A stretch of DNA of 64,000 nucleotides from a plasmid: the NCBI RefSeq assembly GCF_054482525.1, contig NZ_JBTHVG010000004.1; one strand, written 5' to 3'. The notes beneath the pieces are model-generated. The model was not told the origin of the DNA and ran no database searches. It worked only from the letters and a program-made list of their open reading frames with translations. Position numbers and translations under genes: made by a program. The number at the start of each line of letters is the position of its first letter. Position 1 is the first letter of the stretch. This document shows, piece after piece, positions 1 through 64,000 of the stretch.

Positions 1-1
1 A

Positions 2-655
2 GAGCGCACGCTGGCAGTCCAGGCGGCACTCATGCAGCAGCCGGACAAATCTCTGGCACTGCTGGCATGGACGCTCTGCCTGAATGTGTTTGGCAGCGGG
101 GCGTACAGTAAACCAGCACAAATCAGCCTGGAATGTGAACATTACTCGCTGACCAGCGATGCGCCATCGGGGAAGGAAGGTGCCGCATTCATGGCGCTGA
201 TGGCAGAAAAAGCCCGTCTTGCTGCCCTGTTACCGGAGGGATGGTCACGGGACATGACGACATTCCTGTCACTCAGTCAGGAGGTGCTGTTATCCCTGCT
301 CAGCTTCTGCACTGCGTGCAGCATCCACGGTGTTCAGACCCGTGAGTATGGTCACACGTCACGCAGTCCGCTGGACTCGCTGGAAACCGCTATCGGCTTT
401 CACATGCGCGACTGGTGGCAGCCGACAAAAGCAAACTTCTTCGGACACCTGAAAAAGCCGCAGATTATCGCAGCCCTGAATGAGGCAGGACTGTCCGGTG
501 CCGCACGGGACGCGGAGAAGATGAAGAAAGGCGATGCCGCTGAACATGCAGAGTTCCATATGAAAGACAACCGCTGGGTGCCTGGCTGGATGTGTTCACC
601 ACGTCCACAGACGGATGCCACTGAACGCGCCGATAACCTGGCTGATGCCGCCTGA
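2..655 (+). CDS. 3' part of a leading-region protein (ParB-like family suspected); 5' end lies outside the window
   Basis: Reading frame is open from the window edge and in frame with ORF 32..655; sits immediately upstream of psiB. Family assignment is from memory of leading-region gene order only. Confidence 0.45.
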   Translation, partial: ERTLAVQAALMQQPDKSLALLAWTLCLNVFGSGAYSKPAQISLECEHYSLTSDAPSGKEGAAFMALMAEKARLAALLPEGWSRDMTTFLSLSQEVLLSLLSFCTACSIHGVQTREYGHTSRSPLDSLETAIGFHMRDWWQPTKANFFGHLKKPQIIAALNEAGLSGAARDAEKMKKGDAAEHAEFHMKDNRWVPGWMCSPRPQTDATERADNLADAA

Positions 656-706
656 TGAACAACCACACCGCCCCGCCGGAGACGGGGCGGCAGAGGGAGA
701 AATACG

Positions 707-1144
707 ATGATGAATACCGAACTGACACTGAATGCCCTGCAGTCCATGAATGCCCAGGAATATGAAGAAATCCGTGCTGCGGGAAGCGATATGCGCCGTA
801 ATCTCACTCACGAGGTGATGCGTGAAGTGGACGCACCAGCTAACTGGATGATGAACGGAGAGTATGGCAGCGAGTTCGGGGGCTTTTTCCCCGTCCAGGT
901 TCGTTTCACGCCAGCCCACGAACGTTTCCACCTGGCATTATGTTCGCCGGGAGACGTCTCTCAGCTCTGGATGCTGGTTCTGGTGAATGGTGGTGGACAG
1001 CCTTTCGCCGTCGTTCAGGTGCAACATATCTTCACGCCTGTCGCGATCAGTCACACGCTGGCGCTTGCCGCGACACTGGATGCGCAGGGATACAGTGTTA
1101 ACGACATCATCCATATCCTGATGGCAGAAGGAGGTCAGGCATGA
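707..1144 (+). CDS. psiB: PsiB, plasmid SOS-inhibition protein B
   Basis: 145 aa product with near full-length similarity to PsiB of F/IncI plasmids (TELTLNxLQxMNAQEYE...HILMAEGGQ); followed by psiA with a 4 bp overlap. Confidence 0.93.
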
Positions 1145-1860
1145 GCGCACGTTCACGGGCACTGATCCCCCTCAGCGCAGAACAACAGGCCGCCATGCAG
1201 GCGGTGGCTGTCACAGAACAACGTCGTCGTCAGGGACGCACACTTTCAGCATGGCCTTATGCCACCGCTTTCTTTCGCTGCCTGAATGGCAGTCGCCGGA
1301 TTTCGCTGACCGATCTCCGCTTTTTTGCCCCTGCGCTGACGAAGGAGGAATTTCATGGCAACCGTCTCCTGTGGCTGGCTGCCGTGGATAAACTGATTGA
1401 AAGTTTTGGGGAAGTCTGTGTTCTTCCCCTGCCATCCGATGCGGGGCACCGTCTGTTCCCGTCCGTGCCTTTTCGTGAAGGTGAGCGTCGTCGTCAGAAA
1501 ACCACGCTGACAGAGCAGAAATACAGCCGCCAGCGGGAACGTGAGGCAGAACGACGGGAACTGGAATACCAGACATGTTTTGCTCAGGCGCAGATTGACC
1601 TTGCGTTTCATACTCCCGCCACGGTCGGAAGCTGGTTGTCCCGCTGGTCTGGTGTTGTTGAGGAGCATGATCTGGAAACGATTTTCTGGGGGTGGTGCGG
1701 GCGTTTTCCGTCACTGTCATCATTTGACCGGTTTTTCTGGCAGGAGGAACCACTCTGGCGGCTGATTTTTGAAGCCGGTGAGGCCGGTCGTGGTGCACCG
1801 ATACAGGTACGTGCACTTGAGCAGTGGATGATCCCGAACAAGCTGGAGAACGTAATATGA
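1141..1860 (+). CDS. psiA: PsiA, plasmid SOS-inhibition protein A
   Basis: 239 aa ORF overlapping the psiB stop (ATGA); size and position match PsiA. Confidence 0.85.
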
Positions 1861-2453
1861 TGAAATCAGACGAAAAATACCAGGTTCCCGCGTGGATGCG
1901 ACCTCTGTTGCCGTTGCTCTGCAACACCGGGGGGAACGATCCGGAAGAACTGCTGAATGATACAGAAACCACTGCCAGTGCGAATGTTGTCCGTTATGTA
2001 CTGATAGTTGCTGTGCGGTCGCAGGTTGATCTGCTGCAGCTTCTGTACAGGAAAGGGCTGTTGCGCACAGAGATACCAGGTGGCTTTTCACCGGAAGAAG
2101 CGCAGGCACTCCTGGATAATCTGGTGCGCAGCCATATCAGCAAGGCGCTGTCGGGCGAGCGAATGGCAGCCCGTGACAGAAATGCCGATCTGGCCTGGAT
2201 TAGACAGCAACTGGTCGATGCCGCCTGGTTTGTCCGTGCCACACTGGAAGCGCATGGGATGAGCGTCGGAAATGAGAGTCCCCCTGCTCCGCCGGAGACA
2301 ATGCCGGACATACAGACACGGGAACTGGTGATGTTGATCAAGCGACTGGCATCATCGCTGAAAGCGGTGAAACCGGACAGTTGTGTGGTGCGTGAAGCGC
2401 AGGACTGGCTGCGCGACAGAAAACTTGTGGATATCACAGATATTCTCCGGTGA
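1857..2453 (+). CDS. leading-region hypothetical protein (about 198 aa)
   Basis: ATG at 1857 overlaps the psiA stop; the listed 1824 start lies inside psiA. No recognisable domain. Confidence 0.55.
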   Translation: MMKSDEKYQVPAWMRPLLPLLCNTGGNDPEELLNDTETTASANVVRYVLIVAVRSQVDLLQLLYRKGLLRTEIPGGFSPEEAQALLDNLVRSHISKALSGERMAARDRNADLAWIRQQLVDAAWFVRATLEAHGMSVGNESPPAPPETMPDIQTRELVMLIKRLASSLKAVKPDSCVVREAQDWLRDRKLVDITDILR

Positions 2454-2914
2454 ACCAGGCATGTATATTTTACGCAGGGACATGCCGGTCATGATCGTTT
2501 CGTTCCAGGGGTGGTCTGGAGATCATGCGGTGTGCTCCCTGCTCTCGCCGGAATAAGGACGTCGCCGCCGGCTCCGCTTTTACCCGGCCATGCGGGGCAT
2601 GGCCTTGTGGGTTTTCAGTTATGTGGCCTCAGCGTCGTGTGCGGGCTGTGCCGTGCCTCCATCGTAGCCGGGCTTCTGCGGGCGGGTTGCAAGGTAAGGT
2701 GAACCGCTGCGGTCACCCGGTCCCTCCTTCCCGTCCGCCGTGATTTTCCGGTCGTTCACCCGCTCAGATTTCGCGGTCTCACCCTCCAACTCCCGCCAGC
2801 CGTGTGCGTCAGGCTGCGGCTTCCCTTGCGCCCTTGCAACCCTGCAGGCCCGGCAAAGATGGAGGCACGGCACCGCCCGGTGTCGCAGAACATGTGACTA
2901 TGGAGGATTCGGGA

Positions 2915-3415
2915 ATGTCTGTTGTTGCACCTGCTGTATACGTTGGAACCTGGCACAAATACAACTGTGGAAGCATCGCCGGACGCTGGTTTGACCTGAC
3001 CACGTTTGATGATGAGCGCGACTTTTTCGCCGCCTGCCGTGCTCTTCACCAGGATGAAGCCGATCCTGAACTGATGTTTCAGGATTATGAGGGATTCCCG
3101 GGGAATATGGCCTCTGAATGCCATATCAACTGGGCCTGGGTTGAAGGCTTCCGCCAGGCACGGGATGAAGGCTGCGAAGAGGCTTATCGTCTCTGGGTGG
3201 AGGATACCGGTGAGACGGATTTTGACACCTTCCGCGATGCCTGGTGGGGCGAGGCTGACAGTGAGGAGGCTTTTGCGGTTGAGTTCGCCAGTGATACCGG
3301 CCTGCTGGCTGACGTGCCGGAGACGGTGGCGCTCTATTTTGACTATGAGGCGTATGCGCGGGATTTATTCCTGGACTCCTTCACCTTTATTGACGGTCAT
3401 GTGTTCCGTCGGTGA
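2915..3415 (+). CDS. ardA: ArdA antirestriction protein (type I restriction inhibitor, DNA mimic)
   Basis: 166 aa from the internal ATG at 2915 (MSVVAPAVYVGTWHKYNCGSIAGRWFDLTTFDDERDFF...), matching ArdA length and acidic composition; the longer 2804 start runs into a GC-rich leader. Confidence 0.9.
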   Translation: MSVVAPAVYVGTWHKYNCGSIAGRWFDLTTFDDERDFFAACRALHQDEADPELMFQDYEGFPGNMASECHINWAWVEGFRQARDEGCEEAYRLWVEDTGETDFDTFRDAWWGEADSEEAFAVEFASDTGLLADVPETVALYFDYEAYARDLFLDSFTFIDGHVFRR

Positions 3416-3770
3416 TTTACTCCCCCGCTCCGGCGGGGGTATGGCCTGCCAGGCCGCCGGAAAACCCTGGCAGGCTTACGCCTGCCTGAAATGCAGGAGG
3501 GCCGCGCCTGCGGCGCTGCCCTTCCTGCCCGTCATGGTGTGAGGCATTTTTCTGTTATGTCGTTTCTGTTGTTCTGATTTCCGGAGGCGGGGACACCTTC
3601 GGCTCCCGGCTGCCTGGCGGCATCCGGTCGTCAGGCCCGACTCCGACAGGCAGCTGCTGGCGCACCCGCCAGTCTCCGCCGAACCCGCTGGCGCGGTTTC
3701 GGGCTGCCGCTACGGTCCGATGTCTGAAAAACCAGGCTTGCAGCGACCGTTCCGGTCGCGCCGCCCCTGT

Positions 3771-4120
3771 CGCGCCGGAAACGGCGCTCCCTGCACACCT
3801 GACGGTGTGTAAGGCCACTGCGCCTGATGGCGCAGTCAACCCTTCCGCCGCCACCCCTGCGGCCTGTTTCCCGCTGTGGACTTTCCGGGGGCTGGAGTAA
3901 CCACATCCCGTTTCAGCAGTCCAGGGGAAGATATACCGTCCACAAAATTTTTAGCCATAAACCCGGCAAAAAATTTTGCGTCCGCCCCCGGACAGCTGCC
4001 CCGTGACGTGGTGACGGACGCCCCATCGGAAAGGTCCACTGCGGGGAGAAACCCCGAAGAAGTGGACGGCAGAAGGGGCTTTCGCCCCTCCGGGGAGCAA
4101 CCGGTCGGCCCGGCGACCTG
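3771..4120 (+). promoter_or_regulatory. Frpo/ssi-like structured repeat, copy 1 (putative single-strand promoter)
   Basis: About 350 bp non-coding block repeated at 6637..6990 with internal palindromes (CACACC-TGACG-GGTGTG; CTGCGCC-TGAT-GGCGCAG); ends about 20 bp before ORF 4144. Confidence 0.55.
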
Positions 4121-4143
4121 ATTCAGCAGAAGGAGACGTTTTC

Positions 4144-4578
4144 ATGACTGTCAGCAGCACGATTTCCGTTTTTTGCCGCGACGGGGTGTTCCGTACCGTT
4201 TACTGCCACCTGCACGGTGAGCCGACCTGGAACGGTCGCATCCTGCATACCCACTATGCCACCGGTCAGCAGGCCGAAGCCCTGGTTGAACACGGTGATA
4301 TCCGTTGCCTCGGTCCCCGTTGCGACAAACCCGCCGGGCATACGCTTCAGAACCCGGTGGACGGTGTGACGGCTTATTACGGACGTGACAGTGGTTTCCG
4401 GATGGACAGTGAGGCGCGTGAGTACCGTTCTTTCAGGGAGGCTATTGCCACTGAAAGCACTGAAGAGGTGCGCTTCCATTATGTGTTCATCGACGGCTAC
4501 TGGAAGGTGATGTACCGCACGCCGGAAGGCTGGAAGATGAAAGCGCTCGCGCTGGCACTGCGTCGCTGTCCGAAATGA
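4144..4578 (+). CDS. leading-region hypothetical protein (144 aa) downstream of ssi-like repeat
   Basis: Clean ORF with GGAG-type RBS (agaaggagacgttttcATG); no recognisable domain. Confidence 0.6.
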   Translation: MTVSSTISVFCRDGVFRTVYCHLHGEPTWNGRILHTHYATGQQAEALVEHGDIRCLGPRCDKPAGHTLQNPVDGVTAYYGRDSGFRMDSEAREYRSFREAIATESTEEVRFHYVFIDGYWKVMYRTPEGWKMKALALALRRCPK

Positions 4579-4670
4579 AAAAAGGCAGGGCGATAAACCC
4601 TGCCTCTCTCCGCCGGCGCTTCCCCGCCAGGAAGTCCGGCATCTCAATCACTATCTATGGAGATTATGCC

Positions 4671-4937
4671 ATGAGACCATCAATTATCTTCGCAACCGCC
4701 GAGTATGTAAAGCGTCTGCGTGAAGAGTGCCTGCGGGAGAATAAACCCCTGCACCGCCATACCCGCTTCAGACGTCAGGAGCTGGCACAGGATGAGATTA
4801 ACCCGGACGTCCTGGCGATGAGCGGCCATATCGCCAGACGCTGCAGTGAGCAGAAGCGGGTGCGTATCCCCGCTATGAAAGTCAGCGAATGGGGCCACCT
4901 GCTCCGCGCGCTTGAAATTGAGCGGGTCTGCCACTGA
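4671..4937 (+). CDS. hypothetical small protein (about 88 aa)
   Basis: ATG at 4671 preceded by ctatggagattatgcc; the listed 4575 start overlaps the previous gene end. Confidence 0.4.
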   Translation: MRPSIIFATAEYVKRLREECLRENKPLHRHTRFRRQELAQDEINPDVLAMSGHIARRCSEQKRVRIPAMKVSEWGHLLRALEIERVCH

Positions 4938-5001
4938 TTAACCCTTGCCGTCTGCCTGTGCAGGCGGCAGGATACGTTCAGACATCTCACCAGGAGGAAC
5001 C

Positions 5002-5892
5002 GTGAGTAAGAAGAAAACCACCACGACGCCCACGCCGCATGATGCCGCGTTCCGGTCGTTCCTGGCGAATCCCGACGTCGCCAGAGATTTTCTGGAACTG
5101 CATCTTCCGGCGGAGTACCGGCAGTTGTGCGACCTGTCCACGCTGAAGCTGGAACCCGCCACCTTTGTTGAGCCGGACCTGCATCAGTACGCCAGCGATA
5201 TCCTCTGGAGTGTGAAAACCACCGGGGGTGAAGACGGCTATGTTTATACGCTCATCGAGCACCAGAGCACCGAAAATCTGTACATGCCTTTCCGCATGTT
5301 ACGTTACAGTGTGGCGGCGATGCAGAGACATCTGGAGCAGCACAAAACGTTGCCACTGGTGATTCCTGTGCTGTTCTATCATGGTGAGCGCAGCCCGTAC
5401 CCGTACAGCATGAACTGGCTGGACTGTTTTGAGAATCCGGCACTTGCGGCTAAAATATACACAAAGCCGTTTCCGCTGGTTGATATCACTGTCGTTGATG
5501 ACAATGAAATCATGAACCATCGCCGGATGGCCGCACTGACGCTGCTGATGAAGCATATCCGCCATCGTGACATGATGGATCTGCTGGACAAACTCCCGCA
5601 GGTCATGGTGGAAATTTCAGACGAGCAGGTGCGTGTTCTGATTCATTACATCGTTAACGCAGGGGACTCTGTATCACCGGAATTTATGCGGGCGCTGGCT
5701 GAGCGTCTGCCGCAGCATGAGGATAAACTGATGACTATCGCAGAACGTCTTGAGCAAAAAGGTCGCCAGGAAGGAGCGCTTGAAAAAGCCCTGGCTATTG
5801 CGTGCCAGCTTCAGAAAATGGGGATGACGCCGGAGCAGATTAAGCAGGCTACCGGACTTTCCGAAGCTGAACTGAAAAAAATCATTCACTGA
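5002..5892 (+). CDS. Rpn-family (YhgA-like) PD-(D/E)XK recombination-promoting nuclease
   Basis: GTG start at 5002 with strong RBS (caggaggaac cGTG); product VSKKKTTTTPTPHDAAFRSFLANPDVARDFLELHLP... resembles E. coli Rpn proteins across the nuclease core and C-terminal domain. Confidence 0.75.
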   Translation: MSKKKTTTTPTPHDAAFRSFLANPDVARDFLELHLPAEYRQLCDLSTLKLEPATFVEPDLHQYASDILWSVKTTGGEDGYVYTLIEHQSTENLYMPFRMLRYSVAAMQRHLEQHKTLPLVIPVLFYHGERSPYPYSMNWLDCFENPALAAKIYTKPFPLVDITVVDDNEIMNHRRMAALTLLMKHIRHRDMMDLLDKLPQVMVEISDEQVRVLIHYIVNAGDSVSPEFMRALAERLPQHEDKLMTIAERLEQKGRQEGALEKALAIACQLQKMGMTPEQIKQATGLSEAELKKIIH

Positions 5893-5902
5893 TGAGAGCA
5901 TC

Positions 5903-5930
5903 ACAGCCCGGCAAAATGCCGGGCTTTTTT
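5903..5930 (+). terminator. rho-independent terminator after the Rpn gene
   Basis: cagcccggcaaaatgccgggc followed by a T-run. Confidence 0.6.
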
Positions 5931-5954
5931 GTCAGCAGGAGCAGAGAAAACAGT

Positions 5955-6149
5955 ATGACGCTTGCAGAACGTCTTATACAGAAAGGTTTCGACGAAGGTT
6001 TTAAAGAAGGTTTTAAGAAAGGTGCGCTTGAAGTGGCGCGGGAAGCAGCCTGCCGGCTGCGGGATATGGGCTGGACGCCGGAACGGATTCAGGAGGCGAC
6101 CGGACTTTCCGGTGAAGAACTGAAAAAGCTGTTTCCTGATGAGCAGTAG
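5955..6149 (+). CDS. stand-alone Rpn C-terminal-domain paralog (about 64 aa)
   Basis: MTLAERLIQKGFDEGFKEG...MGWTPERIQEATGLSGEELKKLF aligns with the last about 55 aa of the upstream Rpn (MTIAERLEQKGRQEGALEK...MGMTPEQIKQATGLSEAELKKII). Confidence 0.6.
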   Translation: MTLAERLIQKGFDEGFKEGFKKGALEVAREAACRLRDMGWTPERIQEATGLSGEELKKLFPDEQ

Positions 6150-6179
6150 CCTGACATTCTGCCAGGCTGTGAATCACGC

Positions 6180-6431
6180 TCACACATTCCCTGCCGTTTC
6201 CCCCAGTTCATTTTCCAGACGCCTGATGATATCTGCCTTGCGCATCCCCTGCATGTGAGGCAGCAGGTCACGGACTGAAAGTGCCTGGGTGGTCCTCCAG
6301 ACGGTGACGTCCACCTGTTCCGCATTTTCCCAGGCGTGCCATGTTCTCTGCGTCACGCCAAATTCTCTGGCCGCTTTTTCGCGTGACCATAGCATGCTTT
6401 TTCGCCAGATTCGCAGTTCCCAGCCGGTCAT
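6180..6431 (-). CDS. small helix-turn-helix DNA-binding protein (83 aa)
   Basis: REKAAREFGVTQRTWHAWENAE resembles an XRE/Cro-type HTH; palindromic sites lie in its upstream region. Confidence 0.5.
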   Translation of the reverse strand: MTGWELRIWRKSMLWSREKAAREFGVTQRTWHAWENAEQVDVTVWRTTQALSVRDLLPHMQGMRKADIIRRLENELGETAGNV

Positions 6432-6447
6432 AAAACACCTTTGAAAA

Positions 6448-6535
6448 AGTGAAAAAACTTCACTTTATTTTATCATCACAATTGCCAAATCAGCGCGATA
6501 AATAAGTGTAAAAAAGTGAAGAAATTTCACTTTTT
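6448..6535. promoter_or_regulatory. pair of 15 bp palindromes (GTGAAAAAACTTCAC and GTGAAGAAATTTCAC), putative operators
   Basis: Two near-identical inverted-repeat sites about 65 bp apart, immediately upstream of the minus-strand HTH gene. Confidence 0.35.
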
Positions 6536-6636
6536 TTGTTTGTAAGTGTCGTGCGGTTTTCTCTGTTTTCACCTGTGCGGGAGTGGTGTGCCAGTGACCA
6601 CCACATGCCATTGTTGTGCCGTCGTTTTTCTTCAGT

Positions 6637-6990
6637 CGCGCCGGATGCGGCGCTCCCTGCACACCTTACGGTGTGTAAGGCCACTGCGCCTGATGGCGCA
6701 GCTGTCTCTTGCCTGTCTGCCGCCGCACTGCGGCCTGTTCTCCGCAGACGGACTTTCCGGGGGTACATACACGACCACATCCCGTTTCAGTCGTCCAGGG
6801 GAGAGATGTACCAGCCACAAAACTTTTTGCCGCTGGCGTCAAAAACTTTTGCGTCTGCCCCCGGACAACTGCCCCGTGACGTGGTGAGCGTCCCCCGTCG
6901 GAAAGGTCCACTGCGGGGAAATACCCTAAGACCCGGACGGCAGAAGGAGCTTCGCTCCTCCGGGAAATGACCTGGCTGACCCGGCAGTCG
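6637..6990 (+). promoter_or_regulatory. Frpo/ssi-like structured repeat, copy 2
   Basis: Homologous to 3771..4120 over its whole length with scattered substitutions; ends about 20 bp before ORF 7012. Confidence 0.55.
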
Positions 6991-7011
6991 TGACGATGAG
7001 GAGACAATGTG

Positions 7012-7860
7012 ATGAATCAGACTTTACCCACTGCTGACCTGAATACTGCCGGCACGACAGATGTTATTCCGTCTGTGGCTATCGACCGCATCATCGCGCA
7101 GCGTAACGAAGGTATTGCACTATTCATGCAGGCGATGGAATGCCTGGCGACAGCGCGCAGGATTCTGCTCGATGCGTCAGGTGATATTTTTCTTTACGGG
7201 TTTGAAGACTGCGTGACTGATTCCGTTCGTCGCATGGATAAGCCGGAAGAAGCGAAAAGGAATATCACCCGTCTTGCCGACCGGAAAATCTGGGACCGCC
7301 TGATGACAGATACGGGCATGTACACCTTCATGAGTTCATGCCAGCGTGATGAGTGGAACAGCCAGCTGATGAGCGACACCTGTCCTGAAATCACCCTGGA
7401 CAATGTACTGGCAACATTCCGCCATCTTAATACCAGCAAGATGCAGACGTTTGAACAGGGACTGATTGATGTCTACCGGAAATTGTCATGGGATTACAGA
7501 ACCAATAATCCCTGCCGTCTGGGCAAGAAAATCATTATTGAAAACATGCTGTACCGCTGGAGTAACGGGCGTGTGACGCTGGACTGCAGCGGACGGGAGG
7601 CACTGGATGACCTGGTACGTCCTTTTTATCTGCTGGAGGGGCGAAACGTTCCTGACTTCCGGAGCAGCATCGGGGCGCAGTATGGTGAATTTCTCGGGAA
7701 CGGCGACAACGTCGGTAAGCTGTTAGAAGGGGAATATTTTACGGTGCGTGGCTACCAGAAAGGGACCGTACACATTGTCTTTAAGCGTCCTGACCTTGTT
7801 GAAAAACTGAATGATATTATTGCACGGCATTATCCTGGTGCATTGCCGCCACGAGTCTGA
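7012..7860 (+). CDS. leading-region hypothetical protein (about 282 aa) downstream of ssi-like repeat
   Basis: ATG at 7012 after GAGGAG RBS; long clean ORF; no domain assigned with confidence. Confidence 0.6.
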   Translation: MNQTLPTADLNTAGTTDVIPSVAIDRIIAQRNEGIALFMQAMECLATARRILLDASGDIFLYGFEDCVTDSVRRMDKPEEAKRNITRLADRKIWDRLMTDTGMYTFMSSCQRDEWNSQLMSDTCPEITLDNVLATFRHLNTSKMQTFEQGLIDVYRKLSWDYRTNNPCRLGKKIIIENMLYRWSNGRVTLDCSGREALDDLVRPFYLLEGRNVPDFRSSIGAQYGEFLGNGDNVGKLLEGEYFTVRGYQKGTVHIVFKRPDLVEKLNDIIARHYPGALPPRV

Positions 7861-7867
7861 TTAAACA

Positions 7868-7905
7868 GAAAAGCCCTGGTATTTATGCCGGGGCTTTTTT
7901 TTCTG
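7868..7905 (+). terminator. rho-independent terminator
   Basis: agccctggtatttatgccggggc followed by a T-run of 8. Confidence 0.6.
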
Positions 7906-7945
7906 TAATCATCATAATCTCAGAACACGATGTGACATTGTCACA

Positions 7946-8287
7946 TCAATTGTTGTTCATATCGATGCCATCTTTCCTGCCTGAATCTGTCTTTTTAGGT
8001 GCTGTTTTAGAGGAAGAACGGCGGGATGGTTTTTTCGATTCTGCTTCCCGAATAATGTCACGAAGTGCCTTCTCTCCTACTTCATACCCTGCATTTTTAA
8101 GCGTGTCACGAACATCTGCCAGTGTATAACCCTTTGTCCTTACCAGGACAATGATGTCATCACGAATGGCATCAAGAAAATCACGCAATGTTTTCCGTTG
8201 AGCGGTGAGGTCCGGCAATTCCGATAAGGCAGCTTTTGCCAGCTGGATGTCATCATCTGAGTAAAATTTTTTAGAAGCCATTGGCAC
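7946..8287 (-). CDS. hypothetical protein (113 aa) with basic Ser/Lys-rich C-terminus, adjacent to oriT
   Basis: Clean ORF; tail SKKPSRRSSSKTAPKKTDSGRK suggests nucleic-acid binding; no family assigned. Confidence 0.5.
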   Translation of the reverse strand: MPMASKKFYSDDDIQLAKAALSELPDLTAQRKTLRDFLDAIRDDIIVLVRTKGYTLADVRDTLKNAGYEVGEKALRDIIREAESKKPSRRSSSKTAPKKTDSGRKDGIDMNNN

Positions 8288-8289
8288 TT

Positions 8290-8514
8290 TCTCTCCGTTT
8301 CATGTTGAAGTCTGATTTTATCATCAAAAACTGACTCCTGGCAGGGCTGCGCCCTGCTTCTGCCGTCTGCATAAGACTATGATGCACAAAAATAACAGGC
8401 TATAATGGCCTGAAAAACGGGACAGGATGTGCAATTGTAATACCGTCACACGCGACGCTATTACAATTGCCATCTGGTCAGGGCTTCGCCCCGACACCCC
8501 GTAAGGAGCCTGAA
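8290..8514. other. oriT region (IncI1-type) with NikA-binding inverted repeat
   Basis: Intergenic region upstream of nikA containing the imperfect inverted repeat GCAATTGTAATA...TATTACAATTGC (about 8430..8470) and the palindrome CAGGGCTGCGCCCTG (about 8340). Confidence 0.65.
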
Positions 8515-8847
8515 GTGAGTGATAGTGCGGTAAGAAAGAAAAGTGAGGTACGGCAAAAGACAGTTGTCAGGACACTCAGATTCTCTCCTGTTGAGGATGA
8601 AACCATCAGGAAAAAAGCTGAAGATTCCGGACTTACTGTATCTGCTTACATCCGAAATGCAGCACTGAATAAGCGAATTAACTCCCGTACAGATGATGCT
8701 TTTCTGAAGGAGTTAATGAGACTGGGAAGGATGCAGAAGCATCTGTTTGTTCAGGGAAAAAGAACCGGTGACAAGGAATACGCAGAAGTGCTTGTTGCCA
8801 TAACCGAACTTACAAATACATTGCGTAAACAGTTAATGGAAGGTTGA
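8515..8847 (+). CDS. nikA: NikA relaxosome accessory protein (ribbon-helix-helix)
   Basis: 110 aa from a GTG start after AGGAG RBS (VSDSAVRKKSEVRQKTVVRTLRFSPVEDETIRKKAED...), matching R64 NikA; the upstream part of the listed ORF is oriT. Confidence 0.85.
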   Translation: MSDSAVRKKSEVRQKTVVRTLRFSPVEDETIRKKAEDSGLTVSAYIRNAALNKRINSRTDDAFLKELMRLGRMQKHLFVQGKRTGDKEYAEVLVAITELTNTLRKQLMEG

Positions 8848-8857
8848 GGATTCTCCG

Positions 8858-11560
8858 GTGAATGCAGTCATTCCGAAAAAGAGAAGGGACGGCAAGTCTT
8901 CGTTCGAAGACCTGGTATCCTACGTCTCTGTCCGGGATGACATGACCGATGAGGAACTGGATTTATCTTCTTCTTCGCAGGCTGAACAACCGCACCGAAG
9001 CCGTTTCAGTCGCCTTGTTGATTATGCGACACGTCTTCGAAATGAGTCATTCGTGGCGCTGGTTGATGTCATGAAGGACGGCTGCGAATGGGTCAACTTT
9101 TATGGTGTCACCTGCTTTCATAACTGTACTTCTCTTGAAACTGCCGCTGCAGATATGGAGTACATTGCCCGGCAGGCACACTATGCAAAAGATGACACTG
9201 ATCCTGTTTTTCACTACATCCTTTCCTGGCAGTCACATGAAAGCCCGCGTCCGGAACAGATTTATGACAGTGTACGTCATACGCTGAAATCACTCGGCCT
9301 TGCCGACCATCAGTATGTCTCTGCCGTGCATACTGATACAGATAATCTGCACGTCCATGTGGCTGTTAACCGGGTACACCCTGAAACGGGTTATCTGAAC
9401 CGGTTATCATGGAGTCAGGAAAAACTCAGTCGTGCCTGCCGTGAGCTTGAACTGAAGCATGGTTTTGCTCCGGATAACGGTTGCTGGGTCCATGCGCCGG
9501 GAAATCGTATCGTTCGCAAAACTGCCGTTGAACGTGATCGCCAGAACGCTTGGACACGCGGAAAAAAACAAACTTTTCGCGAGTATGTTGCGCAGACAGC
9601 GGTCGCTGGTTTACGCAGTGAACCTGTACATGACTGGTTATCCCTGCATCGTCGTCTTGCTGAAGATGGTTTGTACCTGTCTCAGATGGACGGAAAATTT
9701 CTGGTGATGGATGGCTGGGATCGCAACAGGGAAGGTGTACAGCTTGACTCGTTTGGTCCCTCCTGGTGTGCAGAAAAACTCATGAAAAAAATGGGTGACT
9801 ACACGCCAGTGCCAAAAGACATTTTCAGCCAGGTGGAAGCACCAGGACGCTATAATCCGGACTTCATTGCAGCTGATGTTCGCCCGGAAAAAATCGCTGA
9901 AACAGAAAGTCTGCAGCAGTATGCCTGTCGTCATCTTGGAGAACGTCTGCCGGAAATGGCACGGGAAGGACGGCTGGAAAACTGCCAGGCTATTCACCGC
10001 ACACTGGCTGAAGCGGGATTATGGATGCGTGTTCAGCATGGTCACCTGGTTATCTGTGACGGTTATGATCATAACCAGACTCCCGTTCGTGCTGACAGCG
10101 TATGGTCACTGCTGACGCTCGACAATGTGAATCAACTCGATGGTGGCTGGCAGCCTGTACCAACAGATATTTTCCGCCAGGTTACGCCAACAGAACGCTT
10201 CCGTGGTCGTCGTATGGAGAGCTGTCCTGCGACCGATAAAGAATGGCACCGTATGCGTACAGGTACGGGGCCGCAGGGGGCTATCAAACGCGAACTGTTT
10301 TCTGACAAAGAAAGTCTGTGGGGATACAGCATCAGCCATTGTAGCCCTCAGATTGAAGAAATGATCACACAGGGTGAGTTTACCTGGCAGCGTTGTCATG
10401 AGTTGTTTGCACAACAGGGACTGATGCTACAGAAACAACATCACGGGCTTGTTGTCGTTGATGCCTTTAATCATGAGCAAACGCCGGTGAAGGCCAGCAG
10501 CATTCATCCTGATCTGACTCTGGGGCGTGCAGAGCCACAGGCCGGACCTTTTGTGAGTGCCCCAGCAGATTTGTTTGACAGGGTGCAACCTGAAAGTCGC
10601 TATAACCCGGAGCTGGCTGTCAGTGACAGGTACGGGGTCAGCAGTAAACGTGACCCAATGCTGCGCCGGCAGCGACGTGAAGCCAGAGCTGAGGCCCGTG
10701 CTGACCTGCGTGCCCGCTATCTGGCATGGCGTGAACAATGGCGTAAACCAGATCTGCGTTATGGGGAACGTTGTCGGGAAATTCATCAGGCATGCCGTCT
10801 GCGGAAGTCACACATTCGTGCGCAGTACGATGATCCGGCATTACGTAAGCTGCATTATCACATTGCAGAAGTTCAGCGAATGCAGGCATTGATCAGGCTG
10901 AAAGAAGACATCAGGGATGAGCGGCAGAAACTTATTGCTGACGGGAAGTGGTATCCACCCTCTTACCGTCAGTGGGTCGAAATTCAGGCTGCTCAGGGAG
11001 ACAGGGCTGCTGTATCGCAGCTGAGAGGCTGGGATTATCGCGATCGCCGTAAAGATAAGTCACGCACAACGACAACAGACCGCTGTGTCGTGCTTTGTGA
11101 ACCGGGCGGAACGCCGGTATACGGTAATACCGGTGATCTCGAGGCCCGTTTGCAGAAGAACGGGAGTGTTCGTTTCCGTGACCGTCGGACGGGAGAGTTT
11201 GTCTGTACGGATTATGGTGACAGGGTTGTTTTCCGTAATCACCATGACCGCAATGCGCTGGCAGATAAACTGGATTTGATTGCACCGGTATTATTCGGGC
11301 GTGATCCACGCATGGGTTTTGAACCAGAAGGAAACGACAAACAATTTAACCAGGTCTTTGCTGAAATGGTTGCCTGGCATAATGTGACAGGCCGTACCGG
11401 TCACGAAGACTACAGGATTACGCGACCGGACGTGGATCATCACCGTGAAGGAAGTGAACGCTACTACCGCGATTATATCGCGGCGAACAGCAACGATGAC
11501 GCATCACTGCCTCCGCCGGAGCAGGATAAACTCTGGGAACCGCCTTCTCCGATGAGATGA
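8858..11560 (+). CDS. nikB: NikB relaxase (MOBP-type)
   Basis: 900 aa ORF after nikA; contains the histidine motif HVHVAVNRVHPETG; size matches R64 NikB. Confidence 0.9.
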   Translation: MNAVIPKKRRDGKSSFEDLVSYVSVRDDMTDEELDLSSSSQAEQPHRSRFSRLVDYATRLRNESFVALVDVMKDGCEWVNFYGVTCFHNCTSLETAAADMEYIARQAHYAKDDTDPVFHYILSWQSHESPRPEQIYDSVRHTLKSLGLADHQYVSAVHTDTDNLHVHVAVNRVHPETGYLNRLSWSQEKLSRACRELELKHGFAPDNGCWVHAPGNRIVRKTAVERDRQNAWTRGKKQTFREYVAQTAVAGLRSEPVHDWLSLHRRLAEDGLYLSQMDGKFLVMDGWDRNREGVQLDSFGPSWCAEKLMKKMGDYTPVPKDIFSQVEAPGRYNPDFIAADVRPEKIAETESLQQYACRHLGERLPEMAREGRLENCQAIHRTLAEAGLWMRVQHGHLVICDGYDHNQTPVRADSVWSLLTLDNVNQLDGGWQPVPTDIFRQVTPTERFRGRRMESCPATDKEWHRMRTGTGPQGAIKRELFSDKESLWGYSISHCSPQIEEMITQGEFTWQRCHELFAQQGLMLQKQHHGLVVVDAFNHEQTPVKASSIHPDLTLGRAEPQAGPFVSAPADLFDRVQPESRYNPELAVSDRYGVSSKRDPMLRRQRREARAEARADLRARYLAWREQWRKPDLRYGERCREIHQACRLRKSHIRAQYDDPALRKLHYHIAEVQRMQALIRLKEDIRDERQKLIADGKWYPPSYRQWVEIQAAQGDRAAVSQLRGWDYRDRRKDKSRTTTTDRCVVLCEPGGTPVYGNTGDLEARLQKNGSVRFRDRRTGEFVCTDYGDRVVFRNHHDRNALADKLDLIAPVLFGRDPRMGFEPEGNDKQFNQVFAEMVAWHNVTGRTGHEDYRITRPDVDHHREGSERYYRDYIAANSNDDASLPPPEQDKLWEPPSPMR

Positions 11561-11682
11561 CAGATGAAGCTTTATTAGTTTCGTTATAGAATGAAAAAAT
11601 CACCAATATTAAATATGGGTGTGGTGGTAAAAATAAATATGTTAGGCAATGTTAAGTAACTCTATTGACGGAATCATGTTTT

Positions 11683-12501
11683 ATGAGCACTAATCTTGCT
11701 TTTCGTTATGCAAGTGTTGAAACTTTTTTTAAAATGATTGAAAACCAAGAATTATGGTTTACCGATCTTCGGAATATGAATGATCCGGAAGAATACTCGG
11801 CTGGCTATGAAATAGTCAAGAGAATAATAAATGAGGAATTTCCAGATTGCATTAGACTATTAGAAGAAGTATCACCTAATAAGATAGACGAAAATTTTAA
11901 GATATTAATTTGTTGTTTCTGTTCTGATGGAGATCGTTCCAACATGTGGAGCGAGTATGGTGATAATGGCAAAGGCGTTGCTATTGGTTATGATAAGAAT
12001 ATTATAACCCAAAATCATATTTTGGCTCGGTTTGAAGAACATTTTCAACCTATTAGTGGTAGAGTTGTCTTTCATCCTGTTATCTATTCAGAAGAACTGT
12101 TTCGAGAATATGTAAGAAACGCATTGCATGATTATATTAATCGCTCAAGTTTAAATATTAAATATGCACGTGGCATACTTCATGCACATCTTATCAGACT
12201 ATGTTCATTATATAAGAGAGAGAGTTTTGAATGTGAAAATGAGGTCCGAGGACTTATTGAAGTAGATGAACGTACATTCCCACCATACAAACTTGAAAAA
12301 CGTAGTACTGATTACGGAATTGCGTATTATACTAAGGTGAAATTTACCTGTAACAATATTACGGCAATTAGAGAGATTGTGTTGGGGCCTTTATTTGAAC
12401 AATCTGATGAACAGCTTCGGTCAAAATTAGATGATCTAGGGTTAAAGAATATAAAAATTAGACGTTCCATATGTACCTACAATGATGTGGTTAATCTGTA
12501 A
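11683..12501 (+). CDS. AT-rich cargo gene, DUF2971-like protein (about 272 aa)
   Basis: Markedly AT-rich codon usage compared with flanking nikB/trbC; motifs FTDLRNMNDPEEY and CCFCSDGDRSNMWSEYGDNGKGVAIGY recalled as DUF2971-like (not searched); terminator follows. Confidence 0.6.
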   Translation: MSTNLAFRYASVETFFKMIENQELWFTDLRNMNDPEEYSAGYEIVKRIINEEFPDCIRLLEEVSPNKIDENFKILICCFCSDGDRSNMWSEYGDNGKGVAIGYDKNIITQNHILARFEEHFQPISGRVVFHPVIYSEELFREYVRNALHDYINRSSLNIKYARGILHAHLIRLCSLYKRESFECENEVRGLIEVDERTFPPYKLEKRSTDYGIAYYTKVKFTCNNITAIREIVLGPLFEQSDEQLRSKLDDLGLKNIKIRRSICTYNDVVNL

Positions 12502-12504
12502 TCT

Positions 12505-12540
12505 GAATGCTGGTATCTAGTACCAGCATTTTTAAATAGG
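12505..12540 (+). terminator. rho-independent terminator after the DUF2971-like gene
   Basis: atgctggtatctagtaccagcat hairpin followed by ttttaaa. Confidence 0.55.
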
Positions 12541-12573
12541 TTTTTTGCGGGAAGACCAAAGTATGGTCACAGT

Positions 12574-14865
12574 TCAGTACATTCCGTCCCAGTCCGGACG
12601 GTTGTTTTTTTTATGATGAAACCCGTTTACAGGACGCCCTGTCGGGTGGTTATTGTCCTGTGGAAGCGTTAACAGGTTTATACCGGCTCTTTCTGCTCTC
12701 ACTGATATCTGATTTTCCTCATTTGTTTCAGGTAGTTCTGGTCTGTTCAGTGTGATATAGCGAATTCGTCGCTCTTCCCGGGTGGTCGTTTTAAGCGTAT
12801 TCACCGCTGTTTCCCATAAGGCACTTTCACGTGCGTTGATATCCGTGTCGTACTCTTCCAGCATTGCCATAGCCGCCTGACGTCCTGCAATGCGTTGCTG
12901 GAATGTATCCACGATCGTGTGCGGCTCTGTGCGAATTTTTCGTCTTTTTCTGGAGGGTTTTGCAGTCAGGACGCCAATGATGGCACTGACATTTTCCGGT
13001 GACGGTATTCGACGTTGAGTAGTACGGGGAACAAGACGGCGGAGACGGTCCAGGCGTGGCGCATCCACGCTGATATACCTGTTTATAACAACGGGATCGC
13101 TGCTGCAGCTTTTCTCATCGTCAGGGATGAAGAATGATGCTGATGGTACGGTTTCTCCCCGGAAAATAGAAAAGAACTCGCCAGGATGAAGTTCAATCAA
13201 CTCCTGAACATTTATCTTGCTTTCCATCAGGATGCTGATTTGTGGGCTGTCAATCCATGATTCACCAAATATGCCGTCCTGACGCTGCAGGTTGTTCATC
13301 CTCGCCCTGGCTTCTTCACCGGCGGCGCTTTTCAGCGTTCTGGCCGTACTACCCTCGCTGACAATCCTGCCGGCAAATTTTGTCCCCGTGTTCTGCATCA
13401 GTGTTGCAGTATTCGTGGCTGTTGTCTGTCCTTCTATACGTTCCTGGTCCTGTGCCATCAAAATCAGAGCAAAATCCAGTGAACGCACCTGAGTGGCTTC
13501 CACAGCAATACGGTCCGTATAGTATGCCCCCACTTCATCAAGGAAACACAGATAAGGGAAACGCCCCTTATATTTTTTGACTTCCAGTGCATCGGAATCA
13601 GTTCCTTCGAGGCGGTAGCCCAAATCACGGGCGAGAATCATACTTTTCTGGGTGATAAACATTCGTCCAAGAGCAGACGTTGTATGCGCTGATGTATCCA
13701 GAGCGGGGATCATTACCATCAGAATCCTGTCGCTGTGAATGCTGTCACGGATATCGATATCACCGGAATCTTCAGCAAAAATATCCCCGAATGCTTCCGT
13801 GAATGTGCTGAAAGTTTCAGAAAACTGCCCGGAGAGATAAGCATGTTGTTTTCTGGGTTCTTCCGTCCAGGCTGATGGTGTCCTGACCAGCGACAGGTCG
13901 AAACCGGGAACGTCCTGAAGGTAGTTACGTAACGGTGCGATAGCTTCTTCCGGCCACTGATCATCGAGGCCACGACAGTAAAGTTTGGCCATCCCTTCGA
14001 GAGTCATATGTTCACGGAGCATCTGCAGCGACATTGTTTTGCCTTCGCGCACACACCAGAATTTAGTACCAAATACCAGTGCCTTATTCATGGCAATGGC
14101 CCGGGACTGCCACTCGCCCCCCTGGACGTTCTGGGGCAGCATTGACTGCATTGTCTCCGCTGTGAATGCCTCAGTGCTGTAACAGAAGGGATTCCAGGTA
14201 TTTGACTGAGGACGCGTTTTTTCACCACTCAGAATGATTTCACTGCGGGATTTTCCTCCGTTCATGAAGTTAATGACTTCCACATCGTCTTCACGTCCAA
14301 AGCGTCTGGCCAGATACCAGATCGTTCTTGCCGTATCATTCTGTGCCTTGCCATCGACAAGGGTGAATCCTCTTGCCCAGCAAAGTGGGTTAATCGCCCA
14401 GGCAAAGATGGTTTCCGTTTTACCGCCACCGGTGGTGGCGAAAAACATTATATGGCGGGTCAGATCGTCCATACTCAGCCATAACTCCCTGCCAATATCC
14501 CTGACGCGTTGATAACCAACATAGAATATGCCGCTGGCCGGTGATTCCAGAATGACCTCATACTGGAACAGGGTTGGCCAGAAGCTGAAAAGACTTCTTT
14601 TAATCATTCTGTCCTGTGACGGGTCAGCACATTCCAGCGTCATGGGCATACGAAGAGGGCAGCGCCATCGCTGCAGACTAAATACCAGCATTGTTATCAG
14701 TGTGAACAACAGACATGCCGGTAATGCAAGTGGCCAGATAAAACTGGCCACAAGACTTGCCACCAGGCAAAAGCCATAGATATTGAGACTCTGGAGTGCA
14801 TTCCAGACAGGATTTCCCCAGGCTGTACGGTGTAAAAGCTCGGGGTTAACGCGATGTTCACTCAT
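12574..14865 (-). CDS. trbC: TrbC, type IVB coupling ATPase (DotL/IcmO-like)
   Basis: 763 aa, N-terminal transmembrane segments, Walker A (TTGGGKTET); position after nikB as in R64. Confidence 0.8.
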   Translation of the reverse strand: MSEHRVNPELLHRTAWGNPVWNALQSLNIYGFCLVASLVASFIWPLALPACLLFTLITMLVFSLQRWRCPLRMPMTLECADPSQDRMIKRSLFSFWPTLFQYEVILESPASGIFYVGYQRVRDIGRELWLSMDDLTRHIMFFATTGGGKTETIFAWAINPLCWARGFTLVDGKAQNDTARTIWYLARRFGREDDVEVINFMNGGKSRSEIILSGEKTRPQSNTWNPFCYSTEAFTAETMQSMLPQNVQGGEWQSRAIAMNKALVFGTKFWCVREGKTMSLQMLREHMTLEGMAKLYCRGLDDQWPEEAIAPLRNYLQDVPGFDLSLVRTPSAWTEEPRKQHAYLSGQFSETFSTFTEAFGDIFAEDSGDIDIRDSIHSDRILMVMIPALDTSAHTTSALGRMFITQKSMILARDLGYRLEGTDSDALEVKKYKGRFPYLCFLDEVGAYYTDRIAVEATQVRSLDFALILMAQDQERIEGQTTATNTATLMQNTGTKFAGRIVSEGSTARTLKSAAGEEARARMNNLQRQDGIFGESWIDSPQISILMESKINVQELIELHPGEFFSIFRGETVPSASFFIPDDEKSCSSDPVVINRYISVDAPRLDRLRRLVPRTTQRRIPSPENVSAIIGVLTAKPSRKRRKIRTEPHTIVDTFQQRIAGRQAAMAMLEEYDTDINARESALWETAVNTLKTTTREERRIRYITLNRPELPETNEENQISVRAERAGINLLTLPQDNNHPTGRPVNGFHHKKNNRPDWDGMY

Positions 14866-15928
14866 GGCCAGACTCGCTGTCGGTGGTTTTCAGGAATAAA
14901 TTAAGCGTGCCAGTTTCCTGCAGAATTCCTGTAGGCAGATGCCAGCCGGTGTCGGACAGCACCCATGGGGTACCGGCAAATCCGAACTTACGGAAGGCGA
15001 CATTGTTAACATCAATCGCAGCTCTGGCTGCTTTCAGGCATGTTTCATCTGCAGGCGTTGTTTCTTCTGATGGCGTCATCATTCCGTTATCTGCGGAATA
15101 CAGTCGGTGCCAGCCGGCAGCACGTTTCTGAGCATCTTTTTCACACAGCAGTGGTGCCACACGGTCGGTGGATTCCTCTCCACCAATAACTGAAACCGGG
15201 TAGATAACGACATTGAAGTCGCTGGCCAGGCGTTTTAAGGCCGGCTCCAGAAGTCTGCAGTTAGGACAGGCAGGATCGAGAAATGCGAACAGGGTTCGTT
15301 CATGACCGGATGACAGGTTGATGGTAAACATGCCCCGATCGGCGTTCCGCTTCAGAACAGTAGCCAGATTATGTCGCGCAGCTGCGGCTTCCGGATTTTT
15401 GCTTGTGATTGTTTTCTCCGGGACCTGGACGTCTTTTTTCGGGGGAACCGGGAGTTGAATGCCTTCATTTAATGGCACAGTGTGATTCAGGTGAGGGGGT
15501 AGCAGTCGTGGCTCACCTGCTGTCTGTACTGCTTCAGGCGTTGTATCATCCCAGAATACACGATCAACATAGCGGAACAGAGAGAAGCCAATCGTTGCCA
15601 TTACGAACAGCACAACGCTGGCGATTATGCCACGGAACAAAGGTGTTCTGCTGAAGCGGCGTTCCATCAGATATTCAAGGCGCAGGCAGGAATCAATAGC
15701 TGTAAGTATCTGGTCAGCGTTATGCTCCTGTTTATCAATCAGGACGGTTTCTCTGTTACGGGTGCCCATGGCGTCAAAGGCTATATGAATCAGTTGATTA
15801 TTTCGTGTTACCAGCCCTGACAGGGCATCCCGTGGAAGGACAGCAATAATTTCTGTCCTGCCATCCGGCCAGATTGCCTGCACGGAAATATGTTTTGCAA
15901 TGCGTGTTGCAAAGTACTCGATTGTCAT
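14858..15928 (-). CDS. trbB: TrbB, thioredoxin-fold disulfide isomerase-like protein
   Basis: 356 aa with a CPNC thiol-disulfide motif; overlaps the trbC start. Confidence 0.75.
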   Translation of the reverse strand: MTIEYFATRIAKHISVQAIWPDGRTEIIAVLPRDALSGLVTRNNQLIHIAFDAMGTRNRETVLIDKQEHNADQILTAIDSCLRLEYLMERRFSRTPLFRGIIASVVLFVMATIGFSLFRYVDRVFWDDTTPEAVQTAGEPRLLPPHLNHTVPLNEGIQLPVPPKKDVQVPEKTITSKNPEAAAARHNLATVLKRNADRGMFTINLSSGHERTLFAFLDPACPNCRLLEPALKRLASDFNVVIYPVSVIGGEESTDRVAPLLCEKDAQKRAAGWHRLYSADNGMMTPSEETTPADETCLKAARAAIDVNNVAFRKFGFAGTPWVLSDTGWHLPTGILQETGTLNLFLKTTDSESGHE

Positions 15929-15946
15929 TTTCAGTTCTCCGGATAA

Positions 15947-17155
15947 TCAGAATTCGTTGTCTGTAGCAGGTGTGCGGGGCAGGATGTCGTCGGTGAGGGA
16001 CCAGTTGGTCAGGATGCGGCGTTTCCGGTCGCGATCTGGTTGTGGTTCATCCCAGATAAGACCGAGACTGAGCATATCCCGCCGTAAGCCTTCCACCGCT
16101 TCATCAACACAGGGTTCAGGGCAGGGAAGACCAAAACGCATGGCTTCGGCCTCTGCACGTGCAACGGCCACCACGCCAGCGCCTTCAATAAATCCTTTCG
16201 TGGTATTGGCGCGGTGTAATGCATAAAACAGCGTTCTGTCCACGCCTTTCAGCCAAATCCAGTTGGGTGGCGTAAGCCGCAGGTCATGTGCATACAGCCA
16301 GACCAGCCCACTGCGGACGTAGCGATGTTGTTTCAGCCATTGCTGTGCTCCGTTGCTTTTAATCACTCTCTGGAAAGCTGATTTGGCCAGTGAATAAACA
16401 GGGGTACAGAATTTCCCGCTGTCCCGTTTGCTTTTAATTCTGCATGAGAGGTTCAGTGTATCCATGAGCTTTAATGCTGCCTTCCGATCATCCAGGAAAT
16501 ACTGAAGGCCAAATATGGCAAAGAGCGCTTTTTCATGTGGTGCCATGTCTTTCCAGGACGTTAAAGGTTTACCCAACTGGGCCATGAAACATCGTCTTGC
16601 AGCTGCAACATCGAGCTGCATATTGGTGATGAGAGTATGCTGTTCGACAAATGCTTCCGGGGTGAGAGCAACCCGCCGTTCAGGTCGTTTACCACCATGA
16701 AAGAGTTTTTTCGGATCACCATCTGCCAGTACAGGGGCGATAGCAGGGGATAACGAAGCAAAGATGTGTGGCAGTCGGGTAATATCTACTGGTCTGCGGG
16801 TGAAACGGCTTTGTCCCGGATGTTGATACCATTCCCACAAACACCAGAGTGTCACAGGTAAGAGGTACATCCACAGAATACCTATGGTCTGTTCCATGAC
16901 GTTAACCCACTGGCTATAGCTTATGTTGGCGGCGTTGTTACCGGTCATGGCAAGCAGGTTGTATCGTGGTGCTGCATAGTTATGAAATGGTCCCCAGTCG
17001 ACCAGTCCCCATAAGGTATGAAGAATCAGGCAGCTGGTGTAAACCACTTCCGGCAAGAATAACCATATGACGAATAGCAGCAGGATAAGAAGGACACCAA
17101 CAGCGCCCCATATCTGCATAGGATCTTCTGCGACAGGCTGTCGATTGTAAGACAT
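15947..17155 (-). CDS. trbA: TrbA, membrane protein (DotM/IcmP-like)
   Basis: 402 aa hydrophobic N-terminus; operon position upstream of trbB. Confidence 0.75.
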   Translation of the reverse strand: MSYNRQPVAEDPMQIWGAVGVLLILLLFVIWLFLPEVVYTSCLILHTLWGLVDWGPFHNYAAPRYNLLAMTGNNAANISYSQWVNVMEQTIGILWMYLLPVTLWCLWEWYQHPGQSRFTRRPVDITRLPHIFASLSPAIAPVLADGDPKKLFHGGKRPERRVALTPEAFVEQHTLITNMQLDVAAARRCFMAQLGKPLTSWKDMAPHEKALFAIFGLQYFLDDRKAALKLMDTLNLSCRIKSKRDSGKFCTPVYSLAKSAFQRVIKSNGAQQWLKQHRYVRSGLVWLYAHDLRLTPPNWIWLKGVDRTLFYALHRANTTKGFIEGAGVVAVARAEAEAMRFGLPCPEPCVDEAVEGLRRDMLSLGLIWDEPQPDRDRKRRILTNWSLTDDILPRTPATDNEF

Positions 17156-17252
17156 GACAAAGTCTCCATTTCTGGAATTTAAATCAAACGGAAAGGTTAA
17201 AAATTTATTTGCAGGCGATAAGAGCTAACCAGAGGAATTAGCCGTGTGATAA

Positions 17253-17420
17253 AAGGATTGTTGCAGATACGAAAGTCGTTAGAATAGCCGCGGACGCTTG
17301 AGGCTGTATGCCGAAAGCGTTTTGTGGATGGTATACAGCAGAAAGCCCCCTGGAGATTTTTTATCAATCAACCAGGGGCTCTACTGTAATGCCTAGACAA
17401 CATTATAGTAGCCTGATAAT
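17253..17420 (+). repeat. partial duplicate of the pnd leader region (no toxin ORF)
   Basis: About 170 bp that matches 18672..18845 with roughly ten differences by eye, then diverges just before the position of the pndA start. Confidence 0.6.
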
Positions 17421-17461
17421 TTAGATATGTGTACATCCTACCGGAAAAGATACTTTTCAGG

Positions 17462-18553
17462 TCATTTATCAATGGGTGTTATTACCACCGGTAGTTTGTT
17501 TACGTCTTCTAAATTAACTGGTACCGGAGGTAACCATATTAATCTAGGTTTACGCTCATGGGCTAGTTCTGGTTTCTTACTTCCTGTCCAGTATGTATGC
17601 CAGTGTCCCCGGCGTATATGAGGACGTTTGCTACCTATTGTTGTCCGCTCTTTCCCTGTGGGTTCTGCTTGGCGATATTGCCGTATGGCTTGCCCCATTC
17701 GAATACCAACGTCCCACTCCCGAATGTTTTGTGCTGGTAGTTCATGGTGAGTGTGAACATGCTTTTTGTGCTTTTCTGACCGTTTAAATTGATTTTTTTC
17801 TTTTATATCATTGATCTGTGAACAGATATAAAGCACCATTGATATCTGTGCGTTAAGAAGATTAAACTCCCTGTCTCTGAAATCTTTGAGCTTTTCGTTA
17901 ACTGTTACGACGACTTCACCATCGATACACTCCATCTTTCTGGAGTCAAGAAGTCCTTCACGAGAGTCCTTTATTCTGATGATATTATTGACGACGTCAA
18001 CATCCTTTTCTTTTAGCCCTGTAGTTCCTTGACTTTGTTTCAGATCATCAATAATGAAAAGCCGGATAATATTTCCATTATTGTCCAAAAATGGATAAAA
18101 GAAAAATCCATGTATCGGATAGGACGTAGGAAGTATAGTATGCAGATTTTCGGCTGAAACATAGATACTCCATGAAGGGAGTTCCTTGAGGATCTGTGCA
18201 GGAATGTTATCAACATAGGTGTTAGCCACATCACTGATGATGTCCTCGCTTAGGCGATAAATTTTCTTTGTATAGCGCCAGTATATAAAACACAAAATAC
18301 TGTGTGGTGACGATAATTCGTTTCCATGAAATAAAGATTCTAGTTTAGAAGCCAGTTCTTCATTTTTTTGTTGGCTCTGGAGACGACTCATTAGTATGCG
18401 TTCTTCATCTTTTCTGTCGATAAATAATAATGGATTGTCGCTGCGTTTTTTATTTCGGCATGCAAAGATTTGCTCTTCAAGCCCAGGGATTGTGTTGATG
18501 ACTTTTTTTATCTTTTTCAGGAAAATAGGTTGTTTTAACTGCGACATTTCCAT
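17462..18553 (-). CDS. AT-rich cargo gene, 363 aa protein of unknown function
   Basis: Clean ORF with AT-rich codon usage unlike neighbouring trbA; basic His/Trp-rich C-terminal block (RPHIRRGHWHTYWTGSKKPE...RKPRLIWLPPVP); lies between the two pnd-leader copies. Confidence 0.65.
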   Translation of the reverse strand: MEMSQLKQPIFLKKIKKVINTIPGLEEQIFACRNKKRSDNPLLFIDRKDEERILMSRLQSQQKNEELASKLESLFHGNELSSPHSILCFIYWRYTKKIYRLSEDIISDVANTYVDNIPAQILKELPSWSIYVSAENLHTILPTSYPIHGFFFYPFLDNNGNIIRLFIIDDLKQSQGTTGLKEKDVDVVNNIIRIKDSREGLLDSRKMECIDGEVVVTVNEKLKDFRDREFNLLNAQISMVLYICSQINDIKEKNQFKRSEKHKKHVHTHHELPAQNIREWDVGIRMGQAIRQYRQAEPTGKERTTIGSKRPHIRRGHWHTYWTGSKKPELAHERKPRLIWLPPVPVNLEDVNKLPVVITPIDK

Positions 18554-18671
18554 CTCCTAAGGGGATTCTTTTATTAACTAAAATCAGCATAACATGCGTT
18601 GTTGTGAAGTAGAGAACCATGTATTGGGTTGGTTGTTAACTTCAAAAACAACGCTGAATCATTCAAATAAT

Positions 18672-18864
18672 AAAAGGATTGTTACAGATACGAAAGTCGT
18701 TAGAATAGCTGCGGGCGCTTGAGGCTGTATGCCGAAAGCGTTTTGTGGACGGTATACAGCAGAAAGCCCCTGGAGATTTTTTTATCAATCAACCAAGGGC
18801 TCTACTGTAATGCCTCAACAACATTATAGTAGCCCGATAACCGCCGGAAGGCAATGGAGGGGCT
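18672..18864 (+). promoter_or_regulatory. pnd leader region (mok/pndC-like overlapping frame and probable antisense RNA pndB)
   Basis: Conserved leader directly upstream of pndA; in hok/sok-type loci this region carries the antisense RNA and the translational-coupling ORF. RNA ends were not mapped. Confidence 0.45.
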
Positions 18865-18867
18865 ATG

Positions 18868-19020
18868 ATGCCACAGCGAACGTTTTTAATGATGTTAATC
18901 GTCGTCTGTGTGACGATTCTGTGTTTTGTCTGGATGGTGAGGGATTCGCTTTGCGGACTCCGGCTCCAGCAGGGAAACACAGTGCTTGTGGCAACGTTAG
19001 CCTACGAAGTTAAACGTTAA
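18868..19020 (+). CDS. pndA: PndA, Hok-family type I toxin
   Basis: 50 aa hydrophobic peptide MPQRTFLMMLIVVCVTILCFVWMVRDSLCGLRLQQGNTVLVATLAYEVKR, typical of Hok/SrnB/PndA; not in the ORF track because it is under 60 aa. Confidence 0.8.
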   Translation: MPQRTFLMMLIVVCVTILCFVWMVRDSLCGLRLQQGNTVLVATLAYEVKR

Positions 19021-19091
19021 CGGGCAACACGGCGGCAGGTTTTCTGCCGCCGCTTTGTTGCGAAGGCTGACCTCATTGCGCCCTTTCTTCT

Positions 19092-19343
19092 TCAATGAAG
19101 CGTATCTGGTATTGTTTCATTTTCCCTGAAGCCGATTAGCTCCAGCCGAATGCCTTTGCCATCGGGGGCCACGTTCTGCATTTCGCAGATACCACGTCGG
19201 GTCATGAGTGTGAAGGCTGTCATTGCCAGCATGGCTAACGCGTTTTCCTCGCTTCCGCTGCGTTTCTCGAGAGCATCGGCAATTTCTTCTATGCTCCCCA
19301 CCTGAAAGCAAGAGTCGAATTCTTTACTCCACTTTTCTGACAT
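19092..19343 (-). CDS. hypothetical protein (83 aa)
   Basis: ORF only; no recognisable domain. Confidence 0.35.
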   Translation of the reverse strand: MSEKWSKEFDSCFQVGSIEEIADALEKRSGSEENALAMLAMTAFTLMTRRGICEMQNVAPDGKGIRLELIGFRENETIPDTLH

Positions 19344-19495
19344 CGGATTTTCTCTCTGTATTTATGGGTAGTTATCGAACTGAATGTGCCAGTTTTTTCA
19401 GGAGACGGCAAAGTTGAGATGATTGGTTCTGATTCAAAGCATGAGTTTCCCCGGTGTGACGGGCATGTCGGGCGGATTTTGAGAAACAACAGATG

Positions 19496-19530
19496 TAAAA
19501 AAACCGACTGGTGAGGTCGGTTTTTTTACT
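19496..19530. terminator. bidirectional terminator-like hairpin
   Basis: aaaaaaaccgac tggtgag gtcggttttttt: stem flanked by an A-run and a T-run. Confidence 0.5.
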
Positions 19531-19540
19531 GTTCCGTTAC

Positions 19541-19771
19541 AGAGTGGGTGGCTCTGGTCGGAAAAGAACTGTCTATAACTGACTTGTAGATAGTACGTCT
19601 GGAATTATATTTCTGCAAGTACTGGATAAGTGTATACTCGGCATGTCAGCTCTGAGGCATGTTCTGTCCGACATATTGTTCAGCGGGAAGAACAGGTTGC
19701 AAGTCCTGGCCAAAACATCAGGTGGTGCTGGTTTTGGTGCTCTGGTCGGAGAAGAACTGTCTATAACTGAC
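19541..19771. repeat. two copies of a 33 bp direct repeat (GCTCTGGTCGGARAAGAACTGTCTATAACTGAC) about 200 bp apart
   Basis: Copies at about 19541..19573 and 19739..19771 differ at one position. Confidence 0.5.
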
Positions 19772-20003
19772 ACTATAGAAACCGTTGTGACAGGCAGTGT
19801 AAGAGCGAACAACGGGGTTCTTTCTCCAGTGATGGAGAAGCGGATGATTAATCTGTTAATCATCGTTCTCAGGGCAGTAGTTGCCGTTGCAAACGCGCTG
19901 ATTGCTGTTCTGGAACTGATCCGGGAACTTATCGACTGATAAGCCTGGAAACGTAACTAAGGGCAGGGAGTTACCGCTTCCTGCCCTTTAACAAAAAGAG
20001 ATC

Positions 20004-20180
20004 TCACGTTAAAAATTTGTACCCTTCTTTAACTTCCAGTGCCTGCTCCTTTGACTCAAACATCAGTCTTGTTTTCCCGGGAACACCCCATGAAATGTAT
20101 TCAACATCTATCCACCATTTTCCATATTCTTCATATGGCTCGGATATTACTTTTTTGACAAAGGCGTCTACCAGATTCAT
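20004..20180 (-). CDS. small hypothetical protein (about 58 aa from the internal Met)
   Basis: AT-rich small ORF MNLVDAFVKKVISEPYEEYGKWWIDVEY...; weak evidence. Confidence 0.3.
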   Translation of the reverse strand: MNLVDAFVKKVISEPYEEYGKWWIDVEYISWGVPGKTRLMFESKEQALEVKEGYKFLT

Positions 20181-20565
20181 TGTTTTTTCCTTTTTGTGTT
20201 GAAAATAATTAATGCCAGAGCACAGCGAAAATAATGAATGCGCTGGCTGTGATAATTGCGATTTTCTCCCATATGATATTTTTCTCATGGGGGTTTCTAC
20301 GGAGATTATTTCTTCGCATTGAGATACCGGTATTCATGTTTTATCTTGGATTTTTGTTTTGTTGTCTGTCTGGCAGGCTGTTCTGCGCCCGTTTGTGACA
20401 AGGTTAGCTTATGGGGTTAAATGGTCACGGACATCATGCGGACGGTTCCCTGTCACATGCCATCTGGTTTTTTCATTCAAATTGAGAGATATTGCTAAGT
20501 TGAGTCGCTTGCGATAGTGGACTCCTGTTTGCAAGTGAGTGCCATTGTTTATTTCATGAAGAGGA

Positions 20566-20781
20566 TTGATTATGAGCATGCCTCCTGCGATAGCTAATAC
20601 TTTCTTGTTTGAAATGATGAAGAGTAAATCAAAAGACGTTACACTTGCTGCGATCTATGCATTAGGTGAAGGCCGGTGTCAGGCGGAGAACATTACTCGT
20701 GAATTACATAGATTGAGTCAAAGTGATGATATGGAAATAAAAATTGCTGCGATTAAAGCACTTGGTCGAATTTATCGGTAA
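20566..20781 (+). CDS. small hypothetical protein with HEAT/PBS-like repeat signature
   Basis: AAIYALGEGR...IKIAAIKALGRIY resembles two short HEAT-type repeats; weak evidence. Confidence 0.3.
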   Translation: MIMSMPPAIANTFLFEMMKSKSKDVTLAAIYALGEGRCQAENITRELHRLSQSDDMEIKIAAIKALGRIYR

Positions 20782-20852
20782 CGGCATAAGTTATCTGTTG
20801 TAATGAACAAAAGCCGGCTCATTTGAACCGGCTGTTATGGAGGGAGCTTATC

Positions 20853-21515
20853 TTAAAATACTTCGGCTACAGGTATGCCTGCAATCTGCTCCCACTCCTT
20901 ACGCTTTTCCTGAATCAGGCGAGGAAAGTCGACAGGGTAATCATATCCTCGACTTGCCATCGCGTGCATGGTGTTTGATGCGGTTTCTGGATGAGTACAC
21001 CATGATGGAATAGGAACCATTGGCAGGTTGATGTATTTCGTATGAATTTCCAGTGTTTTGTCGTCTGTTACAGTACGAGTGAAATTATGAATGTCAAAAC
21101 CGATAACATCCATAATGTTGCCTGGATAAATACGGACATACAACATTGTGCCATTTTTAAGGTCAATACCGAAATAAGCTCCCTGAGTTAAAGATAATCC
21201 TTCATACCCCTTCTCTGGAGAGTAGAAGCCTGACTCTTTTATTGTTTGTACAACTTTTCTTATTTTTTCTCTCCTTGTTTTTGCACGTGAGTACATCCAT
21301 ATGCCTGGCGCAAGTAATAAGAACCAACTACCAAAAGTGACAACATAATCTTCGACCTTATTTCCGAAATAACGATCAGAACATAGCATTTCGGTAAAGC
21401 CTAATGCGCAGAACAGAAAAAAAGGTATTCCAAGAAAGAAATAAGCTTTTCTTAATACATAATAAAATAGCCACCAGGTTGGAAATCTGTCTGTTGTTTC
21501 TTTTTTAGCTTTCAT
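20853..21515 (-). CDS. excA: ExcA entry-exclusion membrane protein
   Basis: 220 aa with hydrophobic N-terminus, immediately downstream of traY as in R64. Confidence 0.7.
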
Positions 21516-21585
21516 ATAATGCCTCCCCTCGTACTATCTATTATTTTAATGCCGATGGGGAGGTTGTGCAATATTTATATTGATA

Positions 21586-23823
21586 TTATCCTTTTATTCC
21601 GTCCTTGTCGTCACTTCCTTTTGTATTATCTTTAAGACGATCTGTTTTCATTCCAGGAGTATGTCGGATATTGCGACTTCCTCCAATAAATATTTCTTTA
21701 ACAGAATTTGCCATGCTGCCAAGCGTGTTGGCTCCATCACGTCCCCCTAGGAAGTTAATAACATGATCAGGTAGGTAGGCCTGAAGGGCAAATATGGCAG
21801 CTACAGTGGTTGTACAAATTCTGGCGTATATCAGCAAGAAACCAGCAAGACTGAAAATACCGGTCAGCGAATTGAACTGTACGTTAACCAGGGCAGCGCC
21901 AAATAATGCATTCAGTATTGTGCCTACGGCGATGATGGCTACAGAAGCAAAGAAAAAACCAAAGACCATGATGGGCGGCCTTATCATACTATCAATTAAG
22001 TATATATAACCGTAGGCTGCCCGACTTCCTCTGTCTTCTGATGTCCCGAGATGTGTTGCAGCCCACAGCGGCCCGGCGGTACATCCTATTAATACGCTGA
22101 CTATCCAGTTCCCGATGCCTGTCATCCAGAAAATAAACGGAATGAATGGCAGGTAAATTGATAAGGAAAATCCAGCACAGAACATCAGGAACAAAAGAAA
22201 ATAAACAGGTGGTGCAAGTGCTTCAAACAGCGCGGTAAGCATCGAAGCGGCACCTGTTAGTGAGTTAAAGAATTTTACAAGAATTGAATCTTTGCCACCG
22301 GCAACGACAACTCTGGCCGTTGTATATATAGTCCAGATTCCTTCTGCACTTACCATTGTTATATCTCCGATATTTTTCATTTTTATCAGAGGATTAATTT
22401 GAGCACTGGTTGTGCCTGTGCCACTTGTTTCCGTTGCAATCCTGTTAGTGAGACTAACAAGGGGGCCCATAATTTCAGACAAGGCAGATTTCGGATCTTG
22501 TGCATTTGCCATGCGTTGTTCACTGGATGATACTACTGTGCCCAGCGGTGGCGTATAGGAGGAATTCTGCAGTTGCGTCCTATAGGCACTCATGACCGCA
22601 CTGAATAAGTCAGTATCACCAACTTCTCCCAGTGATGACATTGAAGTTACAGCTGGAGCTCTGTCAGCCAGCTCTGCCAGACGCTGGTTAGCAGTGGCAA
22701 AGGTCTGATACCATGCGCCAAGCGTTACCCACCCGTAGGTTGTGAGATAAGATTTAAGAGCCTCTTTTCTGGATTGCTCTCCGTTATCAGTGGGTAGCGA
22801 TTTTTGCACAGCACGTTCGTATTCGTCGGCTGCTTTCTGAATTCGTGTCTCGATATCCGGCAGTGTTCCGTTGCCAGAATTTCTTTTTTCCAGAAATGTT
22901 GTCACAAACTCACTGGCAGCGTTGTCCATGTCGCTAATCATATTATCCATGGCTGCACGTTGTGCTGAGATAACACCGCTGTATTCGTTTTTACTGAAGG
23001 GATTAAAGAATTTTCCAATCGTCGACTGATCTGTTGTTCCGTTCCCTTCTACTGACAGGCTGGCAGTACCACAGATACCGCTGCCATTGGATATTGTGAC
23101 AGTGTAATTACCACTGGCGGTTTTAGCTGATTCTGTCATCAGTGAAGTCGAGGATTTGGCCGTCTGATTAAAATCATTTAGCCCTGCGTTAACCGCATAC
23201 TTACACAGTTCCATTTCAAAAATGCCACGCGCTGCTGTTCGTGTGGATGCCTGAACTGGCTGTACAGTCATTGAATAACCATTTGCGATATTATCAGCGG
23301 CAACTTGCACCATCACATTGGCGGACCCAACCCCCATTATCGATGCGCCCCATAACATAATGAGCTGAGCGAGACTCCAGCCATTTCCGGTAGGAACGAT
23401 CATCAGAAAACCTGCGACGAAACTCAGTATGCCGACAATATCGCGCCCGACGCTGAATACCTGTCCCTGATGCCCCGAACGCACAACATGGCGGATACTA
23501 ATGAAGATACACCAGACGATAGCAAGTACGGCAATGATATTGTTGAACACCCAGAACATGCTTCCGATCAGGGTGGGGTCGCTGGTTGACAGTGGATTGG
23601 TGACCACATCACCGAATATCGTGACCAGCGCCTGGCGGGACAGATCGTCAGGATTGGTGGCGGCAGACACAATATCCTGATAGGTCACTGAAGCCATTGC
23701 CGGCAGTGAGGATATAGCAAGGCCTGCACAGAGTGCGCGAAGTAAAATTTTCACAGTAACTCCGGAATAGAATTGCGTATGGGCAAAGGCCACACAGGAT
23801 TTAATTAAGGGGGATGGCGACAT
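21586..23823 (-). CDS. traY: TraY polytopic inner-membrane protein (DotA-like)
   Basis: 745 aa with multiple transmembrane segments; position and size match R64 TraY. Confidence 0.8.
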   Translation of the reverse strand: MSPSPLIKSCVAFAHTQFYSGVTVKILLRALCAGLAISSLPAMASVTYQDIVSAATNPDDLSRQALVTIFGDVVTNPLSTSDPTLIGSMFWVFNNIIAVLAIVWCIFISIRHVVRSGHQGQVFSVGRDIVGILSFVAGFLMIVPTGNGWSLAQLIMLWGASIMGVGSANVMVQVAADNIANGYSMTVQPVQASTRTAARGIFEMELCKYAVNAGLNDFNQTAKSSTSLMTESAKTASGNYTVTISNGSGICGTASLSVEGNGTTDQSTIGKFFNPFSKNEYSGVISAQRAAMDNMISDMDNAASEFVTTFLEKRNSGNGTLPDIETRIQKAADEYERAVQKSLPTDNGEQSRKEALKSYLTTYGWVTLGAWYQTFATANQRLAELADRAPAVTSMSSLGEVGDTDLFSAVMSAYRTQLQNSSYTPPLGTVVSSSEQRMANAQDPKSALSEIMGPLVSLTNRIATETSGTGTTSAQINPLIKMKNIGDITMVSAEGIWTIYTTARVVVAGGKDSILVKFFNSLTGAASMLTALFEALAPPVYFLLFLMFCAGFSLSIYLPFIPFIFWMTGIGNWIVSVLIGCTAGPLWAATHLGTSEDRGSRAAYGYIYLIDSMIRPPIMVFGFFFASVAIIAVGTILNALFGAALVNVQFNSLTGIFSLAGFLLIYARICTTTVAAIFALQAYLPDHVINFLGGRDGANTLGSMANSVKEIFIGGSRNIRHTPGMKTDRLKDNTKGSDDKDGIKG

Positions 23824-23850
23824 GCCACTGGTACTGGCATCTGGACGTGA

Positions 23851-24435
23851 TCAGTATTGTTTACTGGTTACGGCAATTAATGTGGCATTGCGCCAGCCAT
23901 TGCGGTCGTTCAGAAAATCACGGAAAGTCCCCTGCTCGGGTTCGCTGACTTTTCGTTCATGCAACTGCCAGAGGCGGTATGTAACAATCAGTGCTCTGGA
24001 AGCACAAAGAGCGACGCCTGACAGTATCAACACAAGAGTGCTGATGGCGCGTACCAGAGTCGTAAGAGGTAATGAAGAGGCGGCAAAGAGCATACCACTG
24101 AGAAACAAAGCGATGGCCAGCAGACTCCAGCAACAGAATCGCCATACTGTTCTGCGCCGGCGGAAACGACGATCCAGATCGTCTACTGACATATGGCTGG
24201 CCTGCAGAGCTTCTTCCCACGTGAGGTGGAGTTGCGCCTTTTTATTATTTACCTGACGAAATCTGTCCAGCCTGCGTTTTTGTTGTTCCAGCATATGCTG
24301 TACAGAATTCGTTATCAGGCGAGTCTCCATCAGCGGAACAAAAATGTTAATAATCCTCCGGGTGGCTATGCGGGTTATGGATGGTGATTTTTTGACGTTT
24401 TTCGTCTGGTCTGAATTTTCCGGTAACTTATTCAT
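23851..24435 (-). CDS. traX: TraX membrane protein
   Basis: 194 aa; operon position. Confidence 0.65.
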   Translation of the reverse strand: MNKLPENSDQTKNVKKSPSITRIATRRIINIFVPLMETRLITNSVQHMLEQQKRRLDRFRQVNNKKAQLHLTWEEALQASHMSVDDLDRRFRRRRTVWRFCCWSLLAIALFLSGMLFAASSLPLTTLVRAISTLVLILSGVALCASRALIVTYRLWQLHERKVSEPEQGTFRDFLNDRNGWRNATLIAVTSKQY

Positions 24436-24463
24436 TTTTTCAGTCCTGTTCTGACGTCAGCTT

Positions 24464-25666
24464 TCAACGTGCGTTTGCCTGATTGATTGTTTTCTCAAGG
24501 CTACCGAGTTGTTTTTCATAATACTGGCGGGCAGTCAGAGCCAGTTGCTGGCCAGAGATAACATTACCCTGGCGGATCTGTTCTTTCAGATCGTTCAGCT
24601 GCCAGTTCATTTGCGCAGTGATTCTTACCAGTTCACGGAGCAGGTTATCCCCCTGCATTTCCTGTAAATCCACCAGGTATGCTGTGTTGGCGTAGCGCCG
24701 GCCAGCCTCAAAAGCTTCAAACTCACGGGTACTCATATATCCCCGTGCTTTTGCTTCTGGTGAAGCCACCTGGTCGAAGTAAGCGGCCGCTGAGTCTGAC
24801 TGCAGTGTTTCAGCCAGTGCTTTACGTGTGCTTTCATTAGGCGTGCTGTCAGCAATCAACGTCAGTTGGGGATTCGACGCAGAATCAATGATGCCGTTGT
24901 ATTCGTTCTGGAGTCCGACGTAGGTTCGCCCACTCTGGGTATTCACTTCTCCTTTACCCAGAGCACGACCGGCAGAGGGGCGGGAAGTGTTTTTCATGTA
25001 AGCCGTCGCTGCATCTATTTGCTTCTGATCCCATGTCAGTGCCGCAGGTGTGTCCGCTGTACCTGCGCCGTGGTAAATCGAGCGTACCTGACTGTCTCCA
25101 CCTGGTATTTCGCCCACAGAAGGACAAACGGCGGTTCCTCCAAAACGTGCATATTCTGCTTCTGTACAGTAACTGGCGTGTATGGCCGCGCCATCATAAG
25201 CTTCCCGCACGGGAGAGTTTGCTGCGCTGGCCAGACGGTCGCGGATGCTACGGTTGCTCACACCGCCACCTTTACTGAGTTTTGAGGCTGCGGATGCTGA
25301 GGCACTTTTGCTTTCTGTTGCAATCCCTGATGCGGATTCACTGCAGATGGAGTCTGGCACGGTGAAGCTTTTCCGTGCCTCCTCGAGGCGCTGAGTTTCA
25401 TTACTGAAAATCATCTGCTGACGTGTCGCCTGTCCGTTCTGGGCAATGACACTTGCCAGCTTTTCAGAGTTCTGATTGATAGCGGTACCCGTGGCTGTCT
25501 GGGTACTCAGTATGTCACTCAGCACACCTTTGATGGCCTCCATTCTGGGGACGACCTGCTGTTCAACGGGACGGCTGGCGACGACGGTGACTGAATAAGC
25601 ATGAGCCTGGTATGCCGTTCCATTCAGGATAGCTATAAGGGCTGCGAGTAATGTTTTTCTTTGCAT
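24464..25666 (-). CDS. traW: TraW lipoprotein
   Basis: 400 aa with signal peptide; operon position. Confidence 0.7.
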   Translation of the reverse strand: MQRKTLLAALIAILNGTAYQAHAYSVTVVASRPVEQQVVPRMEAIKGVLSDILSTQTATGTAINQNSEKLASVIAQNGQATRQQMIFSNETQRLEEARKSFTVPDSICSESASGIATESKSASASAASKLSKGGGVSNRSIRDRLASAANSPVREAYDGAAIHASYCTEAEYARFGGTAVCPSVGEIPGGDSQVRSIYHGAGTADTPAALTWDQKQIDAATAYMKNTSRPSAGRALGKGEVNTQSGRTYVGLQNEYNGIIDSASNPQLTLIADSTPNESTRKALAETLQSDSAAAYFDQVASPEAKARGYMSTREFEAFEAGRRYANTAYLVDLQEMQGDNLLRELVRITAQMNWQLNDLKEQIRQGNVISGQQLALTARQYYEKQLGSLEKTINQANAR

Positions 25667-26247
25667 TTTATTGTCTCCTGCTCGGGGTGGAGCACAAGGT
25701 CAGGAAGGCTGTCGTATTTTCTGTCTTCAGGTAGTGGGGCCAGTGGGAAACACTGATATCGCCTGGTGATATAACCTTTCCTGTTCCGGTTATCGATGAT
25801 GCTGAAAGAACGACGTCTGACGCGCCGTAAGGTGGAAGGGTCAGTATCCATTACAGGCCAGTCACCGGCACTCAGTGCCGGCGTTCCGGGAACGGATGGC
25901 CATAACCAGGTATCATCGGACATCAGCGAAGCCAGCGGTGAAGGGAGTATCCACTGGATGACATGCTGAACGTCGAATGGTGCTTCATCCGGGACAGAAA
26001 CCTGCCATATTGCCGTTGTTATCAGCTCATCTGTGCTGGACGGCAACAACAGCCGCATGCCTGTAACCTTTCCCTGTGTTCTGGCATCCGAGGCGTATAT
26101 CACTCTGGGATTGGGGGCCGGATGTAACCTGAAGACACGTGACGGCAGAGTGAATGAGAAACTGTCACCTTTTACCTCAAGTTTTTTAAGAAATACCTGC
26201 CCTCTGGCAGGTCTCCGGCAGCGTGGGGTGATATGAATTGTACACAT
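25633..26247 (-). CDS. traV: TraV
   Basis: 204 aa ORF overlapping the traW start; operon position. Confidence 0.6.
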   Translation of the reverse strand: MCTIHITPRCRRPARGQVFLKKLEVKGDSFSFTLPSRVFRLHPAPNPRVIYASDARTQGKVTGMRLLLPSSTDELITTAIWQVSVPDEAPFDVQHVIQWILPSPLASLMSDDTWLWPSVPGTPALSAGDWPVMDTDPSTLRRVRRRSFSIIDNRNRKGYITRRYQCFPLAPLPEDRKYDSLPDLVLHPEQETIKCKEKHYSQPL

Positions 26248-29200
26248 CAGAGATTGTATCCCTGTTTTCGGATGAGCTCCGAGGCCAGTTCTTCAATAAC
26301 ATTGTCACTGTTATGTTGGCCCGCCCGGTGCTCAATTAATGACGTTGCAGAACCTCTGGGGAAGTTTTCGGCCAGAATCTTACGTGCCCGAACTGAACCT
26401 AACTTATTTGTCAGTGTTTTACGCAGGGCACTGTCTTTTGGCGATGAGTTCAGCGCCCATAGCTCCAGTGGACCGACGGTAAATTTGAGTATTCTCGCAA
26501 GCGTGCCACTTTTTACCCTGAATACTCCCAGAACAGGAACACCACTACCATCTGGTGCCGGGCCTTCCGGCATTTTCAGGAAGCGTTTCAGCATAAATTC
26601 AGGCACGTTGAAGTTATCCCTCAGTACGGGGATATCTTCGGGTTTGTAGCGCAGTAACCAGAGAGTATTTGCTGACTTAAGAACGCTTTCCGGGTAGTCC
26701 CTCAGATACTGCGTACTCAGAACCGTGCGGATAGCAAACTTGCGTTGCTCACGCTCCTGGGTATCCAGATTTTCCCAGATGAAGTCAATGCCCCGGGCGT
26801 TATGCAGTTCATCATAAACTTTTGTCTTAACCTCCTGATCAAGTTGGTTAATACGTTTAAGAGCGATTTCATGGTATTCCCGTGGAAGCTGCTTTAACAC
26901 TTCATCCCTGTATTGTGGCAGGGTGAAGTCACCACCGGCGATCTGACCTGCAAGCAGGTACATGATGCCGGTTTTAAGCCTGCCTGCAGGCGTTTTGTCA
27001 CCGGCAACATTATTCAGATCGACAGCGATGACCCGGGTTTCCGGGTTGATCATAAACCGGGTATACCCGGATATCATGGGGTAGTCGTTATGTCCCTGCT
27101 CGAGAGCGCGGCGGATGTAGTCCAGCAGAAGTTCGTTTGAACCATCACGCTGAACAGTACCGAAAACATCCCTGAGACTGGTATGGCCCAGCATCGAGGA
27201 CACTTCGGGAAGCTGGGGCATTGCCTGATAATGTGCCCGCTGAGCCGCCATGATATACCCGGCATTGTGGAGCATATCCCGGACTTCGAACCAGGTTGAT
27301 CTGGCCCACCAGGCTGCATCATGTTTTTCATACAGTCCCGAGTCCTGCAGTGCTGAATCCACCAGTTCTTCCGTTGAGGCGCGATAAAGTCGCGGATTAT
27401 TTTCACCGTACTCTTTAAAAGCCAGCTCGATAAGCTGGTTGATAATTTGTCGGGTGTCTCCGGGGTTACAGGGTTGACCGGTACCGGTATCGACACAGAG
27501 AGCACACAGCACAGATGACATGAAATTCTTTTCCGGCGTAATAGGCTTTTTAGCGCCGTACATCACGTCAAAAAGGTTACGGGTGTATTCCGGATCATTG
27601 CTCAGAATAATACCGACAGCTTCGTCTTTTCTTTCCGGAGGAAGACTGTCGCGAATAAGCTGAACCAGTCCCTGAGCACTGTATCCCTTATCGATATAGG
27701 CAATGAAGGGCAGGTTTTTCTGAGCAGATGATATCTGTATTTCCGACAACGTATTAATCAGAACTGATTTACCCAGTCCCGGATCGCCTGGTGCCAGTTC
27801 TGTATGTTTATTTTGTTGGGATGACGCCAGACCAACCTCAAATGCGGAACCGTCTTCTGTATGTAACATCAGATTCCCTTTGCCTCGCCAGACAGAGCCT
27901 GCCCTGTTAAGCGGGAAAAGCGAGATGGCATGTGACAACGGGGGATACAGGGGAACCGGGCCGGAGCCTCCGGATGCCGCGAGAATGGTATTCACCCAGG
28001 CGCGTCGGGGATCGCCAAATGTTGTCGTGGTGCCACATACGCCCCAGCCTTCAATGGCCGATTTCAGAATGGCCTGGTTTCGTGTGCATATTTCACGTGT
28101 TTTTCCCCACGTGGAGGCCATGATGGTCATTATGCAGACAGGTTCTTTTTCATCCGTTGCAGCCAGGGTCATAACGGATTCATACATTGGACGAACGGCA
28201 GAAATGAAGCTGCTGTAAGTCAGAAGCGTTTTCTTCAGATTAAGAGCCTTCATCCCGCCGGGCATCAGATCCATTCTGATGCGCCAGGGGACTGCGCGGG
28301 GGACGGCACGGACCAGTTCGTTAAACGTCTGCAGATTTTGCGGAGGTAAAGTAATCGATACCATTCCGTGCCAGAGTCCGCCCGCCTGAACCAGGTTGCC
28401 CTGTGTGGTCACCTGAGTGTTGAATAACTGCAAATGCAATGAAGGAGCATGTAGTACGGATTCATCGTCAGTCCAGCGATATCCCGCTGGCTGGGCATCT
28501 TCAGGCAGGTGGGGTTGCCAGTTACGCGGTGTGCTGTGCCGTTCTGTCTGACGACGTATTTCACGCCCGACCTCGTGTATATCCAGTAGCCGGAGAATCA
28601 GGCCATCAGATGAATGTCTCAGTGCCTGTTCCACATTATCAAGAAAAGCTTCGTGGCGGATTTTCAGTGCAGATAAGGCCCACTGCCAGGGGGACTGGGC
28701 AAAGCGTGCTTTCGGTACCCGTTCAGCCAGTCTTCTGACAAGCTCATCATGGGCGGTGCGATCGCTGTTGCTGATAAGGTCGGGTCCACTCCAGATCGCC
28801 AGCCAGCAACGCTCCCGGACCAGCCATGGGGACAGTGTTGTGACTTTCTCATCGACCACATCCTGTAACTGGATACCTGTATTAGCCAGTGAGCGCTTTT
28901 GTGGGGCGACCATGTCTTCGATTTCTTCTTTCCCCATGTCAGGATCACGCTCAAAAACGAAGCTGATTTTATGACCGCTGTTTTTATATGCCGTATTCAG
29001 GCTGTCACTCATGCTGGTGATCAGCGATTCCAGTGAACCTGGGCCAGTCTGGTCGGATGCTTCATCCATTTCCCTGAAAGCACCGCTGACTTCAAAGACA
29101 GAGAGATATTCTCCACGCTTTGTGGCTGCAATATAGGGCGAATTCAGCCATGGGCGGCGTTCACGATCCTGTCTGTCCAGACCAATTACAGTACGTAAAT

Positions 29201-29291
29201 CGCAATATTCAACAAAACTGCTTGCGACAGAGAAACGGGATAGCGTGTTCAGACAGTCTTCGATAGTGAAGATTAAACGGTTTATGTTCAT
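26247..29291 (-). CDS. traU: TraU ATPase (DotO/IcmB, VirB4-like)
   Basis: 1014 aa from the internal Met (MNINRLIFTIED...); Walker A GDPGLGKSV; the extended ORF start to 29384 would overlap traT. Confidence 0.8.
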   Translation of the reverse strand: MNINRLIFTIEDCLNTLSRFSVASSFVEYCDLRTVIGLDRQDRERRPWLNSPYIAATKRGEYLSVFEVSGAFREMDEASDQTGPGSLESLITSMSDSLNTAYKNSGHKISFVFERDPDMGKEEIEDMVAPQKRSLANTGIQLQDVVDEKVTTLSPWLVRERCWLAIWSGPDLISNSDRTAHDELVRRLAERVPKARFAQSPWQWALSALKIRHEAFLDNVEQALRHSSDGLILRLLDIHEVGREIRRQTERHSTPRNWQPHLPEDAQPAGYRWTDDESVLHAPSLHLQLFNTQVTTQGNLVQAGGLWHGMVSITLPPQNLQTFNELVRAVPRAVPWRIRMDLMPGGMKALNLKKTLLTYSSFISAVRPMYESVMTLAATDEKEPVCIMTIMASTWGKTREICTRNQAILKSAIEGWGVCGTTTTFGDPRRAWVNTILAASGGSGPVPLYPPLSHAISLFPLNRAGSVWRGKGNLMLHTEDGSAFEVGLASSQQNKHTELAPGDPGLGKSVLINTLSEIQISSAQKNLPFIAYIDKGYSAQGLVQLIRDSLPPERKDEAVGIILSNDPEYTRNLFDVMYGAKKPITPEKNFMSSVLCALCVDTGTGQPCNPGDTRQIINQLIELAFKEYGENNPRLYRASTEELVDSALQDSGLYEKHDAAWWARSTWFEVRDMLHNAGYIMAAQRAHYQAMPQLPEVSSMLGHTSLRDVFGTVQRDGSNELLLDYIRRALEQGHNDYPMISGYTRFMINPETRVIAVDLNNVAGDKTPAGRLKTGIMYLLAGQIAGGDFTLPQYRDEVLKQLPREYHEIALKRINQLDQEVKTKVYDELHNARGIDFIWENLDTQEREQRKFAIRTVLSTQYLRDYPESVLKSANTLWLLRYKPEDIPVLRDNFNVPEFMLKRFLKMPEGPAPDGSGVPVLGVFRVKSGTLARILKFTVGPLELWALNSSPKDSALRKTLTNKLGSVRARKILAENFPRGSATSLIEHRAGQHNSDNVIEELASELIRKQGYNL

Positions 29292-29380
29292 AGGTGAGGG
29301 AACTCCGGACTTACAGGAGGGAGGTTTGTGCAGTTTGATTTTTTTAATGCCACCCCGCGCTGGAGTGGCATGAAGAAAAA

Positions 29381-30181
29381 TCAATCAACGTATTCTTTTT
29401 TGATGAATGAATCTGGTGTCAGAATCAGGGCAATCCCGTTCATTTTTTCACGCAGGGGCGAACGACCGGAAGGTGGATAGCGACGAAAAACGTCAGCGAA
29501 ATCGGCCGGGCGGAAACTGCGGAATTTATCCTCAACCGCCAGTCTGTTTTGCATCAGTGCAGAGAGCGCTTCCCGTCCCCGCCGGACCCGGAACTTATCA
29601 TTACTGAAAACTTCCTGTAATGAACGGCGGTTAAGGGCCACGACTGTGGATGGATGAAGGTCGGGTAGCCACACCATAACGCCCTGTGCTGCGGCATAAC
29701 CATTCAGTGAATGCCAGGCGTGGCAGAAAGCACATAAGCTGTAAGGCGGGCCGTCTTCATGAAACAGTTCCTGCTCTTTCTCTGACAACGGCTCTGTACT
29801 GGTGATTTCAGCTTTCTGTACATGGCGGAGTGAAAGACGTCTGGCAGACAGACGGGCCTGCTCAAGCGCCCGTTCAGCGGCTTTTACTGCCGTGTTGTAC
29901 TTTTCCTTTTCGCCGGTTGCGACTGGTTCACCACGCCTGATTAACTTAACCAGATGTTCTGTGGCCTTATTAAGACGAACTCGTGTGTCACTGATTGTGT
30001 CGGTAAGCTGTCTGAGTGGCCATGAGTCATCCAGTCTGAAACGGTGCCTGACGTTTTGCCGGCAGCAGATACATCGACCGGGCGTTGTTAATTCCGGTTC
30101 CGGTAACAGTGGCTCCTGTGTATGAACCACATCAATTTCTGGAAAGGGATACAACCACAAGTTTTTAATGCTGTGTTGCAT
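29381..30181 (-). CDS. traT: TraT
   Basis: 266 aa; operon position. Confidence 0.65.
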   Translation of the reverse strand: MQHSIKNLWLYPFPEIDVVHTQEPLLPEPELTTPGRCICCRQNVRHRFRLDDSWPLRQLTDTISDTRVRLNKATEHLVKLIRRGEPVATGEKEKYNTAVKAAERALEQARLSARRLSLRHVQKAEITSTEPLSEKEQELFHEDGPPYSLCAFCHAWHSLNGYAAAQGVMVWLPDLHPSTVVALNRRSLQEVFSNDKFRVRRGREALSALMQNRLAVEDKFRSFRPADFADVFRRYPPSGRSPLREKMNGIALILTPDSFIKKEYVD

Positions 30182-30353
30182 GAGCAGGCTCCGTACTGGT
30201 GTAACGTTTCACGGCTTCCAGAATGATGTTTGCGATTTCATCGGAACAGCATTCTGCAAAAATGAATTCCTGATCGTCCCGACTGTCGTGGGCAATCACA
30301 TTGCCGTTTTCTGTTCGTCGTAACGTTATGTGCTCCGGGCTCCAGGCAGACAT
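30165..30353 (-). CDS. traS: TraS
   Basis: 62 aa ORF overlapping the traT start. Confidence 0.5.
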   Translation of the reverse strand: MSAWSPEHITLRRTENGNVIAHDSRDDQEFIFAECCSDEIANIILEAVKRYTSTEPAHATQH

Positions 30354-30416
30354 ATGTGCCTCCTTGTATTGCCGAACAGGAAGGGCACCGGATAAATGCC
30401 AGTGCCCTGGACAAGA

Positions 30417-30821
30417 TTAGCCAATGGAAATTGAGGAAATCCCCAACTGTTTCTGGCTGCGACTCATCATTTCAGGTCCGGCGACAAGTACCGCCCCAAT
30501 GACGATAGATACAATGCAACTAGCCAGTCCCATCCCCCCTTGTTTCCCAACTTTTTTCAGGCCAATCAGGCCCCCGAGAAACAGAATTACGCCGATGAAC
30601 TGCGCAATAGTCAGTGATGATGACTGTGCTGTTTTGGCACCTTGTTCGACATTGCGAACCATATCGGCAAGATCTCCATCGGCAAGAACGGCTTTGGGCA
30701 GCAACATCATGGGAATGAGCAGCAGGAACTTAGTCAGTTTGCTCCGGCATGACATTACAAACAGTTGTGCGTGGATAAATGCGGCGTACAGACGGGCCGC
30801 TACGACACGAATACGTGACAT
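30417..30821 (-). CDS. traR: TraR membrane protein
   Basis: 134 aa hydrophobic; operon position. Confidence 0.6.
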   Translation of the reverse strand: MSRIRVVAARLYAAFIHAQLFVMSCRSKLTKFLLLIPMMLLPKAVLADGDLADMVRNVEQGAKTAQSSSLTIAQFIGVILFLGGLIGLKKVGKQGGMGLASCIVSIVIGAVLVAGPEMMSRSQKQLGISSISIG

Positions 30822-30871
30822 AGTTTCTCCTTAAATGGATATATCAGTGGTTTATATGAAGGTGAAAAAAA

Positions 30872-31399
30872 TCAGAAGACGATTCCAATGCTTGCCAGCA
30901 GGGCATTGAGGACACGATCGATAAAGACCAGCAGGACGCCGGCAATAAATTTGACGTTTCCCTTACTGACGGATTCACTGGCACTCAGTGCGGTATGTCC
31001 ATCGAGTCCGGCCTTGCGCCAGATGGATATCCCGTTCATTACAAATCCAACACCGGCCAGCTTGGCCAGCGACAGAACTGCATTTGCTGCGCCAGCAGCA
31101 GCGCCAAACGTCTGAGGTTGTACATATGCAATCGGGCCAAATGAGTCAGCCCTGAATCCCATTTGTACGCCTCCGGCGTTAATCATTGCCGGGAGTGATA
31201 CGAGCATGCAGCTGGTTAACATCCCCGCAATAAATTTTCCGGGAGACATTTTTACCGGACCGGCTGAACGGGCGCGGGCAAACAGGGTAATCATGCTGAT
31301 CACCCCGATGAATTCTCCCCAGGTAAACAGGAAATCCATTCCGGCACTGAAAATACTGCTGGCAAAGTTCTCAATGGCGGTCAGGGCATCCATGTTCAT
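30872..31399 (-). CDS. traQ: TraQ membrane protein
   Basis: 175 aa hydrophobic; operon position. Confidence 0.6.
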   Translation of the reverse strand: MNMDALTAIENFASSIFSAGMDFLFTWGEFIGVISMITLFARARSAGPVKMSPGKFIAGMLTSCMLVSLPAMINAGGVQMGFRADSFGPIAYVQPQTFGAAAGAANAVLSLAKLAGVGFVMNGISIWRKAGLDGHTALSASESVSKGNVKFIAGVLLVFIDRVLNALLASIGIVF

Positions 31400-32103
31400 C
31401 AGCGTAACGTCCCTGCACTGGTGATGATGGTCCGGGTAGTCGGATCAATCCGCTGGATCACCACATTGCCCAGCGTCTGACCTTCTCTGACAGCCCAGGT
31501 ACTACCCTGCCAGCGAATCCAGGCCATACCAGTTTCCATCGACATGATTTTCATTCCGTTAAGTACAGACGACGTTTTTTTCTTTGCTGGATGCGGTGTG
31601 GAAGAGGATTCAGTGACGCTTTTCTGTGTCATTATTCCGTTCAGGCGGCTCCGGATATCATCCAGCTGACGGCGTGTTTCCTGTGCGTATTCTTCATCCT
31701 TTTTTATAGCTTCGCCCAGCTTGTTAATGCTGTCGTGAAGCATATTCAGTGTTGCCTGAATTTTTTCATCGCGGTTATCCAGCTCTGTTTTTACATCCCG
31801 GGCAAGCTGGCTCATATCTTCTCCTGTCCGGACAGTCATAGTCTCAGTGGACTGAACGGAAGGTGATGATTCTTGTGTGGTTTGCCAGGTCTGTACGCCA
31901 GCATCCGCATCATTAAACGGAGGCATGCCTGTTTCCGATGGCGCTCTCAGGAACAGATACCATATGGCTGCGAGCAACACGATTGCACATAGCCCCCATG
32001 TTGCTACAGATATCCCCCAGACGGAACGTTTCCAGAAGGGGGCGGGTTTCTCTTCGGGTTCACCGAAGCTGCCGGTTTCATCTATTTCTGTTTCAGGTTT
32101 CAT
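31399..32103 (-). CDS. traP: TraP
   Basis: 234 aa with one transmembrane segment; operon position. Confidence 0.6.
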   Translation of the reverse strand: MKPETEIDETGSFGEPEEKPAPFWKRSVWGISVATWGLCAIVLLAAIWYLFLRAPSETGMPPFNDADAGVQTWQTTQESSPSVQSTETMTVRTGEDMSQLARDVKTELDNRDEKIQATLNMLHDSINKLGEAIKKDEEYAQETRRQLDDIRSRLNGIMTQKSVTESSSTPHPAKKKTSSVLNGMKIMSMETGMAWIRWQGSTWAVREGQTLGNVVIQRIDPTTRTIITSAGTLR

Positions 32104-33392
32104 TATGGTGTCTCCGGTTGTTCATCATACCGACGTTGCATCACAGCTTTTCTTTGCTCCATGGCTGTCTGCATTCGTGCCTGCGAGCGTTGTTCCGCCT
32201 GTGATGTACGATTAACTGAAGGGGAAATGCCACTGGAAAGGGAAGATGACCTGGCGTCGTTTGTCATTACCGGGTCAACAAACAGAATTGATACGACTTC
32301 ATGCTGATACACTTCTACCTGTTTATAGGGCTCACTTTCTGCCTGGCGGGTTAATATCTGACTTCCTCTTTCCGCCATACCACCGGCAATAACGCCCGCA
32401 ACAGCTTCACCACTGGGCATTCCCACGCGTCCGGTAACCGTGCCATAGTTACCCTGAATAACCTGCGTGTTGGCATCTTTATAAAGTGTGCCAATACTGC
32501 CCACACCTCCTAACACTGACGGCAGAATGATATGTTTAAACCAGCGTGTATTCACATTGCTGGCCACGGATGACATCAGGTTGTCTTCCCGTTGAGCATA
32601 TGCATTGACCTTAAGGTCCATGCCGTTCCAGCTCATCCGGTCGAAATGGATCTCCACGCCGTTACCCACCAGTTTGACTCCCGGACTGAACAGCGTTGCC
32701 CCTGCCCAGGGGCCAGCGGGAATGGTTGCGATAACCTTGGATGACGGGTTATCAGAATCCACTGCAGTATCAATATATGCCGGTATACGGGTCAGAGCAG
32801 GTATCAGTTGTATCCCTTTTTCTGCTACAGGCGTGGACAGGCTGGCATTCTGTAATGCGAATTGCTGCGTACCATTCTGCCCTGTTGTTTCTGCCGGAGA
32901 TTTATTCCACATAGTCGTTGCTATGGTTGGTGTACTACCGGCAGGATGCTGATCTTTTATTCTTACAATCAGCTTTTGCAGCCGCTCCATACGTTTTTCA
33001 CTGGCTGCTCGATCCTCCTGTGGTGTGCCGGAAGCCTGGCGATGAGCATAGTTTTCCGGTTTTGCTGCAGGCTGTTGTTGCTTTTCCGGAGTGTCCGGAA
33101 TATCAAGCCCCTGTGGAAGACTGGCAATGAACGTCTGATTATTGCGGGCTGCAGCTGCGGCCCCTCGTTCATTATCCGCTCTTAACAGTTCACGATAGTG
33201 AGGCGTTTCGGTAACGCTGCGCGTTCCGCCGCTTGCTGCACTGTTAATGTTCACGGCTGACTGCATATCGCTGTTACTCCCTGATAGTTTGGAAAACGCG
33301 ATATAGCCGCCGCCAAATAAGATGATGCTGCCCAGTCCAAGCAGGGCAGCCAGTTTCTTTCCGGATTTACCGGCATCCTGTTCAGCACTCAT
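32103..33392 (-). CDS. traO: TraO (DotG/IcmE-like core component)
   Basis: 429 aa; N-terminal transmembrane segment; operon position. Confidence 0.7.
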   Translation of the reverse strand: MSAEQDAGKSGKKLAALLGLGSIILFGGGYIAFSKLSGSNSDMQSAVNINSAASGGTRSVTETPHYRELLRADNERGAAAAARNNQTFIASLPQGLDIPDTPEKQQQPAAKPENYAHRQASGTPQEDRAASEKRMERLQKLIVRIKDQHPAGSTPTIATTMWNKSPAETTGQNGTQQFALQNASLSTPVAEKGIQLIPALTRIPAYIDTAVDSDNPSSKVIATIPAGPWAGATLFSPGVKLVGNGVEIHFDRMSWNGMDLKVNAYAQREDNLMSSVASNVNTRWFKHIILPSVLGGVGSIGTLYKDANTQVIQGNYGTVTGRVGMPSGEAVAGVIAGGMAERGSQILTRQAESEPYKQVEVYQHEVVSILFVDPVMTNDARSSSLSSGISPSVNRTSQAEQRSQARMQTAMEQRKAVMQRRYDEQPETP

Positions 33393-33394
33393 GA

Positions 33395-34378
33395 TTACTC
33401 CAGTTCTGGTGTCACGTGAACGGACTGGCCATTCACAGAGAAAGTCAGTAGTGGGGTGACGGGAAGTTTCCAGAGATGAGTTCCGTCGGCAGAGGACAAG
33501 GTCTGTTCAAATTCATCGCGCAACATCGCCCGGGAACGAACCAGAAGGTCATCGCCGTGTTGCCAGATCGTTGTATCCGGGACATTACCTGTGAATTTCA
33601 GCCTCTTAACTGAAGGGTCCCGGGGAGGAATACCATCCAGAAATGCCTGTAATGTTGCATCATGCAGGGCGATCTTATCCGTCGGGATGGAGACAACTGG
33701 GCTGGTTGGTCCCTGCCGTGGTATTCGCAGATCCAGACGACTGTCCATTTCCTGACTGGATGACGGCGTATCTGTTTCGCCACTGGTTACGTTCAGGATG
33801 ACCGGTACCGACAGACCTTTCAGGTAGACAGAAATATTTCCGGATGCCCATGGCCGCAATGGTGTGATTGTCACCATGTTCTCGTTGTACTGCACATCAA
33901 AGAGTTTTGGTGCCGCGTTATAAGGAGGATCGGATTGTGGCCATGGTGAACCGTTGATATCGGTAAATGTCACCACGCTCAGGTTGTTCATGGCTGTGCG
34001 AACAAGAGGAAGGCTGGCACCGGGGGACAGATTAACTGTCAGAGAGCTGATACGGGGTACAACACTGGTGATGGGCGCATTGATGGCCCGCTCGTTATCC
34101 GCCATGAGACTGCGTAGTGAGCGAATCTCATCGGCGGAGAGCTCAGAATCAAGCCTTGCCGCATCCTGTACCAGCGGGCTGGCCTGCCCGGGGGCAGGCA
34201 GCTCACCTTTTACCAGTGTTGCCGGAACACCTCCGGTGTTTTGGGAGGTGTTCTGAACGTGATCGCTGGCAGAATTTGTCGTTTGTGGTGTGCGTGCGTT
34301 CTGCCATCCTGCGTTATCTGCAGACGTGGCGGCGCTGCACACCAGGAGCAGTGTGCTCAGTAAATAACGTGATTGCAT
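33395..34378 (-). CDS. traN: TraN (DotH/IcmK-like)
   Basis: 327 aa with signal peptide; operon position. Confidence 0.7.
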   Translation of the reverse strand: MQSRYLLSTLLLVCSAATSADNAGWQNARTPQTTNSASDHVQNTSQNTGGVPATLVKGELPAPGQASPLVQDAARLDSELSADEIRSLRSLMADNERAINAPITSVVPRISSLTVNLSPGASLPLVRTAMNNLSVVTFTDINGSPWPQSDPPYNAAPKLFDVQYNENMVTITPLRPWASGNISVYLKGLSVPVILNVTSGETDTPSSSQEMDSRLDLRIPRQGPTSPVVSIPTDKIALHDATLQAFLDGIPPRDPSVKRLKFTGNVPDTTIWQHGDDLLVRSRAMLRDEFEQTLSSADGTHLWKLPVTPLLTFSVNGQSVHVTPELE

Positions 34379-34388
34379 ATTACTTATC

Positions 34389-35081
34389 TCAGGAGTTCGG
34401 TCCGGCGTTACGGGAGATCATCTGCCGGATTTCCATACCGGATGGTTTCAGTCTGGGGTCAACACGCTGGATGGTGATTTCGAAAACAAAAGACTGTTCT
34501 GGCTTGCTGGTTGTCTGGCCGACCAGACGCATACGGACAGGATACTGGAATGTCCAGAACCATACGCCGTCGGACATTTGTCCCTGTCGTACCAGAACGC
34601 CAGCACCTGTCGTGGCGGTCAGATTCATCTTCTCTTTCTTGATCGTCTCCAGAATGTTAGATGCCTGTAATGCATTCACATATCCGACAAAACCTTCGTC
34701 AGAAAAACGCGGAGACAGGGAGGAGATCTGTGAACGATAGTGCACAAAATCCAGGTTGAATGCGGTCGCCAGTGCCTGGCTGCCAAAGGCCATTGCATCA
34801 TTCTGACTCCATGCTGGCTGACTTGTTGGTGCCAGCCTGACCAGACGACCATTGTCTGTAGCGAAATATTCGCGCTCCACATTCGTTGAGTGCCAGTACT
34901 GAATGGCGTTACCAGTAATACTGATAAGAAGACATGTGCCCGTACATAAAAGCGCTTTTATCAGCGCAGGGACATTATTTGCCCGCTGTTCTGACTGCTT
35001 CATAGCCCTGATTGTGCTCTTCAGTATTTCCGGGTCAGGTGCCGGATGTGATGGCGAGGATGGCTCGGTATTTTCGGTCAT
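34389..35081 (-). CDS. traM: TraM (DotI/IcmL-like)
   Basis: 230 aa; operon position. Confidence 0.7.
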   Translation of the reverse strand: MTENTEPSSPSHPAPDPEILKSTIRAMKQSEQRANNVPALIKALLCTGTCLLISITGNAIQYWHSTNVEREYFATDNGRLVRLAPTSQPAWSQNDAMAFGSQALATAFNLDFVHYRSQISSLSPRFSDEGFVGYVNALQASNILETIKKEKMNLTATTGAGVLVRQGQMSDGVWFWTFQYPVRMRLVGQTTSKPEQSFVFEITIQRVDPRLKPSGMEIRQMISRNAGPNS

Positions 35082-35425
35082 AGGTTGTAGTCCTTCCAGG
35101 GATCAATATTCCCCGGCAGCTTTTCATTCACCTTGTCCACGACCGCGTCGCAGACCTGGTTTTCCAGCTGCGACAGAATGTCGTCAAGGCTGGGGAACTG
35201 GGGGAGGTTTATGCTGATTTTTTTGATTCGTGACAGACAGGACTGCAGGGATGAGGAAACATCGTTTTCACGTTGTGACCATGCATCCGCAGCTGCACGT
35301 GCTCGCTCATATCCTGTATTACTACCGGCCTGTGCCGCGCTACCCGCACGACAGGTTGCAGCACTTGCCGTGGATGAAATCAGGATAAGGCCGAGCACGG
35401 CAACCAGAGACTTATGCATGTTCAT
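35078..35425 (-). CDS. traL: TraL lipoprotein
   Basis: 115 aa with signal peptide; operon position. Confidence 0.6.
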   Translation of the reverse strand: MNMHKSLVAVLGLILISSTASAATCRAGSAAQAGSNTGYERARAAADAWSQRENDVSSSLQSCLSRIKKISINLPQFPSLDDILSQLENQVCDAVVDKVNEKLPGNIDPWKDYNL

Positions 35426-35442
35426 ATGGCTTCCTTACCGGC

Positions 35443-38400
35443 TCATCGGCCGGGGCTGTGGGAGAGATCCTGATGCAGAGTTTTTTCCTGCCTGTCCTCC
35501 GGCTTTTGGCTGTTGGACCACTGCTGCCATGACTGCTCGAAGCCCAGGTTCCGGTACAACGCATCAGGTTGTTTTTCCGGCGTGTAGACAGCAGCAAAAA
35601 GCGGTTCTTCCCGGGTTTTCAGATGAAACTGCATAAGCTCCGGTGCAGGGCGATTCGTGCTGTCAGCATCGTGGTTTACCGCTTCACCATAACCTGCAAA
35701 GCGTAAACCTTTGTCGGTCAGCGCATTGATAACCAGCTGACTGTTGTCGGCTGATGGGGTGGCCAGTGCCGGATACAATGTGCCGTTCAGCCGGACCACA
35801 CCCTGCAGATGTTCATCGGCACTCTGGACAAGTAGCAGGTTGAGTTCACGCGTATCCTTATCCACTGATCCCAGAACAGGTGTCAGCTTGTCAGGGGCTG
35901 CGCTGGTTATTTCTGTTACCTGATTTGCGTTCTGTGGCGCGGAGACCGGATGTCGGTCTTCACCGATAAACAGATGTGAGCCGACGTTTTCTGGCATACG
36001 TAACGCTTTCATCTCTTCGGGCCACCCCTGGCTGATTTGCGCAGCCACTTTCATAAAGGTTTCGACCGGAATCGCCTGAATACGCTGACCTTTATCCGGA
36101 TTATCATGTGATACCGAGATCCCGTTGGTAACTGACTCCATGGACCACTTATTCCGGAAACGTGCTTTTTGCTCTCCCGGGAGGATGAATTGTTCGCGGT
36201 TCTGAAGTGTCAGTGTCACCACGTCACCTTTCTGATGGTTTTTGACCAGACTTTCCAGTTGTTCCCCCCAGTAGAGTTTGCTGCCACTGCGGTTTTTAAG
36301 CTCAACAAAGAAACTCTCTCCTTTGCCGGGTGCATATTCAGCACGACCAAAATTGTGCAGTACGGCAGTCACGCTCTCTCCCGGGCGAAGTTTTCCTGGT
36401 GGTTCTTCACCTTGTGCCGCATCTGCCGTTTTGCCAGGTTCAGCCGGTGATGATGCAGGGACGGTGCTGACGGTTGATGCTTCAGGGGCTACTGGGGACG
36501 CCGGGGATTGTGTGGCTTCTTTTTCCTGAACAGGGTCTGGGACTGCTGGTTGTTCAGGGGTATTCCGGTTAAGTTCCGGTGTTGGCTTATGGGTGACAAC
36601 AGTATCCTTACCGACAGCCATTTCCTTGCGTAATTTTTCGAGCGCCGCTCGCTGATCCGGGAATTTCATGCGCACTTTGATGTTGTGCTCGATGATCAAC
36701 TGCATCGCTTTTTGCTTAAAGGCATCACTGCCCGTCAGCTCAATGACACCACCATAAAAATCAGTGGCCACAGCAAGTGCAGCCAGAACACTGCGATCGT
36801 CATTGCTGGCACCGTTGACCATTTCCAGCCGGTTTACCCGGTCAATGAAGGCAGGTTTGCCATCCAGTTTGTACAGGACGGTTCTGTCTGCTCGTTCTTC
36901 ACCTTCCAGCGATTTAATGATTTCGTCCAGATTGAGCGATATCGGTGCATCAGGGCGTTCCGGGGCGTAGACAATACTGTCAGGTGCCGGTGTGGTCGTC
37001 GTGGTTTCCGGTGAGGGTGTGGGATCACTGTTCTCATGCGCCTGGGAATCCGTTTTTTTACGCGTAAAAAAGCCACGCGCTTTGTCGAGAAACGATGAAG
37101 TATTATCAGAAGATGATGTGCTCTGAACAGGTTGCTGTGGAGTGGGGTCATCCCGGACAGCCGGTTCTACTGTATCTGTTGTGGCCTGAAGTTCTGACTC
37201 ATCAGCCTGAACGTGGCCTGTGTCCGGTTGCGACGGCATATCACTGTTTTCCTGCAGATGCTCAGGATTTTCATTGTTCATCAGCTCCTGATATGTGCTG
37301 TAGTTTTCGTATTCTTCGGGGCCATCTGACTCAGGAAGGAACGGCTCTGGCTGAAGGGGAATGTCTTCAGTTACATGGTTGACCGCCTCTTCCCGGGGAG
37401 TATCCGGGGATATTCCGGTGCTTTGTTTGTCATCAGGCTCCGTCATCACGGTCATTTCCTCTTTGACTGCATCAGGGGAAGGTGATGGCTCGGCTGATTC
37501 ATTCATGGTTTCAGATGAGGGACTGTCTTCAGGGGATGCGGTGGTGGCAGCAGGGGCCGGTATTTCAGGTGAAGTGCCGGATTCCTGTTGTGACTCGTTT
37601 TTTTCCGGTTGTGACAGTTCAGCTTCAAATTCACGCCAGTCTTTATCTGTGGCCACCGAGACAACTTTTTCCGGAGGTTCCGCCGGATGAGCGGGTTCAT
37701 CAGGGGCAGACGCCGTTGTACTTTCCGGGGACGCCAGTGATTCTGCAGGGGAGTCCTGAACTACAGAGCTTTCCGTTTGCGCCTGAACGTTATCAGCGTG
37801 CCGCTCATCTTTGCCGTTATTTTCAGTGGCGTGACTGGTAAATGACTGTGTTTCATCAGCAATGTTACTGCTGGAAGCAGCTGGTTGTTCCTGCTGCGTG
37901 GCGGACGGCAGAGAAGGTCCCTGGTCATGGCTGTGCCCTGTATCGGGTGATGTTTCAGGATATTCTGTCGGAGTCATGGTTTTTTCCTCAGTGTGGACCG
38001 GTGTAAAAACGAGGTTGCCTATCACCAGTGCCTCGCGCATTTCCGGGGTGTTACTGTTGGGGGTGGAAACCCCGATGTGTTCTAACTGGGCGTTGATGAC
38101 ATGCTGAAAAGCGGCCCGTCCCCGGCTTGCGTCCAGGTCATTGAAATCGGTCAGCCCCTGCGCTTTTTCGGCATCGGTGAACGCAGGAAAGATGACCGAT
38201 CCTCCTGTCAGTTCTGCGGCTTTTGTTGCACTGACGATACCTTTGTTAACCCGGATTGCATGATCGTTGTCGGCACAGAAGATAAAGGGGCTTTGCGTCC
38301 ACTTTTGCCGGGCATTTTCGGCAACGGCAATCATGTTGCCTCCATCCACCGTCATCAGTACCGGAAGGCCCGTGGCTTCGTGCAGGGAGGCCGCAGTGGC

Positions 38401-39246
38401 ATAGCCCTCGGCAAACAGTACCGGCTGACCGTTGCGCGGTGTGCCCAGCGCAAACCAGTTACCGGTTTTCTCCGAATCTATCAGGATGCGGGCATCTTTC
38501 CCCCCGGTGACCGGAATACGCTGGTAAGAGCGTATCGCGCCGTTACGGTTACTGAAGGGAATAACCAGTTCATTTTTGTTGTTTACCCGCACCCCCGGTG
38601 CAGCCTGAATGCCTTTCCGGGTCAGGTATTCATGTGCTGTGGCCTGCGGCCATTTGTTGATATAGCGGCGGGCATACGCGGCCTGTCGGTTGTACTGTGC
38701 TTTCAGTTCCCGCTCCGCGTCCTCCCTGCGTTGCATTGAATGCGCTTTCAGGTGGAGTCTTGCGCGGGGATCTGTCTGTTCTCCGCCGGAGAAGGTCCAG
38801 GTGATCGGCGAATTATCCGCGCTGCGATAATCCCTGTACCAGCCGGCAGGTCTGCCGTCCAGGAATCCGCGATATGCGCCACTTTTTTGTCCTTTTTTGT
38901 CATCGGCGGTCGGGACACGGTGGATTTTCCCGTCCATGACCGGCAGTTCTTTCAGAACCAGTCCGGCATTCTCCAGAACCTGGGCAAACTCGGTGACCGG
39001 ATCACTGCCGTTCATGGAGACGTCCTGTGGCCGGGGCAGCCAGCGGTCCAGCCTGGACAGGTCCGCCCCCGGGCGGGCGAACCAGAGTTTGTGCTCCTTG
39101 TCCCAGATGACGGGCGTGTGCCCGTTCATCGGGGGATGTGCTTTTTTGAGATCTTCTATTTCATCTGCAGGCACGGCAAGCCAGGTGCGGTAGCGGGATA
39201 CAGACGGCATGAGTGCTTCTCCTGAAAAAAGACGGAAAAAAACCAC
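35443..39246 (-). CDS. sogL: SogL DNA primase (SogS expected from an internal in-frame start)
   Basis: 1267 aa; N-terminal primase region, long acidic Pro/Ser/Thr/Glu-rich linker, C-terminal domain; matches IncI1 Sog. Confidence 0.85.
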   Translation of the reverse strand: MVFFRLFSGEALMPSVSRYRTWLAVPADEIEDLKKAHPPMNGHTPVIWDKEHKLWFARPGADLSRLDRWLPRPQDVSMNGSDPVTEFAQVLENAGLVLKELPVMDGKIHRVPTADDKKGQKSGAYRGFLDGRPAGWYRDYRSADNSPITWTFSGGEQTDPRARLHLKAHSMQRREDAERELKAQYNRQAAYARRYINKWPQATAHEYLTRKGIQAAPGVRVNNKNELVIPFSNRNGAIRSYQRIPVTGGKDARILIDSEKTGNWFALGTPRNGQPVLFAEGYATAASLHEATGLPVLMTVDGGNMIAVAENARQKWTQSPFIFCADNDHAIRVNKGIVSATKAAELTGGSVIFPAFTDAEKAQGLTDFNDLDASRGRAAFQHVINAQLEHIGVSTPNSNTPEMREALVIGNLVFTPVHTEEKTMTPTEYPETSPDTGHSHDQGPSLPSATQQEQPAASSSNIADETQSFTSHATENNGKDERHADNVQAQTESSVVQDSPAESLASPESTTASAPDEPAHPAEPPEKVVSVATDKDWREFEAELSQPEKNESQQESGTSPEIPAPAATTASPEDSPSSETMNESAEPSPSPDAVKEEMTVMTEPDDKQSTGISPDTPREEAVNHVTEDIPLQPEPFLPESDGPEEYENYSTYQELMNNENPEHLQENSDMPSQPDTGHVQADESELQATTDTVEPAVRDDPTPQQPVQSTSSSDNTSSFLDKARGFFTRKKTDSQAHENSDPTPSPETTTTTPAPDSIVYAPERPDAPISLNLDEIIKSLEGEERADRTVLYKLDGKPAFIDRVNRLEMVNGASNDDRSVLAALAVATDFYGGVIELTGSDAFKQKAMQLIIEHNIKVRMKFPDQRAALEKLRKEMAVGKDTVVTHKPTPELNRNTPEQPAVPDPVQEKEATQSPASPVAPEASTVSTVPASSPAEPGKTADAAQGEEPPGKLRPGESVTAVLHNFGRAEYAPGKGESFFVELKNRSGSKLYWGEQLESLVKNHQKGDVVTLTLQNREQFILPGEQKARFRNKWSMESVTNGISVSHDNPDKGQRIQAIPVETFMKVAAQISQGWPEEMKALRMPENVGSHLFIGEDRHPVSAPQNANQVTEITSAAPDKLTPVLGSVDKDTRELNLLLVQSADEHLQGVVRLNGTLYPALATPSADNSQLVINALTDKGLRFAGYGEAVNHDADSTNRPAPELMQFHLKTREEPLFAAVYTPEKQPDALYRNLGFEQSWQQWSNSQKPEDRQEKTLHQDLSHSPGR

Positions 39247-39299
39247 CGCCGGAAGCCGGGGGTGGCTGGGGGGATAGAAAATCGGGGGAGAAATGTTTG

Positions 39300-39851
39300 T
39301 CAGGGTCTCCAGTCTGTACCCTTATTCCAGCGATCCTGCCAGTGTTCAAGATATTGTGCGGCTACATCCGGCATATTCTTGAGCACAACGACATTCTCTG
39401 AATTCTTGCGTGCAGCAGCACGAGAGAAGTTATAGGAGCCAGTTTCAACCGTGTTTCCGTCAACAATGATGACTTTGTCGTGATGGATGGGGAAGGCATC
39501 TACAGTCCGGAGAGGAATGTCCAGCAGGTTGATATATTTCATCGCTTCCTGACTTGCCCGGTTCGTATTCCCCTTGTCATCAACAACAATACGGACGTCC
39601 ACTCCGCGTTTTTTCGCTTTTGCCAGCGCATGCATTACATCCGGGTCGGTGAAGGAATATGCCATCATCCTGATGGAGCTTTCCGCACTGTTGATTGTGT
39701 CAAGCACCAGAGCGGATGCGCTTCCTTCAGGAGAAAAGCCGACCTTCACGGATGGCGTGTCGATCATTGCAAACGATGGTGTCGTGAACAGTAACGGGCA
39801 TGCCAGTAGCGATACCCGGAGCAGAGTAACGATAGTTTTTTTACCTGACAT
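39300..39851 (-). CDS. nuc: Nuc, phospholipase-D-family periplasmic endonuclease
   Basis: Internal Met followed by a signal peptide (MSGKKTIVTLLRVSLLACPLLF); HxK(x)4D-type motif HHDKVIIVDGNTVETGSYN; the longer 303 aa ORF lacks a plausible start context. Confidence 0.75.
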   Translation of the reverse strand: MSGKKTIVTLLRVSLLACPLLFTTPSFAMIDTPSVKVGFSPEGSASALVLDTINSAESSIRMMAYSFTDPDVMHALAKAKKRGVDVRIVVDDKGNTNRASQEAMKYINLLDIPLRTVDAFPIHHDKVIIVDGNTVETGSYNFSRAAARKNSENVVVLKNMPDVAAQYLEHWQDRWNKGTDWRP

Positions 39852-39865
39852 AAAGACTCCAGAAT

Positions 39866-40156
39866 TTAATCGAGGCCAGTCCAGTCTCGTGGTGATTCCG
39901 TATGGTGGCGATACCACCATGGACGACCGGAGGCGATGGCCCCTCTCAGAATGCTGAAAATGCGAGTACAGATCGTCCTGACAGTCCAGCCTGAACGGTC
40001 GAGAATGACGAAAAATAAAATGATGCCGGTGCAAATCCAGAAGGTTGTTTTGGAGGGAAAGGGGCATATAAACAGATAAATCATGGTGAACGGCAGAGGT
40101 ACGCCCTGGATGTTGACTGGCGGTGTTGCATATCGCCAGAAACCTTCTCTTTTCAT
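39866..40156 (-). CDS. traK: TraK small membrane protein
   Basis: 96 aa hydrophobic ORF between traJ and nuc; start overlaps the traJ stop. Confidence 0.55.
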   Translation of the reverse strand: MKREGFWRYATPPVNIQGVPLPFTMIYLFICPFPSKTTFWICTGIILFFVILDRSGWTVRTICTRIFSILRGAIASGRPWWYRHHTESPRDWTGLD

Positions 40157-41301
40157 GACCGTAACTCCCCTGGCGGGATAAAAAGAATCGCTTCTCTTCG
40201 GTCAACTTCATTCCGGATATACATTTCCAGAATCTGGTCCCGGATACGGCGCTTCTCCTGCCGGATTATGGCATCAATGTGATGCCCCCACTCTGCATGC
40301 GGCATTCCGGAAAGATTGTCGCGAAGCTCATCGTTAATGACGATATATTCCCGGACGGCTTTACGACCACCGTCATTTGTTCTGACCAGAACCTGAACCA
40401 GAATGAACTGCAACAGTGACAGGACAGCCCAGGCCATCGAATCCCTGATGACAGGGGGAAACAGCCCAAGAAGACGTGCCAGCGTTTCACCAGGAGATTT
40501 CGTATGCATGGTGCTCAGGCAGTAATGCCCGGTGTTGCCTGCCTGTACCGCTGCGTCGGCGGTTTCGTTATCCCTGATCTCACCAACACCGATAATTTCG
40601 GGATTACGTCGTACAGCAGAACGCAGTCCGGCAGCAAAACTGACCACATCACGCCCGATTTCTGCCTGATGCGGTGGGAGCAGATCGTTTTCATTTCCCA
40701 GGATATATTCCACCGGGTCTTCATATGTCACGATTTTGGCGTCGGGGAAATTGTCCATAATGTAACGGTACAGTGCTGAACACAGCGTTGATTTTCCTGA
40801 CCCGGTTTCACCACATACAAATCCCAGACCGCTTTTGCAGACCATTGCTTCAAGCAGGTCTGGTTCAATGTTCATGGAGAGAATGTCCGGTATTTCTGTC
40901 GGGATGACACGCATGGTTATTGAGACTGCTTTCTCCTCTGCACCAGATGTGCCCTGAATGAGGTGAGAGCGTAACCGGATGCGTTCTCCGCGTTTAAGAC
41001 CATAGCGACCGGATGCATCCCCGTTAATCTGTATCGTCCTGTCAACCGGATTGCCTGCCAGAACGCGGGGAACGACTTCCCGACCGAACAGTTCATCAAT
41101 CAGGGAGGACATGAGTGTGGTTGGTAACGTTGCACTGGAACAACGCACCCGTCGGCCAAAGCGACTGACAGATACAGGTGACCCACCGGTCAGATCCACA
41201 TCACTGACTTTATGTGCGGCACACCAGACAAAGAAATGCCGTAATTCATCTGCAGTGAAACGCTGAAACGGAAAAAGACCAAACTCATCAGGAATATTCA
41301 T
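40153..41301 (-). CDS. traJ: TraJ ATPase (DotB/VirB11-like)
   Basis: 382 aa with Walker A GETGSGKST. Confidence 0.85.
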   Translation of the reverse strand: MNIPDEFGLFPFQRFTADELRHFFVWCAAHKVSDVDLTGGSPVSVSRFGRRVRCSSATLPTTLMSSLIDELFGREVVPRVLAGNPVDRTIQINGDASGRYGLKRGERIRLRSHLIQGTSGAEEKAVSITMRVIPTEIPDILSMNIEPDLLEAMVCKSGLGFVCGETGSGKSTLCSALYRYIMDNFPDAKIVTYEDPVEYILGNENDLLPPHQAEIGRDVVSFAAGLRSAVRRNPEIIGVGEIRDNETADAAVQAGNTGHYCLSTMHTKSPGETLARLLGLFPPVIRDSMAWAVLSLLQFILVQVLVRTNDGGRKAVREYIVINDELRDNLSGMPHAEWGHHIDAIIRQEKRRIRDQILEMYIRNEVDRREAILFIPPGELRS

Positions 41302-42116
41302 CGGGAGCCTCCTTCAGTGCCTATAAGCGGACGCCAGTGAGATTTCTGAAGATTGAATTCCGCATGATTTTTAAGGCGACGAACACGATCTCCAGTGACC
41401 AGTTTTTTCCCGTCACCTGTAACGGTTTGCATTTGATCAGAAACATCCGGACGGGTGATCATGCCCTGACGCCAGAGAAGTGAGTACAGCATCATGCCCC
41501 GGTAATCACGGGTGAGGGTTTTCTGGTTGGCTTCAAGCGTCAGGTCGGCGTTTTGTCTTCCTTCCTGCCATCCCTGCCGTAATGCGGTTTCCCACACTTT
41601 TCGTTGCACGCTGTCTTCTGGAACGACGCTGCCTTCTGTACCCGGAGTGGCTGTTGTTGAAAGCCCCCGGAGAAGCCAGTCACGCCAGCCCGGTGGATTG
41701 CTGACAAAGCGTTCAGGGCGAATGATGGTCCAGACCCGGGAAGAGGTCCGGATTTGATCTGGCGTGATATGAGCTACGTCCTGTGCTTCATCAATAACCG
41801 GTGGTAGCCAGCCTTCCGGGCTAATCAGTGGCCGGAAATCGTATAAGGCATTAAGTGTGCTTTCCCGGGCGTTGAGTGCCTGAATCAGCTCCCATGAACG
41901 CTGAGCCTTGCCACCACGAAATCCAAGCGTTTTACCTGCGTCGGTCAGCATTTTCCAGCGTGTTTCTGACAGACTATCCGGCTTTTCACTTCGTGGTTTA
42001 AGCCATGCATTAATGTCAGGTGGTGGCGTATTGACACCACCTGGCGAGATGGTAGGGGAAGAAGAACAACCAGTAAGCAGTATTACTGGCAAAATGAGAG
42101 AGGTGAGTGCTTTCAT
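41298..42116 (-). CDS. traI: TraI lipoprotein (DotC-like)
   Basis: 272 aa with lipoprotein signal (LTGCSS). Confidence 0.75.
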   Translation of the reverse strand: MKALTSLILPVILLTGCSSSPTISPGGVNTPPPDINAWLKPRSEKPDSLSETRWKMLTDAGKTLGFRGGKAQRSWELIQALNARESTLNALYDFRPLISPEGWLPPVIDEAQDVAHITPDQIRTSSRVWTIIRPERFVSNPPGWRDWLLRGLSTTATPGTEGSVVPEDSVQRKVWETALRQGWQEGRQNADLTLEANQKTLTRDYRGMMLYSLLWRQGMITRPDVSDQMQTVTGDGKKLVTGDRVRRLKNHAEFNLQKSHWRPLIGTEGGSR

Positions 42117-42571
42117 TTTTTCCGGTTCTCCGGCTGCATGAAGCTGACCTGTAACAAGCCCGGATATTGATGGATTGTTGCTCTCCAGGCTGTCTGGGCT
42201 TCAATAAGTCTCAACGTATTGGAAAACGTCATATCCCGGACGTGAAGGTTGACTGGTAACGGCAGGCGGACACCATTGTAGTTAAACTGCATCCCCCTGA
42301 CTCTGGCCAGTTCGTTCAGTAATTCAATTGCATCACCTTCCCAGTCAAAGGAAAGGCGATCGCTGTTAGCTGTCAGAAGATGAGACCCCGTTGAAACCGG
42401 AAGTTGGCCGGAAAACACACCTTTGTCCCATAATGTGTACTGAGTGTGCCGGGTAACCGCCACATCAGAGGCAGCACCGTAGTTACGCGGAACAGGAGTA
42501 TGCTGAGAAGGGGAGTTGCAGCCAGCCAGAAAAAGGGCGGCAAGACACCCCGCAGGTATAATACGGTTCAT
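42113..42571 (-). CDS. traH: TraH lipoprotein (DotD-like)
   Basis: 152 aa with lipoprotein signal (LAGCNS). Confidence 0.7.
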   Translation of the reverse strand: MNRIIPAGCLAALFLAGCNSPSQHTPVPRNYGAASDVAVTRHTQYTLWDKGVFSGQLPVSTGSHLLTANSDRLSFDWEGDAIELLNELARVRGMQFNYNGVRLPLPVNLHVRDMTFSNTLRLIEAQTAWRATIHQYPGLLQVSFMQPENRKK

Positions 42572-42780
42572 AATAATTCCTGAGCAGTTAAATCAGAATG
42601 GGATATACCGGTGCTCCGGTACAGACAGGATGATGTTTGTTTCCGGCTATACTTGCGTTACCGGAAATAAATGCCAGTGTGGCCAGGTAAATAGCCTCAT
42701 AGTTTACTGAAGGTGATTATTCCTGATACTGGCTGGTTGATGTGTCGTCAGACATAAAACGAATATGAGCGTAATCTTTA

Positions 42781-42915
42781 ACGCTCCGCGCCGAATCGAT
42801 CCATGATGGATGACTCGACGATTTATGAATCGAACGTACCGGCGCTTGTCCCTGAAACAGTTCCCGGCCCTCGTCCGGATGACCTGCAATTCAGACAGGC
42901 ACATGTGCCCGTACA
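42781..42915 (-). promoter_or_regulatory. conserved tra-region element, copy 1 (mini-ORF MDRFGAER)
   Basis: Shares a 5' core AACGCTCCGCGCCGAA-CGATCCA and a 3' block (CTGCARTTCWGACRG) with copies at 62171..62300 and 63233..63365. Confidence 0.45.
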
Positions 42916-42965
42916 CTCTTGTATCTTACTGAGTATATCAGAATTTATGTAAATTCAAATATCCT

Positions 42966-43550
42966 CTATGCCTCTTTGTTGTATTTTCCGTCAAGTATGA
43001 GCCGGGTACCATCGTAATGCATGATCAGGGCATCAAGGTACGCCGGTTTGAATTTCTTGCCGAGCCTATCTCTGGCCAGAAATGATAAACAATGATTATG
43101 TGTCATTATTACTATGTTCCTTTTATGAGATTCTCTTGCGATTGATTCAAGCGTCTTATAAAGATCATTATTGCAGTCTGATAAACTGTCCATAACGACG
43201 GGGTCTTTACCGGAGAAGAATTTTGCAGTTTGTATGGTTCTTACCGCATTGCTGGAGTAAATATCATATTCACTGAAGATTGTTGCGAACTTAATACCTT
43301 CCTGCTGTGCTTTCTCTGTACCGGTAATAGTGATTCCGCTTTTATCCGAATAGCATGGCATATCTGAACGGTCGCAACGTTCTCCATGGCGGAAAAGGAA
43401 AATAACGGTGTTATCAGCATTAATTTCTTTTGCCTGTTCTAGGGTGATATCGGGAAGCGAGCTTTTTGCTTTTGTCACTGCAGCTACCAGGAAAACAGAA
43501 AATAAAAGAATGAATGCTGTCTTTGAATAAGAAGAACGTGGTTTCATCAT
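42966..43550 (-). CDS. traG: TraG-position protein, histidine-phosphatase superfamily, secreted
   Basis: 194 aa with signal peptide and RHG catalytic motif (FLFRHGER); AT-rich; gene symbol assigned by position only. Confidence 0.55.
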   Translation of the reverse strand: MMKPRSSYSKTAFILLFSVFLVAAVTKAKSSLPDITLEQAKEINADNTVIFLFRHGERCDRSDMPCYSDKSGITITGTEKAQQEGIKFATIFSEYDIYSSNAVRTIQTAKFFSGKDPVVMDSLSDCNNDLYKTLESIARESHKRNIVIMTHNHCLSFLARDRLGKKFKPAYLDALIMHYDGTRLILDGKYNKEA

Positions 43551-43609
43551 GTTATTTAAAATGAATATAAAAATACCCCCGGGTTTAGTGCCGGGGGCGG
43601 GGACAGTAA

Positions 43610-44812
43610 TCAGAAAGTGAACTGAAGTTGTGCCATTGCACCGTAATCGTGGTCAGTTCCTACCAGGCCGGAAACATCGATATGTACGACGTCAAATGGA
43701 GAGATACCAACGCCAGCGGTGAAGGCGCTTCCGGAGTTTGATGCCATGTTCTGACGATAACCGGCACGCAATTGCGCCCATTTCCATGCGTTAAATTCAG
43801 CACCAACACTTGCAAACTGACGTTTGCTGTCAGAAGTGAAGCCACTGGCAGGAGTCAGATCAACGTCAAGAGCAGTGGTAAACAGGTCATTATGCCAGGA
43901 TACACCGGCGGTTGCCTGTGGACGAACTTTGAAGGTTTCTTTAAAGCCATTGACGACTTTAGTATCAATACTGCGTGGAATGATGTTCTGGGCAACAAGA
44001 CCGACAGTCCAGTTGTCATTCAGGTCTGTATAAGCACCAATATCGGCGTTGAATCCGTTTTTCGTGTTGTGGTACTTGTCACCGTCAAAATCGTCTTTGT
44101 CGTAATCACGAACCGTTACGTTGTAGTTAAACAGGTCCACACGCTGATATTTTGGTGTGACGCCAAGAGACCATTTTTGTCCGGCCGTTTCCAGTTCTTT
44201 GGCAAATGAAATTCCGACGTCGGTAATTACAGCTGCACGCCCGAATGCGCGTGAGGTCAGGGCATTCTTATCGACGTCGGTAATTGTTCCATTGGCAACT
44301 TTGTCCAGATAATCCAGGTCTGCATCGTTTACTTTTCCGTTTACGCTGACAGTTCCGTAAGACTTGACCATAAGGGCAAACGGCAGAGTGTCATTTGCCA
44401 TGGCTGCTACAGCTGATACACCTACCTGAGCATCTGCATTGATATTGCGGAATTCCTGCAGACGATGTTTAAGATTTGCCGCTGCCTGTTGTACGCCATG
44501 CTGGTTATCTACAGCACTGTCAAACAAATCCCAGTCATCTTTAACATCATCAGCTTTATTTGATACATCATCAGGATCAGCAACTTGTGCCCCAACAGAC
44601 GGCAGAAGAAGGCTGAAATCATCATTGCTGTTGTGCTTTGTCAGTAAAGCCGGGTTTGCCAGAGGTGCCACACCATAATGGGAAGATGCTACCCCGGTGC
44701 CACCCATTGCATCGTTACGCGCTTCAAAATATGACGTTGCTGCTGCAGCGTTAAAGGAAAATAATACAGCAGATGCAATGATGGTGCGGGTAATATGATT
44801 TTTCTTCATCAT
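43610..44812 (-). CDS. traF: TraF outer-membrane beta-barrel protein
   Basis: 400 aa, signal peptide, C-terminal aromatic residue (…QLQFTF) typical of beta-barrel OMPs. Confidence 0.65.
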   Translation of the reverse strand: MMKKNHITRTIIASAVLFSFNAAAATSYFEARNDAMGGTGVASSHYGVAPLANPALLTKHNSNDDFSLLLPSVGAQVADPDDVSNKADDVKDDWDLFDSAVDNQHGVQQAAANLKHRLQEFRNINADAQVGVSAVAAMANDTLPFALMVKSYGTVSVNGKVNDADLDYLDKVANGTITDVDKNALTSRAFGRAAVITDVGISFAKELETAGQKWSLGVTPKYQRVDLFNYNVTVRDYDKDDFDGDKYHNTKNGFNADIGAYTDLNDNWTVGLVAQNIIPRSIDTKVVNGFKETFKVRPQATAGVSWHNDLFTTALDVDLTPASGFTSDSKRQFASVGAEFNAWKWAQLRAGYRQNMASNSGSAFTAGVGISPFDVVHIDVSGLVGTDHDYGAMAQLQFTF

Positions 44813-44897
44813 TTAATTTCCTGTTTATCAGAATTTAGACAAAACAACGCTATGACACGGATGTGCCGTAAATTTTTACTTTGGTACTATCTGGTAT

Positions 44898-45722
44898 TTA
44901 CCAGGGTAATAAAGACGTATTAAATAAGCTAACAGGTAGTATTTGCCCTGTAATAAGGTTTCCGGCAAGGCCAGGTCTCAACGTAACGCGTCGCAAAGAC
45001 ATTGTTGTATTCTGCCTGGTTGTATATTCAGTTAACCATTTTCTTTTTTCATCGTTCAGAAGTGTTGGTGATAATGATAGTGCCGGATATATTACAGAGC
45101 CATTTATTTCTTTTTCCTGTCTCAATATTACCCCGCAATATTCTCTTTTCGTGTTTCCTGCGAAGGGGAAACTATGCCAGAAAATAACTTCAGTGTTGCT
45201 GCTATTATTAATAAGCATTCTGAAATTATCAGCAGTATCTGGCCATTCACCGGACAACGCTATCGGATAGTTTTCATGGCCATTCAGCCAGTCCGGATTG
45301 AGATTAAAACATTCAGCAAGATGTTCGAGAGCGTCAGCTGAAAGATAGTCTGCAAGTCTGGCCGGGTCCTGTATAACCGTGGAGCGGATATTCCATGGCG
45401 ACAGCAATGTTGCCAGTAATGGCGCATTTATATCATGCGACAGCATGATGTATTCAATTCTGCTTATTATGTTTCCTGTGGTGTTATCCGCAGGCATAAA
45501 CATATTATGAAGAGCATCCTCAAGCAGGATTCGGGTTAAATCAGCGGTGGATATGGCTAATTGTTCGCTCATTATCCCCAGAACTTCTCTTACCCCTTGT
45601 GGGTAACGGACCTGCAGAGGTGTCGGGTTTATCTGACGACCGTTGATGAGTTTTTCGCCGATTGCTTTTTTGTCCAGCGAGAGCATCATTCGGGCCGCAA
45701 TACCGGTCGTATTCAGTCTCAT
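44898..45722 (-). CDS. traE: TraE
   Basis: 274 aa, first gene of the block downstream of rci. Confidence 0.6.
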   Translation of the reverse strand: MRLNTTGIAARMMLSLDKKAIGEKLINGRQINPTPLQVRYPQGVREVLGIMSEQLAISTADLTRILLEDALHNMFMPADNTTGNIISRIEYIMLSHDINAPLLATLLSPWNIRSTVIQDPARLADYLSADALEHLAECFNLNPDWLNGHENYPIALSGEWPDTADNFRMLINNSSNTEVIFWHSFPFAGNTKREYCGVILRQEKEINGSVIYPALSLSPTLLNDEKRKWLTEYTTRQNTTMSLRRVTLRPGLAGNLITGQILPVSLFNTSLLPW

Positions 45723-45872
45723 TGTTCCTCCGACTGAAAAAGTCTTTTCAGCTCATGTGGTTATTGTATCTTCGGTGTTTTTTCTGGTGAAACGAATAAT
45801 TTCGATCATGCAGATCGAATGTGTTTGGCGAGTTGTTGCAACTCGCCTTTCTGTATGTGTTTTGAATGATGT

Positions 45873-47027
45873 TTACAGCGGGGTGCTGCCCGGGTTCAGA
45901 GGGCAAATCATAATGTAGTCAGGGTCGTTAACAGGTAACGCTCCGGGAGATGGGACACGTTCGCCTTTCTGTGCTGCAATGGCCAGTGTACGCAACAAAA
46001 CCTCACTGGCGCGGTGAACTGCTTCCTCTTTCGTTGTGGCAGTGACGTGAAGGTTATCAAAATCACCGATCTCAATACGATGCGCTTTCTGCCCATTTTC
46101 TTCATCGATGGTCGTGATATGGGCAGGATACGGCACAAACCATGCTGCCACTTTTTGTGTCTGCCGCCGGCGGGCATCAAGCTTACTGACCAGTTGCCAT
46201 GCACGAAGATGAGTATACCGTTTCAGCATATTCATGGAACGATGTCCTGATATTGCAGCAATCTCCATTACATTCAGGCTACCCAGTTCGAAGAAGCGGC
46301 TTATTGCTTCATGCCGTAGATCGTGAAAATGCAGGTCCTCGATGCGAAGTCGTTGTGTGGCTATTCTCCAGGCATTTTTAAAGCCGGATGCGGTGTAATC
46401 AAAAACATTGCCGTGGAGATTAACGGGCATCATCTGAAGAAAGTTACGGGCACGTCTGGACAGAGGAACATCCCGTGAGTGACCGTTTTTGGTTTCAGGT
46501 AAATGAGCCACACCGTGGCGCAAATCAATGTGTTCCCAACGTAAGGCCAGTATTTCGCCCTGCCGCATGGCTGTTTCAAGGGCAAGATGGAAAATGACAT
46601 ACAACATCAGATTTTTTTCGCGGAAATAGCGAGAAAGGCGACGTTCTTCTGAAGACGTTAGCCGACGATCTCGTCCGGAGGATACTTTCGGCTTGCGAAC
46701 CAGTTCAACCGGGTTAGTACGACAGGTTCCCCATTCAACACGAGCAATATTGAACAGAGATGACAGAAGGGCGAGTTCAAGACGTACAGTATTACCTGTA
46801 ATGGCTTTACCCGTTCGGGGGTTGATTTCTGCTAAACGAACGTCTCTGTATGTAGCAATATCAACGGTTGTTATTTCGTCCATATTCCGAAGGGCAATGG
46901 GATATCGCTTGATAACATTGCTCCGGTAAAACTCCTGTTGATGCCCTTTCTTGTGAACAGAAACTGTTTTCAGGTACTTATCCAGTGCGCGTGACAGGGA
47001 CATTTTACGGATGCGTGGAGACGGCAT
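45873..47027 (-). CDS. rci: Rci shufflon-specific tyrosine recombinase
   Basis: 384 aa from the internal Met ([20 protein letters not shown]...); integrase-family catalytic residues (R...HDLRH...Y); adjacent to sfx repeats. Confidence 0.9.
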
Positions 47028-47077
47028 GCTAACCTCAAAAGAGGAAAAAATAATGCCAACAATCATTCTCTGCAAGC

Positions 47078-49014
47078 GTGCCAATCCGGTACCTGGCGTA
47101 AAAGCAATTCTGGTAGTACGGTGATAACTGGTCGTATAGCAAATGGTCAGCAAATACCGCTGCCAACAGGATTTTCTGCCAGTCAGTGCTCATGGAGTGT
47201 GAGCAATGCAGAAAACCCTCAAGGTTGGAAGCCGAATTACTTTGCTGGATCAGTTGCAACTTATGATGCAAATCGAATTGTTAAATGTGGTTTTTATGAT
47301 GAATACAATTTCCATAAAGGGACATTTAGAGCTGATTTAACCGGAAAATGTAGTTATGTCGTCGCGTGTCAGAACTGAGATTAAATTGCTGGCGCTGCTG
47401 GCCTACGTGCCAATCCGGTACCTGGAGAAAGGTAGGATCTGGTGAGCTTCAAATTGCTACAGCACAGGCGACAGGTTGGCGCTTTCCTGGAGCAACAGCT
47501 ACCTGTCCAACTGGAAAACGTGTTACAGGTGGCGGCGGAATATGCACCTCACGAACTGGTTACATATGGCTTACCAGGTCATTCCCATCAGCCAATAACT
47601 CATGGTCGGCTGCGTGCGATACAACCGAAGATCAGAATGGTTCAATAACTGTATATGCCATTTGCCAATAAGCTATTTCAAGCAAGTAATCTTCATAAAG
47701 TAGGACGAATACTGTGTGTAGTTTTTGGCTTGCCAAGTCATCTCGCCGTTAGAGTCAGGCATGTCAATAGGAACGACTTCTGTTTCTGCCATTTCACGCC
47801 CGTCAATACGATAGGTGTTAATACACAGTTTAAACCTCCCTAAGACCTGTGTGTTTTTGGGATATAACGTAAATGTTTTTATATTCGTCCATATCGACGC
47901 TGATGATGATTTCCAGGTACCGGATTGGCACTGGCCTACGTGCCAATCCGGTACCTGGGGCGCTCCTAAAACTCAATTCACAACGCAGACCTACAACATA
48001 GCTAAAAACACTCGTAATTTAAGGCTCGGGGTCCATGCATATTGCTCATGGACTTACCTGAATGGCTCACCCTTTGGTGGTTTTCAACAGGTATATTCCG
48101 ACCAAAACAACGTTTGGTATGTGAGTAATTATGCTTGGGGAAATTATGAGTCTGGTGGGACCATATCAGTCACATGCCTCAATCTTCCTGGTGCTGGAGT
48201 TTAATTAAAGGGGCAACAGTAGGCATCGACATGTTCCTCATCAACACCATCACCAATACCGTACATGCGTGTTCCAGTCATAATGTATCCAGTCGGACAT
48301 TGAATCGGCTTGTAATAGATCGAACCACCACTCTTACCGCCGATAAAGTGATTCATTGCTACGGATGATTTGTACCAATTACATGCTGAGTAATTAATTT
48401 TATTACCCCCTGACCACCGACCGGATTGGCACGTAGGCCAGTGCCAATCCGGTACGTGGAAGACTTCTGGTTCGCTCAATGGTTCTTACACAAACTTAGG
48501 TTCACATAGAGGTTCATTCTCAGGGCGGAATTCAGGGGGCAGTACATTGTTTATTTATGCATCTGGAGGTAATGGAGGATCTGCCGGAGGTGCATGTGCA
48601 AATACATCCCGACTGCAGGGATATGTTGGTGGGACGCTAATTAGCGTGAATGCCAGCAATAACCCTGCATATGGAAAAACAGCCTTTATCAGCTTTGCTG
48701 TACCTGCAGGTACTTCCTATCAGATAACATCCTATCCAACAGAAAATACATCATGTGGTGCCGGGGTATTTTCAGTATTTGGATATCAAACTTAATTGAG
48801 CGTTACACACGACGCAATACAACCTGTCTTATGCTCGTATTTGTACCATTTACGTGAACCTGCTGGGCTCTCAACTACCTGGCAGTAGTGGGCATCCTCT
48901 GCGTTGCCCATTCTGGCAATGGCACAGAAGTCGAATTGCCCCAGATAACCTGTGGTGGAAAGCTGAGTAACTTTGAGTTTTCCACCTATTGTCCTCCACG
49001 TACCGGATTGGCAC
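47078..49014. mobile_element. shufflon multiple-inversion region with seven 19 bp sfx sites
   Basis: sfx core GTGCCAATCCGGTACNTGG at about 47078, 47408, 47940, 48441 (one orientation) and about 47913, 48413, 48996 (inverted); each encodes C-Q-S-G-T/R-W and is followed by alternative PilV C-terminal reading frames on both strands. Confidence 0.9.
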
Positions 49015-50096
49015 GAAAGTATTGCCCCTGTATTATCGCGGCCTACAAGGCCGTTAGGCGAACATGATGCGCCAGCAACGGCAGTTCTTTCCAGTTGTAA
49101 GTATTCACCAGTATAAAGGCGACCATCAGCACGAACAGTACCGCCTTTCACCTGACCGCCGGTATAGATGCCCTTGTTGTTTACACTTCGAACCCATGAT
49201 CCGTCGGACATATAAAATCCGCCACCGTGAGTTTCATTGAGCCAGCCTTTGCTGTTACGAGTAATTAACCAACCATTATTACTTCTGATATCACCGCCAG
49301 CGGTGACATTTACGTCAAAGTTTCCGCTATTGCCTTTTACCTGACCGCTGAAAGTGCCATTTACACCATTCACATTGCCGCTGAAATTACCAGTCTGGGC
49401 ATTTACTGCCCCAATGTTATTCAGGTTATTTGATCCCATATCAATGGCCGTGTGCATTTTGTTTAAGTCAGGGCGACCATTGACCTGGAATCTGTAAAGA
49501 CGATCAGTGTCCTCTGCTGCACCACTAAGTTCATCTGTCGATAACAGTACGGCAATATGCCCGTTACCGCTTTTGGCACCATAATTACTTAAAGCTACTG
49601 ACCAGGAACGTAATGCACCTGTGGCTGTTTTGCCGTCCTGGATATATCCACCAAGACCAGTGGTAATATCCTTAGCCATCTGGATAAGTGCTTTCACTGG
49701 ATAAGGGGTGCCACCACTGGATACAACCATTGCCTGTAGTAATTCCGGGTTTTGGGTGTTTCGAACTACATATGCCTGTAACCGCTGCCCCTCGCTGTTT
49801 GTCTCAGTAAAGCCGCTGGACAAAAAGCCGGTATTTTTCAGCATGGTTGTCGTGATAACGGCAGGGGTTGTTGTGGTACTACTGGCCTGGAGAGTTGTGT
49901 AGTTTTTCCCTATATAAGAGCGGGCTGCACTGGCCCAGTTGCTGACAAGACGAGCTTCAGCCTGCCAACCTTTGGTTTTTAAATAGTCCTGCCATATGCC
50001 TGCACCCCAGGCAACTATGATCATAACAATCAATAAAGCCGCGCCAATTTCCAGCGATGCCCAGCCTCGGTCATATTTTTTCATCAGATTACCCAT
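48792..50096 (-). CDS. pilV: PilV thin-pilus adhesin (minor type IV prepilin) with currently joined shufflon C-terminal segment
   Basis: 434 aa; prepilin-like N-terminus; reading frame crosses the sfx at about 48996..49014 (…SCQSGTWRT…) into the adjacent invertible segment. Confidence 0.85.
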
Positions 50097-50767
50097 AGTG
50101 GTTGATAAAGATTATCCAGTAGCAAAAGGACATGGCCAAGACACAGCCATGGACCCAGTGGGCCTTCTTTATGTCCTTTTATGCACCATGTTGAATGCCA
50201 TAAGACAAATCCTCCTGCGCCCAGCAACACACTCCATATGGCGTTATATAGCCCTGACCATGCGGTAATACCTGCAATAAGCCACAGGTCTCCTGTGCCA
50301 ATATTAAGACGATGGCGGTTAACCAGTTTATGCAGACAGAATAAGACAATTGCGGCAGAGACAATTTCTGTTGCACGGAGCCACCATATATCAGTTGTGA
50401 TTTGTGATAATATTCCAGCGATTAAAAAACGCCTGGTGAATGTACCCGGTAAGAGGCCTGTTAGTGCATCCGTTACTGCCATTTGCAGCATGAACGAAAG
50501 AATAAGAACAGCATGAATACGGTAGATAAGTGGGGATGACGATAAAATAATTAATGCCACAGCTATACTATATAGCCATATTCCTGACAGAACTGCAGTG
50601 TGTGTCTTATACCAGAGATGTTCTGTATCAGATAAAAAATAACGAACTCTGAATAACAGAGTTCGTCCAATAATGGAAAATATGAACATCAATGGGAGGA
50701 TATAAACAGGGGAGAGACTTATGCCTACGATTGTCTGCATTGTCTGCCTCCCTGCCCGGGAAGGCAT
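50084..50767 (-). CDS. pilU: PilU prepilin peptidase
   Basis: 227 aa polytopic membrane protein; operon position. Confidence 0.75.
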
Positions 50768-51285
50768 ATCCCTTTCATGTCACGATAAATTCTCCATACT
50801 TTATTAGCATATTGCTCTCTTGTTTCATGTCTGTCCTTACGGAATCCGGCATTGTATGACCCAAGGCAATTCCAGCTGACGCCACATATCTGAAAATGTC
50901 TTGCCAGTATCCAGCTTCCTATATGGATATTAAGACATGGTTTGGTAATTAAATCCTCAGACTTTTTGATTACGCCCATCTTTATAAGCTTTGGAATATG
51001 GGTTGAGTTTATTTGCATCAACCCATAATCCGTACTACTGGCTTTGCCTGTTTTTCTGTCCTTATTTATGTTAATTGCGCCCGGCTTCAATGAAGATTCC
51101 CCGGCAGAAATGGCCTTCAACAATAATGGTTCAATTTGATAGCGTGCGCCGGCGGCGGCAAAGCAATTGTCCCACTTGTTAGTCCAGATTTGTTTGGGGG
51201 CGATGTATGAAGCTCGGGCGGGATAAATAAGAGAACAAAGCAGGATTAATGAAATAAGTCTGAGGGGCACTTTACCCCCGGACAT
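50725..51285 (-). CDS. pilT: PilT lytic transglycosylase
   Basis: 186 aa with signal peptide and SLT-type motif (AISAGESS…YGLMQIN). Confidence 0.75.
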   Translation of the reverse strand: MSGGKVPLRLISLILLCSLIYPARASYIAPKQIWTNKWDNCFAAAGARYQIEPLLLKAISAGESSLKPGAININKDRKTGKASSTDYGLMQINSTHIPKLIKMGVIKKSEDLITKPCLNIHIGSWILARHFQICGVSWNCLGSYNAGFRKDRHETREQYANKVWRIYRDMKGICLPGQGGRQCRQS

Positions 51286-51294
51286 TAAAACTCC

Positions 51295-51909
51295 TTAGCC
51301 ATTGATGGTGAAGATTAGTTTGTTTGTACCGGTGCTGCCATTATCAGCTGTGCATTGCGCACTGGCTTCTTCAGTAGTGACTTTTCCATCACTGTGAGCC
51401 GTACTGTTCAGGGTAATACCGTTAGTTAAACCAGTACGACTGATTTGTGTGGCAATCTGGATACAGGCATCCTGTGGGACTTTTTCATAGGTGACGGTAA
51501 AACCATTGTTGAAACCTGATGTTGAAGCCGGAGCAACAGTTACGGCACCGCCCCATGAGTTATAGAGCGTTGCTGTACCTGATGATGGAGTACCACGCAC
51601 TGTCATGGTCTTGGGTACGCCACCCATCTGAATGAGAGCACCCGTCATTTTGGCTCCACTGGTAAACGTATATCCATCGCTACCTTTTAGCAGCCCCTGA
51701 GTACTTGTGATGATTGTCTGTATGTTCGAACTTTCATTTGCCACACCGGTTCGTGAACGCAACATATACAATCCACCAAAAACAAGGGCAAGTACGATAA
51801 TTACAACAAGTGCTATTGCACCCTGTTCCATAATACCCCAGCCTTTGTCATGAGACGTTTCTTTCTCATTTTTCTTCAGAACGTTAGCATTAATATTTTG
51901 AATTAACAT
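51295..51909 (-). CDS. pilS: PilS major type IVB prepilin
   Basis: 204 aa with long leader and hydrophobic pilin N-terminus (WGIMEQGAIALVVIIVLALV). Confidence 0.8.
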   Translation of the reverse strand: MLIQNINANVLKKNEKETSHDKGWGIMEQGAIALVVIIVLALVFGGLYMLRSRTGVANESSNIQTIITSTQGLLKGSDGYTFTSGAKMTGALIQMGGVPKTMTVRGTPSSGTATLYNSWGGAVTVAPASTSGFNNGFTVTYEKVPQDACIQIATQISRTGLTNGITLNSTAHSDGKVTTEEASAQCTADNGSTGTNKLIFTING

Positions 51910-51925
51910 AAATACCTCGTTTTAT

Positions 51926-53011
51926 TTAAATACTACCCATACTGTTGTCGCCAATAGACTGAATGTCTACAACGGCCATGACCAGTAACAGGAGTGACAT
52001 GACAAGAAATATCAGCATAATTAAACGCACAACAGCTGCTCGTTTTTTTACACGCTCCAGCGTTTGTACAAGCCACCGTTGGCCATAATTGCCGATTAGC
52101 TCCGTTGCACCATCTCCCTGTAATAAAGACAGAAAGTTGGCAGACTCCCTGGAAGGGAAATGATAACCGCACTGTCGTAAAGCCAGCCCAAGGTGATCCC
52201 CCTGGCGGACGCGGTAAATAATGCTGTCAAGGCGTGTACTTAACCATGGTGATGCAAATTCCTGAAGAACGTTCAGTGAGTTGAGCGTTGTCATTTTGGC
52301 TTTCAGAAGTGCAGCCATATTCAGGAGGAATGCTGCCCCCTGTATATCCTTATAAATACTCCATGGCATTATATTGTCAGCCAAAGAGCGGCTTTTCCAG
52401 TTTTTCAGAGACCATGATATTACACCTGTGACCACTGCAAAAAGAACGGCACATATAGCGCCGTAATTATCGACAAACAAAGATAATCCATAGAGAAAAC
52501 CAAGAGCACCACTCCATGAATCAGGGGAGCTTATTTTGCTCAGTACAGGTATTAGCTCTGTATTAAGAACATATAATGTCCCCGTCATCATGATTAACAA
52601 TCCCACCGGGTAAATAGCCATTTGCCATATGGCCTGATGGAGTTGCTTTTTGGCATCTGTAAGCGTGGTGGCAAATTGTAATGCATCCACAATGGAACCA
52701 CTTCTTATTCCGGCACTGATTACTGCAGCCTCTTCCTGGGGAACCCATAAACCAAGAGTATATTCCAGAGAGTTTTCGCCACTGTTTTCACGAAGAGACT
52801 CAATACAGTCTGTGGCCAGTTCAGCAAAGGGGTGCCATTTTCGTCCAAAGTCTGTCCAGGCATCCCGCATCTGTTCCAGTGCGGTCTTTAATGGCTGTTT
52901 ATTTTCCAGCAGAAAACGCAGAGCTTCGTAAAACTGCACCCTGTAGGGGGCGCTGAACGTTTTTCTGACAATGAAACGTCTCAGCCGTTGACTGAAATTC
53001 ATTTCACGCAT
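51926..53011 (-). CDS. pilR: PilR inner-membrane platform protein (GspF-like)
   Basis: 361 aa polytopic membrane protein. Confidence 0.75.
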   Translation of the reverse strand: MREMNFSQRLRRFIVRKTFSAPYRVQFYEALRFLLENKQPLKTALEQMRDAWTDFGRKWHPFAELATDCIESLRENSGENSLEYTLGLWVPQEEAAVISAGIRSGSIVDALQFATTLTDAKKQLHQAIWQMAIYPVGLLIMMTGTLYVLNTELIPVLSKISSPDSWSGALGFLYGLSLFVDNYGAICAVLFAVVTGVISWSLKNWKSRSLADNIMPWSIYKDIQGAAFLLNMAALLKAKMTTLNSLNVLQEFASPWLSTRLDSIIYRVRQGDHLGLALRQCGYHFPSRESANFLSLLQGDGATELIGNYGQRWLVQTLERVKKRAAVVRLIMLIFLVMSLLLLVMAVVDIQSIGDNSMGSI

Positions 53012-53023
53012 GTTGTTCTCCTG

Positions 53024-54577
53024 TTAGGCATCATCGATGCTGAGGCGTTCGTCTTCGTCCAGAGGGATGATTCTGTCGGCTTCAAGAGGGTCCACCAGGC
53101 CTTCATTGATACGGCGAAGCAGATGCTCCACACGACTGATGCCATGCATGTTTTCAAGCCAGTATTTACGTGCTGCAACTTTGCCGCGTGTTTTCAGAAT
53201 CTGAAATAAGCGATTATCAGGTTCTATCACTTCAGCAATTACGGTCCTGCCGGTGAGGCCTTTACCTATTTCACCGCGCTTTCTGCCGTTAATAATTACG
53301 TCGTGATTACAGTCGGAGCATCCGTGAGGATTTCGGAACCAGATATTATCTGTACTGCAGAGTGAATCTTTATTGCAGTGCCGCTCAAGGTAAGCGCGGT
53401 CGTCTTCGCTAAGTTCAGGTACTCGCTTTTCCCATGGAATACGGCAGGAGGGACACAGCGTTGGTACAAGGCGCTGGCTTATCATCCCAATCAGTAATTG
53501 CGCATCACAAATAAGATCGGCATTCATACCCATCGTAATCATTCGCTCCGGTATACCCAGAGCTGAGTTTGTATGTAATGTCGTCAGAACGATGTGACCG
53601 GTCTGAGCCGCGTAGGTGGTTGACATCATCGAGACAAGATCGCGCATTTCCCCTTCCATGATGGCATCGGGGTCAAGTCGCATTGCCGATGAAATAGCAC
53701 GACTCCATGCCAGTTTGACGGCCTCTTCGTCGGATTTGTCACAGATAATCGGGGTTTGTGTTGCCCCCAGTATCTGTCCTTCCAGCGGATCTTCGATCGT
53801 CAGCAGGTGTCGCCCCTGATTATCGTCAAGATATACACGGCAGGCACTGCGTAACGTTGTTGATTTACCCGAACCTGTTGGACCAGACAGAACAATTTTC
53901 CCTTCCGGGCGGCGCAGCATGACGTTCAGCAACCGGATTTGCTCCGGTATAAAGCCCAGTTGCTTAAACGTGGGAACTTTGTCTCCGTCATCGGGTATCA
54001 GGCGCATAACCGCAATCAGACCATCTCCCGTAGGTCTGTGACTGTATCGTGCACCAAATATTCCTATTTTTCGCATTAATTGTGGGGACAGGCGCGCATC
54101 CTGTTCCCTTTGAGGGAAGAAACTGGTTTCAGTGACATCAGCCATTGACAGAATGGCTGTTGCGCAAAGTGAATAACCCAATGCAGGTTGATCTTCATCT
54201 ACAGTCTGCAGTTCACCGAATATTCTCATGCGAACTTTGAAAATAGACTCTGAAATTAAAAAATGAATATCCGAAGCACCAAGTTTTCTGGCCGTTTCAA
54301 AATAGGAGAGAACTTTCTTCTCACTTTCACTGACATCTGCAAGATCTTTCAGATGAATAATCCGTTCTTTCGGACCTTTATTTTCATCATCCTGACCGGC
54401 TTCCTGTAACTCAGACAGCGAGACTACTTTTGGGGTGATGTCAGGGTATAACTTTAGCAGTTCCTGGAGATTACTCTGTACGTCAGGTCTTGTTCGCTGA
54501 TTTGTTTCGATGAGAATTTCATGGGTGTCTCCCCGGGATATAAAAAGGAGAGCATCCTTCAGATTATATTTGTCCAT
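53024..54577 (-). CDS. pilQ: PilQ assembly ATPase (GspE-like)
   Basis: 517 aa with Walker A GPTGSGKST and a Cys cluster. Confidence 0.85.
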   Translation of the reverse strand: MDKYNLKDALLFISRGDTHEILIETNQRTRPDVQSNLQELLKLYPDITPKVVSLSELQEAGQDDENKGPKERIIHLKDLADVSESEKKVLSYFETARKLGASDIHFLISESIFKVRMRIFGELQTVDEDQPALGYSLCATAILSMADVTETSFFPQREQDARLSPQLMRKIGIFGARYSHRPTGDGLIAVMRLIPDDGDKVPTFKQLGFIPEQIRLLNVMLRRPEGKIVLSGPTGSGKSTTLRSACRVYLDDNQGRHLLTIEDPLEGQILGATQTPIICDKSDEEAVKLAWSRAISSAMRLDPDAIMEGEMRDLVSMMSTTYAAQTGHIVLTTLHTNSALGIPERMITMGMNADLICDAQLLIGMISQRLVPTLCPSCRIPWEKRVPELSEDDRAYLERHCNKDSLCSTDNIWFRNPHGCSDCNHDVIINGRKRGEIGKGLTGRTVIAEVIEPDNRLFQILKTRGKVAARKYWLENMHGISRVEHLLRRINEGLVDPLEADRIIPLDEDERLSIDDA

Positions 54578-54587
54578 ATCACATCAC

Positions 54588-55040
54588 TCAGAAAGTAAGG
54601 GTGGTGCCATCACTTAACGTGACGCCAGACAATGAGATCGACTTCACCGTGACGGATGTACCCGGAAGCTGGCTACCAGTGGTGACGCTTGTCTGACGTC
54701 CATCAGCCATGCGAAGAACGGCATGAAGACGTTTATCTTTGCCGTTTATTTCCATAATAACGGGCAATTCCTTTCTGTTTTTAGATGTCGGCTGCTCTGA
54801 AACTGATGGCAAGGAGGCAGTCACACCAGAGAAACCTGAAACAGTTTCTGATGACAGATTAACATCTGATTCTTCGAGTTGTTTCTGTAGCTGTGCGCCC
54901 TGAACTTTTGCCTGTAAAAGAATATTCCGGTTTTGTTGTGCTTCAAGTTCTCCTATTGTGACAAGAGGTTGTGTTGTTGCAAATGAAAAACCAGAGAAGA
55001 AAAATATGGATGGAATAATGAGTAATTTACCTGGACGCAT
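54588..55040 (-). CDS. pilP: PilP
   Basis: 150 aa with signal peptide; operon position. Confidence 0.65.
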   Translation of the reverse strand: MRPGKLLIIPSIFFFSGFSFATTQPLVTIGELEAQQNRNILLQAKVQGAQLQKQLEESDVNLSSETVSGFSGVTASLPSVSEQPTSKNRKELPVIMEINGKDKRLHAVLRMADGRQTSVTTGSQLPGTSVTVKSISLSGVTLSDGTTLTF

Positions 55041-56322
55041 ATATATGACCTTCTGAGGAATAACTGAAAGTACCGCCGTTTAATTCAAAATGGATATTGC
55101 TCAGACGAACGCCGGTATCCTGAAATAAAGGGAACAACTCATCAGGATTTACAGGCGTTGATAAACTGAACTGATATTCTTTCCATTTCTGAACAGGGGC
55201 TGGTTCACCATCGTTACCTGGTAATGGTTCCTGTATGGCTATTTCATTAATGGCCGGCGTTAACTGTTTTTTCTGAAACCACGTGAACACCCGCATCAGT
55301 TGTTCTGAGGGGGCAGGGACTGCCTCATCCCTGCGGGGCAGGGAAGGCAGTGGCCGGGTTACAGAAGCCAGGCGTGCACCATCTTTAAGGTTAAAGTCAG
55401 GAATAACATTAAAGATTTCTTTGCTTCTTGCCAGAAAGCCTTCAATAGTTCCTCCTGGCTGTCGTTCGTAAATCAGTGTGAATGTCTCGGGAGTACATGT
55501 TCCACCGGTAAGTTTCCAGCCTTCTAGCGCGACCGGTGATGGTTTTCGAAGGTCCGCGCAGGCTTTCAGAAAATCACTGATTACAGGTTGTGACGCCCAT
55601 GGATGCGGGAGCTCCGGTGGTGGTTCGGGCTTTTTAAACTGTAATCTTGCCCGTGCAGCTATCTCCTCGGCGGTCGGTCCTACATCAGGCTCTGGCTGAG
55701 TCATCCAGAATACTGTGCCTGCGCCGGCTGCTACTAAAAACAGTACGGCAGGAAGTGTGAATTTGCTGCGATTGCCGACAGTAAGTTTGCAACGGCGGAG
55801 GTCTGCTGATGATAACCGGGTAATAATACTTTCCCAGTTATCAGGATGTTCCAGAGACGATACAACCTGCCATTTTTCGGGGGGCTCTTCGTTCATCGCC
55901 AGAAAAAGGCTGACCTTTTGGGCAACGTCGGCATCATTTCCTGATAAGTCAGCCATAACGGCAGGCTGGCCATTAATGGAAGCAAGGAATAAGAGCTCCT
56001 TATCGCTGTACCGGAAGACACCGTATCCATTTCTGACCCATGAGCAGAAAGCCAGTGCCAGGGAAAAATAATGATTGCGTTCTGGCCTGGTCAGTATTCC
56101 TGTGCCGGTAAGGCGGCTGATCTCTCCACGGGAATTTCTGCTGCCTACAGTCACTTTCAGGGAGGTAAGCCGTCTGGGTTTTACATGAGACTTGTGTTTA
56201 TGATGTGAGGGGACGCGCTGTTTTTTTACGACAGGAGTCCATTTAAGACAGGCAGCCCACACGCGATGATTTACTTTAGGATCTGCGAGAAGCACTACCG
56301 GGTTGATATCTTCATCAGCCAT
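55027..56322 (-). CDS. pilO: PilO
   Basis: 431 aa; operon position. Confidence 0.65.
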   Translation of the reverse strand: MADEDINPVVLLADPKVNHRVWAACLKWTPVVKKQRVPSHHKHKSHVKPRRLTSLKVTVGSRNSRGEISRLTGTGILTRPERNHYFSLALAFCSWVRNGYGVFRYSDKELLFLASINGQPAVMADLSGNDADVAQKVSLFLAMNEEPPEKWQVVSSLEHPDNWESIITRLSSADLRRCKLTVGNRSKFTLPAVLFLVAAGAGTVFWMTQPEPDVGPTAEEIAARARLQFKKPEPPPELPHPWASQPVISDFLKACADLRKPSPVALEGWKLTGGTCTPETFTLIYERQPGGTIEGFLARSKEIFNVIPDFNLKDGARLASVTRPLPSLPRRDEAVPAPSEQLMRVFTWFQKKQLTPAINEIAIQEPLPGNDGEPAPVQKWKEYQFSLSTPVNPDELFPLFQDTGVRLSNIHFELNGGTFSYSSEGHIYASR

Positions 56323-57997
56323 TATTGCCTCCTGACGGGAAAGTCGGGGTAATGATGATCACAAGCGTGCTGCGTTCATTTTTCCCGGTTTGTGAACCAC
56401 CAAATAATGGATTTGCTGGCGTAAACGTACCGGCTTTACTTGTCGTCGTATTGTTCTGATCGAAACCAGTAACGACAAGTGATTGCCCTTCTTTCAGATT
56501 GACCTTCTGGCTCAGTGAACGCAGTTTGGTATATGGCATTTCGATGTAACTGTTTCCGTCTTTTGACGTAAAGCTACGGATAGTCGGGGGATCAGACAGA
56601 TTAAAGTTCATCTGCAACTGGAGATTGCCTGTTTTCTGAATTAAAGGCAGCAGGGTCATATTGAATCCAGTGGTGATCATGCCCGGTGTTAATGTTGTTG
56701 TTGCCCCTACATCCGTAGTCGTAGTTGTTGCTGACTGGGCGACGTAAACTGTCTGATCTGCCATCTGGATAGGTACCGGCGTCAGGTTTGTGACCGTGCT
56801 TTCTTGTGAAGTTACAACGCTGACATCGCCTTGTTCACTCAGTGCTTTAATCAGAAGGCTGGAACCGCTGAATTTGGCGGCATTCCCTGTTGCCGTATCC
56901 AGAATTGATACGCCTGCAGATGTAGCGCCTGTAAAATCTCCGCTTGCATTGTTCAACGTTGCTCCGGCGGAATGTAGCGATTTGTAAACAAGGTTCCAGT
57001 CCAGACCGAACTGCTCGTTTCTGGTATTGCTGACGCTCAGAACCTGTACGTTCAGGGCTACCTGGCGGTTCATAATACTGTTTTGTTCGTCCACATATCG
57101 TGCGACGGCTTCCTGGACAGCAGGAGTATCAGTGACTGTTAGCGTTGAGCTCGATGCAGATAACCAGTAACGGCCTTTTTCTGGTGTCAGCATCGCTTCA
57201 ATAGTTTTCCGGATGTCTTCATACAGGTCGTATTCCTGACCGACGGTTGTGCTCTGAGAGGACGTAGCATCACCGGATGCTGAGTTATCCTGGCCTCCTG
57301 TTGCCCCCATTGTGCTTGTTGAGCCAGAGCTGACGCTGGAACTGCTGCTGGTTTTGGTGTTCAGCATATGAAGTGGATACGTTCTGGTTTCAGTCAGATA
57401 GAATACAATCCGACCATTATCCATGCGCCAGTACAGACCGCTTCGGCTGGCCATCAAATCCAGAAGACCATTGATATCTCCCTGCCACATGAGGTTATTC
57501 AGCGTTAATGGCTGAGTGGAGGTAGTCATTGTTGTGCTGCCCAGGCTGCTTAACGGCAGACGACCATTTTCATCAGGTGCTGGTAGTGTCCCAGTCATCT
57601 GGCGGGTAGCGCCTCCTTCAAGAGTTGAATTGGCTGCGTCAGGGGTGATGATTACGGGGATGCCGCATACGGCAGTAATACGTTGCCCCAGTTCCTGTAG
57701 AGTGATCTCTCCTTTTCTTGCCTGCGTGATGTAGCAGGCCGGAGCTGTTTGTTTTTTCTCTCTTGATACCTGAGCGACCGGAACAGGGTTTATCCATTGA
57801 TTATCGAGCCAGGTAAGAGCCTGTGATTTGCGGGCAGAAAGGGCTGATACCTTTTCCCGTGCATGTGCTGAGTCCTCCTGTGCTTTTTTCTGCATTTTAT
57901 TGATTTCGCTGAAAGTACATCCGGAGATGGAAAGAGCGACGGCGATCATGCAGGGGAGCACCGCCAGCTTCATTGAACGCTGGTGTGATTTTTTCAT
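56315..57997 (-). CDS. pilN: PilN secretin-like lipoprotein
   Basis: 560 aa, lipoprotein signal (ISGCT), Ser/Thr-rich region and secretin-like C-terminal domain. Confidence 0.75.
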   Translation of the reverse strand: MKKSHQRSMKLAVLPCMIAVALSISGCTFSEINKMQKKAQEDSAHAREKVSALSARKSQALTWLDNQWINPVPVAQVSREKKQTAPACYITQARKGEITLQELGQRITAVCGIPVIITPDAANSTLEGGATRQMTGTLPAPDENGRLPLSSLGSTTMTTSTQPLTLNNLMWQGDINGLLDLMASRSGLYWRMDNGRIVFYLTETRTYPLHMLNTKTSSSSSVSSGSTSTMGATGGQDNSASGDATSSQSTTVGQEYDLYEDIRKTIEAMLTPEKGRYWLSASSSTLTVTDTPAVQEAVARYVDEQNSIMNRQVALNVQVLSVSNTRNEQFGLDWNLVYKSLHSAGATLNNASGDFTGATSAGVSILDTATGNAAKFSGSSLLIKALSEQGDVSVVTSQESTVTNLTPVPIQMADQTVYVAQSATTTTTDVGATTTLTPGMITTGFNMTLLPLIQKTGNLQLQMNFNLSDPPTIRSFTSKDGNSYIEMPYTKLRSLSQKVNLKEGQSLVVTGFDQNNTTTSKAGTFTPANPLFGGSQTGKNERSTLVIIITPTFPSGGNNG

Positions 57998-58010
57998 GAA
58001 TATATCCAGA

Positions 58011-58448
58011 TTAGTTAACGTAGACGACAGAACCAGCAGTAATGCCTGCCGGGGGTGTCAGACCGGTTGCAGTTCCTGATAGCCAGGTGAGTTGCCCGTT
58101 TTGGAAGATCCCTATTAGTGCAGAACCACGACTTTTTGAACGCAAAGTTTCAACAAGTCCTGGTTGTTCAGGCATCCATACCCACAGACGTCCCTGTTGT
58201 AACTGATGTTTAATTCGGGAGTCCGGAGTGACAGGGAGAGCCAGTTTATCTGAAGAAATTACTCCGTCCTGCTGGCCTGATACGTATCTGATATCATTGA
58301 TTCTGTTAGCAATCATTAGTATCTGACTTGCCCATACAGACGCACTTGCATATTGCTGGGCGTTCGTGGTTTCAGACATCTGCTGATTCTGGTAGCTTCC
58401 AGTGATAATCAGAATGGTCAGGCCGACGGCCATGACCAGCCATCCCAT
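58011..58448 (-). CDS. pilM: PilM
   Basis: 145 aa; operon position. Confidence 0.6.
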   Translation of the reverse strand: MGWLVMAVGLTILIITGSYQNQQMSETTNAQQYASASVWASQILMIANRINDIRYVSGQQDGVISSDKLALPVTPDSRIKHQLQQGRLWVWMPEQPGLVETLRSKSRGSALIGIFQNGQLTWLSGTATGLTPPAGITAGSVVYVN

Positions 58449-59515
58449 TAGCGACCATCCCTTGTATCAGAAACTGTAATGATGCACTGCATGCGGGAGG
58501 CCTGTGCGTATAAAGGTTTTTGCGCGGTCCGATATAACTCAAATACCTGCTCCATGGCTGATTCAAATGATCCCCGGAACATCAAAGGCGCATCAAGACG
58601 GTAATCGGTTACAGAAAGTGGCCATATGACCATCCAGTGCGTTGATGCCATGCTTTCGCATTTTGTTTCTTCTGCCCACTTAATAATGTTTTCCCTTAAT
58701 GTAGTGCCTGCCGGCGCACGCCACTCTTTACCCTGAGATACCGGTTTGACAGGTGTCCCGGTCATGAGTGGGATAGACTTGACTGTGGAGCCGGTCGGAG
58801 TCGGGATTGCAGCGGGCGTAGACGGAGATACGCTGTTTCCCCTGAATGGGTTTCGTGGTTTGTTCTGGCTATTTGCTGTCGTTGAAGACTCCGGGGAAGT
58901 GGATGTGGTTACCATGGCTGCTGGCGAGATAGTGGTTGCCGTGTCCTGTGCCGGTGCAGTAGCCGATGTTGTGACGGTCAACGTTTTATTATCCCAGTCC
59001 AGATGGCCCCAGAGGTGTTGTTCTTCCAGCAACCGGTTCAGAGAACGGGTCCACTGATCATTGGCAGACCATGAAACCAGTTTGGTATTCAGTTTGGGCG
59101 TGGCTGCATTCTCTTGTCTGAATTTCCATCCTTCCGGTAGTAATGTTTTTATCCACTGACTGACGGTCCGGTTACGGGCCGTCGGCGATAGTGTTACAGG
59201 GGCGCTACCAGGCTTGCCTGTAATGATTAACCGGGAGAAATTCTGACTTATTGTTGGTGAAGGTAACGGTCGGGATTCGCTTACTGGCTGTGCTGTTTTT
59301 ACTGTCTCTGGCACGCTGACTCTCGGGGGCGGAGTTATTTTAGGTGGAGAAAGTCGTTGTTGCGTAAGTGCCAGGACGCCAGCACTCTCACTGATTTGTC
59401 CGTCAACAAAAACCAGAGCAGGCGTATCTGATGGTGCCACGTTATTGCCGCCGGAAATTCCGGCACAGCCGGACAATAATGACGGCAGTATAAGTGTCAG
59501 ACAGTTTTTTTTCAT
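58448..59515 (-). CDS. pilL: PilL lipoprotein
   Basis: 355 aa with lipoprotein signal (LSGCAG). Confidence 0.65.
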   Translation of the reverse strand: MKKNCLTLILPSLLSGCAGISGGNNVAPSDTPALVFVDGQISESAGVLALTQQRLSPPKITPPPRVSVPETVKTAQPVSESRPLPSPTISQNFSRLIITGKPGSAPVTLSPTARNRTVSQWIKTLLPEGWKFRQENAATPKLNTKLVSWSANDQWTRSLNRLLEEQHLWGHLDWDNKTLTVTTSATAPAQDTATTISPAAMVTTSTSPESSTTANSQNKPRNPFRGNSVSPSTPAAIPTPTGSTVKSIPLMTGTPVKPVSQGKEWRAPAGTTLRENIIKWAEETKCESMASTHWMVIWPLSVTDYRLDAPLMFRGSFESAMEQVFELYRTAQKPLYAQASRMQCIITVSDTRDGR

Positions 59516-59548
59516 AACGGAGACTCCGTGTTCGTATATACGAGTTTG

Positions 59549-60142
59549 TTAATTGATGTGAGGCGGCTGGAGAGGACGAATGACGACTGTCATTCCGTCC
59601 GAATGCAAATGCGGGAAAGACCACTGAAATAAGAGATATATAAAAGGAATTGATAATTTTTCGTACAGACTTGTTTTCCGTGGGTATGTAATAACTGAAA
59701 AACTCAAATCATAAGATTTCAGTCTCTTTATAAGTTTATTTATTCTTGCTGGAGTAAAGAGATGTGAATGCATGACAATGATTTCATCATTATTAATTGC
59801 TTTTGATATCAGAGAAAGCAATACATCCCAGTGTTTCCTCATTGACTTCGGGCAACGTGTGTCAGCATAGGGGCTAAGATGTATAGTTGATTTCTTGCTT
59901 CCCTTTTTCTTCTTCACAAAGAATGTGAAGTCGTATTTAGATGCAGACCTTACAATAAGAAGTACACATCTGAAAAGTAGTGGGAAAATGCAAATCACAA
60001 CCACCACACAGAAATATAACATATAAGGCAATGATAAGTTGTCAGTGTATGGATAACGTAAGTATTGCCATGGGGTAGTGATGTACAGACAAAGCGTACA
60101 CCAAAGCAACCAGAGATATAATGGTACGTTATTATTTTTCAT
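59549..60142 (-). CDS. pilK: PilK
   Basis: 197 aa AT-rich membrane protein; operon position. Confidence 0.55.
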   Translation of the reverse strand: MKNNNVPLYLWLLWCTLCLYITTPWQYLRYPYTDNLSLPYMLYFCVVVVICIFPLLFRCVLLIVRSASKYDFTFFVKKKKGSKKSTIHLSPYADTRCPKSMRKHWDVLLSLISKAINNDEIIVMHSHLFTPARINKLIKRLKSYDLSFSVITYPRKTSLYEKLSIPFIYLLFQWSFPHLHSDGMTVVIRPLQPPHIN

Positions 60143-60266
60143 GTTGGCTGAGGCAGGCGACTAAAATAACAGACTAAGGAGGATTAACTGTTTAATTCTT
60201 TGGAACAAAAAAATGCAGTTCCTGATCATCACACACCATTGAATAAACATTTTGCTTCGGTTGCGT

Positions 60267-60521
60267 TCATGATAGCCAGTCCTGTAGATGCTGATGGCGG
60301 GAGCTGCTGCCCTTGTGCCAGCGGCAGTGGCTGCCGGGAGCACGCTCCAGTCGGAACAGAAATCGGTTGTCGCGTAGTACCACCACGAGACAGTTATCCG
60401 GCGTGCAGAAACGTCGGGCAAGCTCATCGGGGTCTGTCGGTGTTTTCGTTGAAAACAGCCTGCGTTTGCAGTGTGCGTCGACGACCAGTATTTGCAGTCG
60501 TCCGGGATGTTGCTGTGGCAT
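60267..60521 (-). CDS. pilJ: pil operon small protein (pilJ by position, about 84 aa)
   Basis: Internal Met (MPQQHPGRLQILVVD...); naming by order only. Confidence 0.4.
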   Translation of the reverse strand: MPQQHPGRLQILVVDAHCKRRLFSTKTPTDPDELARRFCTPDNCLVVVLRDNRFLFRLERAPGSHCRWHKGSSSRHQHLQDWLS

Positions 60522-60692
60522 CAAAGACTCCTTCCGGAACGGGAAAAGAAGCAGCTGTACCGTCATAACTGCACGTACCGGTTGCGAAAAAACGGCACAA
60601 GCGAGTAGTGACAGAAAGAATGTCGGAAACGGCAGGAAGGGCGGTACAGGCTGCGAAGACTGGAAACGGGGTATGCCGGGGATTACACATCC

Positions 60693-61376
60693 TCAGTGTA
60701 ATGTGATAGTCGTCTGCTCCTGTGTTGCACCCCAGACATCTTCTGGCAAGCTGGGCAGCCCGATAAATAGGGTGTGAAAGAGGGTTTCTCTGCGTTCGAT
60801 CCCGAATTGATGTTCGTATCCTCTCACCACCTGAAATCCTTCGTCGGAGAATATTAACTCTGCCGTTTCCAGAAGCTGCATAGTTTTGCGGTGTAGTGGA
60901 GTGATCAGCTGCAACGTAACTGGTGCCCTCATATCGCCTGTCGGTAGAAAACACTCTTCGGTGCGACTTAGTTGTAGCAGATGGCGTTTCCCGGAACAGG
61001 CCCGTTCAATGGATTCATTGAACACCCTCTCAGGCCATGGGCAGACATAAGTGCGCCAGCCTGCTTTCTGTAATTTACCCAGCGCAGCCCGAAAACGAAA
61101 CAACGGACATTCCCCGACAGTGGCAGAGCTGAGAAAGAGCGTATTCAGCGTTCCGATGATGGGAATATTGCGATCTTTTTCGGTCAATGCTTTTAACGCC
61201 ATGATTTCGCCAGGGAGACTACTGAACTCAGGATGTCTGCTGGCACCAGAAAGCCATTCAAGCAGGTAATGCCGTAATCCGGTTTCACTGGTTATATTGT
61301 GGTTTTCCTGTGCCGTTTTCAGGGCATTCAGTGCACACCAGAGCAACTGGCGCACGGGATGTTCTGTCGTGGTCAT
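60693..61376 (-). CDS. pilI: first gene of the pil operon (pilI by position, 227 aa)
   Basis: Clean ORF upstream of the pil block; naming by order only. Confidence 0.45.
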   Translation of the reverse strand: MTTTEHPVRQLLWCALNALKTAQENHNITSETGLRHYLLEWLSGASRHPEFSSLPGEIMALKALTEKDRNIPIIGTLNTLFLSSATVGECPLFRFRAALGKLQKAGWRTYVCPWPERVFNESIERACSGKRHLLQLSRTEECFLPTGDMRAPVTLQLITPLHRKTMQLLETAELIFSDEGFQVVRGYEHQFGIERRETLFHTLFIGLPSLPEDVWGATQEQTTITLH

Positions 61377-61588
61377 GCGAATGTCCTACTGTGAGATGAA
61401 AAGAAGACCGGTATCCGTTCTCTCCGCCACACGTGATGGCACGGGCCGGCCTTTGATAAAACGAATCAATACTCTGGGGTGAAGCCTTTTATTTCTTTCG
61501 CCATTAAGAAATACACGGTTCCATCAAAAGACAGGGGGAGTCCATGGTGGGGATGGCTTCGTGCAGGCTTCACTCCGGAATATTCTCT

Positions 61589-61625
61589 TGAATTGAAAAA
61601 AGCCCGGCCCGAAGGCCGGGAAATA
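61589..61625 (-). terminator. rho-independent terminator downstream of the NusG-like gene
   Basis: Minus-strand read: cccggccttcgggccgggc followed by ttttttc. Confidence 0.6.
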
Positions 61626-61629
61626 CTGG

Positions 61630-62163
61630 CTATGGGATGTTTACAAGGCGCTCCATAAAGCCGTGATGTTCGGCATTTGATACCAGTTCCAGGAGCAGGG
61701 ATATCCTCGACTCAGGCTGGAGAGTATTTTCCATTCTGAGGAGATACTGATATTGTGCTTTTGTCAGCCATATGCTGGAAGCCGCATTCAGCTCTTCCCT
61801 GGCTCCCGGATTTAGCACAGGGTCCGGGTAAATCTTCATTAATCCATCAACAATATCTTTATTGACGGGTTTTATTTCACCGCCAAACTTCACGAAATCA
61901 ATGAAGGCGCTATGGCGACGTAATGCCGATACTGGTTGAATGTCAAAATTAGCCAGAATAAAAAAGTACCCTGGAAAAATAGCGAATATTCTTTCACGGT
62001 AACAGCACCTGGAGTCTGCCCGTCTTATCTTTCTTGTTATTAATGGAGTCCATGGTACGACGTTTTGCTCATTCAGCCATGAGAATAAAGATTCTCTGTT
62101 TTTGCCGGCTGTATTATATTGCGCAAGATACCAGTTCCGGTTATTCAGGTGTTCTATATTCAC
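61630..62163 (-). CDS. NusG/RfaH-family transcription antiterminator paralog (tra regulator; TraC-like by position)
   Basis: N-terminal NGN-like region (NWYLAQYN...FPGYFFILANFD) comparable to RfaH; no ATG at the N-terminus; likely GTG start at 62163 five nt after the mini-ORF stop. Confidence 0.6.
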   Translation of the reverse strand: MNIEHLNNRNWYLAQYNTAGKNRESLFSWLNEQNVVPWTPLITRKIRRADSRCCYRERIFAIFPGYFFILANFDIQPVSALRRHSAFIDFVKFGGEIKPVNKDIVDGLMKIYPDPVLNPGAREELNAASSIWLTKAQYQYLLRMENTLQPESRISLLLELVSNAEHHGFMERLVNIP

Positions 62164-62170
62164 GAAGTTC

Positions 62171-62300
62171 AACGCTCCGCGCAAAACCGATCCATGATGG
62201 ACGATTTTGCGATGTCAGGCGAATATGCTAAATCATATGTCTGAAGCAGTGTCCAGCCCATATCTGGATAAACTGCAGTTCTGACAGGCATATAACCAGC
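62171..62300 (-). promoter_or_regulatory. conserved tra-region element, copy 2 (mini-ORF MDRFCAER ends 5 nt before the NusG-like start)
   Basis: Same 5' core and 3' block as copies 1 and 3. Confidence 0.5.
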
Positions 62301-62604
62301 AGACTCTAGTACGTTCTGTATCGGTGATTTGGCGAACTCACAGATAAAGAACGGCTAAGCACTAATATCAGCAATACAGTGGCACAGTATTGTGATACGC
62401 GAAATAAAACATCAGCACGTCAGTTCAGAGTAAGGTCGCCATATATCGGGCATGAGCCAGATACAAATAATTGGGACACCGTCTGAAGTGATTTGCTTTA
62501 TTAAAGTAACTTGTGCTTGGTGTTTATGTTTATCAATTTGGGATCGCCTGTAAAGTGCAAAATGCAATTTCCATGAAAGTGTCCCCTTTAATGGGGACAC
62601 CTGT

Positions 62605-62913
62605 TCACATTTTTTCGTTTTCTTTAGCTGTATTGCTAATCATGAAAACGAACGTTCGCATCAGCACAGCAGAGCGAAGTGCATCATATCCTTCCAGATT
62701 TAAGTTCTTCAGGCTTCGCTTCAGGTAGGTTCGTACCGTTTCGGGAGAAAGCCGACAGTTCTGAGCAATGGCGTCGTAAGGAACACCCATTGCGTAAAAA
62801 ACGCAGACTTTAAGCTGGTTTGTTGATAGCTCGGGAAACATGCCTTCCAACAGAGTGATGGCCGGGAGTTTCTGTATCAGTTGAGGTGACATAGCAAAGG
62901 TCTCCGATGACAA
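62605..62913 (-). CDS. LuxR/FixJ-type HTH transcriptional regulator (TraB-like by position)
   Basis: 102 aa with C-terminal HTH (LSPETVRTYLKRSLKNL). Confidence 0.6.
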   Translation of the reverse strand: MSSETFAMSPQLIQKLPAITLLEGMFPELSTNQLKVCVFYAMGVPYDAIAQNCRLSPETVRTYLKRSLKNLNLEGYDALRSAVLMRTFVFMISNTAKENEKM

Positions 62914-63232
62914 CTAAAAACGCTATCACTGAGTTCCTACGCTCATTGGTGATAGCCCAGACGGGGGTAGGAATACCGGCGTCATCGGAAACCGGCCAGG
63001 CTAATGCCTGCCCCGCCTGAGCTACCATAGATGACGACAAGAAATACAAGTTCCTGTCTTTATGGTATGGCAAAAAACGACGCCAAATGAAGAAATTAAC
63101 TTCTGCGCCGACGATGACTACGCGGGTTCCTACGCCCGATCACAGTTTTGCCTGTGACCAGTAAAGGGTACTTAGTATAACGCACCGAGTCAACTAACAG
63201 CTTAAAAAACATACAAAAAAGCGTCAAAACTT

Positions 63233-63365
63233 AACGCTCCGCGCCGAAGCGATCCAGGCGTGATGCTTCTGCTTTGTGGCGTTCGAACATGCTGGTCCAT
63301 ATGCACGAAACGGTGTCTGACCCTCGTCCAGACAATCCGCAGTTCTGACGAACATATGAACAAAT
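63233..63365 (-). promoter_or_regulatory. conserved tra-region element, copy 3
   Basis: Same 5' core (AACGCTCCGCGCCGAAGCGATCCA) and 3' block (CCGCAGTTCTGACGAACATAT); mini-ORF frame is preserved but begins with CTG. Confidence 0.45.
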
Positions 63366-63446
63366 ATGCTCTTGTAGAGGCTGTTGTTACACAATTGGCG
63401 GGTTGTGTAACAAATGGTTTTATCATCTAAGAATTATTCTATTTAC

Positions 63447-63712
63447 GATCGAATGATCTACAAAATGATTTTTTAAAGGTTTTTTAGATCGTTTAATTGC
63501 ATTAAAACAGAATATTATTCTGTTAGGTGGATCGGTTGTAAGATAAATGATCGTGAGCAGGACAAAAGTCGATCTTTTAATCCAAAAGAAGGATCTAAAG
63601 CAGAAAAATCTGCTTTTAAAAATAGATTTTATTTTTTTGACGCAGGTCAAGATTAACTTATTAGAGGTATCAGTGAGGAGGCACTGGAAGAGAAGAGATC
63701 GTTGTAATGCTT
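63447..63712. other. AT-rich region with a cluster of eight GATC sites
   Basis: Eight GATC counted by eye in about 265 bp, mostly as GATCG/CGATC. Confidence 0.4.
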
Positions 63713-63888
63713 TTCAAATTAACGTAAAGCGGGTATATTTCGGCTGTTATTAGCTGTGCAGAGGGTGGCACTCTGTGGAGCAAAGCGGCGAAAGTCGGAC
63801 GGCAGAATGCGCCATAAGGCATTCAGGAGAGATGGCATGTACGGGCAGTAAGTCAGAAGACTGAAGATGTTCCGGAAGCCATAAAAGG

Positions 63889-63950
63889 AAAACCCCCACT
63901 ATCTTTCTTACGAACTTGGCGGAACGACGAAAGATAGTGGGGGCCTCACA
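63889..63950. other. long perfect hairpin (15 bp stem, about 24 nt loop)
   Basis: CCCCCACTATCTTTC ... GAAAGATAGTGGGGG. Confidence 0.5.
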
Positions 63951-64000
63951 GAATACGGGTAAAGTATAATGAAACCGTACCAGAGATTCAACCCTGTGCA

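Follow-up and report, generated by a model that had tools for sequence, protein, structure and literature searches.

Two questions are raised by the DNA between pilV and rci in this plasmid: whether it forms a complete shufflon of the R64 type, and which PilV variant it specifies in the molecule that was sequenced. Both were addressed across the whole 64-kb stretch of DNA analysed here (hereafter, the window), and the present analysis itself established how the sequence is laid out, which frames are open, how closely it matches R64 and what the combinatorics allow. Judged from its sequence, the region is almost certainly a complete and apparently functional R64-type (IncI1-complex) shufflon between pilV and rci. 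We found no evidence in the sequence against an R64-type shufflon, with the proviso that one consensus sequence cannot reveal inversion or state fractions.

Seven sfx sites between rci and pilV

The window was searched with the 19-mer GTGCCAATCCGGTNNNTGG, allowing ≤2 mismatches. Exactly seven sfx sites of 19 bp were recovered, every one with 0 mismatches, four on the + strand and three on the - strand; shuffled sequence gave a mean of 0.01 matches. The first-pass annotation had counted seven sites, and that number stands, as does its remark that the two rci-proximal sites share one orientation (both + strand, at 47078 and 47407). The same sites were recovered independently by a repeat finder, along with two head-to-head pairs 8 bp apart. 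When three mismatches were allowed in a search of the window for an eighth, cryptic sfx, the single extra match (at 53926) was at chance level, with 0.72 expected.

Like the shufflon of R64, the region thus has many 19-bp sfx in both orientations, each built of the 7-bp core GTGCCAA and a 12-bp right arm. [quoted passage not shown] The variable triplet is ACC at four sites, ACG at two and CGG at one, and translation from base 2 of each 19-mer reads CQSGTW at six sites and CQSGRW at 48414. The 12-bp left arms are not conserved and are the source of site asymmetry. They are TTCTCTGCAAGC, CTGCTGGCCTAC, GCACGTAGGCCA (twice), GCACTGGCCTAC (twice) and GGCAATACTTTC, and R64 has the same set.

Starting from rci, sfx 1 (47078..47096, + strand, GTGCCAATCCGGTACCTGG) has its left arm TTCTCTGCAAGC outside the shufflon and opens the D' tail, and sfx 2 (47407..47425, + strand, GTGCCAATCCGGTACCTGG), in the same orientation, opens the B' tail. 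Next are the head-to-head sites sfx 3 (47913..47931, - strand, GTGCCAATCCGGTACCTGG) and sfx 4 (47940..47958, + strand, GTGCCAATCCGGTACCTGG), opening the B and C tails, respectively; the left arms of both are formed by the 8-bp spacer TGGCCTAC between them (47932..47939) plus 4 nt from the core of the opposite site. The C' tail is opened by sfx 5 (48414..48432, - strand, GTGCCAATCCGGTCGGTGG), whose triplet CGG gives CQSGRW and whose sequence is identical in R64. A second 8-bp spacer, GTAGGCCA (48433..48440), is inverted relative to the first and separates sfx 5 from sfx 6 (48441..48459, + strand, GTGCCAATCCGGTACGTGG), which opens the A tail. The two spacers are mutual reverse complements. Finally, the pilV-proximal sfx 7 (48996..49014, - strand, GTGCCAATCCGGTACGTGG) has as its left arm GGCAATACTTTC, the end of the pilV constant region, and is the junction now in use.

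Four segments and seven PilV C-terminal tails

The seven sites bound four segments of 310, 487, 455 and 536 bp plus the two 8-bp spacers, and all seven open frames of 73-117 codons that each enter one PilV C-terminal tail. Segments A, B and C hold two convergent partial ORFs each and segment D holds one, giving the seven C-termini. Segment D (310 bp, 47097..47406, + strand) has the lone tail D' (47079..47378, 99 codons from the sfx Cys), and its far end provides the left arm CTGCTGGCCTAC of sfx 2. Segment B (487 bp, 47426..47912) is read on both strands into two convergent tails, B' (47408..47671, + strand, 87 codons, with the RKVGSG tail) and B (47930..47673, - strand, 85 codons, the KSSSAS tail). 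Segment C (455 bp, 47959..48413) likewise has the C tail (47941..48204, + strand, 87 codons, the GAPK tail) and the C' tail (48431..48201, - strand, 76 codons). On segment A (536 bp, 48460..48995, both strands) the A tail is silent (48442..48795, + strand, 117 codons), and the A' tail, of 73 codons on the - strand, is the currently expressed end of pilV. The claim that alternative C-terminal frames are read on both strands agrees with these data, as the six sites other than the one in use open silent frames of 76-117 codons. A scan of 45700-50300 for promoters and terminators that would allow independent expression of the silent tails found none above shuffle expectation.

One of these tails had been singled out in the first-pass annotation as a minus-strand frame at about 47661..47912 without an ATG. 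Such a frame is real and missing from the ORF track, and by elimination it is the B tail of the shufflon. Its stop codon lies at 47675-47673 and not at about 47661, and it has four ATGs, contrary to that description, the earliest at 47792 and leaving a 39-aa ORF. The frame, which enters from sfx 3, is open from 47972 (upstream stop at 47975-47973), and no ATG, GTG or TTG occurs in it between that upstream stop and 47792. Among the seven tails, B alone drops out of ORF lists with a cut-off of at least 40 aa, because an early start codon is lacking and not because ATG is absent altogether. Since shufflon tails are never read from start codons of their own, the late ATG of the B tail is biologically without consequence.

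To name the tails, full-length R64 isoforms were built by joining the R64 constant region to each tail and were then matched to the protein collection. All seven are exact protein entries, found on 193 to >1000 public contigs, and the switch has therefore been sampled in every position in nature. UniRef/Swiss-Prot clusters assign the 474 aa form to A (SHU1_ECOLX, "Shufflon protein A"), the 430 aa form to A' (SHU2_ECOLX, "Shufflon protein A'"), the 444 aa form with the RKVGSG tail to B' (SHU4_ECOLX, "Shufflon protein B'"), the 433 aa form to C' (SHU6_ECOLX, "Shufflon protein C'") and the 456 aa form of R64 to D' (SHU7_ECOLX, "Shufflon protein D'"). The KSSSAS tail of 85 codons and the GAPK tail of 87 codons were named B and C, respectively, by elimination, via the shared segments and the annotation of one record, CP034252, which calls the GAPK tail "shufflon protein C" and agrees for C and C'. 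The same record labels the B' tail "shufflon protein B" (fetched locus 1993-2304), and LC567088 labels an A'-fused gene "pilVA" (fetched locus 3293-4597). Given these conflicts, naming from record annotations alone was rejected as unreliable and the UniRef/Swiss-Prot clusters were used. In public records, the label of most silent tails is "hypothetical protein", and the starts given to them are artificial, placed far enough upstream for the frame to cross the adjacent inverted sfx.

pilV is fused in frame to the A' tail

As now assembled, pilV (48792..50084, - strand) encodes PilV-A', a 430-aa protein made of the 357-aa constant region, CQSGTW and the A' tail. The underlying ORF (48792..50096, - strand) is unbroken through the sfx at 48996-49014, with the product starting at 50084. 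The constant region is thus in frame via the proximal sfx into a tail. This confirms the earlier proposal that pilV is fused across the sfx at about 48996 to the 48460..48995 segment, since the ORF from 50084 to 48792 is continuous and in frame through that site. The fused segment is A in the A' orientation, and the molecule is in the PilV-A' state. The 430-aa product is an exact database sequence (P0003) named "shufflon system ... pilus tip adhesin PilV", and its constant region matches Pfam PF04917 Shufflon_N (E = 4.2e-186). NCBIfam had no model match for PilV or PilU.

The order of segments from pilV is A, C, B, D, then rci. Written out with the sites, it is sfx7, A (A' expressed), sfx6, spacer, sfx5, C (C' in the pilV direction), sfx4, spacer, sfx3, B (B in the pilV direction), sfx2, D (D' toward pilV), sfx1 and rci. 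The shufflon lies at the end of the pil operon for a type IVb thin pilus, on a conjugative plasmid of the I-complex. The genes pilU to pilI upstream and traE/traF downstream are collinear with R64, and the nearest plasmid records are typed as conjugative, MOBP and MPF_I.

The recombinase gene

At the other end of the shufflon, rci (45873..47027, - strand) encodes the shufflon-specific tyrosine recombinase, with 384 aa from the ATG at 47027. Residues 122-275 match Pfam PF00589 (E = 6e-24) and are followed by ~110 further residues, which form its C-terminal extension. NCBIfam returned just sub-threshold Xer matches for Rci. The catalytic motifs are intact. The protein differs from R64 Rci by one substitution, P75A (383/384 identical), and is identical to those of CP140506 and MW881232. 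In a mechanical ORF list, rci is over-extended to 426 aa from the TTG at 47153, which lies beyond sfx 1 in segment D; from its true start, the ATG at 47027, it has the 384 aa of R64 Rci.

Comparison with R64 and other shufflons

The R64 shufflon is reportedly the subject of Komano et al. 1987; NC_005014 (also AP005147) was used here as the R64 reference. It has seven 19-bp sfx with the same core and right-arm consensus as the window, and its shufflon likewise lies between pilV and rci, with the flanking genes traE, traF and pilU common to both. The segment-by-segment comparison proposed in the first-pass annotation gave segment lengths identical to those of the window (310, 487, 455 and 536 bp) and tails that are all 97.7-100% identical. 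Five tails (D', B', B, C' and A) are 100% identical to those of R64, and the others are at 97.7% (C) and 98.6% (A'). The earlier reading of the locus as an R64-type shufflon is therefore one on which sites, segments, tails, Rci, Pfam Shufflon_N and synteny all agree. The differences are 11 substituted residues of 357 in the PilV constant region, the D' sfx triplet (ACC in the window, ACT in R64) and the arrangement, as the R64 order from pilV is A (A expressed), D, C, B, rci, whereas that of the window is A (A' expressed), C, B, D, rci.

Some other IncI1 shufflons are related but reduced. The three-segment shufflon of ColIb-P9 and the pST12-type shufflons with A and B only share their Rci/sfx system and pilV constant region with the window (PMC5430464, PMC7695270), but they are without D, or without D and C, whereas the window has the full four segments. 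IncI2 shufflons (R721, TP114) follow the same principle, with an Rci-type recombinase, a 7-bp core plus 12-bp right arm and convergent tails (PMC9045228). Their constant region differs (345 aa in TP114), as do their variable triplets and their segments, with a BD fusion in R721 and eight tails in TP114. An IncI2-type identity for the window was ruled out by the constant region, the segment composition and the triplets.

Beyond the shufflon, the window is collinear with R64 through the leading region, nikAB, trbABC, the tra genes, rci, the shufflon and the pil operon. The pil region (48991-60240) is 94.3% identical to R64, compared with 98.9-99.4% for tra/trb (19701-47096), and the backbone is therefore mosaic relative to R64. 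Identity to R64 is 90% over 60250-60685, and the window lacks ~680 bp that R64 has between pilI and traD. Between nikB and trbC, the window has an insertion of ~1 kb compared with R64 (11551-12564). Its ORF (11665..12501, + strand) encodes a 278-aa DUF2971 protein (Pfam E = 6e-10), which also matches PDC-S31, a candidate single-gene defence family in PADLOC (E = 1.4e-11). A further insertion of ~1.25 kb beside trbA (17420-18669) has an ORF for a 363-aa protein (17462..18553, - strand), which had no Pfam or NCBIfam match and a non-significant PADLOC match (E = 0.0086).

Inversion model and the place of the captured state within it

Rci activity, the core crossover, the inversion-only rule and the LPS-based specificity of PilV tails are taken from the literature. 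According to published work, crossover takes place in the core, the right arm moves with the tail and only inverted pairs recombine (PMC11852207, PMC9045228); mechanism and function are also treated in PMC5430464 and PMC8213034. The PilV variants are reported to be adhesins at the tip of the pilus that determine recipient specificity during liquid mating by binding the lipopolysaccharide of the recipient (PMC5430464, PMC10516633). On this basis, Rci would exchange strands inside the 7-bp core (GTGCCAA) of two inverted sfx and flip all the DNA between them. Each event would rejoin the 357-aa constant part of pilV with one of the seven tails, in frame through CQSG(T/R)W, because the 12-bp right arm moves together with the tail. 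The tail at the pilV-proximal site would be the one expressed because a promoter and a start codon are available only there, leaving the other six as silent cassettes.

The locus was modelled as blocks between the seven cores in which only inverted site pairs recombine, and the states were enumerated by breadth-first search. In this model, 288 segment arrangements are reachable (1152 with both 8-bp spacers scored for orientation as well), and the proportions of modelled states that express the seven tails are comparable. The captured state is valid under the inversion rules and within the reachable set, and the R64 reference arrangement is three inversions away. Leaving out an 8-bp spacer inverting alone, ten single inversions lead from the captured state to nine distinct outcomes. 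Four single events change the adhesin, namely sfx6 x sfx7 to A, sfx4 x sfx7 to C, sfx2 x sfx7 to B' and sfx1 x sfx7 to D', and expression of B or C' takes two events each. The earlier suggestion that the rci-proximal segment can reach pilV only by a multi-segment inversion is matched by the D' route of the model, a single sfx1 x sfx7 inversion of all four segments together. Segment D alone is inverted by no allowed move, because it has a right arm at one end and just a left arm at the other.

Segment D was matched by only 656 of the ~1850 shufflon-bearing PLSDB records. It is flanked by direct sfx repeats, and CP034252 keeps a D remnant with a damaged D' sfx (fetched locus 2565-2888). Deletion by Rci between direct sites is reported to be inhibited. 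The frequent absence of D and the remnant in CP034252 may reflect occasional loss over evolutionary time.

Is the arrangement an artefact, or the shufflon a relic?

A query consisting of the shufflon alone matched 1852 plasmid records in PLSDB, of which ~9-11 align with the window as one collinear piece. This share of ~0.5% is about the expectation for one state in 288. Collinear matches also occur in several RefSeq E. coli plasmids, of which NZ_CP195779.1 is the closest at 99.8% in one piece; none is 100% identical. CP140506, which was checked site by site, has the same segment order and differs in the orientation of the first 8-bp spacer and in the D' triplet only; despite the shared order it is 7 inversions from the window in a model where the 8-bp spacer cannot flip alone. 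The captured arrangement is nothing special, being one ordinary state of 288.

The arrangement could still be a product of assembly, in which isoforms mixed in the culture led to a consensus or chimeric route across the 19-bp repeats that may differ from the dominant molecule or from any real one. According to the literature, rearrangement of the IncI1 shufflon is continual and a recognised cause of assembly trouble (PMC5430464, PMC7695270, PMC8213034); shufflons are heterogeneous within a clone and often misassembled (PMC5430464; Brouwer 2015 and 2019, as cited in passages of PMC7695270), and deposits with defective structures exist (MW881232 and CP034252, with degenerate or missing sites). 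In the window, however, the four segments and seven tails are each present once at the full R64 length, each junction joins one left arm to one right arm, and the state is reachable, three inversions from the R64 reference. Its order also recurs in the ~9-11 independent PLSDB records and in the RefSeq E. coli plasmids, although a minority or chimeric state is still conceivable. We consider an assembly origin unlikely.

Less probable still is that the shufflon is a frozen relic, its sites and cassettes kept but inversion ceased and PilV-A' effectively fixed. Activity is unreadable from a single sequence, and both the P75A difference of Rci and the ACC triplet of the D' sfx (ACT in R64) would suit such a reading. 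Against it, an identical A75 Rci is found in plasmids whose shufflons are in other states (records L004 and L007), the catalytic motifs are intact, all seven cores and right arms are perfect, and plasmids with near-identical DNA (99% or more) have been deposited in many arrangements. An apparently functional R64-type shufflon, recorded in its PilV-A' state, remains the preferred reading.

The D' sfx triplet and the use of the locus in annotation

In the D' sfx (47078-47096), ACC in place of ACT is a synonymous Thr codon. The ACC of the window is also the triplet of the B, B' and C sites, whereas the ACT of R64 is unique there. The D' triplet is ACT in R64, pCMY-136 and CP140506 and ACC in pCH56 (the position was checked in R64 and the three fetched records). 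A 93-nt D' query of PLSDB found 123 records at ≥99% identity and 524 at 95-99%. The 95-99% band would fit ACC as a minority allele, the position of the mismatch being that checked in R64 and three records only. If the triplet affects the recombination of site pairs, the ACC lineage could select PilV-D' at another frequency than R64 does, shifting its recipient range, and, relatedly, spacer orientation could be a hidden record of inversion history; we regard these ideas as speculative and rather doubtful.

The R64-type shufflon is already known, and the first-pass annotation was right to call it established biology. The finding raises no biological question. The value of the finding is practical and lies in annotation. 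Because segment order changes within a clone, the order of this 1.9-kb stretch is unfit for plasmid typing or outbreak comparison. The pilV gene here encodes the A' adhesin variant, and the six promoterless cassettes, one of which lacks a usable start codon, belong in an annotation as shufflon tails and not as hypothetical proteins or pseudogenes.

Follow-up and report, generated by a model that had tools for sequence, protein, structure and literature searches.

A conserved leader of about 165 nt lies ahead of traB in the IncI1-type conjugative plasmid analysed here, and the sequence directly before traB is the 3' end of this leader and not a conserved leader peptide. The leader is a structured cis-regulatory RNA, as compensatory base-pair changes exceed those in the controls. 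The gene that follows it encodes a specialised, RfaH-like NusG paralogue of 177 aa, and leader, gene and terminator follow one another in the order that a putative processive antiterminator would call for. As the best explanation overall, to which about an even chance is given, TraB would load at the leader and carry RNA polymerase through terminators, with a C4-restrained traA as an optional input. The window is the whole 64,000-nt stretch of plasmid DNA that was analysed, and the features within it are listed in Table 1.

Table 1 Features of the traA-traB region and of the other leader copies in the window
Feature	Position	Strand	Support
Hairpin GAGCGT-N8-ACGCTC reusing the 3' half of copy 1 P5, followed by a weak T-run	42767..42786	-	
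Leader copy 1, in the traG-traH interval where the essential tra operon begins	42773..42938	-	
traC, coding for an essential co-regulator of 227 aa distantly related to DUF2913	60693..61376	-	PMC4288162
Intrinsic terminator directly 3' of traB, CCCGGCC-TTCG-GGCCGGG then T6	61597..61620	-	terminator scan
traB coding sequence	61630..62163	-	ORF list, NGN/RfaH profiles, fold, homologue starts, annotation
Leader copy 2 (traB leader): S1, S2, S3, P3, P4, P5	62164..62323	-	nhmmer, covariance model, covariation, MFE fold
Seven extra codons from TTG, not protein; within leader hairpins P4 and P5	62164..62184	-	
40-codon "mini-ORF", not conserved as an ORF; ATG in leader helix S2	62169..62291	-	
P5 mini-hairpin GCGC-GGA-GCGT	62172..62182	-	covariation (helix 7)
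P4 hairpin of the traB leader, AAATC-GTCC-loop-GGAT-C-GGTTT	62184..62207	-	covariation (helices 5, 6), MFE fold
GC-rich hairpin GTGTCCCC-ATTAAA-GGGGACAC just past the traA stop, then only TTT	62579..62600	-	by eye
traA, from an ATG; encodes a small HTH protein of 95 aa, LuxR/sigma-r4-type (mechanical ORF 62605..62913)	62605..62892	-	
C4 target boxes b2 (GTAGGAA, 62934-62940) and a2 (GTCATCGGA, 62903-62911)	62903..62940	-	
C4-type antisense RNA in the published Hft region	62945..63032	-	Rfam RF01695, 77.5 bits vs gathering score 45
Upstream boxes b1 (63127-63133) and a1 (63112-63118), c4-a1b1/isrK-like hairpin pair	63073..63171	-	
Terminator-like hairpin and T-run reusing the 3' half of copy 3 P5	63218..63240	-	
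Leader copy 3, upstream of Hft and traA; same module	63226..63392	-	covariation
Inverted repeat of 11 bp without mismatch, TTGTTACACAA-N8-TTGTGTAACAA, just ahead of copy 3	63384..63413	.	

Identity of the genes and their plasmid setting

The two reading frames are traA and traB of an IncI1-type plasmid, both already known. They are at least 99% identical in 1388 plasmids of PLSDB, where they are annotated as TraA and as a NusG-family protein, and the R64 record carries the same genes (99.3% identity over 1871 nt). The gene order repZ - Hft - traA - traB - traC - pilI... is that of known IncI1 plasmids, and PK-repZ of an IncI replicon lies nearby at 63885; near-identity together with traA-traB-traC-pil synteny beside an IncI replicon identifies the protein as IncI1 TraB. 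The traA-traB-traC genes are those of R64, pESBL-EA11 and pESI, with no difference in the proteins, and it has been reported that TraB is NusG-like and essential and that TraA is LuxR-like and non-essential (PMC4288162; PMC5801416; PMC5013300). The gene pair by itself adds nothing new. The folded leader, the post-traB terminator and the reading of Hft as a C4 RNA were not found in these three papers, and no prior link of IncI plasmids to antitermination, C4 or antisense RNA was found in the literature, the coverage of which was incomplete; the leader and the C4 reading of Hft appear to be undescribed.

TraB as a NusG/Spt5 family protein

TraB belongs to the NusG/Spt5 family by virtue of an NGN domain recognised by profile and by fold. 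The Pfam NGN profile (PF02357) matched at 22.2 bits, exactly at its gathering score, and the RfaH model TIGR01955 aligned to residues 18-174 (E 8.6e-11). TraB is not RfaH proper by the equivalog cut-offs, scoring 42.1 bits on TIGR01955 (cut-off 144.5) and 36.8 bits on NF006534 (cut-off 124). When a TraB family profile was compared with solved structures, the best match was PrfaH of IncX3 (9ik0, E 2.5e-11), with RfaH matched over its full length (E 6e-5) and NusG chains also matched. Similarly, the AlphaFold model of TraB found RfaH 5OND and PrfaH 9IK0 as its best Foldseek matches (E 1e-8 to 1e-10), and its NGN part superposes on 8pen_P with an rmsd of 2.0 A. The preliminary description had seen an NGN-like N-terminus with no ATG near it, and both points hold, the first internal Met being at about residue 116; its NusG-like call also survived the profile search that it had itself named as a possible refutation.

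The likeness to E. coli RfaH includes the NGN fold and a C-terminal segment (residues 120-167) that aligns over its full length to the RfaH C-terminal domain and is predicted by AlphaFold to be helical, with low confidence (pLDDT 50-58). There are also differences. Pfam gave no KOW hit for TraB, and the conserved KOW glycines are replaced. A source for the RfaH residues that read the ops element is reportedly Zuber 2018, besides a published list. The residues of that list (PMC11880322), K10, H20, R23 and R73, correspond in the HMM alignment to T18, W29, E32 and S85 of TraB and are not conserved.

A folded leader ahead of traB

On the sense strand the leader forms three elements: the long, irregular arm S1-S2-S3-P3, the hairpin P4 and the GC mini-hairpin P5. 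The P5 core, GCG(G/A)AGC, carries the Shine-Dalgarno sequence and the leader ends there; in this plasmid GGAG occupies 62175-62178, 11 nt before the GTG start. Compared by eye, the core GCGGAGC is one loop base away from the ops hairpin GCGGTAGC.

The module was found in 20 copies in 15 lineages, and in every case a copy stops 3-12 nt short of the traB start, also where traA is missing. The triplicated element of the preliminary description (42777-42822, 62168-62213 and 63230-63275; three matches vs 0.01 expected by chance) is the set of three leader copies of IncI1, before traA, traB and traH, and no further copy was found in the window. Its proposal as a candidate recruitment site for a specialised antiterminator is reasonable. 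Only one copy was found in a whole IncK2/Z plasmid, whose co-directional array spans about 43 kb, and the family can therefore do without the additional copies seen in IncI1. The leader is absent from Rfam 15. A contig scan with GGATCNNTTNNGCGCGNAGCG was dominated by chance matches in high-GC genomes, and the sole real match was in L027 (Citrobacter).

Covariation was tested on a MAFFT alignment made without reference to the structure, the structure itself having been derived from the same sequences. Among the 18 aligned copies, which include close pairs and amount to an effective sample of about 10, 88.2% of cells were paired, vs 33-43% when the partners were slid. Changes on both sides of a pair were seen for 22 of the 38 pairs (6-13 when slid), and the covariation score was 0.374 (0.07-0.11 when slid); none of 500 shuffles reached the observed values. 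The structure is specific to the sense strand, because many of its pairs are G-U. The MFE fold of the single sequence gives the same helices, with a modest folding-energy z-score of -2.16, 6 of 200 shuffles folding equally well.

A structured RNA at this place could instead set traB translation or mRNA stability, through sequestration of the Shine-Dalgarno sequence or start, as a thermosensor or as the target of a small RNA, in a way unrelated to the recruitment of TraB; the extra IncI1 copies would then be duplicated promoter-leader cassettes. GGAG is held in P5, the only universal copy of the module touches the traB start, and the conjugation of pESI depends on temperature (PMC5013300). In IncI1, an alternative MFE hairpin furthermore pairs CGCGGA with UUCGUG, the GTG included. 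This hairpin is confined to the IncI1 lineage, however, the spacing between Shine-Dalgarno sequence and start varies from 4 to 12 nt, and copies 1 and 3 precede terminator-like hairpins and not start codons, so that this account is considered unlikely. The Shine-Dalgarno sequence in P5 and the GTG-pairing hairpin do speak against the recruitment model, and because of them the 3' end of the leader could be a purely translational operator.

It is improbable that the module acts as double-stranded DNA, that is, as an operator or promoter-proximal site through which TraA or TraC activates initiation while TraB acts elsewhere. It has been reported that TraA needs a 54-bp region upstream of the predicted traB promoters to boost traB::lacZ (PMC5801416), and a promoter-like sequence can be read by eye near the start of each copy, at positions where the consensus scan flagged none. 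The compensatory changes and the abundant G-U pairs point instead to a single-stranded, sense-specific structure, and the module exists in lineages without traA. The inverted repeat just upstream of copy 3 is possibly an operator over the traA promoter.

The start codon of traB and the upstream reading frame

The mechanical ORF of traB (61630..62184, minus strand) counts 184 codons from a TTG, and the GTG at 62163 is its codon 8. The homologous codon is GTG, TTG or ATG across the 15 lineages, M-(N/D)-I opens 13/13 aligned homologues, and PGAP and the R64 record give the identical 177-aa protein from this GTG, which bears out the start that had been predicted.

The same prediction had included a conserved mini-ORF and translational coupling, by which ribosomes finishing the mini-ORF would start traB at the GTG and so control TraB synthesis. 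In this plasmid the 40-codon frame does stop 5 nt before the GTG, and its last eight codons (MDRF-G/C-AER-stop) appear conserved in the three IncI1 copies, where the differences fall mostly on third positions. The peptide MDRFGAER-stop was attractive from these copies and was dropped once diverged lineages were aligned: nucleotides are kept, but the start, frame and stop are lost. The ATG of "MDRF.." is replaced by GGG or CTG in 6/10 lineages, the stop is absent in at least five, and in IncK2/Z and pATCC10720 the frame is broken by indels of 1 nt. In the copy before traH of IncI1, TGA and TAA interrupt the frame. Neither mini-ORF ATG has a preceding Shine-Dalgarno sequence, and the ATG at 62291 is part of a palindromic CATATG paired in the covarying helix S2. 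Because the mini-ORF is not conserved as a coding sequence, conserved coupling is unlikely, and as an explanation of how TraB synthesis is controlled we hold it to be very improbable.

Terminators after traB and around the leader copies

Most lineages have an intrinsic terminator after traB: besides the one in the window, 10 further lineages have one at the same position, with different stems. Copies 1 and 3 each share the 3' half of P5 with a terminator-like hairpin (Table 1), and the GC-rich hairpin past the traA stop was not flagged by the terminator scan.

TraC and TraA as partners of TraB

The constant partner of TraB is TraC and not TraA, which is an optional upstream activator. A traC homologue follows traB in 13/14 lineages, whereas traA is missing from five of the lineages examined. 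It has been reported that traC is essential like traB and that traA is dispensable, that over-production of TraA raises traB::lacZ expression, and that pil transcription needs TraB (PMC4288162; PMC5013300; PMC5801416). The idea that TraB and the small LuxR-type protein form an activator pair thus stands in so far as TraA raises traB expression, but not as to the pairing, TraA being dispensable and absent from some lineages where TraC is constant. The HTH of TraA is of the C-terminal type, with 25.7 bits on Sigma70_r4_2 (equal to the gathering score) and 21.4 bits on GerE (below the gathering score of 23.5), and PGAP names its pOP-I homologue LuxR C-terminal-related. For TraC, searches of Pfam, NCBIfam, PDB sequences and, by Foldseek, PDB structures gave weak DUF2913 matches only and no fold match.

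A C4-type antisense RNA in the Hft region

The RNA of the Hft region is a C4 antisense RNA, as its score passes the Rfam threshold and its loops are complementary to the flanking a and b boxes. Exact complements of 7-9 nt were mapped on both sides; this mapping was used because full-length RNAduplex of C4 against its targets was uninformative. C4 RNA is also present in L137, L136, pOP-I and L010, and in pOP-I and L010 a changed loop goes with a matching change in the target. Positions 63021, 62931 and 62930 are candidates for X1 and X2 of R64-drd11. The GGAG of traA at 62902-62905, its Shine-Dalgarno sequence, is overlapped by box a2, so the Hft locus upstream of traA is, as read from the sequence, a C4-type RNA predicted to mask the traA ribosome-binding site. 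The upstream c4-a1b1/isrK-like hairpin pair ends in a terminator-like stem and T-run; the c4-a1b1 and isrK models score below the gathering score here, and isrK scores above it in pOP-I.

The arrangement is that of the immI region (c4 - icd - ant; RF01695, RF03163) of phages P1 and P7, with a C4 RNA, upstream a1/b1 and downstream a2/b2 boxes, and a2 covering the ribosome-binding site of the gene that comes next downstream. The gene predicted to be controlled here differs, being the plasmid conjugation activator traA and not a phage antirepressor. The mechanism of the P1/P7 c4 antisense RNA was reportedly worked out by Citron and Schuster in 1990.

A proposed recruitment switch

In the recruitment model, TraB, probably with TraC, would engage RNA polymerase during transcription of the leader. 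P4 and P5 may be read by TraB either as a hairpin in the non-template DNA, as RfaH does with ops and PrfaH with its own 5'UTR, or as RNA, and GCGGAGCGTT is the candidate pause or recruitment sequence for TraB, with or without TraC. TraB would enable the polymerase to pass the terminator behind its gene, and read-through would then become a self-reinforcing switch into traC-pil. The two extra IncI1 copies would bring the terminator-like hairpins ahead of traA and traH under the same control. TraA, which is known to activate traB transcription, would be an optional upstream input, its translation being held down by the C4-type RNA from the Hft region. Against the model it must be said that every step beyond the existence of the leader structure is one that we infer. 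The replacement of the ops-reading residues in TraB, the single copy of IncK2/Z and the lack of a covariance-model match in the IncX3 prfaH leader count against it as well. Nearest-neighbour DNA energies did not single out P5, and they are uninformative for P5, ops and the PrfaH site alike, since not even ops is predicted to be stable.

A precedent is PrfaH of IncX3, whose target is a hairpin in the non-template strand, at -42 to -25 relative to the prfaH gene; PrfaH also aids read-through of a downstream termination signal (PMC11880322). Like TraB, PrfaH is plasmid-borne and the product of the first gene of a transfer operon with a termination signal afterwards, and the hairpin that it targets is small, has a GC stem and lies in its own 5'UTR, at the same relative place as P4/P5. 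The identity between the two proteins is about 33% in the NGN domain only, however, and the IncI system has an obligatory partner, TraC, as well as long-range helices in its leader of about 165 nt. In the IncX3 prfaH leader the covariance model built for IncI found no match, and the two leaders are not detectably homologous. LoaP of Bacillus is likewise a specialised NusG paralogue, and it reportedly needs a hairpin in the leader RNA, upstream of intrinsic terminators (Goodson 2017; Elghondakly 2021). TraB scores only 17.5 bits on the NCBIfam LoaP model (cut-off 125).

A more far-reaching version of the model is proposed tentatively, with more doubt than confidence. The leader of about 165 nt would be an undescribed recruitment signal for TraB with TraC, as RNA and/or as non-template DNA, leader, gene and terminator would form the master elongation switch of conjugation in the IncI complex, and the TraA input would be throttled by a C4 RNA of phage type, as which the "superspreader" locus Hft/drd is then to be read. 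It seems highly improbable that the tra genes have the host's RfaH as their elongation factor, by way of an ops in the promoter region of IncI1 tra, and that TraB has another role, for although cefotaxime induction of IncI1 traF requires rfaH and an ops element was stated to be present (Liu et al. 2019; PMC6768964), no tra leader has an ops match within one mismatch, rfaH effects can be indirect through LPS, and traB itself is essential (PMC4288162). In the window, the canonical ops GGCGGTAGnnTG has no exact copy and two matches at one mismatch (2.7 expected by chance), neither of them in a leader and one antisense inside traF.

Implications for IncI transfer

Plasmids of the IncI1 type and of the I-complex rank among the main carriers of ESBL and AmpC genes. 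How their transfer genes are switched on is known from genetics only: neither traB nor traC can be spared, traA assists, and insertions in Hft give "superspreaders". The three features reported here, a covarying leader whose last hairpin is ops-like, a terminator conserved behind traB and a C4-type RNA over the traA ribosome-binding site, lend themselves to short experiments. They address the recruitment site of a plasmid NusG paralogue, the dependence of traC-pil on traB and the nature of Hft, and they point to single-nucleotide routes to de-repressed transfer.

Identity of traA and traB

The two open reading frames (see the table of coordinates) are the known traA and traB genes of IncI1 plasmids, because the 1.9-kb stretch that holds them was matched by megablast at ≥99% identity in 1388 PLSDB plasmids, the matches are annotated as 'NusG family protein' (or TraB) and 'conjugal transfer protein TraA', then TraC and PilI onwards, and in the traA-traB region the window and R64 share 99.3% identity. 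Nearly all of the matched plasmids were conjugative MPF_I/MOBP plasmids from Escherichia and Salmonella. The preliminary description, of a NusG/RfaH paralogue that is plasmid-encoded, lacks an ATG start and lies beside a LuxR-type gene, was correct and already known; the likeness of TraB to NusG or PrfaH has been published (PMC5013300, PMC11880322). In profile searches the traB frame scored 22.2 bits against Pfam NusG (NGN), exactly the gathering score, and E 8.6e-11 against the RfaH equivalog TIGR01955 (residues 18-174; 42 bits, far under the 144.5 cut-off), and the traA frame gave a Pfam sigma-r4/GerE-type HTH at or just below threshold. A TraB family profile built from 13 homologues (53-92% identity) matched the solved structures of IncX3 plasmid PrfaH (9ik0, E 2.5e-11) and E. 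coli RfaH (E 6e-5, residues 9-167 aligned). The AlphaFold model of TraB had a mean pLDDT of 69.7 (75-89 in the NGN domain, 50-58 in the helical C-terminal third), and its top Foldseek matches were RfaH-ops (5OND), PrfaH (9IK0) and autoinhibited RfaH on RNA polymerase. In the profile alignment, the ops-reading RfaH residues H20 and R73 correspond to different, family-invariant TraB residues, W29 and S85. TraB is a paralogue of the RfaH-like kind and not an orthologue of RfaH.

Coordinates of features in the window
Feature	Position	Strand	Remark
AgrB antisense RNA	19495-19582	-	Rfam
sok antitoxin RNAs (two)	17292-17449 and 18713-18870	+	Rfam
Leader copy 1 (before traH)	42773..42938	-	
ops-like 12-mer	43907-43918	+	GGCGGTTGCCTG, 1 mismatch
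traC	60693-61376	-	
Terminator after traB	61597-61620	-	hairpin 61620-61603 + T6
traB frame	61630..62184	-	184 codons from TTG; GTG is codon 8, at 62163
Leader copy 2 (before traB)	62164..62323	-	
Mini-ORF	62291..62169	-	40 codons; stop 5 nt ahead of traB GTG
Hairpin after traA stop	62579-62600	-	GTGTCCCC-ATTAAA-GGGGACAC, then only TTT
traA frame	62605..62913	-	102 codons from TTG; ATG at 62892
Box a2	62911-62903		GUCAUCGGA
Hft region	62915-63184		pESBL 35394-35663
Box b2	62940-62934		GUAGGAA
C4 antisense RNA	62945-63032	-	Rfam, 77.5 bits (gathering score 45)
Box a1	63112-63118		
Box b1	63127-63133		
Leader copy 3 (before traA)	63226..63392	-	
Inverted repeat	63384-63413		11 bp, perfect: TTGTTACACAA-N8-TTGTGTAACAA
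PK-repZ pseudoknot with CopA-like Inc RNA of IncI replicon	63885-64000	+	Rfam

Start codon of traB and the upstream mini-ORF

The first Met of the traB frame occurs only at about residue 116. The DNA 5' of traB was compared with that of IncK2/Z, pOP-I, pATCC10720, a Yersinia kristensenii contig and several metagenomic or assembly contigs. The codon homologous to the proposed GTG was GTG in 4 lineages, TTG in 1 and ATG in at least 9, and the N-terminus M-(N/D/K/T)-I was common to all homologues compared. The GTG start is therefore right, and it is already annotated: PGAP gives the 177-aa GTG form in this plasmid and in R64. In the IncK2/Z record NZ_CP071713.1 (46002-46643), PGAP begins TraB at an ATG within the leader (helix S2), which gives 213 aa, since the leader of this record happens to stay open in frame; the homologous start is the TTG at L003:838. 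Two further homologues, P0009 (217 aa) and P0025 (195 aa), seem to be over-extended in the same way.

A conserved mini-ORF translationally coupled to traB had also been proposed, and its last eight codons do resemble a conserved peptide among the three IncI1 repeats. The peptide was dropped as a candidate after comparison with diverged lineages, and coupling is not supported: six lineages have GGG or CTG in place of the ATG, at least five lack the stop, the frame is shifted by single-base indels in IncK2/Z and pATCC10720, and the IncI1 traH copy holds in-frame stops. What is kept instead is the nucleotide string GGATCGnTTnnGCGCG(G/A)AGCGTT plus about 140 nt 5' of it. The ATG lies within helix S2 and is present because its CATATG pairs with a second CATATG.

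A structured leader upstream of traB

The triplicated element, put forward earlier as a candidate cis recruitment site, proved the most valuable claim: it belongs to a covarying, structured leader, for which a recruitment role may be inferred. With nhmmer and a covariance model, 20 copies of this module of about 165 nt were found in 15 lineages. One copy always ends 3-12 nt short of the traB start, a second lies 5' of traA where that gene exists in IncI1-like lineages, and a third, between traG and traH, was seen in the window only; a whole IncK2/Z plasmid carried the traB copy only. Eighteen copies were aligned by plain MAFFT and seven helices (S1, S2, S3, P3, two P4 parts and P5) were drawn on the alignment; the pairing was controlled by sliding partners by 1-3 columns and by 500 shuffles. 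Standard pairs filled 88.2% of cells (33-43% when slid), 22 of 38 pairs were changed on both sides (6-13 when slid) and the covariation score was 0.374 (0.07-0.11 when slid), values to be read with the structure derived from the very sequences scored and several of the 18 copies being close relatives. No shuffle (0/500) matched the percentage paired, the both-side changes or the covariation score, and 10/500 matched the observed further standard pair types. G-U pairs are frequent, which assigns the fold to the sense strand. RNAfold of a single IncI1 traB copy returned the same helices (z = -2.16). No match to the module was found in Rfam 15.

The terminal hairpin P5 reads GCGC-GGA-GCGT, with an invariant core GCG(G/A)AGC that differs from the E. 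coli ops hairpin GCGGTAGC by one loop base. The sequence d(GCGNAGC) forms an unusually stable DNA mini-hairpin. The GGAG inside P5 must be the traB Shine-Dalgarno sequence. Directly 3' of traB, between traB and traC, stands an intrinsic terminator of textbook type, and 10 other lineages have a GC hairpin with a T-run at this position, their stems differing in sequence. A hairpin and T-run also follow IncI1 copies 1 (weak) and 3 (strong), and both hairpins reuse the 3' half of P5. The leader is a covarying structure that ends in an ops-like hairpin and has terminators after it, and it appears to be undescribed.

Two other structures were noted. Between traA and the traB leader, the GC-rich hairpin next to the traA stop may act as a weak terminator or influence RNA stability. 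The inverted repeat covers the likely promoter of traA, immediately 5' of copy 3, and is a possible operator; it also occurs 5' of the orphan leader copy in L011.

Possible function of the leader

In the model that we favour, and hold at about even confidence, TraB, perhaps with TraC, would load on polymerase at the leader and suppress the terminator after traB; in IncI1 it would also suppress the hairpins after the other two copies. The structure and the terminators are observed, and each step beyond them is inferred. IncX3 PrfaH binds to a hairpin in the non-template strand, located at -42 to -25 of its own gene, and is believed to take polymerase through a termination signal further downstream (PMC11880322). 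That site, located at L138:1457-1474, has the same relative position as IncI1 P4/P5, whereas homology between the two leaders was not detectable with the covariance model. The main rival, which we consider rather unlikely, is that the leader, adjoining the traB start and carrying its Shine-Dalgarno sequence, acts on the translation of traB or on the stability of its mRNA. An ops element was stated for the IncI1 tra promoter region (Liu et al. 2019; PMC6768964), and none was found there. Near the tra genes a single 12-mer resembles ops; it lies antisense inside traF and is at chance level.

TraA and TraC as partners of TraB

The LuxR-type gene and traB had been described as an activator pair. 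Over-produced TraA raises transfer and traB::lacZ via a 54-bp upstream region (PMC5801416). Transfer requires traB and traC but can do without traA (PMC4288162, which cites Kim 1993). In pESI, deletion of traA slightly raised transfer, whereas deletion of traB abolished it and lowered pil transcripts (PMC5013300). No traA lies between repA and traB in IncK2/Z, L006, L007, L009 and L011, and in 13 of 14 lineages the gene after traB is a traC homologue. The genes are thus better described as a cascade from TraA to traB, the constant unit being TraB-TraC. The TraC model was confident (pLDDT 86), with a helical N-terminal and an alpha/beta C-terminal domain; Foldseek found no match among PDB folds (TM at most 0.3), and its similarity to DUF2913 was only weak.

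The Hft region

Judged by its sequence, Hft, the published high-frequency-transfer locus, is a C4-type antisense RNA. Sub-threshold Rfam matches to c4-a1b1 and isrK lie 5' of it. Its loop UCCGAUGAC is the exact complement of box a2, which overlaps the GGAG Shine-Dalgarno sequence of traA, its loop UUCCUAC complements box b2, and further upstream there is a second set of the two boxes, a1 and b1. A C4 RNA is also found ahead of the LuxR-type gene in L137, L136, pOP-I and L010; in the latter two, loops and boxes have changed together (CCGUGUAG/CUACACGG and CACGUAA/UUACGUG). The arrangement is that of phage P1 immI, here on a plasmid. Hft insertions raised traA::lacZ about 50-fold (PMC5801416), which a C4-type RNA encoded there would explain. 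R64-drd11 differs from the window inside Hft at 63021 (in the C4 stem) and 62931/62930 (between b2 and a2), which fits de-repression through C4; a further change in R64-drd11, at 62718, is the R59stop of traA (X3 of Poidevin 2018). No paper linking Hft to C4 was found in the literature, which was covered incompletely.

This reading of Hft is more interesting than the gene pair as first described. The leader, with its ops-like hairpin and terminators, is likewise of greater interest than the pair itself, and its proposed role is directly testable.

Follow-up and report, generated by a model that had tools for sequence, protein, structure and literature searches.

The segment described here lies between the tra-regulatory end and the replicon of an IncI1 plasmid, as the first-pass annotation had placed it, with traA at 62605-62892 and repZ starting at about 64046. 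All coordinates refer to the window, which is the whole 64-kb stretch of DNA that was analysed. The neighbouring genes are traA, whose product has a LuxR-type helix-turn-helix, and repY/repZ. The features of the segment are as follows.

63384-63413, no strand assigned: left-flank hairpin TTGTTACACAA-TTGGCGGG-TTGTGTAACAA (-16.9 kcal/mol, z = -4.0), followed by a T-run on the plus strand
63447-63700, no strand assigned: GATC cluster, eight Dam sites in AT-rich DNA
63445-63458, plus strand: GATC no. 1 doublet ACGATCgaatGATCT, left half of a 102-bp inverted ACGATC...GATCGT pair
63485-63496, plus strand: GATC no. 3 box tAGATCGTTTAA, with an 11-nt core identical to the pap GATC-proximal box AAAGATCGTTTAAATC
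63508-63522, no strand assigned: palindrome CAGAATATTATTCTG, a 15-of-15 match to the E. coli Lrp consensus
63549-63554, plus strand: GATC no. 5 box GATCGT(G), right half of the 102-bp pair
63570-63583, plus strand: GATC no. 6 box CGATCTTTTAATCC, equal to the pap GATC-distal core CGATCTTTTA
63600-63613, no strand assigned: small palindrome GCAGAAAAATCTGC with a conserved GCAG, overlapping an Lrp-like match
63632-63642, plus strand: conserved block TTTTTTTGACG, resembling a -35 element
63695-63706, plus strand: GATC no. 8 box gAGATCGTTGTA, whose GATC ends 10 bp ahead of the predicted rep promoter -35
63711-63739, plus strand: predicted repY/repZ mRNA promoter, from a consensus scan and cross-lineage conservation
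63801-63828, plus strand: invariant RepZ mRNA leader block GGCAGAATGCGCCATAAGGCATTCAGGA, from the cross-lineage alignment
63885-64000, plus strand: RepZ mRNA leader control region, Rfam PK-repZ (RF01087), interrupted by the window end
63886-63991, minus strand: Inc antisense RNA gene with its predicted promoter, complementary to stem-loop I

The hairpin at the right-hand edge, which the first-pass annotation had placed about 180 bp beyond the GATC sites, has a perfect 15-bp stem (63893-63907 with 63929-63943) that begins 193 bp after the last GATC. Its 21-nt loop, TTACGAACTTGGCGGAACGAC, includes TTGGCG, so that UUGGCG occupies 63916-63921 of the transcript. The hairpin folds with -27.6 kcal/mol (z = -4.9) on the plus strand and -32.9 kcal/mol (z = -7.3) on the minus strand. 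The PK-repZ model (gathering score 44) matches with 144.9 bits across its positions 1-117 of 150, the match being cut by the window end, and the repY start codon lies at 63969 (a coordinate taken from the pESBL table). On the minus strand, the predicted Inc promoter has a -35 element TTGAAT at 63991-63986 and a -10 element TATACT at 63968-63963, and the Inc RNA reaches 38.2 bits with the CopA-like model (RF00042), which is under the gathering score of 60. This hairpin (63893-63943) is an already known element, RepZ leader stem-loop I, which the Inc antisense RNA targets. Inc RNA is the antisense RNA that sets the copy number of IncI1 plasmids. The earlier suggestion that the region is related to an origin or to replication control is therefore correct for the hairpin, a replication-control element by RF01087, and fails where it takes the cluster for an origin.

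The eight GATC sites start at 63447, 63455, 63487, 63530, 63549, 63571, 63592 and 63697 (nos. 1-8). This amounts to 8 sites per 254 bp (63447-63700) and 7 per 150 bp, in DNA with a GC content of 27-35% over 63350-63750, while the rest of the window contains at most 4 per 254 bp and 3 per 150 bp. At the window-wide rate, 0.69 sites are expected in 254 bp (Poisson P(>=8) = 7e-7), and when 63350-63750 is simulated with a first-order Markov model that has the eight observed sites in its transition counts, 8 GATC arise in about 1 of 10,000 runs. The window as a whole is poor in GATC, with 174 sites compared to 265 +/- 12.5 in dinucleotide shuffles. An excess over chance had been proposed from a count of eight sites in about 265 bp; the exact count confirms it and shows that the density is not typical of the plasmid. 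Most of the sites also stand in the GATCG/CGATC context that had been pointed out (6 of 8), but this context is not itself significantly enriched over the other sites of the window (74 of 166, p = 0.09). The longer GATCGT/ACGATC context is modestly enriched (4 of 8 versus 28 of 166 elsewhere in the window, p = 0.04). Two open reading frames overlap the cluster, of 68 aa (63547-63753, plus strand) and 75 aa (63423-63650, minus strand). A protein-coding cluster was rejected, and the region is read as non-coding because the cross-lineage alignments contain non-triplet indels and conservation is confined to short motif blocks. A permissive Rfam scan for structured RNA in the cluster gave only a chance-level match to mir-81 (E = 0.91).

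The first-pass annotation lacked the most telling features of the segment: a palindrome that fits the Lrp consensus, GATC boxes of the pap type, and the conservation of both. The palindrome CAGAATATTATTCTG, which matches the E. coli consensus yAGhAwATTwTdCTr (PMC5554404) throughout, also fits AGAATwwwATTCT and is the sole site in the 64 kb with 0 or 1 mismatch to the Lrp consensus; a further Lrp-like match with 2 mismatches, at 63601-63615, overlaps the small palindrome. Every I-complex locus has exactly one Lrp-consensus site at 0-1 mismatch, always within the module formed by the palindrome and its GATC boxes. At the same threshold no site is found in three IncFII-type loci (L007, L009 and L011), and a fourth (L010) has a single 1-mismatch site between an upstream regulator gene and the leader peptide. 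The palindrome is about 99% conserved among about 950 IncI1 records, and its natural variants fall mostly at degenerate positions of the Lrp consensus. One of them, CAGcATATTATgCTG, combines two symmetric changes and retains the full 15-of-15 match. The R64 variant is an A to G change at 63509; its reading as the laboratory drd11 mutation was rejected because 10 records share it, several field isolates among them. A single metagenomic variant (L040) has a decayed module.

The GATC boxes that flank the palindrome were compared with the actual sequence of the papI-papB region, in which the boxes ACGATCTTTTAT and AAAGATCGTTTAAATC lie 102 bp apart. The flanking boxes match both pap Lrp/Dam boxes (AGATCGTTTAA, CGATCTTTTAA), with AGATCGTTTAA identical at 11 of 11 positions and GATCGTTTAAATC of locus L004 at 13 of 13; CGATCTTTTAATCC and the reverse-complemented pap-proximal box share 13 of 14 positions. 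The inverted pair formed by GATC no. 1 and no. 5 (63447, 63549) is spaced by exactly 102 bp, the same distance as in pap. This pair is also present in L003, L004 and the IncI2 locus L008, in the last of which the palindrome has moved by about 32 bp and the pair spacing is retained; the IncI2 counterpart of the doublet is GATCtaatGATCT. The IncB/O/K-type lineages do not have the 102-bp pair and instead have AGATCGTT boxes spaced by 61 and 61 bp. With respect to the palindrome, the no. 3 box lies 21-22 bp ahead in lineages A to D, the no. 5 box is invariant across lineages at 40 bp after the palindrome start and the no. 6 box follows 61-62 bp past that start in all lineages. The other lineages have a GATCGT box of their own near the promoter, 9-34 bp past the start of the -10 hexamer. 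A tblastn search of the 64-kb window for PapI or PapB homologues gave none better than E = 0.05, so a full pap-type bistable switch would have to operate without a local co-regulator.

The predicted rep promoter consists of a -35 element TTTTCA (63711-63716), a 17-bp spacer and a -10 element TATATT (63734-63739) in a conserved context, CTTTTCAAA...GGGTATATT. The cluster spans about -300 to -45 relative to it. The palindrome start and the predicted -10 are separated by 224-225 bp in about 60 distinct variants, which belong to 4 lineages (IncI1, IncB/O-type and related ones). The 212 bp between the two are only 52-60% identical, with equal gap totals on both sides of the alignments. The distance from the predicted -10 to the leader varies (42, 61 and 67 bp), as does that from the module to left-hand landmarks (236, 276 and 288 bp). 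Judging from its sequence, the conserved block at 63632-63642 might act as a second promoter upstream or bind a factor.

Conservation was followed within and between lineages. Of 24 distinct IncI1-lineage variants, 23 have all 8 GATC sites, as does L003, which is 93% identical. Over the 24 variants, 1 of 32 GATC positions is polymorphic compared to 56 of 243 others (Fisher one-sided p = 0.004). Lineages whose module-to-promoter spacers are 52-60% identical all keep a GATC cluster, with 10 sites in L004, 6 in IncB/O-type loci and 5 in IncI2. I-complex lineages that otherwise show this low identity likewise retain the palindrome together with three GATC boxes at the same offsets, and IncI2 retains the palindrome, the 102-bp pair and related boxes. 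A scan of genome contigs for the module returned a single locus; the lineage diversity was supplied by a metagenome scan anchored on the leader block 63801-63828, an unbiased anchor. No comparable module was found in IncL/M or Yersinia IncFII-like replicons. In PLSDB, about 1,200-1,300 records contain the region essentially full-length.

The cluster is apparently an undescribed, conserved control region that is built like the Lrp/Dam switch of pap pili. From the statistical excess, the motif identities, their conservation, the fixed geometry and the absence of origin features, we infer that on balance it is probably a Dam-methylation-sensitive module for Lrp, and possibly SeqA, that tunes repY/repZ transcription. 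The core of the proposed module would be the perfect Lrp-consensus palindrome set between pap-type GATC boxes, including the 102-bp inverted pair, to which lineage-specific extra GATC sites and one GATCGT box adjoining the promoter would be added. The palindrome and its flanking boxes would be the assembly site of host Lrp; fully methylated boxes would oppose this assembly, and bound Lrp would shield the boxes from Dam. Once a replication fork has passed or the plasmid has entered by conjugation, Lrp and/or SeqA could capture the hemimethylated cluster, and the state of occupancy would be relayed to the rep promoter across the length-constrained 212-bp spacer. RepZ mRNA synthesis would then track both the time since replication and the nutritional state, as a layer over Inc RNA control. 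The direction of the putative effect leans towards transient repression after replication. A lower level of repZ mRNA in fresh pESBL transconjugants than in donors, which its authors did not expect (PMC12672017), is compatible with this module.

Several observations count against this reading. If mini-replicons start at 63592, as record starts suggest, the core module would be dispensable for replication. Promoter tuning may change little, since copy number is set mainly post-transcriptionally by Inc RNA. A transposon study of pESBL lists six ORFs alone as essential for replication or maintenance, and it reports nothing specific on this stretch, only the neighbouring Hft region being enriched for transfer. 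In the full-text articles searched, no account of the cluster or of Lrp or Dam/SeqA effects on I-complex replicons was found; an earlier mention in the classic work is possible. A stronger form of the proposal, in which I-complex plasmids (IncI1, I-gamma, K, B/O, Z and I2) would carry a heritable, PapI-free switch of the pap type on the initiator promoter, and possibly also on the divergent transfer-regulator operon, is unlikely.

The first-pass annotation had considered the cluster typical of replication origins or of Dam/SeqA-controlled promoters, and the latter comes close to the reading preferred here. A replication origin, a DNA-unwinding element or an origin-auxiliary site would suit the AT-rich DNA, the oriC-like GATC density and three weak matches (1-2 mismatches) to the oriC 13-mer GATCTnTTnTTTT, but 63400-63750 contains no DnaA box with up to 1 mismatch. 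The sole perfect DnaA box near the replicon, TTATCCACA, instead sits 167 bp past the repZ stop codon in 62% A+T DNA. Origins of IncFII and I-complex plasmids are located there, downstream of the rep gene; the cluster lies upstream of rep. The 2.7 kb from inside repZ onward are free of GATC. The R64 and ColIb-P9 reference records moreover begin inside the cluster, at GATC no. 7 (63592), which we take to be the published mini-replicon boundary; six of the eight sites would then be outside the minimal replicon. These record starts split the cluster on linear maps, which could have helped to hide it. Together with the GATC-free true ori region, the scans for DnaA boxes, IHF sites and oriC 13-mers led to the rejection of an origin at the cluster, which we regard as almost certainly wrong. 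It is also very improbable that the cluster is a chance feature, whether a neutral spacer of AT-rich DNA or an inert remnant of the regulatory region of a fimbrial operon; the decayed L040 variant and the absence of a reported phenotype would fit, but not the GATC statistics, the within-lineage deficit of polymorphism, the near-invariance of the palindrome in IncI1 records or the retention of motifs and geometry between diverged lineages.

Two further readings assign the cluster a regulatory role of another kind. Sequestration by SeqA alone, with hemimethylated GATC sites binding SeqA after replication and silencing the rep promoter, requires only the GATC density, and the palindrome and pap-like flanks would then be incidental or bound by something else. 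A dense cluster does stand at an initiator-gene promoter; 8-10 GATC per 250-320 bp is typical of sequestered regions, compared to 2-4 in pap-type switches; and SeqA binds oriC and the dnaA promoter (PMC10073500). The extra lineage-specific sites, at varying positions and all conserved within IncI1, the IncI1 spacings of 32, 19, 22 and 21 bp near whole helical turns, and the reduced repZ mRNA of fresh transconjugants point the same way. This reading does not explain the full Lrp consensus and its symmetric co-variation, the pap-matching flanks of three GATC boxes, the 102-bp pair or the fixed 225-bp distance, and the sites of other lineages are not consistently in helical phase (40, 35, 6, 13, 8; 61, 20, 39). 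SeqA as the only agent thus appears doubtful, and its action does not exclude the Lrp/Dam module. Alternatively, the module could mainly govern leftward transcription of the transfer-regulator operon, the targets being a NusG-like traB in most lineages and Hft/c4-traA-traB-traC in IncI1, and so account for the transient high-frequency transfer that IncI plasmids show when newly acquired. The upstream region of traJ in pSLT is reportedly a precedent for such control by Lrp and Dam. The module occupies a divergent intergenic region, and the next annotated gene leftward in L004 and L006 is NusG-like, with GATC-to-annotated-start distances of 183 and 140 bp, the start in L006 being probably over-extended by about 150 bp. 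IncI1 still has a recognisable left flank, with the old traB leader (63233-63350); a NusG-like coding remnant there was rejected, blastx having found nothing, and the similarity is that of a non-coding leader. The left-flank hairpin may, by its sequence, be a terminator that separates the module from the tra-regulatory side. The plasmid pESI, which carries 63380-63690, has the module beside traABC without the IncI1 rep promoter, but this junction is simply a Tn21-family insertion. In pESI, deletion of lrp left pilV transcription unchanged (data not shown; PMC5013300), a result that argues only against transfer control. Left-hand distances are not conserved, in contrast to the 225 bp to the rep promoter, and IncI2, which has a different transfer system, retains the module upstream of rep. 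Deletion of Hft abolishes traA::lacZ expression (PMC5801416), which puts the traA promoter inside Hft, and transposon insertions outside Hft are not enriched for transfer. Control chiefly of transfer is accordingly a distinctly unlikely function for the module.

I-complex plasmids, with IncI1 foremost, are major carriers of ESBL and AmpC resistance genes, and they are a textbook example of replication that antisense RNA controls purely post-transcriptionally. If the preferred Lrp/Dam reading is true, the module adds a transcriptional and epigenetic input to that model; replication, and perhaps transfer, would be coupled to the nutritional state reported by Lrp and to the time since replication or conjugative entry, and the pap-type architecture would reach from fimbrial operons to plasmid maintenance. 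Were the heritable switch also true, identical plasmid copies or host cells could exist in ON and OFF states of RepZ mRNA synthesis or transfer competence. Such states could explain copy-number heterogeneity and the transient high-frequency-transfer state of new IncI plasmids, a classic observation that to our knowledge is still unexplained.

Compared with known systems, the hairpin is a standard member of the Inc RNA/RepZ stem-loop I and pseudoknot system (RF01087, CopA-like control), from which it does not differ: UUGGCG in the loop, a repY leader peptide and an antisense promoter are all present. For the cluster, a likeness exists to the ColE1 RNA II primer promoter, where Dam sites also lie at a plasmid replication-control promoter and hemimethylation affects replication (Patnaik et al., 1990; Russell and Zinder, 1987, in PMC7736820); ColE1 differs in having three GATC inside the core promoter, and it has neither an upstream module nor an Lrp-type architecture. 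The SeqA clusters of oriC and the dnaA promoter have a comparable GATC density, in the latter upstream of an initiator-gene promoter, and by analogy transient post-replication silencing would be expected here too (PMC10073500), but neither an Lrp consensus nor pap-type boxes form the core of those clusters. Among the lineages, only IncI1 has spacings close to whole helical turns.

In the traJ upstream region of pSLT, activation by Lrp is said to be opposed by Dam methylation, as Camacho and Casadesus reportedly found in 2002 and 2005. Like that region, the module would be a plasmid-borne Lrp site with GATC that is read without PapI, and post-replication hemimethylation would decide binding. 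Unlike it, with one GATC in one Lrp site that controls transfer, the module is a dense cluster whose geometry links it to the rep promoter, and the lrp/pilV data of pESI show no effect. The P-pilus phase-variation switch pap, governed by Lrp, Dam and PapI, differs in having 2 GATC rather than 8-10, and the module has no papI or papB homologue nearby. The module has a central perfect SELEX-type Lrp palindrome, whereas the papI-papB region has none with up to 1 mismatch; its putative target is a replication-initiator promoter about 225 bp away rather than a pilin operon; and IncB/O/K-type lineages space their boxes by 61 bp and not by 102 bp. Shared with pap are two GATC in inverted ACGATC/GATCGT boxes at exactly 102 bp, near-identical box sequences (AGATCGTTTAA(ATC), CGATCTTTTA), putative Lrp-type sites arrayed in AT-rich DNA between divergent genes and a GATCGT box that immediately precedes a -35 element.

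The dense cluster of GATC sites in AT-rich DNA reported by the first-pass annotation is borne out, although its true span is 254 bp rather than 265 bp. A listing of all GATC in the window places eight sites (nos. 1-8) at 63447, 63455, 63487, 63530, 63549, 63571, 63592 and 63697, with seven of them in 150 bp, and the GC content across 63350-63750 is 27-35%. This density is not typical for the plasmid, because the window outside the cluster reaches at most 3 GATC per 150 bp and 4 per 254 bp. The window-wide rate predicts 0.69 sites per 254 bp (Poisson P = 7e-7 for eight), and a local first-order Markov simulation yields eight in approximately 1 of 10,000 runs. GATC is scarce in the plasmid overall, with 174 sites in the window versus 265 +/- 12.5 in shuffled sequences.

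Many IncI1 plasmids carry the surrounding 1.6 kb (62400-64000) with 100% identity, and 1,689 PLSDB records match. The annotated order is traC, traB (NusG-like), traA, an unannotated kilobase and repA/repZ, which agrees with the earlier placement of the cluster between the tra-regulatory end and the replicon.

Features on either side of the cluster
62605-62892, minus strand, traA (annotation), on the opposite side of the cluster
63711-63716, -35 element TTTTCA of the predicted rep promoter (consensus and conservation)
63734-63739, -10 element TATATT of the same promoter
63885-64000, PK-repZ RNA (Rfam RF01087), 144.9 bits against a gathering score of 44, incomplete solely at the window end
63969, equivalent position of repY according to the pESBL paper
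63991-63963, minus strand, promoter-like site for the antisense RNA
approximately 64046, start of repA/repZ (annotation)

The 15-bp perfect-stem hairpin noted beside the cluster is also present (63893-63907 paired with 63929-63943, 21-nt loop), and begins 193 bp after the last GATC rather than about 180 bp. Its predicted stability is far above that of shuffled sequence on both strands, its loop contains TTGGCG, and the opposite strand scores 38 bits with a CopA-like antisense model, below its threshold. The hairpin is stem-loop I of the RepZ leader together with the gene for Inc RNA, the antisense RNA of that leader, and is an already known element. Inc RNA and RepZ stem-loop I are the classical determinant of copy number and incompatibility.

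The suggestion that the cluster serves as an origin does not hold. No DnaA box with one mismatch or fewer is found in 63400-63750, and no perfect box occurs anywhere in the 64-kb window. A perfect box (TTATCCACA) instead lies 167 bp past the repZ stop codon in the extended locus, within DNA of 62% A+T, the place where this replicon family has its origins; GATC is absent from 2.7 kb starting just inside repZ. Position 63592, GATC no. 7, is the first base of both the R64 and the ColIb-P9 reference record, a start that presumably mirrors the left boundary of the ColIb-P9 mini-replicon as sequenced. In that case autonomous replication does not require six of the eight sites. Because 63592 is position 1 of NC_005014.1 (R64) and NC_002122.1 (ColIb-P9), the cluster is split in both records, six sites closing the record and two opening it, which may be why it went unremarked.

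Low-stringency blastn searches with 63380-63890 return matches confined to IncI1-type plasmids (at least 93% identity), and alignments to the remaining I-complex plasmids are restricted to the last 95 bp. A GATC cluster nevertheless occupies the corresponding position upstream of rep in CP098928 (10 sites), pK38 and an IncB/O plasmid (6 each) and IncI2 (5). No comparable module is present in IncFII-type plasmids, IncL/M plasmids or Yersinia relatives, which have a copB or repC gene at that place. Alignment with MAFFT indicates distant homology among the I-complex regions, with conservation limited to short blocks.

Conserved blocks in the MAFFT alignment
aGATCGtTTAa, at GATC no. 3
ACAGAATAtTaTTCT, the palindrome
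GATCGT, at GATC no. 5
G-CGATCTnTT, at GATC no. 6
GCAG
TTTTTtGAC
CTTTTCAAA...GGGTATATT, promoter-like
GGCAGAATGCGCCATAAGGCATTCAGGA, leader

An exact-match metagenome scan anchored on the invariant leader block provided an unbiased population sample of 87 loci, 80 of which have 420 bp of upstream sequence (65 distinct sequences). These form lineages A (IncI1), B (resembling CP098928), C (resembling the IncB/O plasmid) and D (a new sub-lineage of C). Conserved GATC sites lie at -62, -22, +40 and +62 bp from the palindrome start in lineages A and B, and at -21, +40, +61 and +101 bp in C and D. A cluster-weighted conservation profile recovers the same blocks as the alignment. Among 24 distinct lineage A sequences, 23 keep all eight GATC sites, and GATC positions are polymorphic less often than others (1/32 versus 56/243; Fisher one-sided p = 0.004). 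One I-complex variant (metagenome contig OLHG01000793.1) carries a decayed module that has lost GATC nos. 3, 4 and 5 and has the palindrome CAGAGTGTTGTTCTG, with promoter and leader intact; this natural ‘knock-out’ could be informative.

Judged by its sequence, the palindrome is an Lrp consensus site. The string CAGAATATTATTCTG (63508-63522) fits the Escherichia coli Lrp SELEX consensus yAGhAwATTwTdCTr at 15/15 positions and also fits AGAATwwwATTCT (both from PMC5554404), and is the sole match with 0 or 1 mismatch in 64 kb. Exactly one such site occurs per I-complex locus, inside the module every time. At up to one mismatch there is none in three IncFII-type loci (L007, L009 and L011) or the pap region, and a further locus (L010) has a single 1-mismatch site outside any such module. 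Variation in the metagenome sample falls chiefly at degenerate consensus positions, and lineage D has a symmetric double change (CAGcATATTATgCTG) that preserves the 15/15 fit, the pattern expected of a dyad-symmetric protein site. The R64 palindrome (CGGAATATTATTCTG) carries an A-to-G change at 63509 (R64 position 120744), a core consensus position. This variant (CGG...) is found in 10 of approximately 950 IncI1 plasmid records, several from field isolates, which rules out the laboratory drd11 mutation and marks it as a rare natural variant.

The palindrome start lies 225 bp from the -10 element in lineages A, C, D and most of B, and 224 bp from it in one B sub-lineage. In between are 212 bp with only 52-60% identity across lineages, and gap totals in pairwise alignments are equal on both sides. 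The distance from the -10 element to the leader varies (42, 61 or 67 bp), as does that from the palindrome to left-hand landmarks (236, 276 or 288 bp). A value of 219 bp in pK38 (LC620534.1) is discounted, since this record differs from its close relative, the IncB/O plasmid, mainly by single-base homopolymer deletions and has rep split into two ORFs, differences that are probably assembly errors. A GATCGT box adjoins the promoter in each lineage, namely GATC no. 8 in IncI1, ending 10 bp before the -35 element, and a box 9-34 bp past the start of the -10 hexamer in the others. IncI2 keeps the module upstream of rep despite a different transfer system. The fixed distance, the promoter-side boxes and the IncI2 position tie the module to the predicted rep promoter, which it would serve.

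Alternatively, the module may act, or act also, on its left side toward traB and the transfer-regulator genes. In other I-complex lineages a NusG-like traB lies directly left of the module (the next annotated gene leftward in CP098928 and the IncB/O plasmid), and the old traB leader is still recognizable in IncI1 at 63233-63350 as a diverged direct duplicate of 62171-62290 (73% identity over 45 nt, with GCAGTTCTGAC at 62275 and 63339 in the two copies). This arrangement suggests insertion of the c4-traA cassette into the 5' region of an ancestral traB. Against a left-side role, deletion of the Hft region abolishes traA::lacZ (PMC5801416), pilV is unchanged by lrp deletion in pESI (PMC5013300), and transposon insertions outside Hft show no transfer enrichment (PMC4288162). 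Insertions within Hft increase transfer approximately 20-fold (PMC4288162, PMC5801416).

Other RNA elements and left-flank features
62915-63184, Hft region of pESBL, 270 bp
62945-63032, minus strand, C4 RNA (Rfam RF01695), 77.5 bits, above threshold
63073-63158, minus strand, isrK-like
63119-63171, minus strand, a1/b1 target element, 32.9 bits, below threshold, just upstream of traA
63384-63413, hairpin with 11-bp stem and loop TTGGCGGG; a plus-strand T-run comes next
17292-17449 and 18713-18870, plus strand, two sok-type antitoxin RNAs (RF01794), 84.6 and 132.8 bits, above threshold
19495-19582, minus strand, AgrB antisense RNA (RF02891), 53.7 bits, above threshold

Hft maps onto a predicted phage P1/P7-type C4 antisense RNA, which was not identified in PMC4288162 or PMC5801416. 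The C4 RNA and target arrangement may be the reason Hft insertions gather at the region's two ends, and an ‘ash family protein’ CDS annotation that covers the C4 RNA is probably spurious. The 7-mer CCGCCAA occurs both in the Inc RNA loop and in the minus-strand loop of the left-flank hairpin, and this hairpin may act as a terminator at the boundary or as another partner in loop-loop RNA contact. The sok-type and AgrB RNAs belong to type I toxin-antitoxin loci in other parts of the plasmid. In pESI-type megaplasmids of Salmonella Infantis (CP092298.1, 2811 onward), IncI1 sequence ends at 63690 with an inserted Tn21-family terminal inverted repeat (GGGGAGCCCGCAGAATTCGGAAAAAATCGTACGCTAAG) and tnpA gene, so GATC nos. 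1-7 are parted from the IncI1 rep promoter.

In the proposed mechanism, Lrp would assemble on the palindrome and flanking pap-type boxes in competition with Dam methylation of those boxes. Replication or conjugative entry would leave the cluster hemimethylated and open to Lrp and, given its GATC density, to SeqA. Occupancy could then be relayed through the length-constrained spacer to the promoter and its adjacent GATCGT box. Lower pESBL repZ mRNA in fresh transconjugants than in donors, ‘unexpected’ to its authors (PMC12672017), can be reconciled with transient repression of plasmid copies in the hemimethylated state, as well as with other explanations. Copy number is controlled mainly by Inc RNA, so the effect may amount to modest tuning or an establishment safeguard. 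Full-text literature searches and a set of IncI1 and I-complex papers gave no mention of the cluster, the Lrp site or Dam/SeqA effects on I-complex replicons, though an earlier description may exist in the older primary literature.

Among the closest known systems is pap, the P-pilus switch, for which the real papI-papB intergenic region was used in comparison. The two GATC sites of this region, spaced by 102 bp, sit in boxes TTTAGACGATCTTTTATG and TTAAAAGATCGTTTAAATCA. In the window, box no. 3 (AGATCGTTTAA) is identical to the pap-proximal core, and CP098928 has 13 consecutive nucleotides in common with the pap-proximal box (GATCGTTTAAATC). Box no. 6 (CGATCTTTTAATCC) is identical to the pap-distal core, and 13/14 positions agree when it is compared with the reverse complement of the proximal box. 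Aligned with MAFFT, the pap boxes fall on GATC nos. 1 and 5, an inverted ACGATC...GATCGT pair spaced by exactly 102 bp in IncI1, L003 (a locus of 93% identity), CP098928 and IncI2, the last of which keeps this spacing though its palindrome has moved 32 bp. The IncB/O/K-type lineages lack the pair and instead have three AGATCGTT boxes 61 and 61 bp apart, and the 64-kb window encodes no homologue of PapI or PapB. At the nucleotide level the GATC boxes of the module are pap boxes, and the module is best filed as putative pap/traJ-type Lrp/Dam control in a new setting, possibly combined with SeqA-type sequestration.
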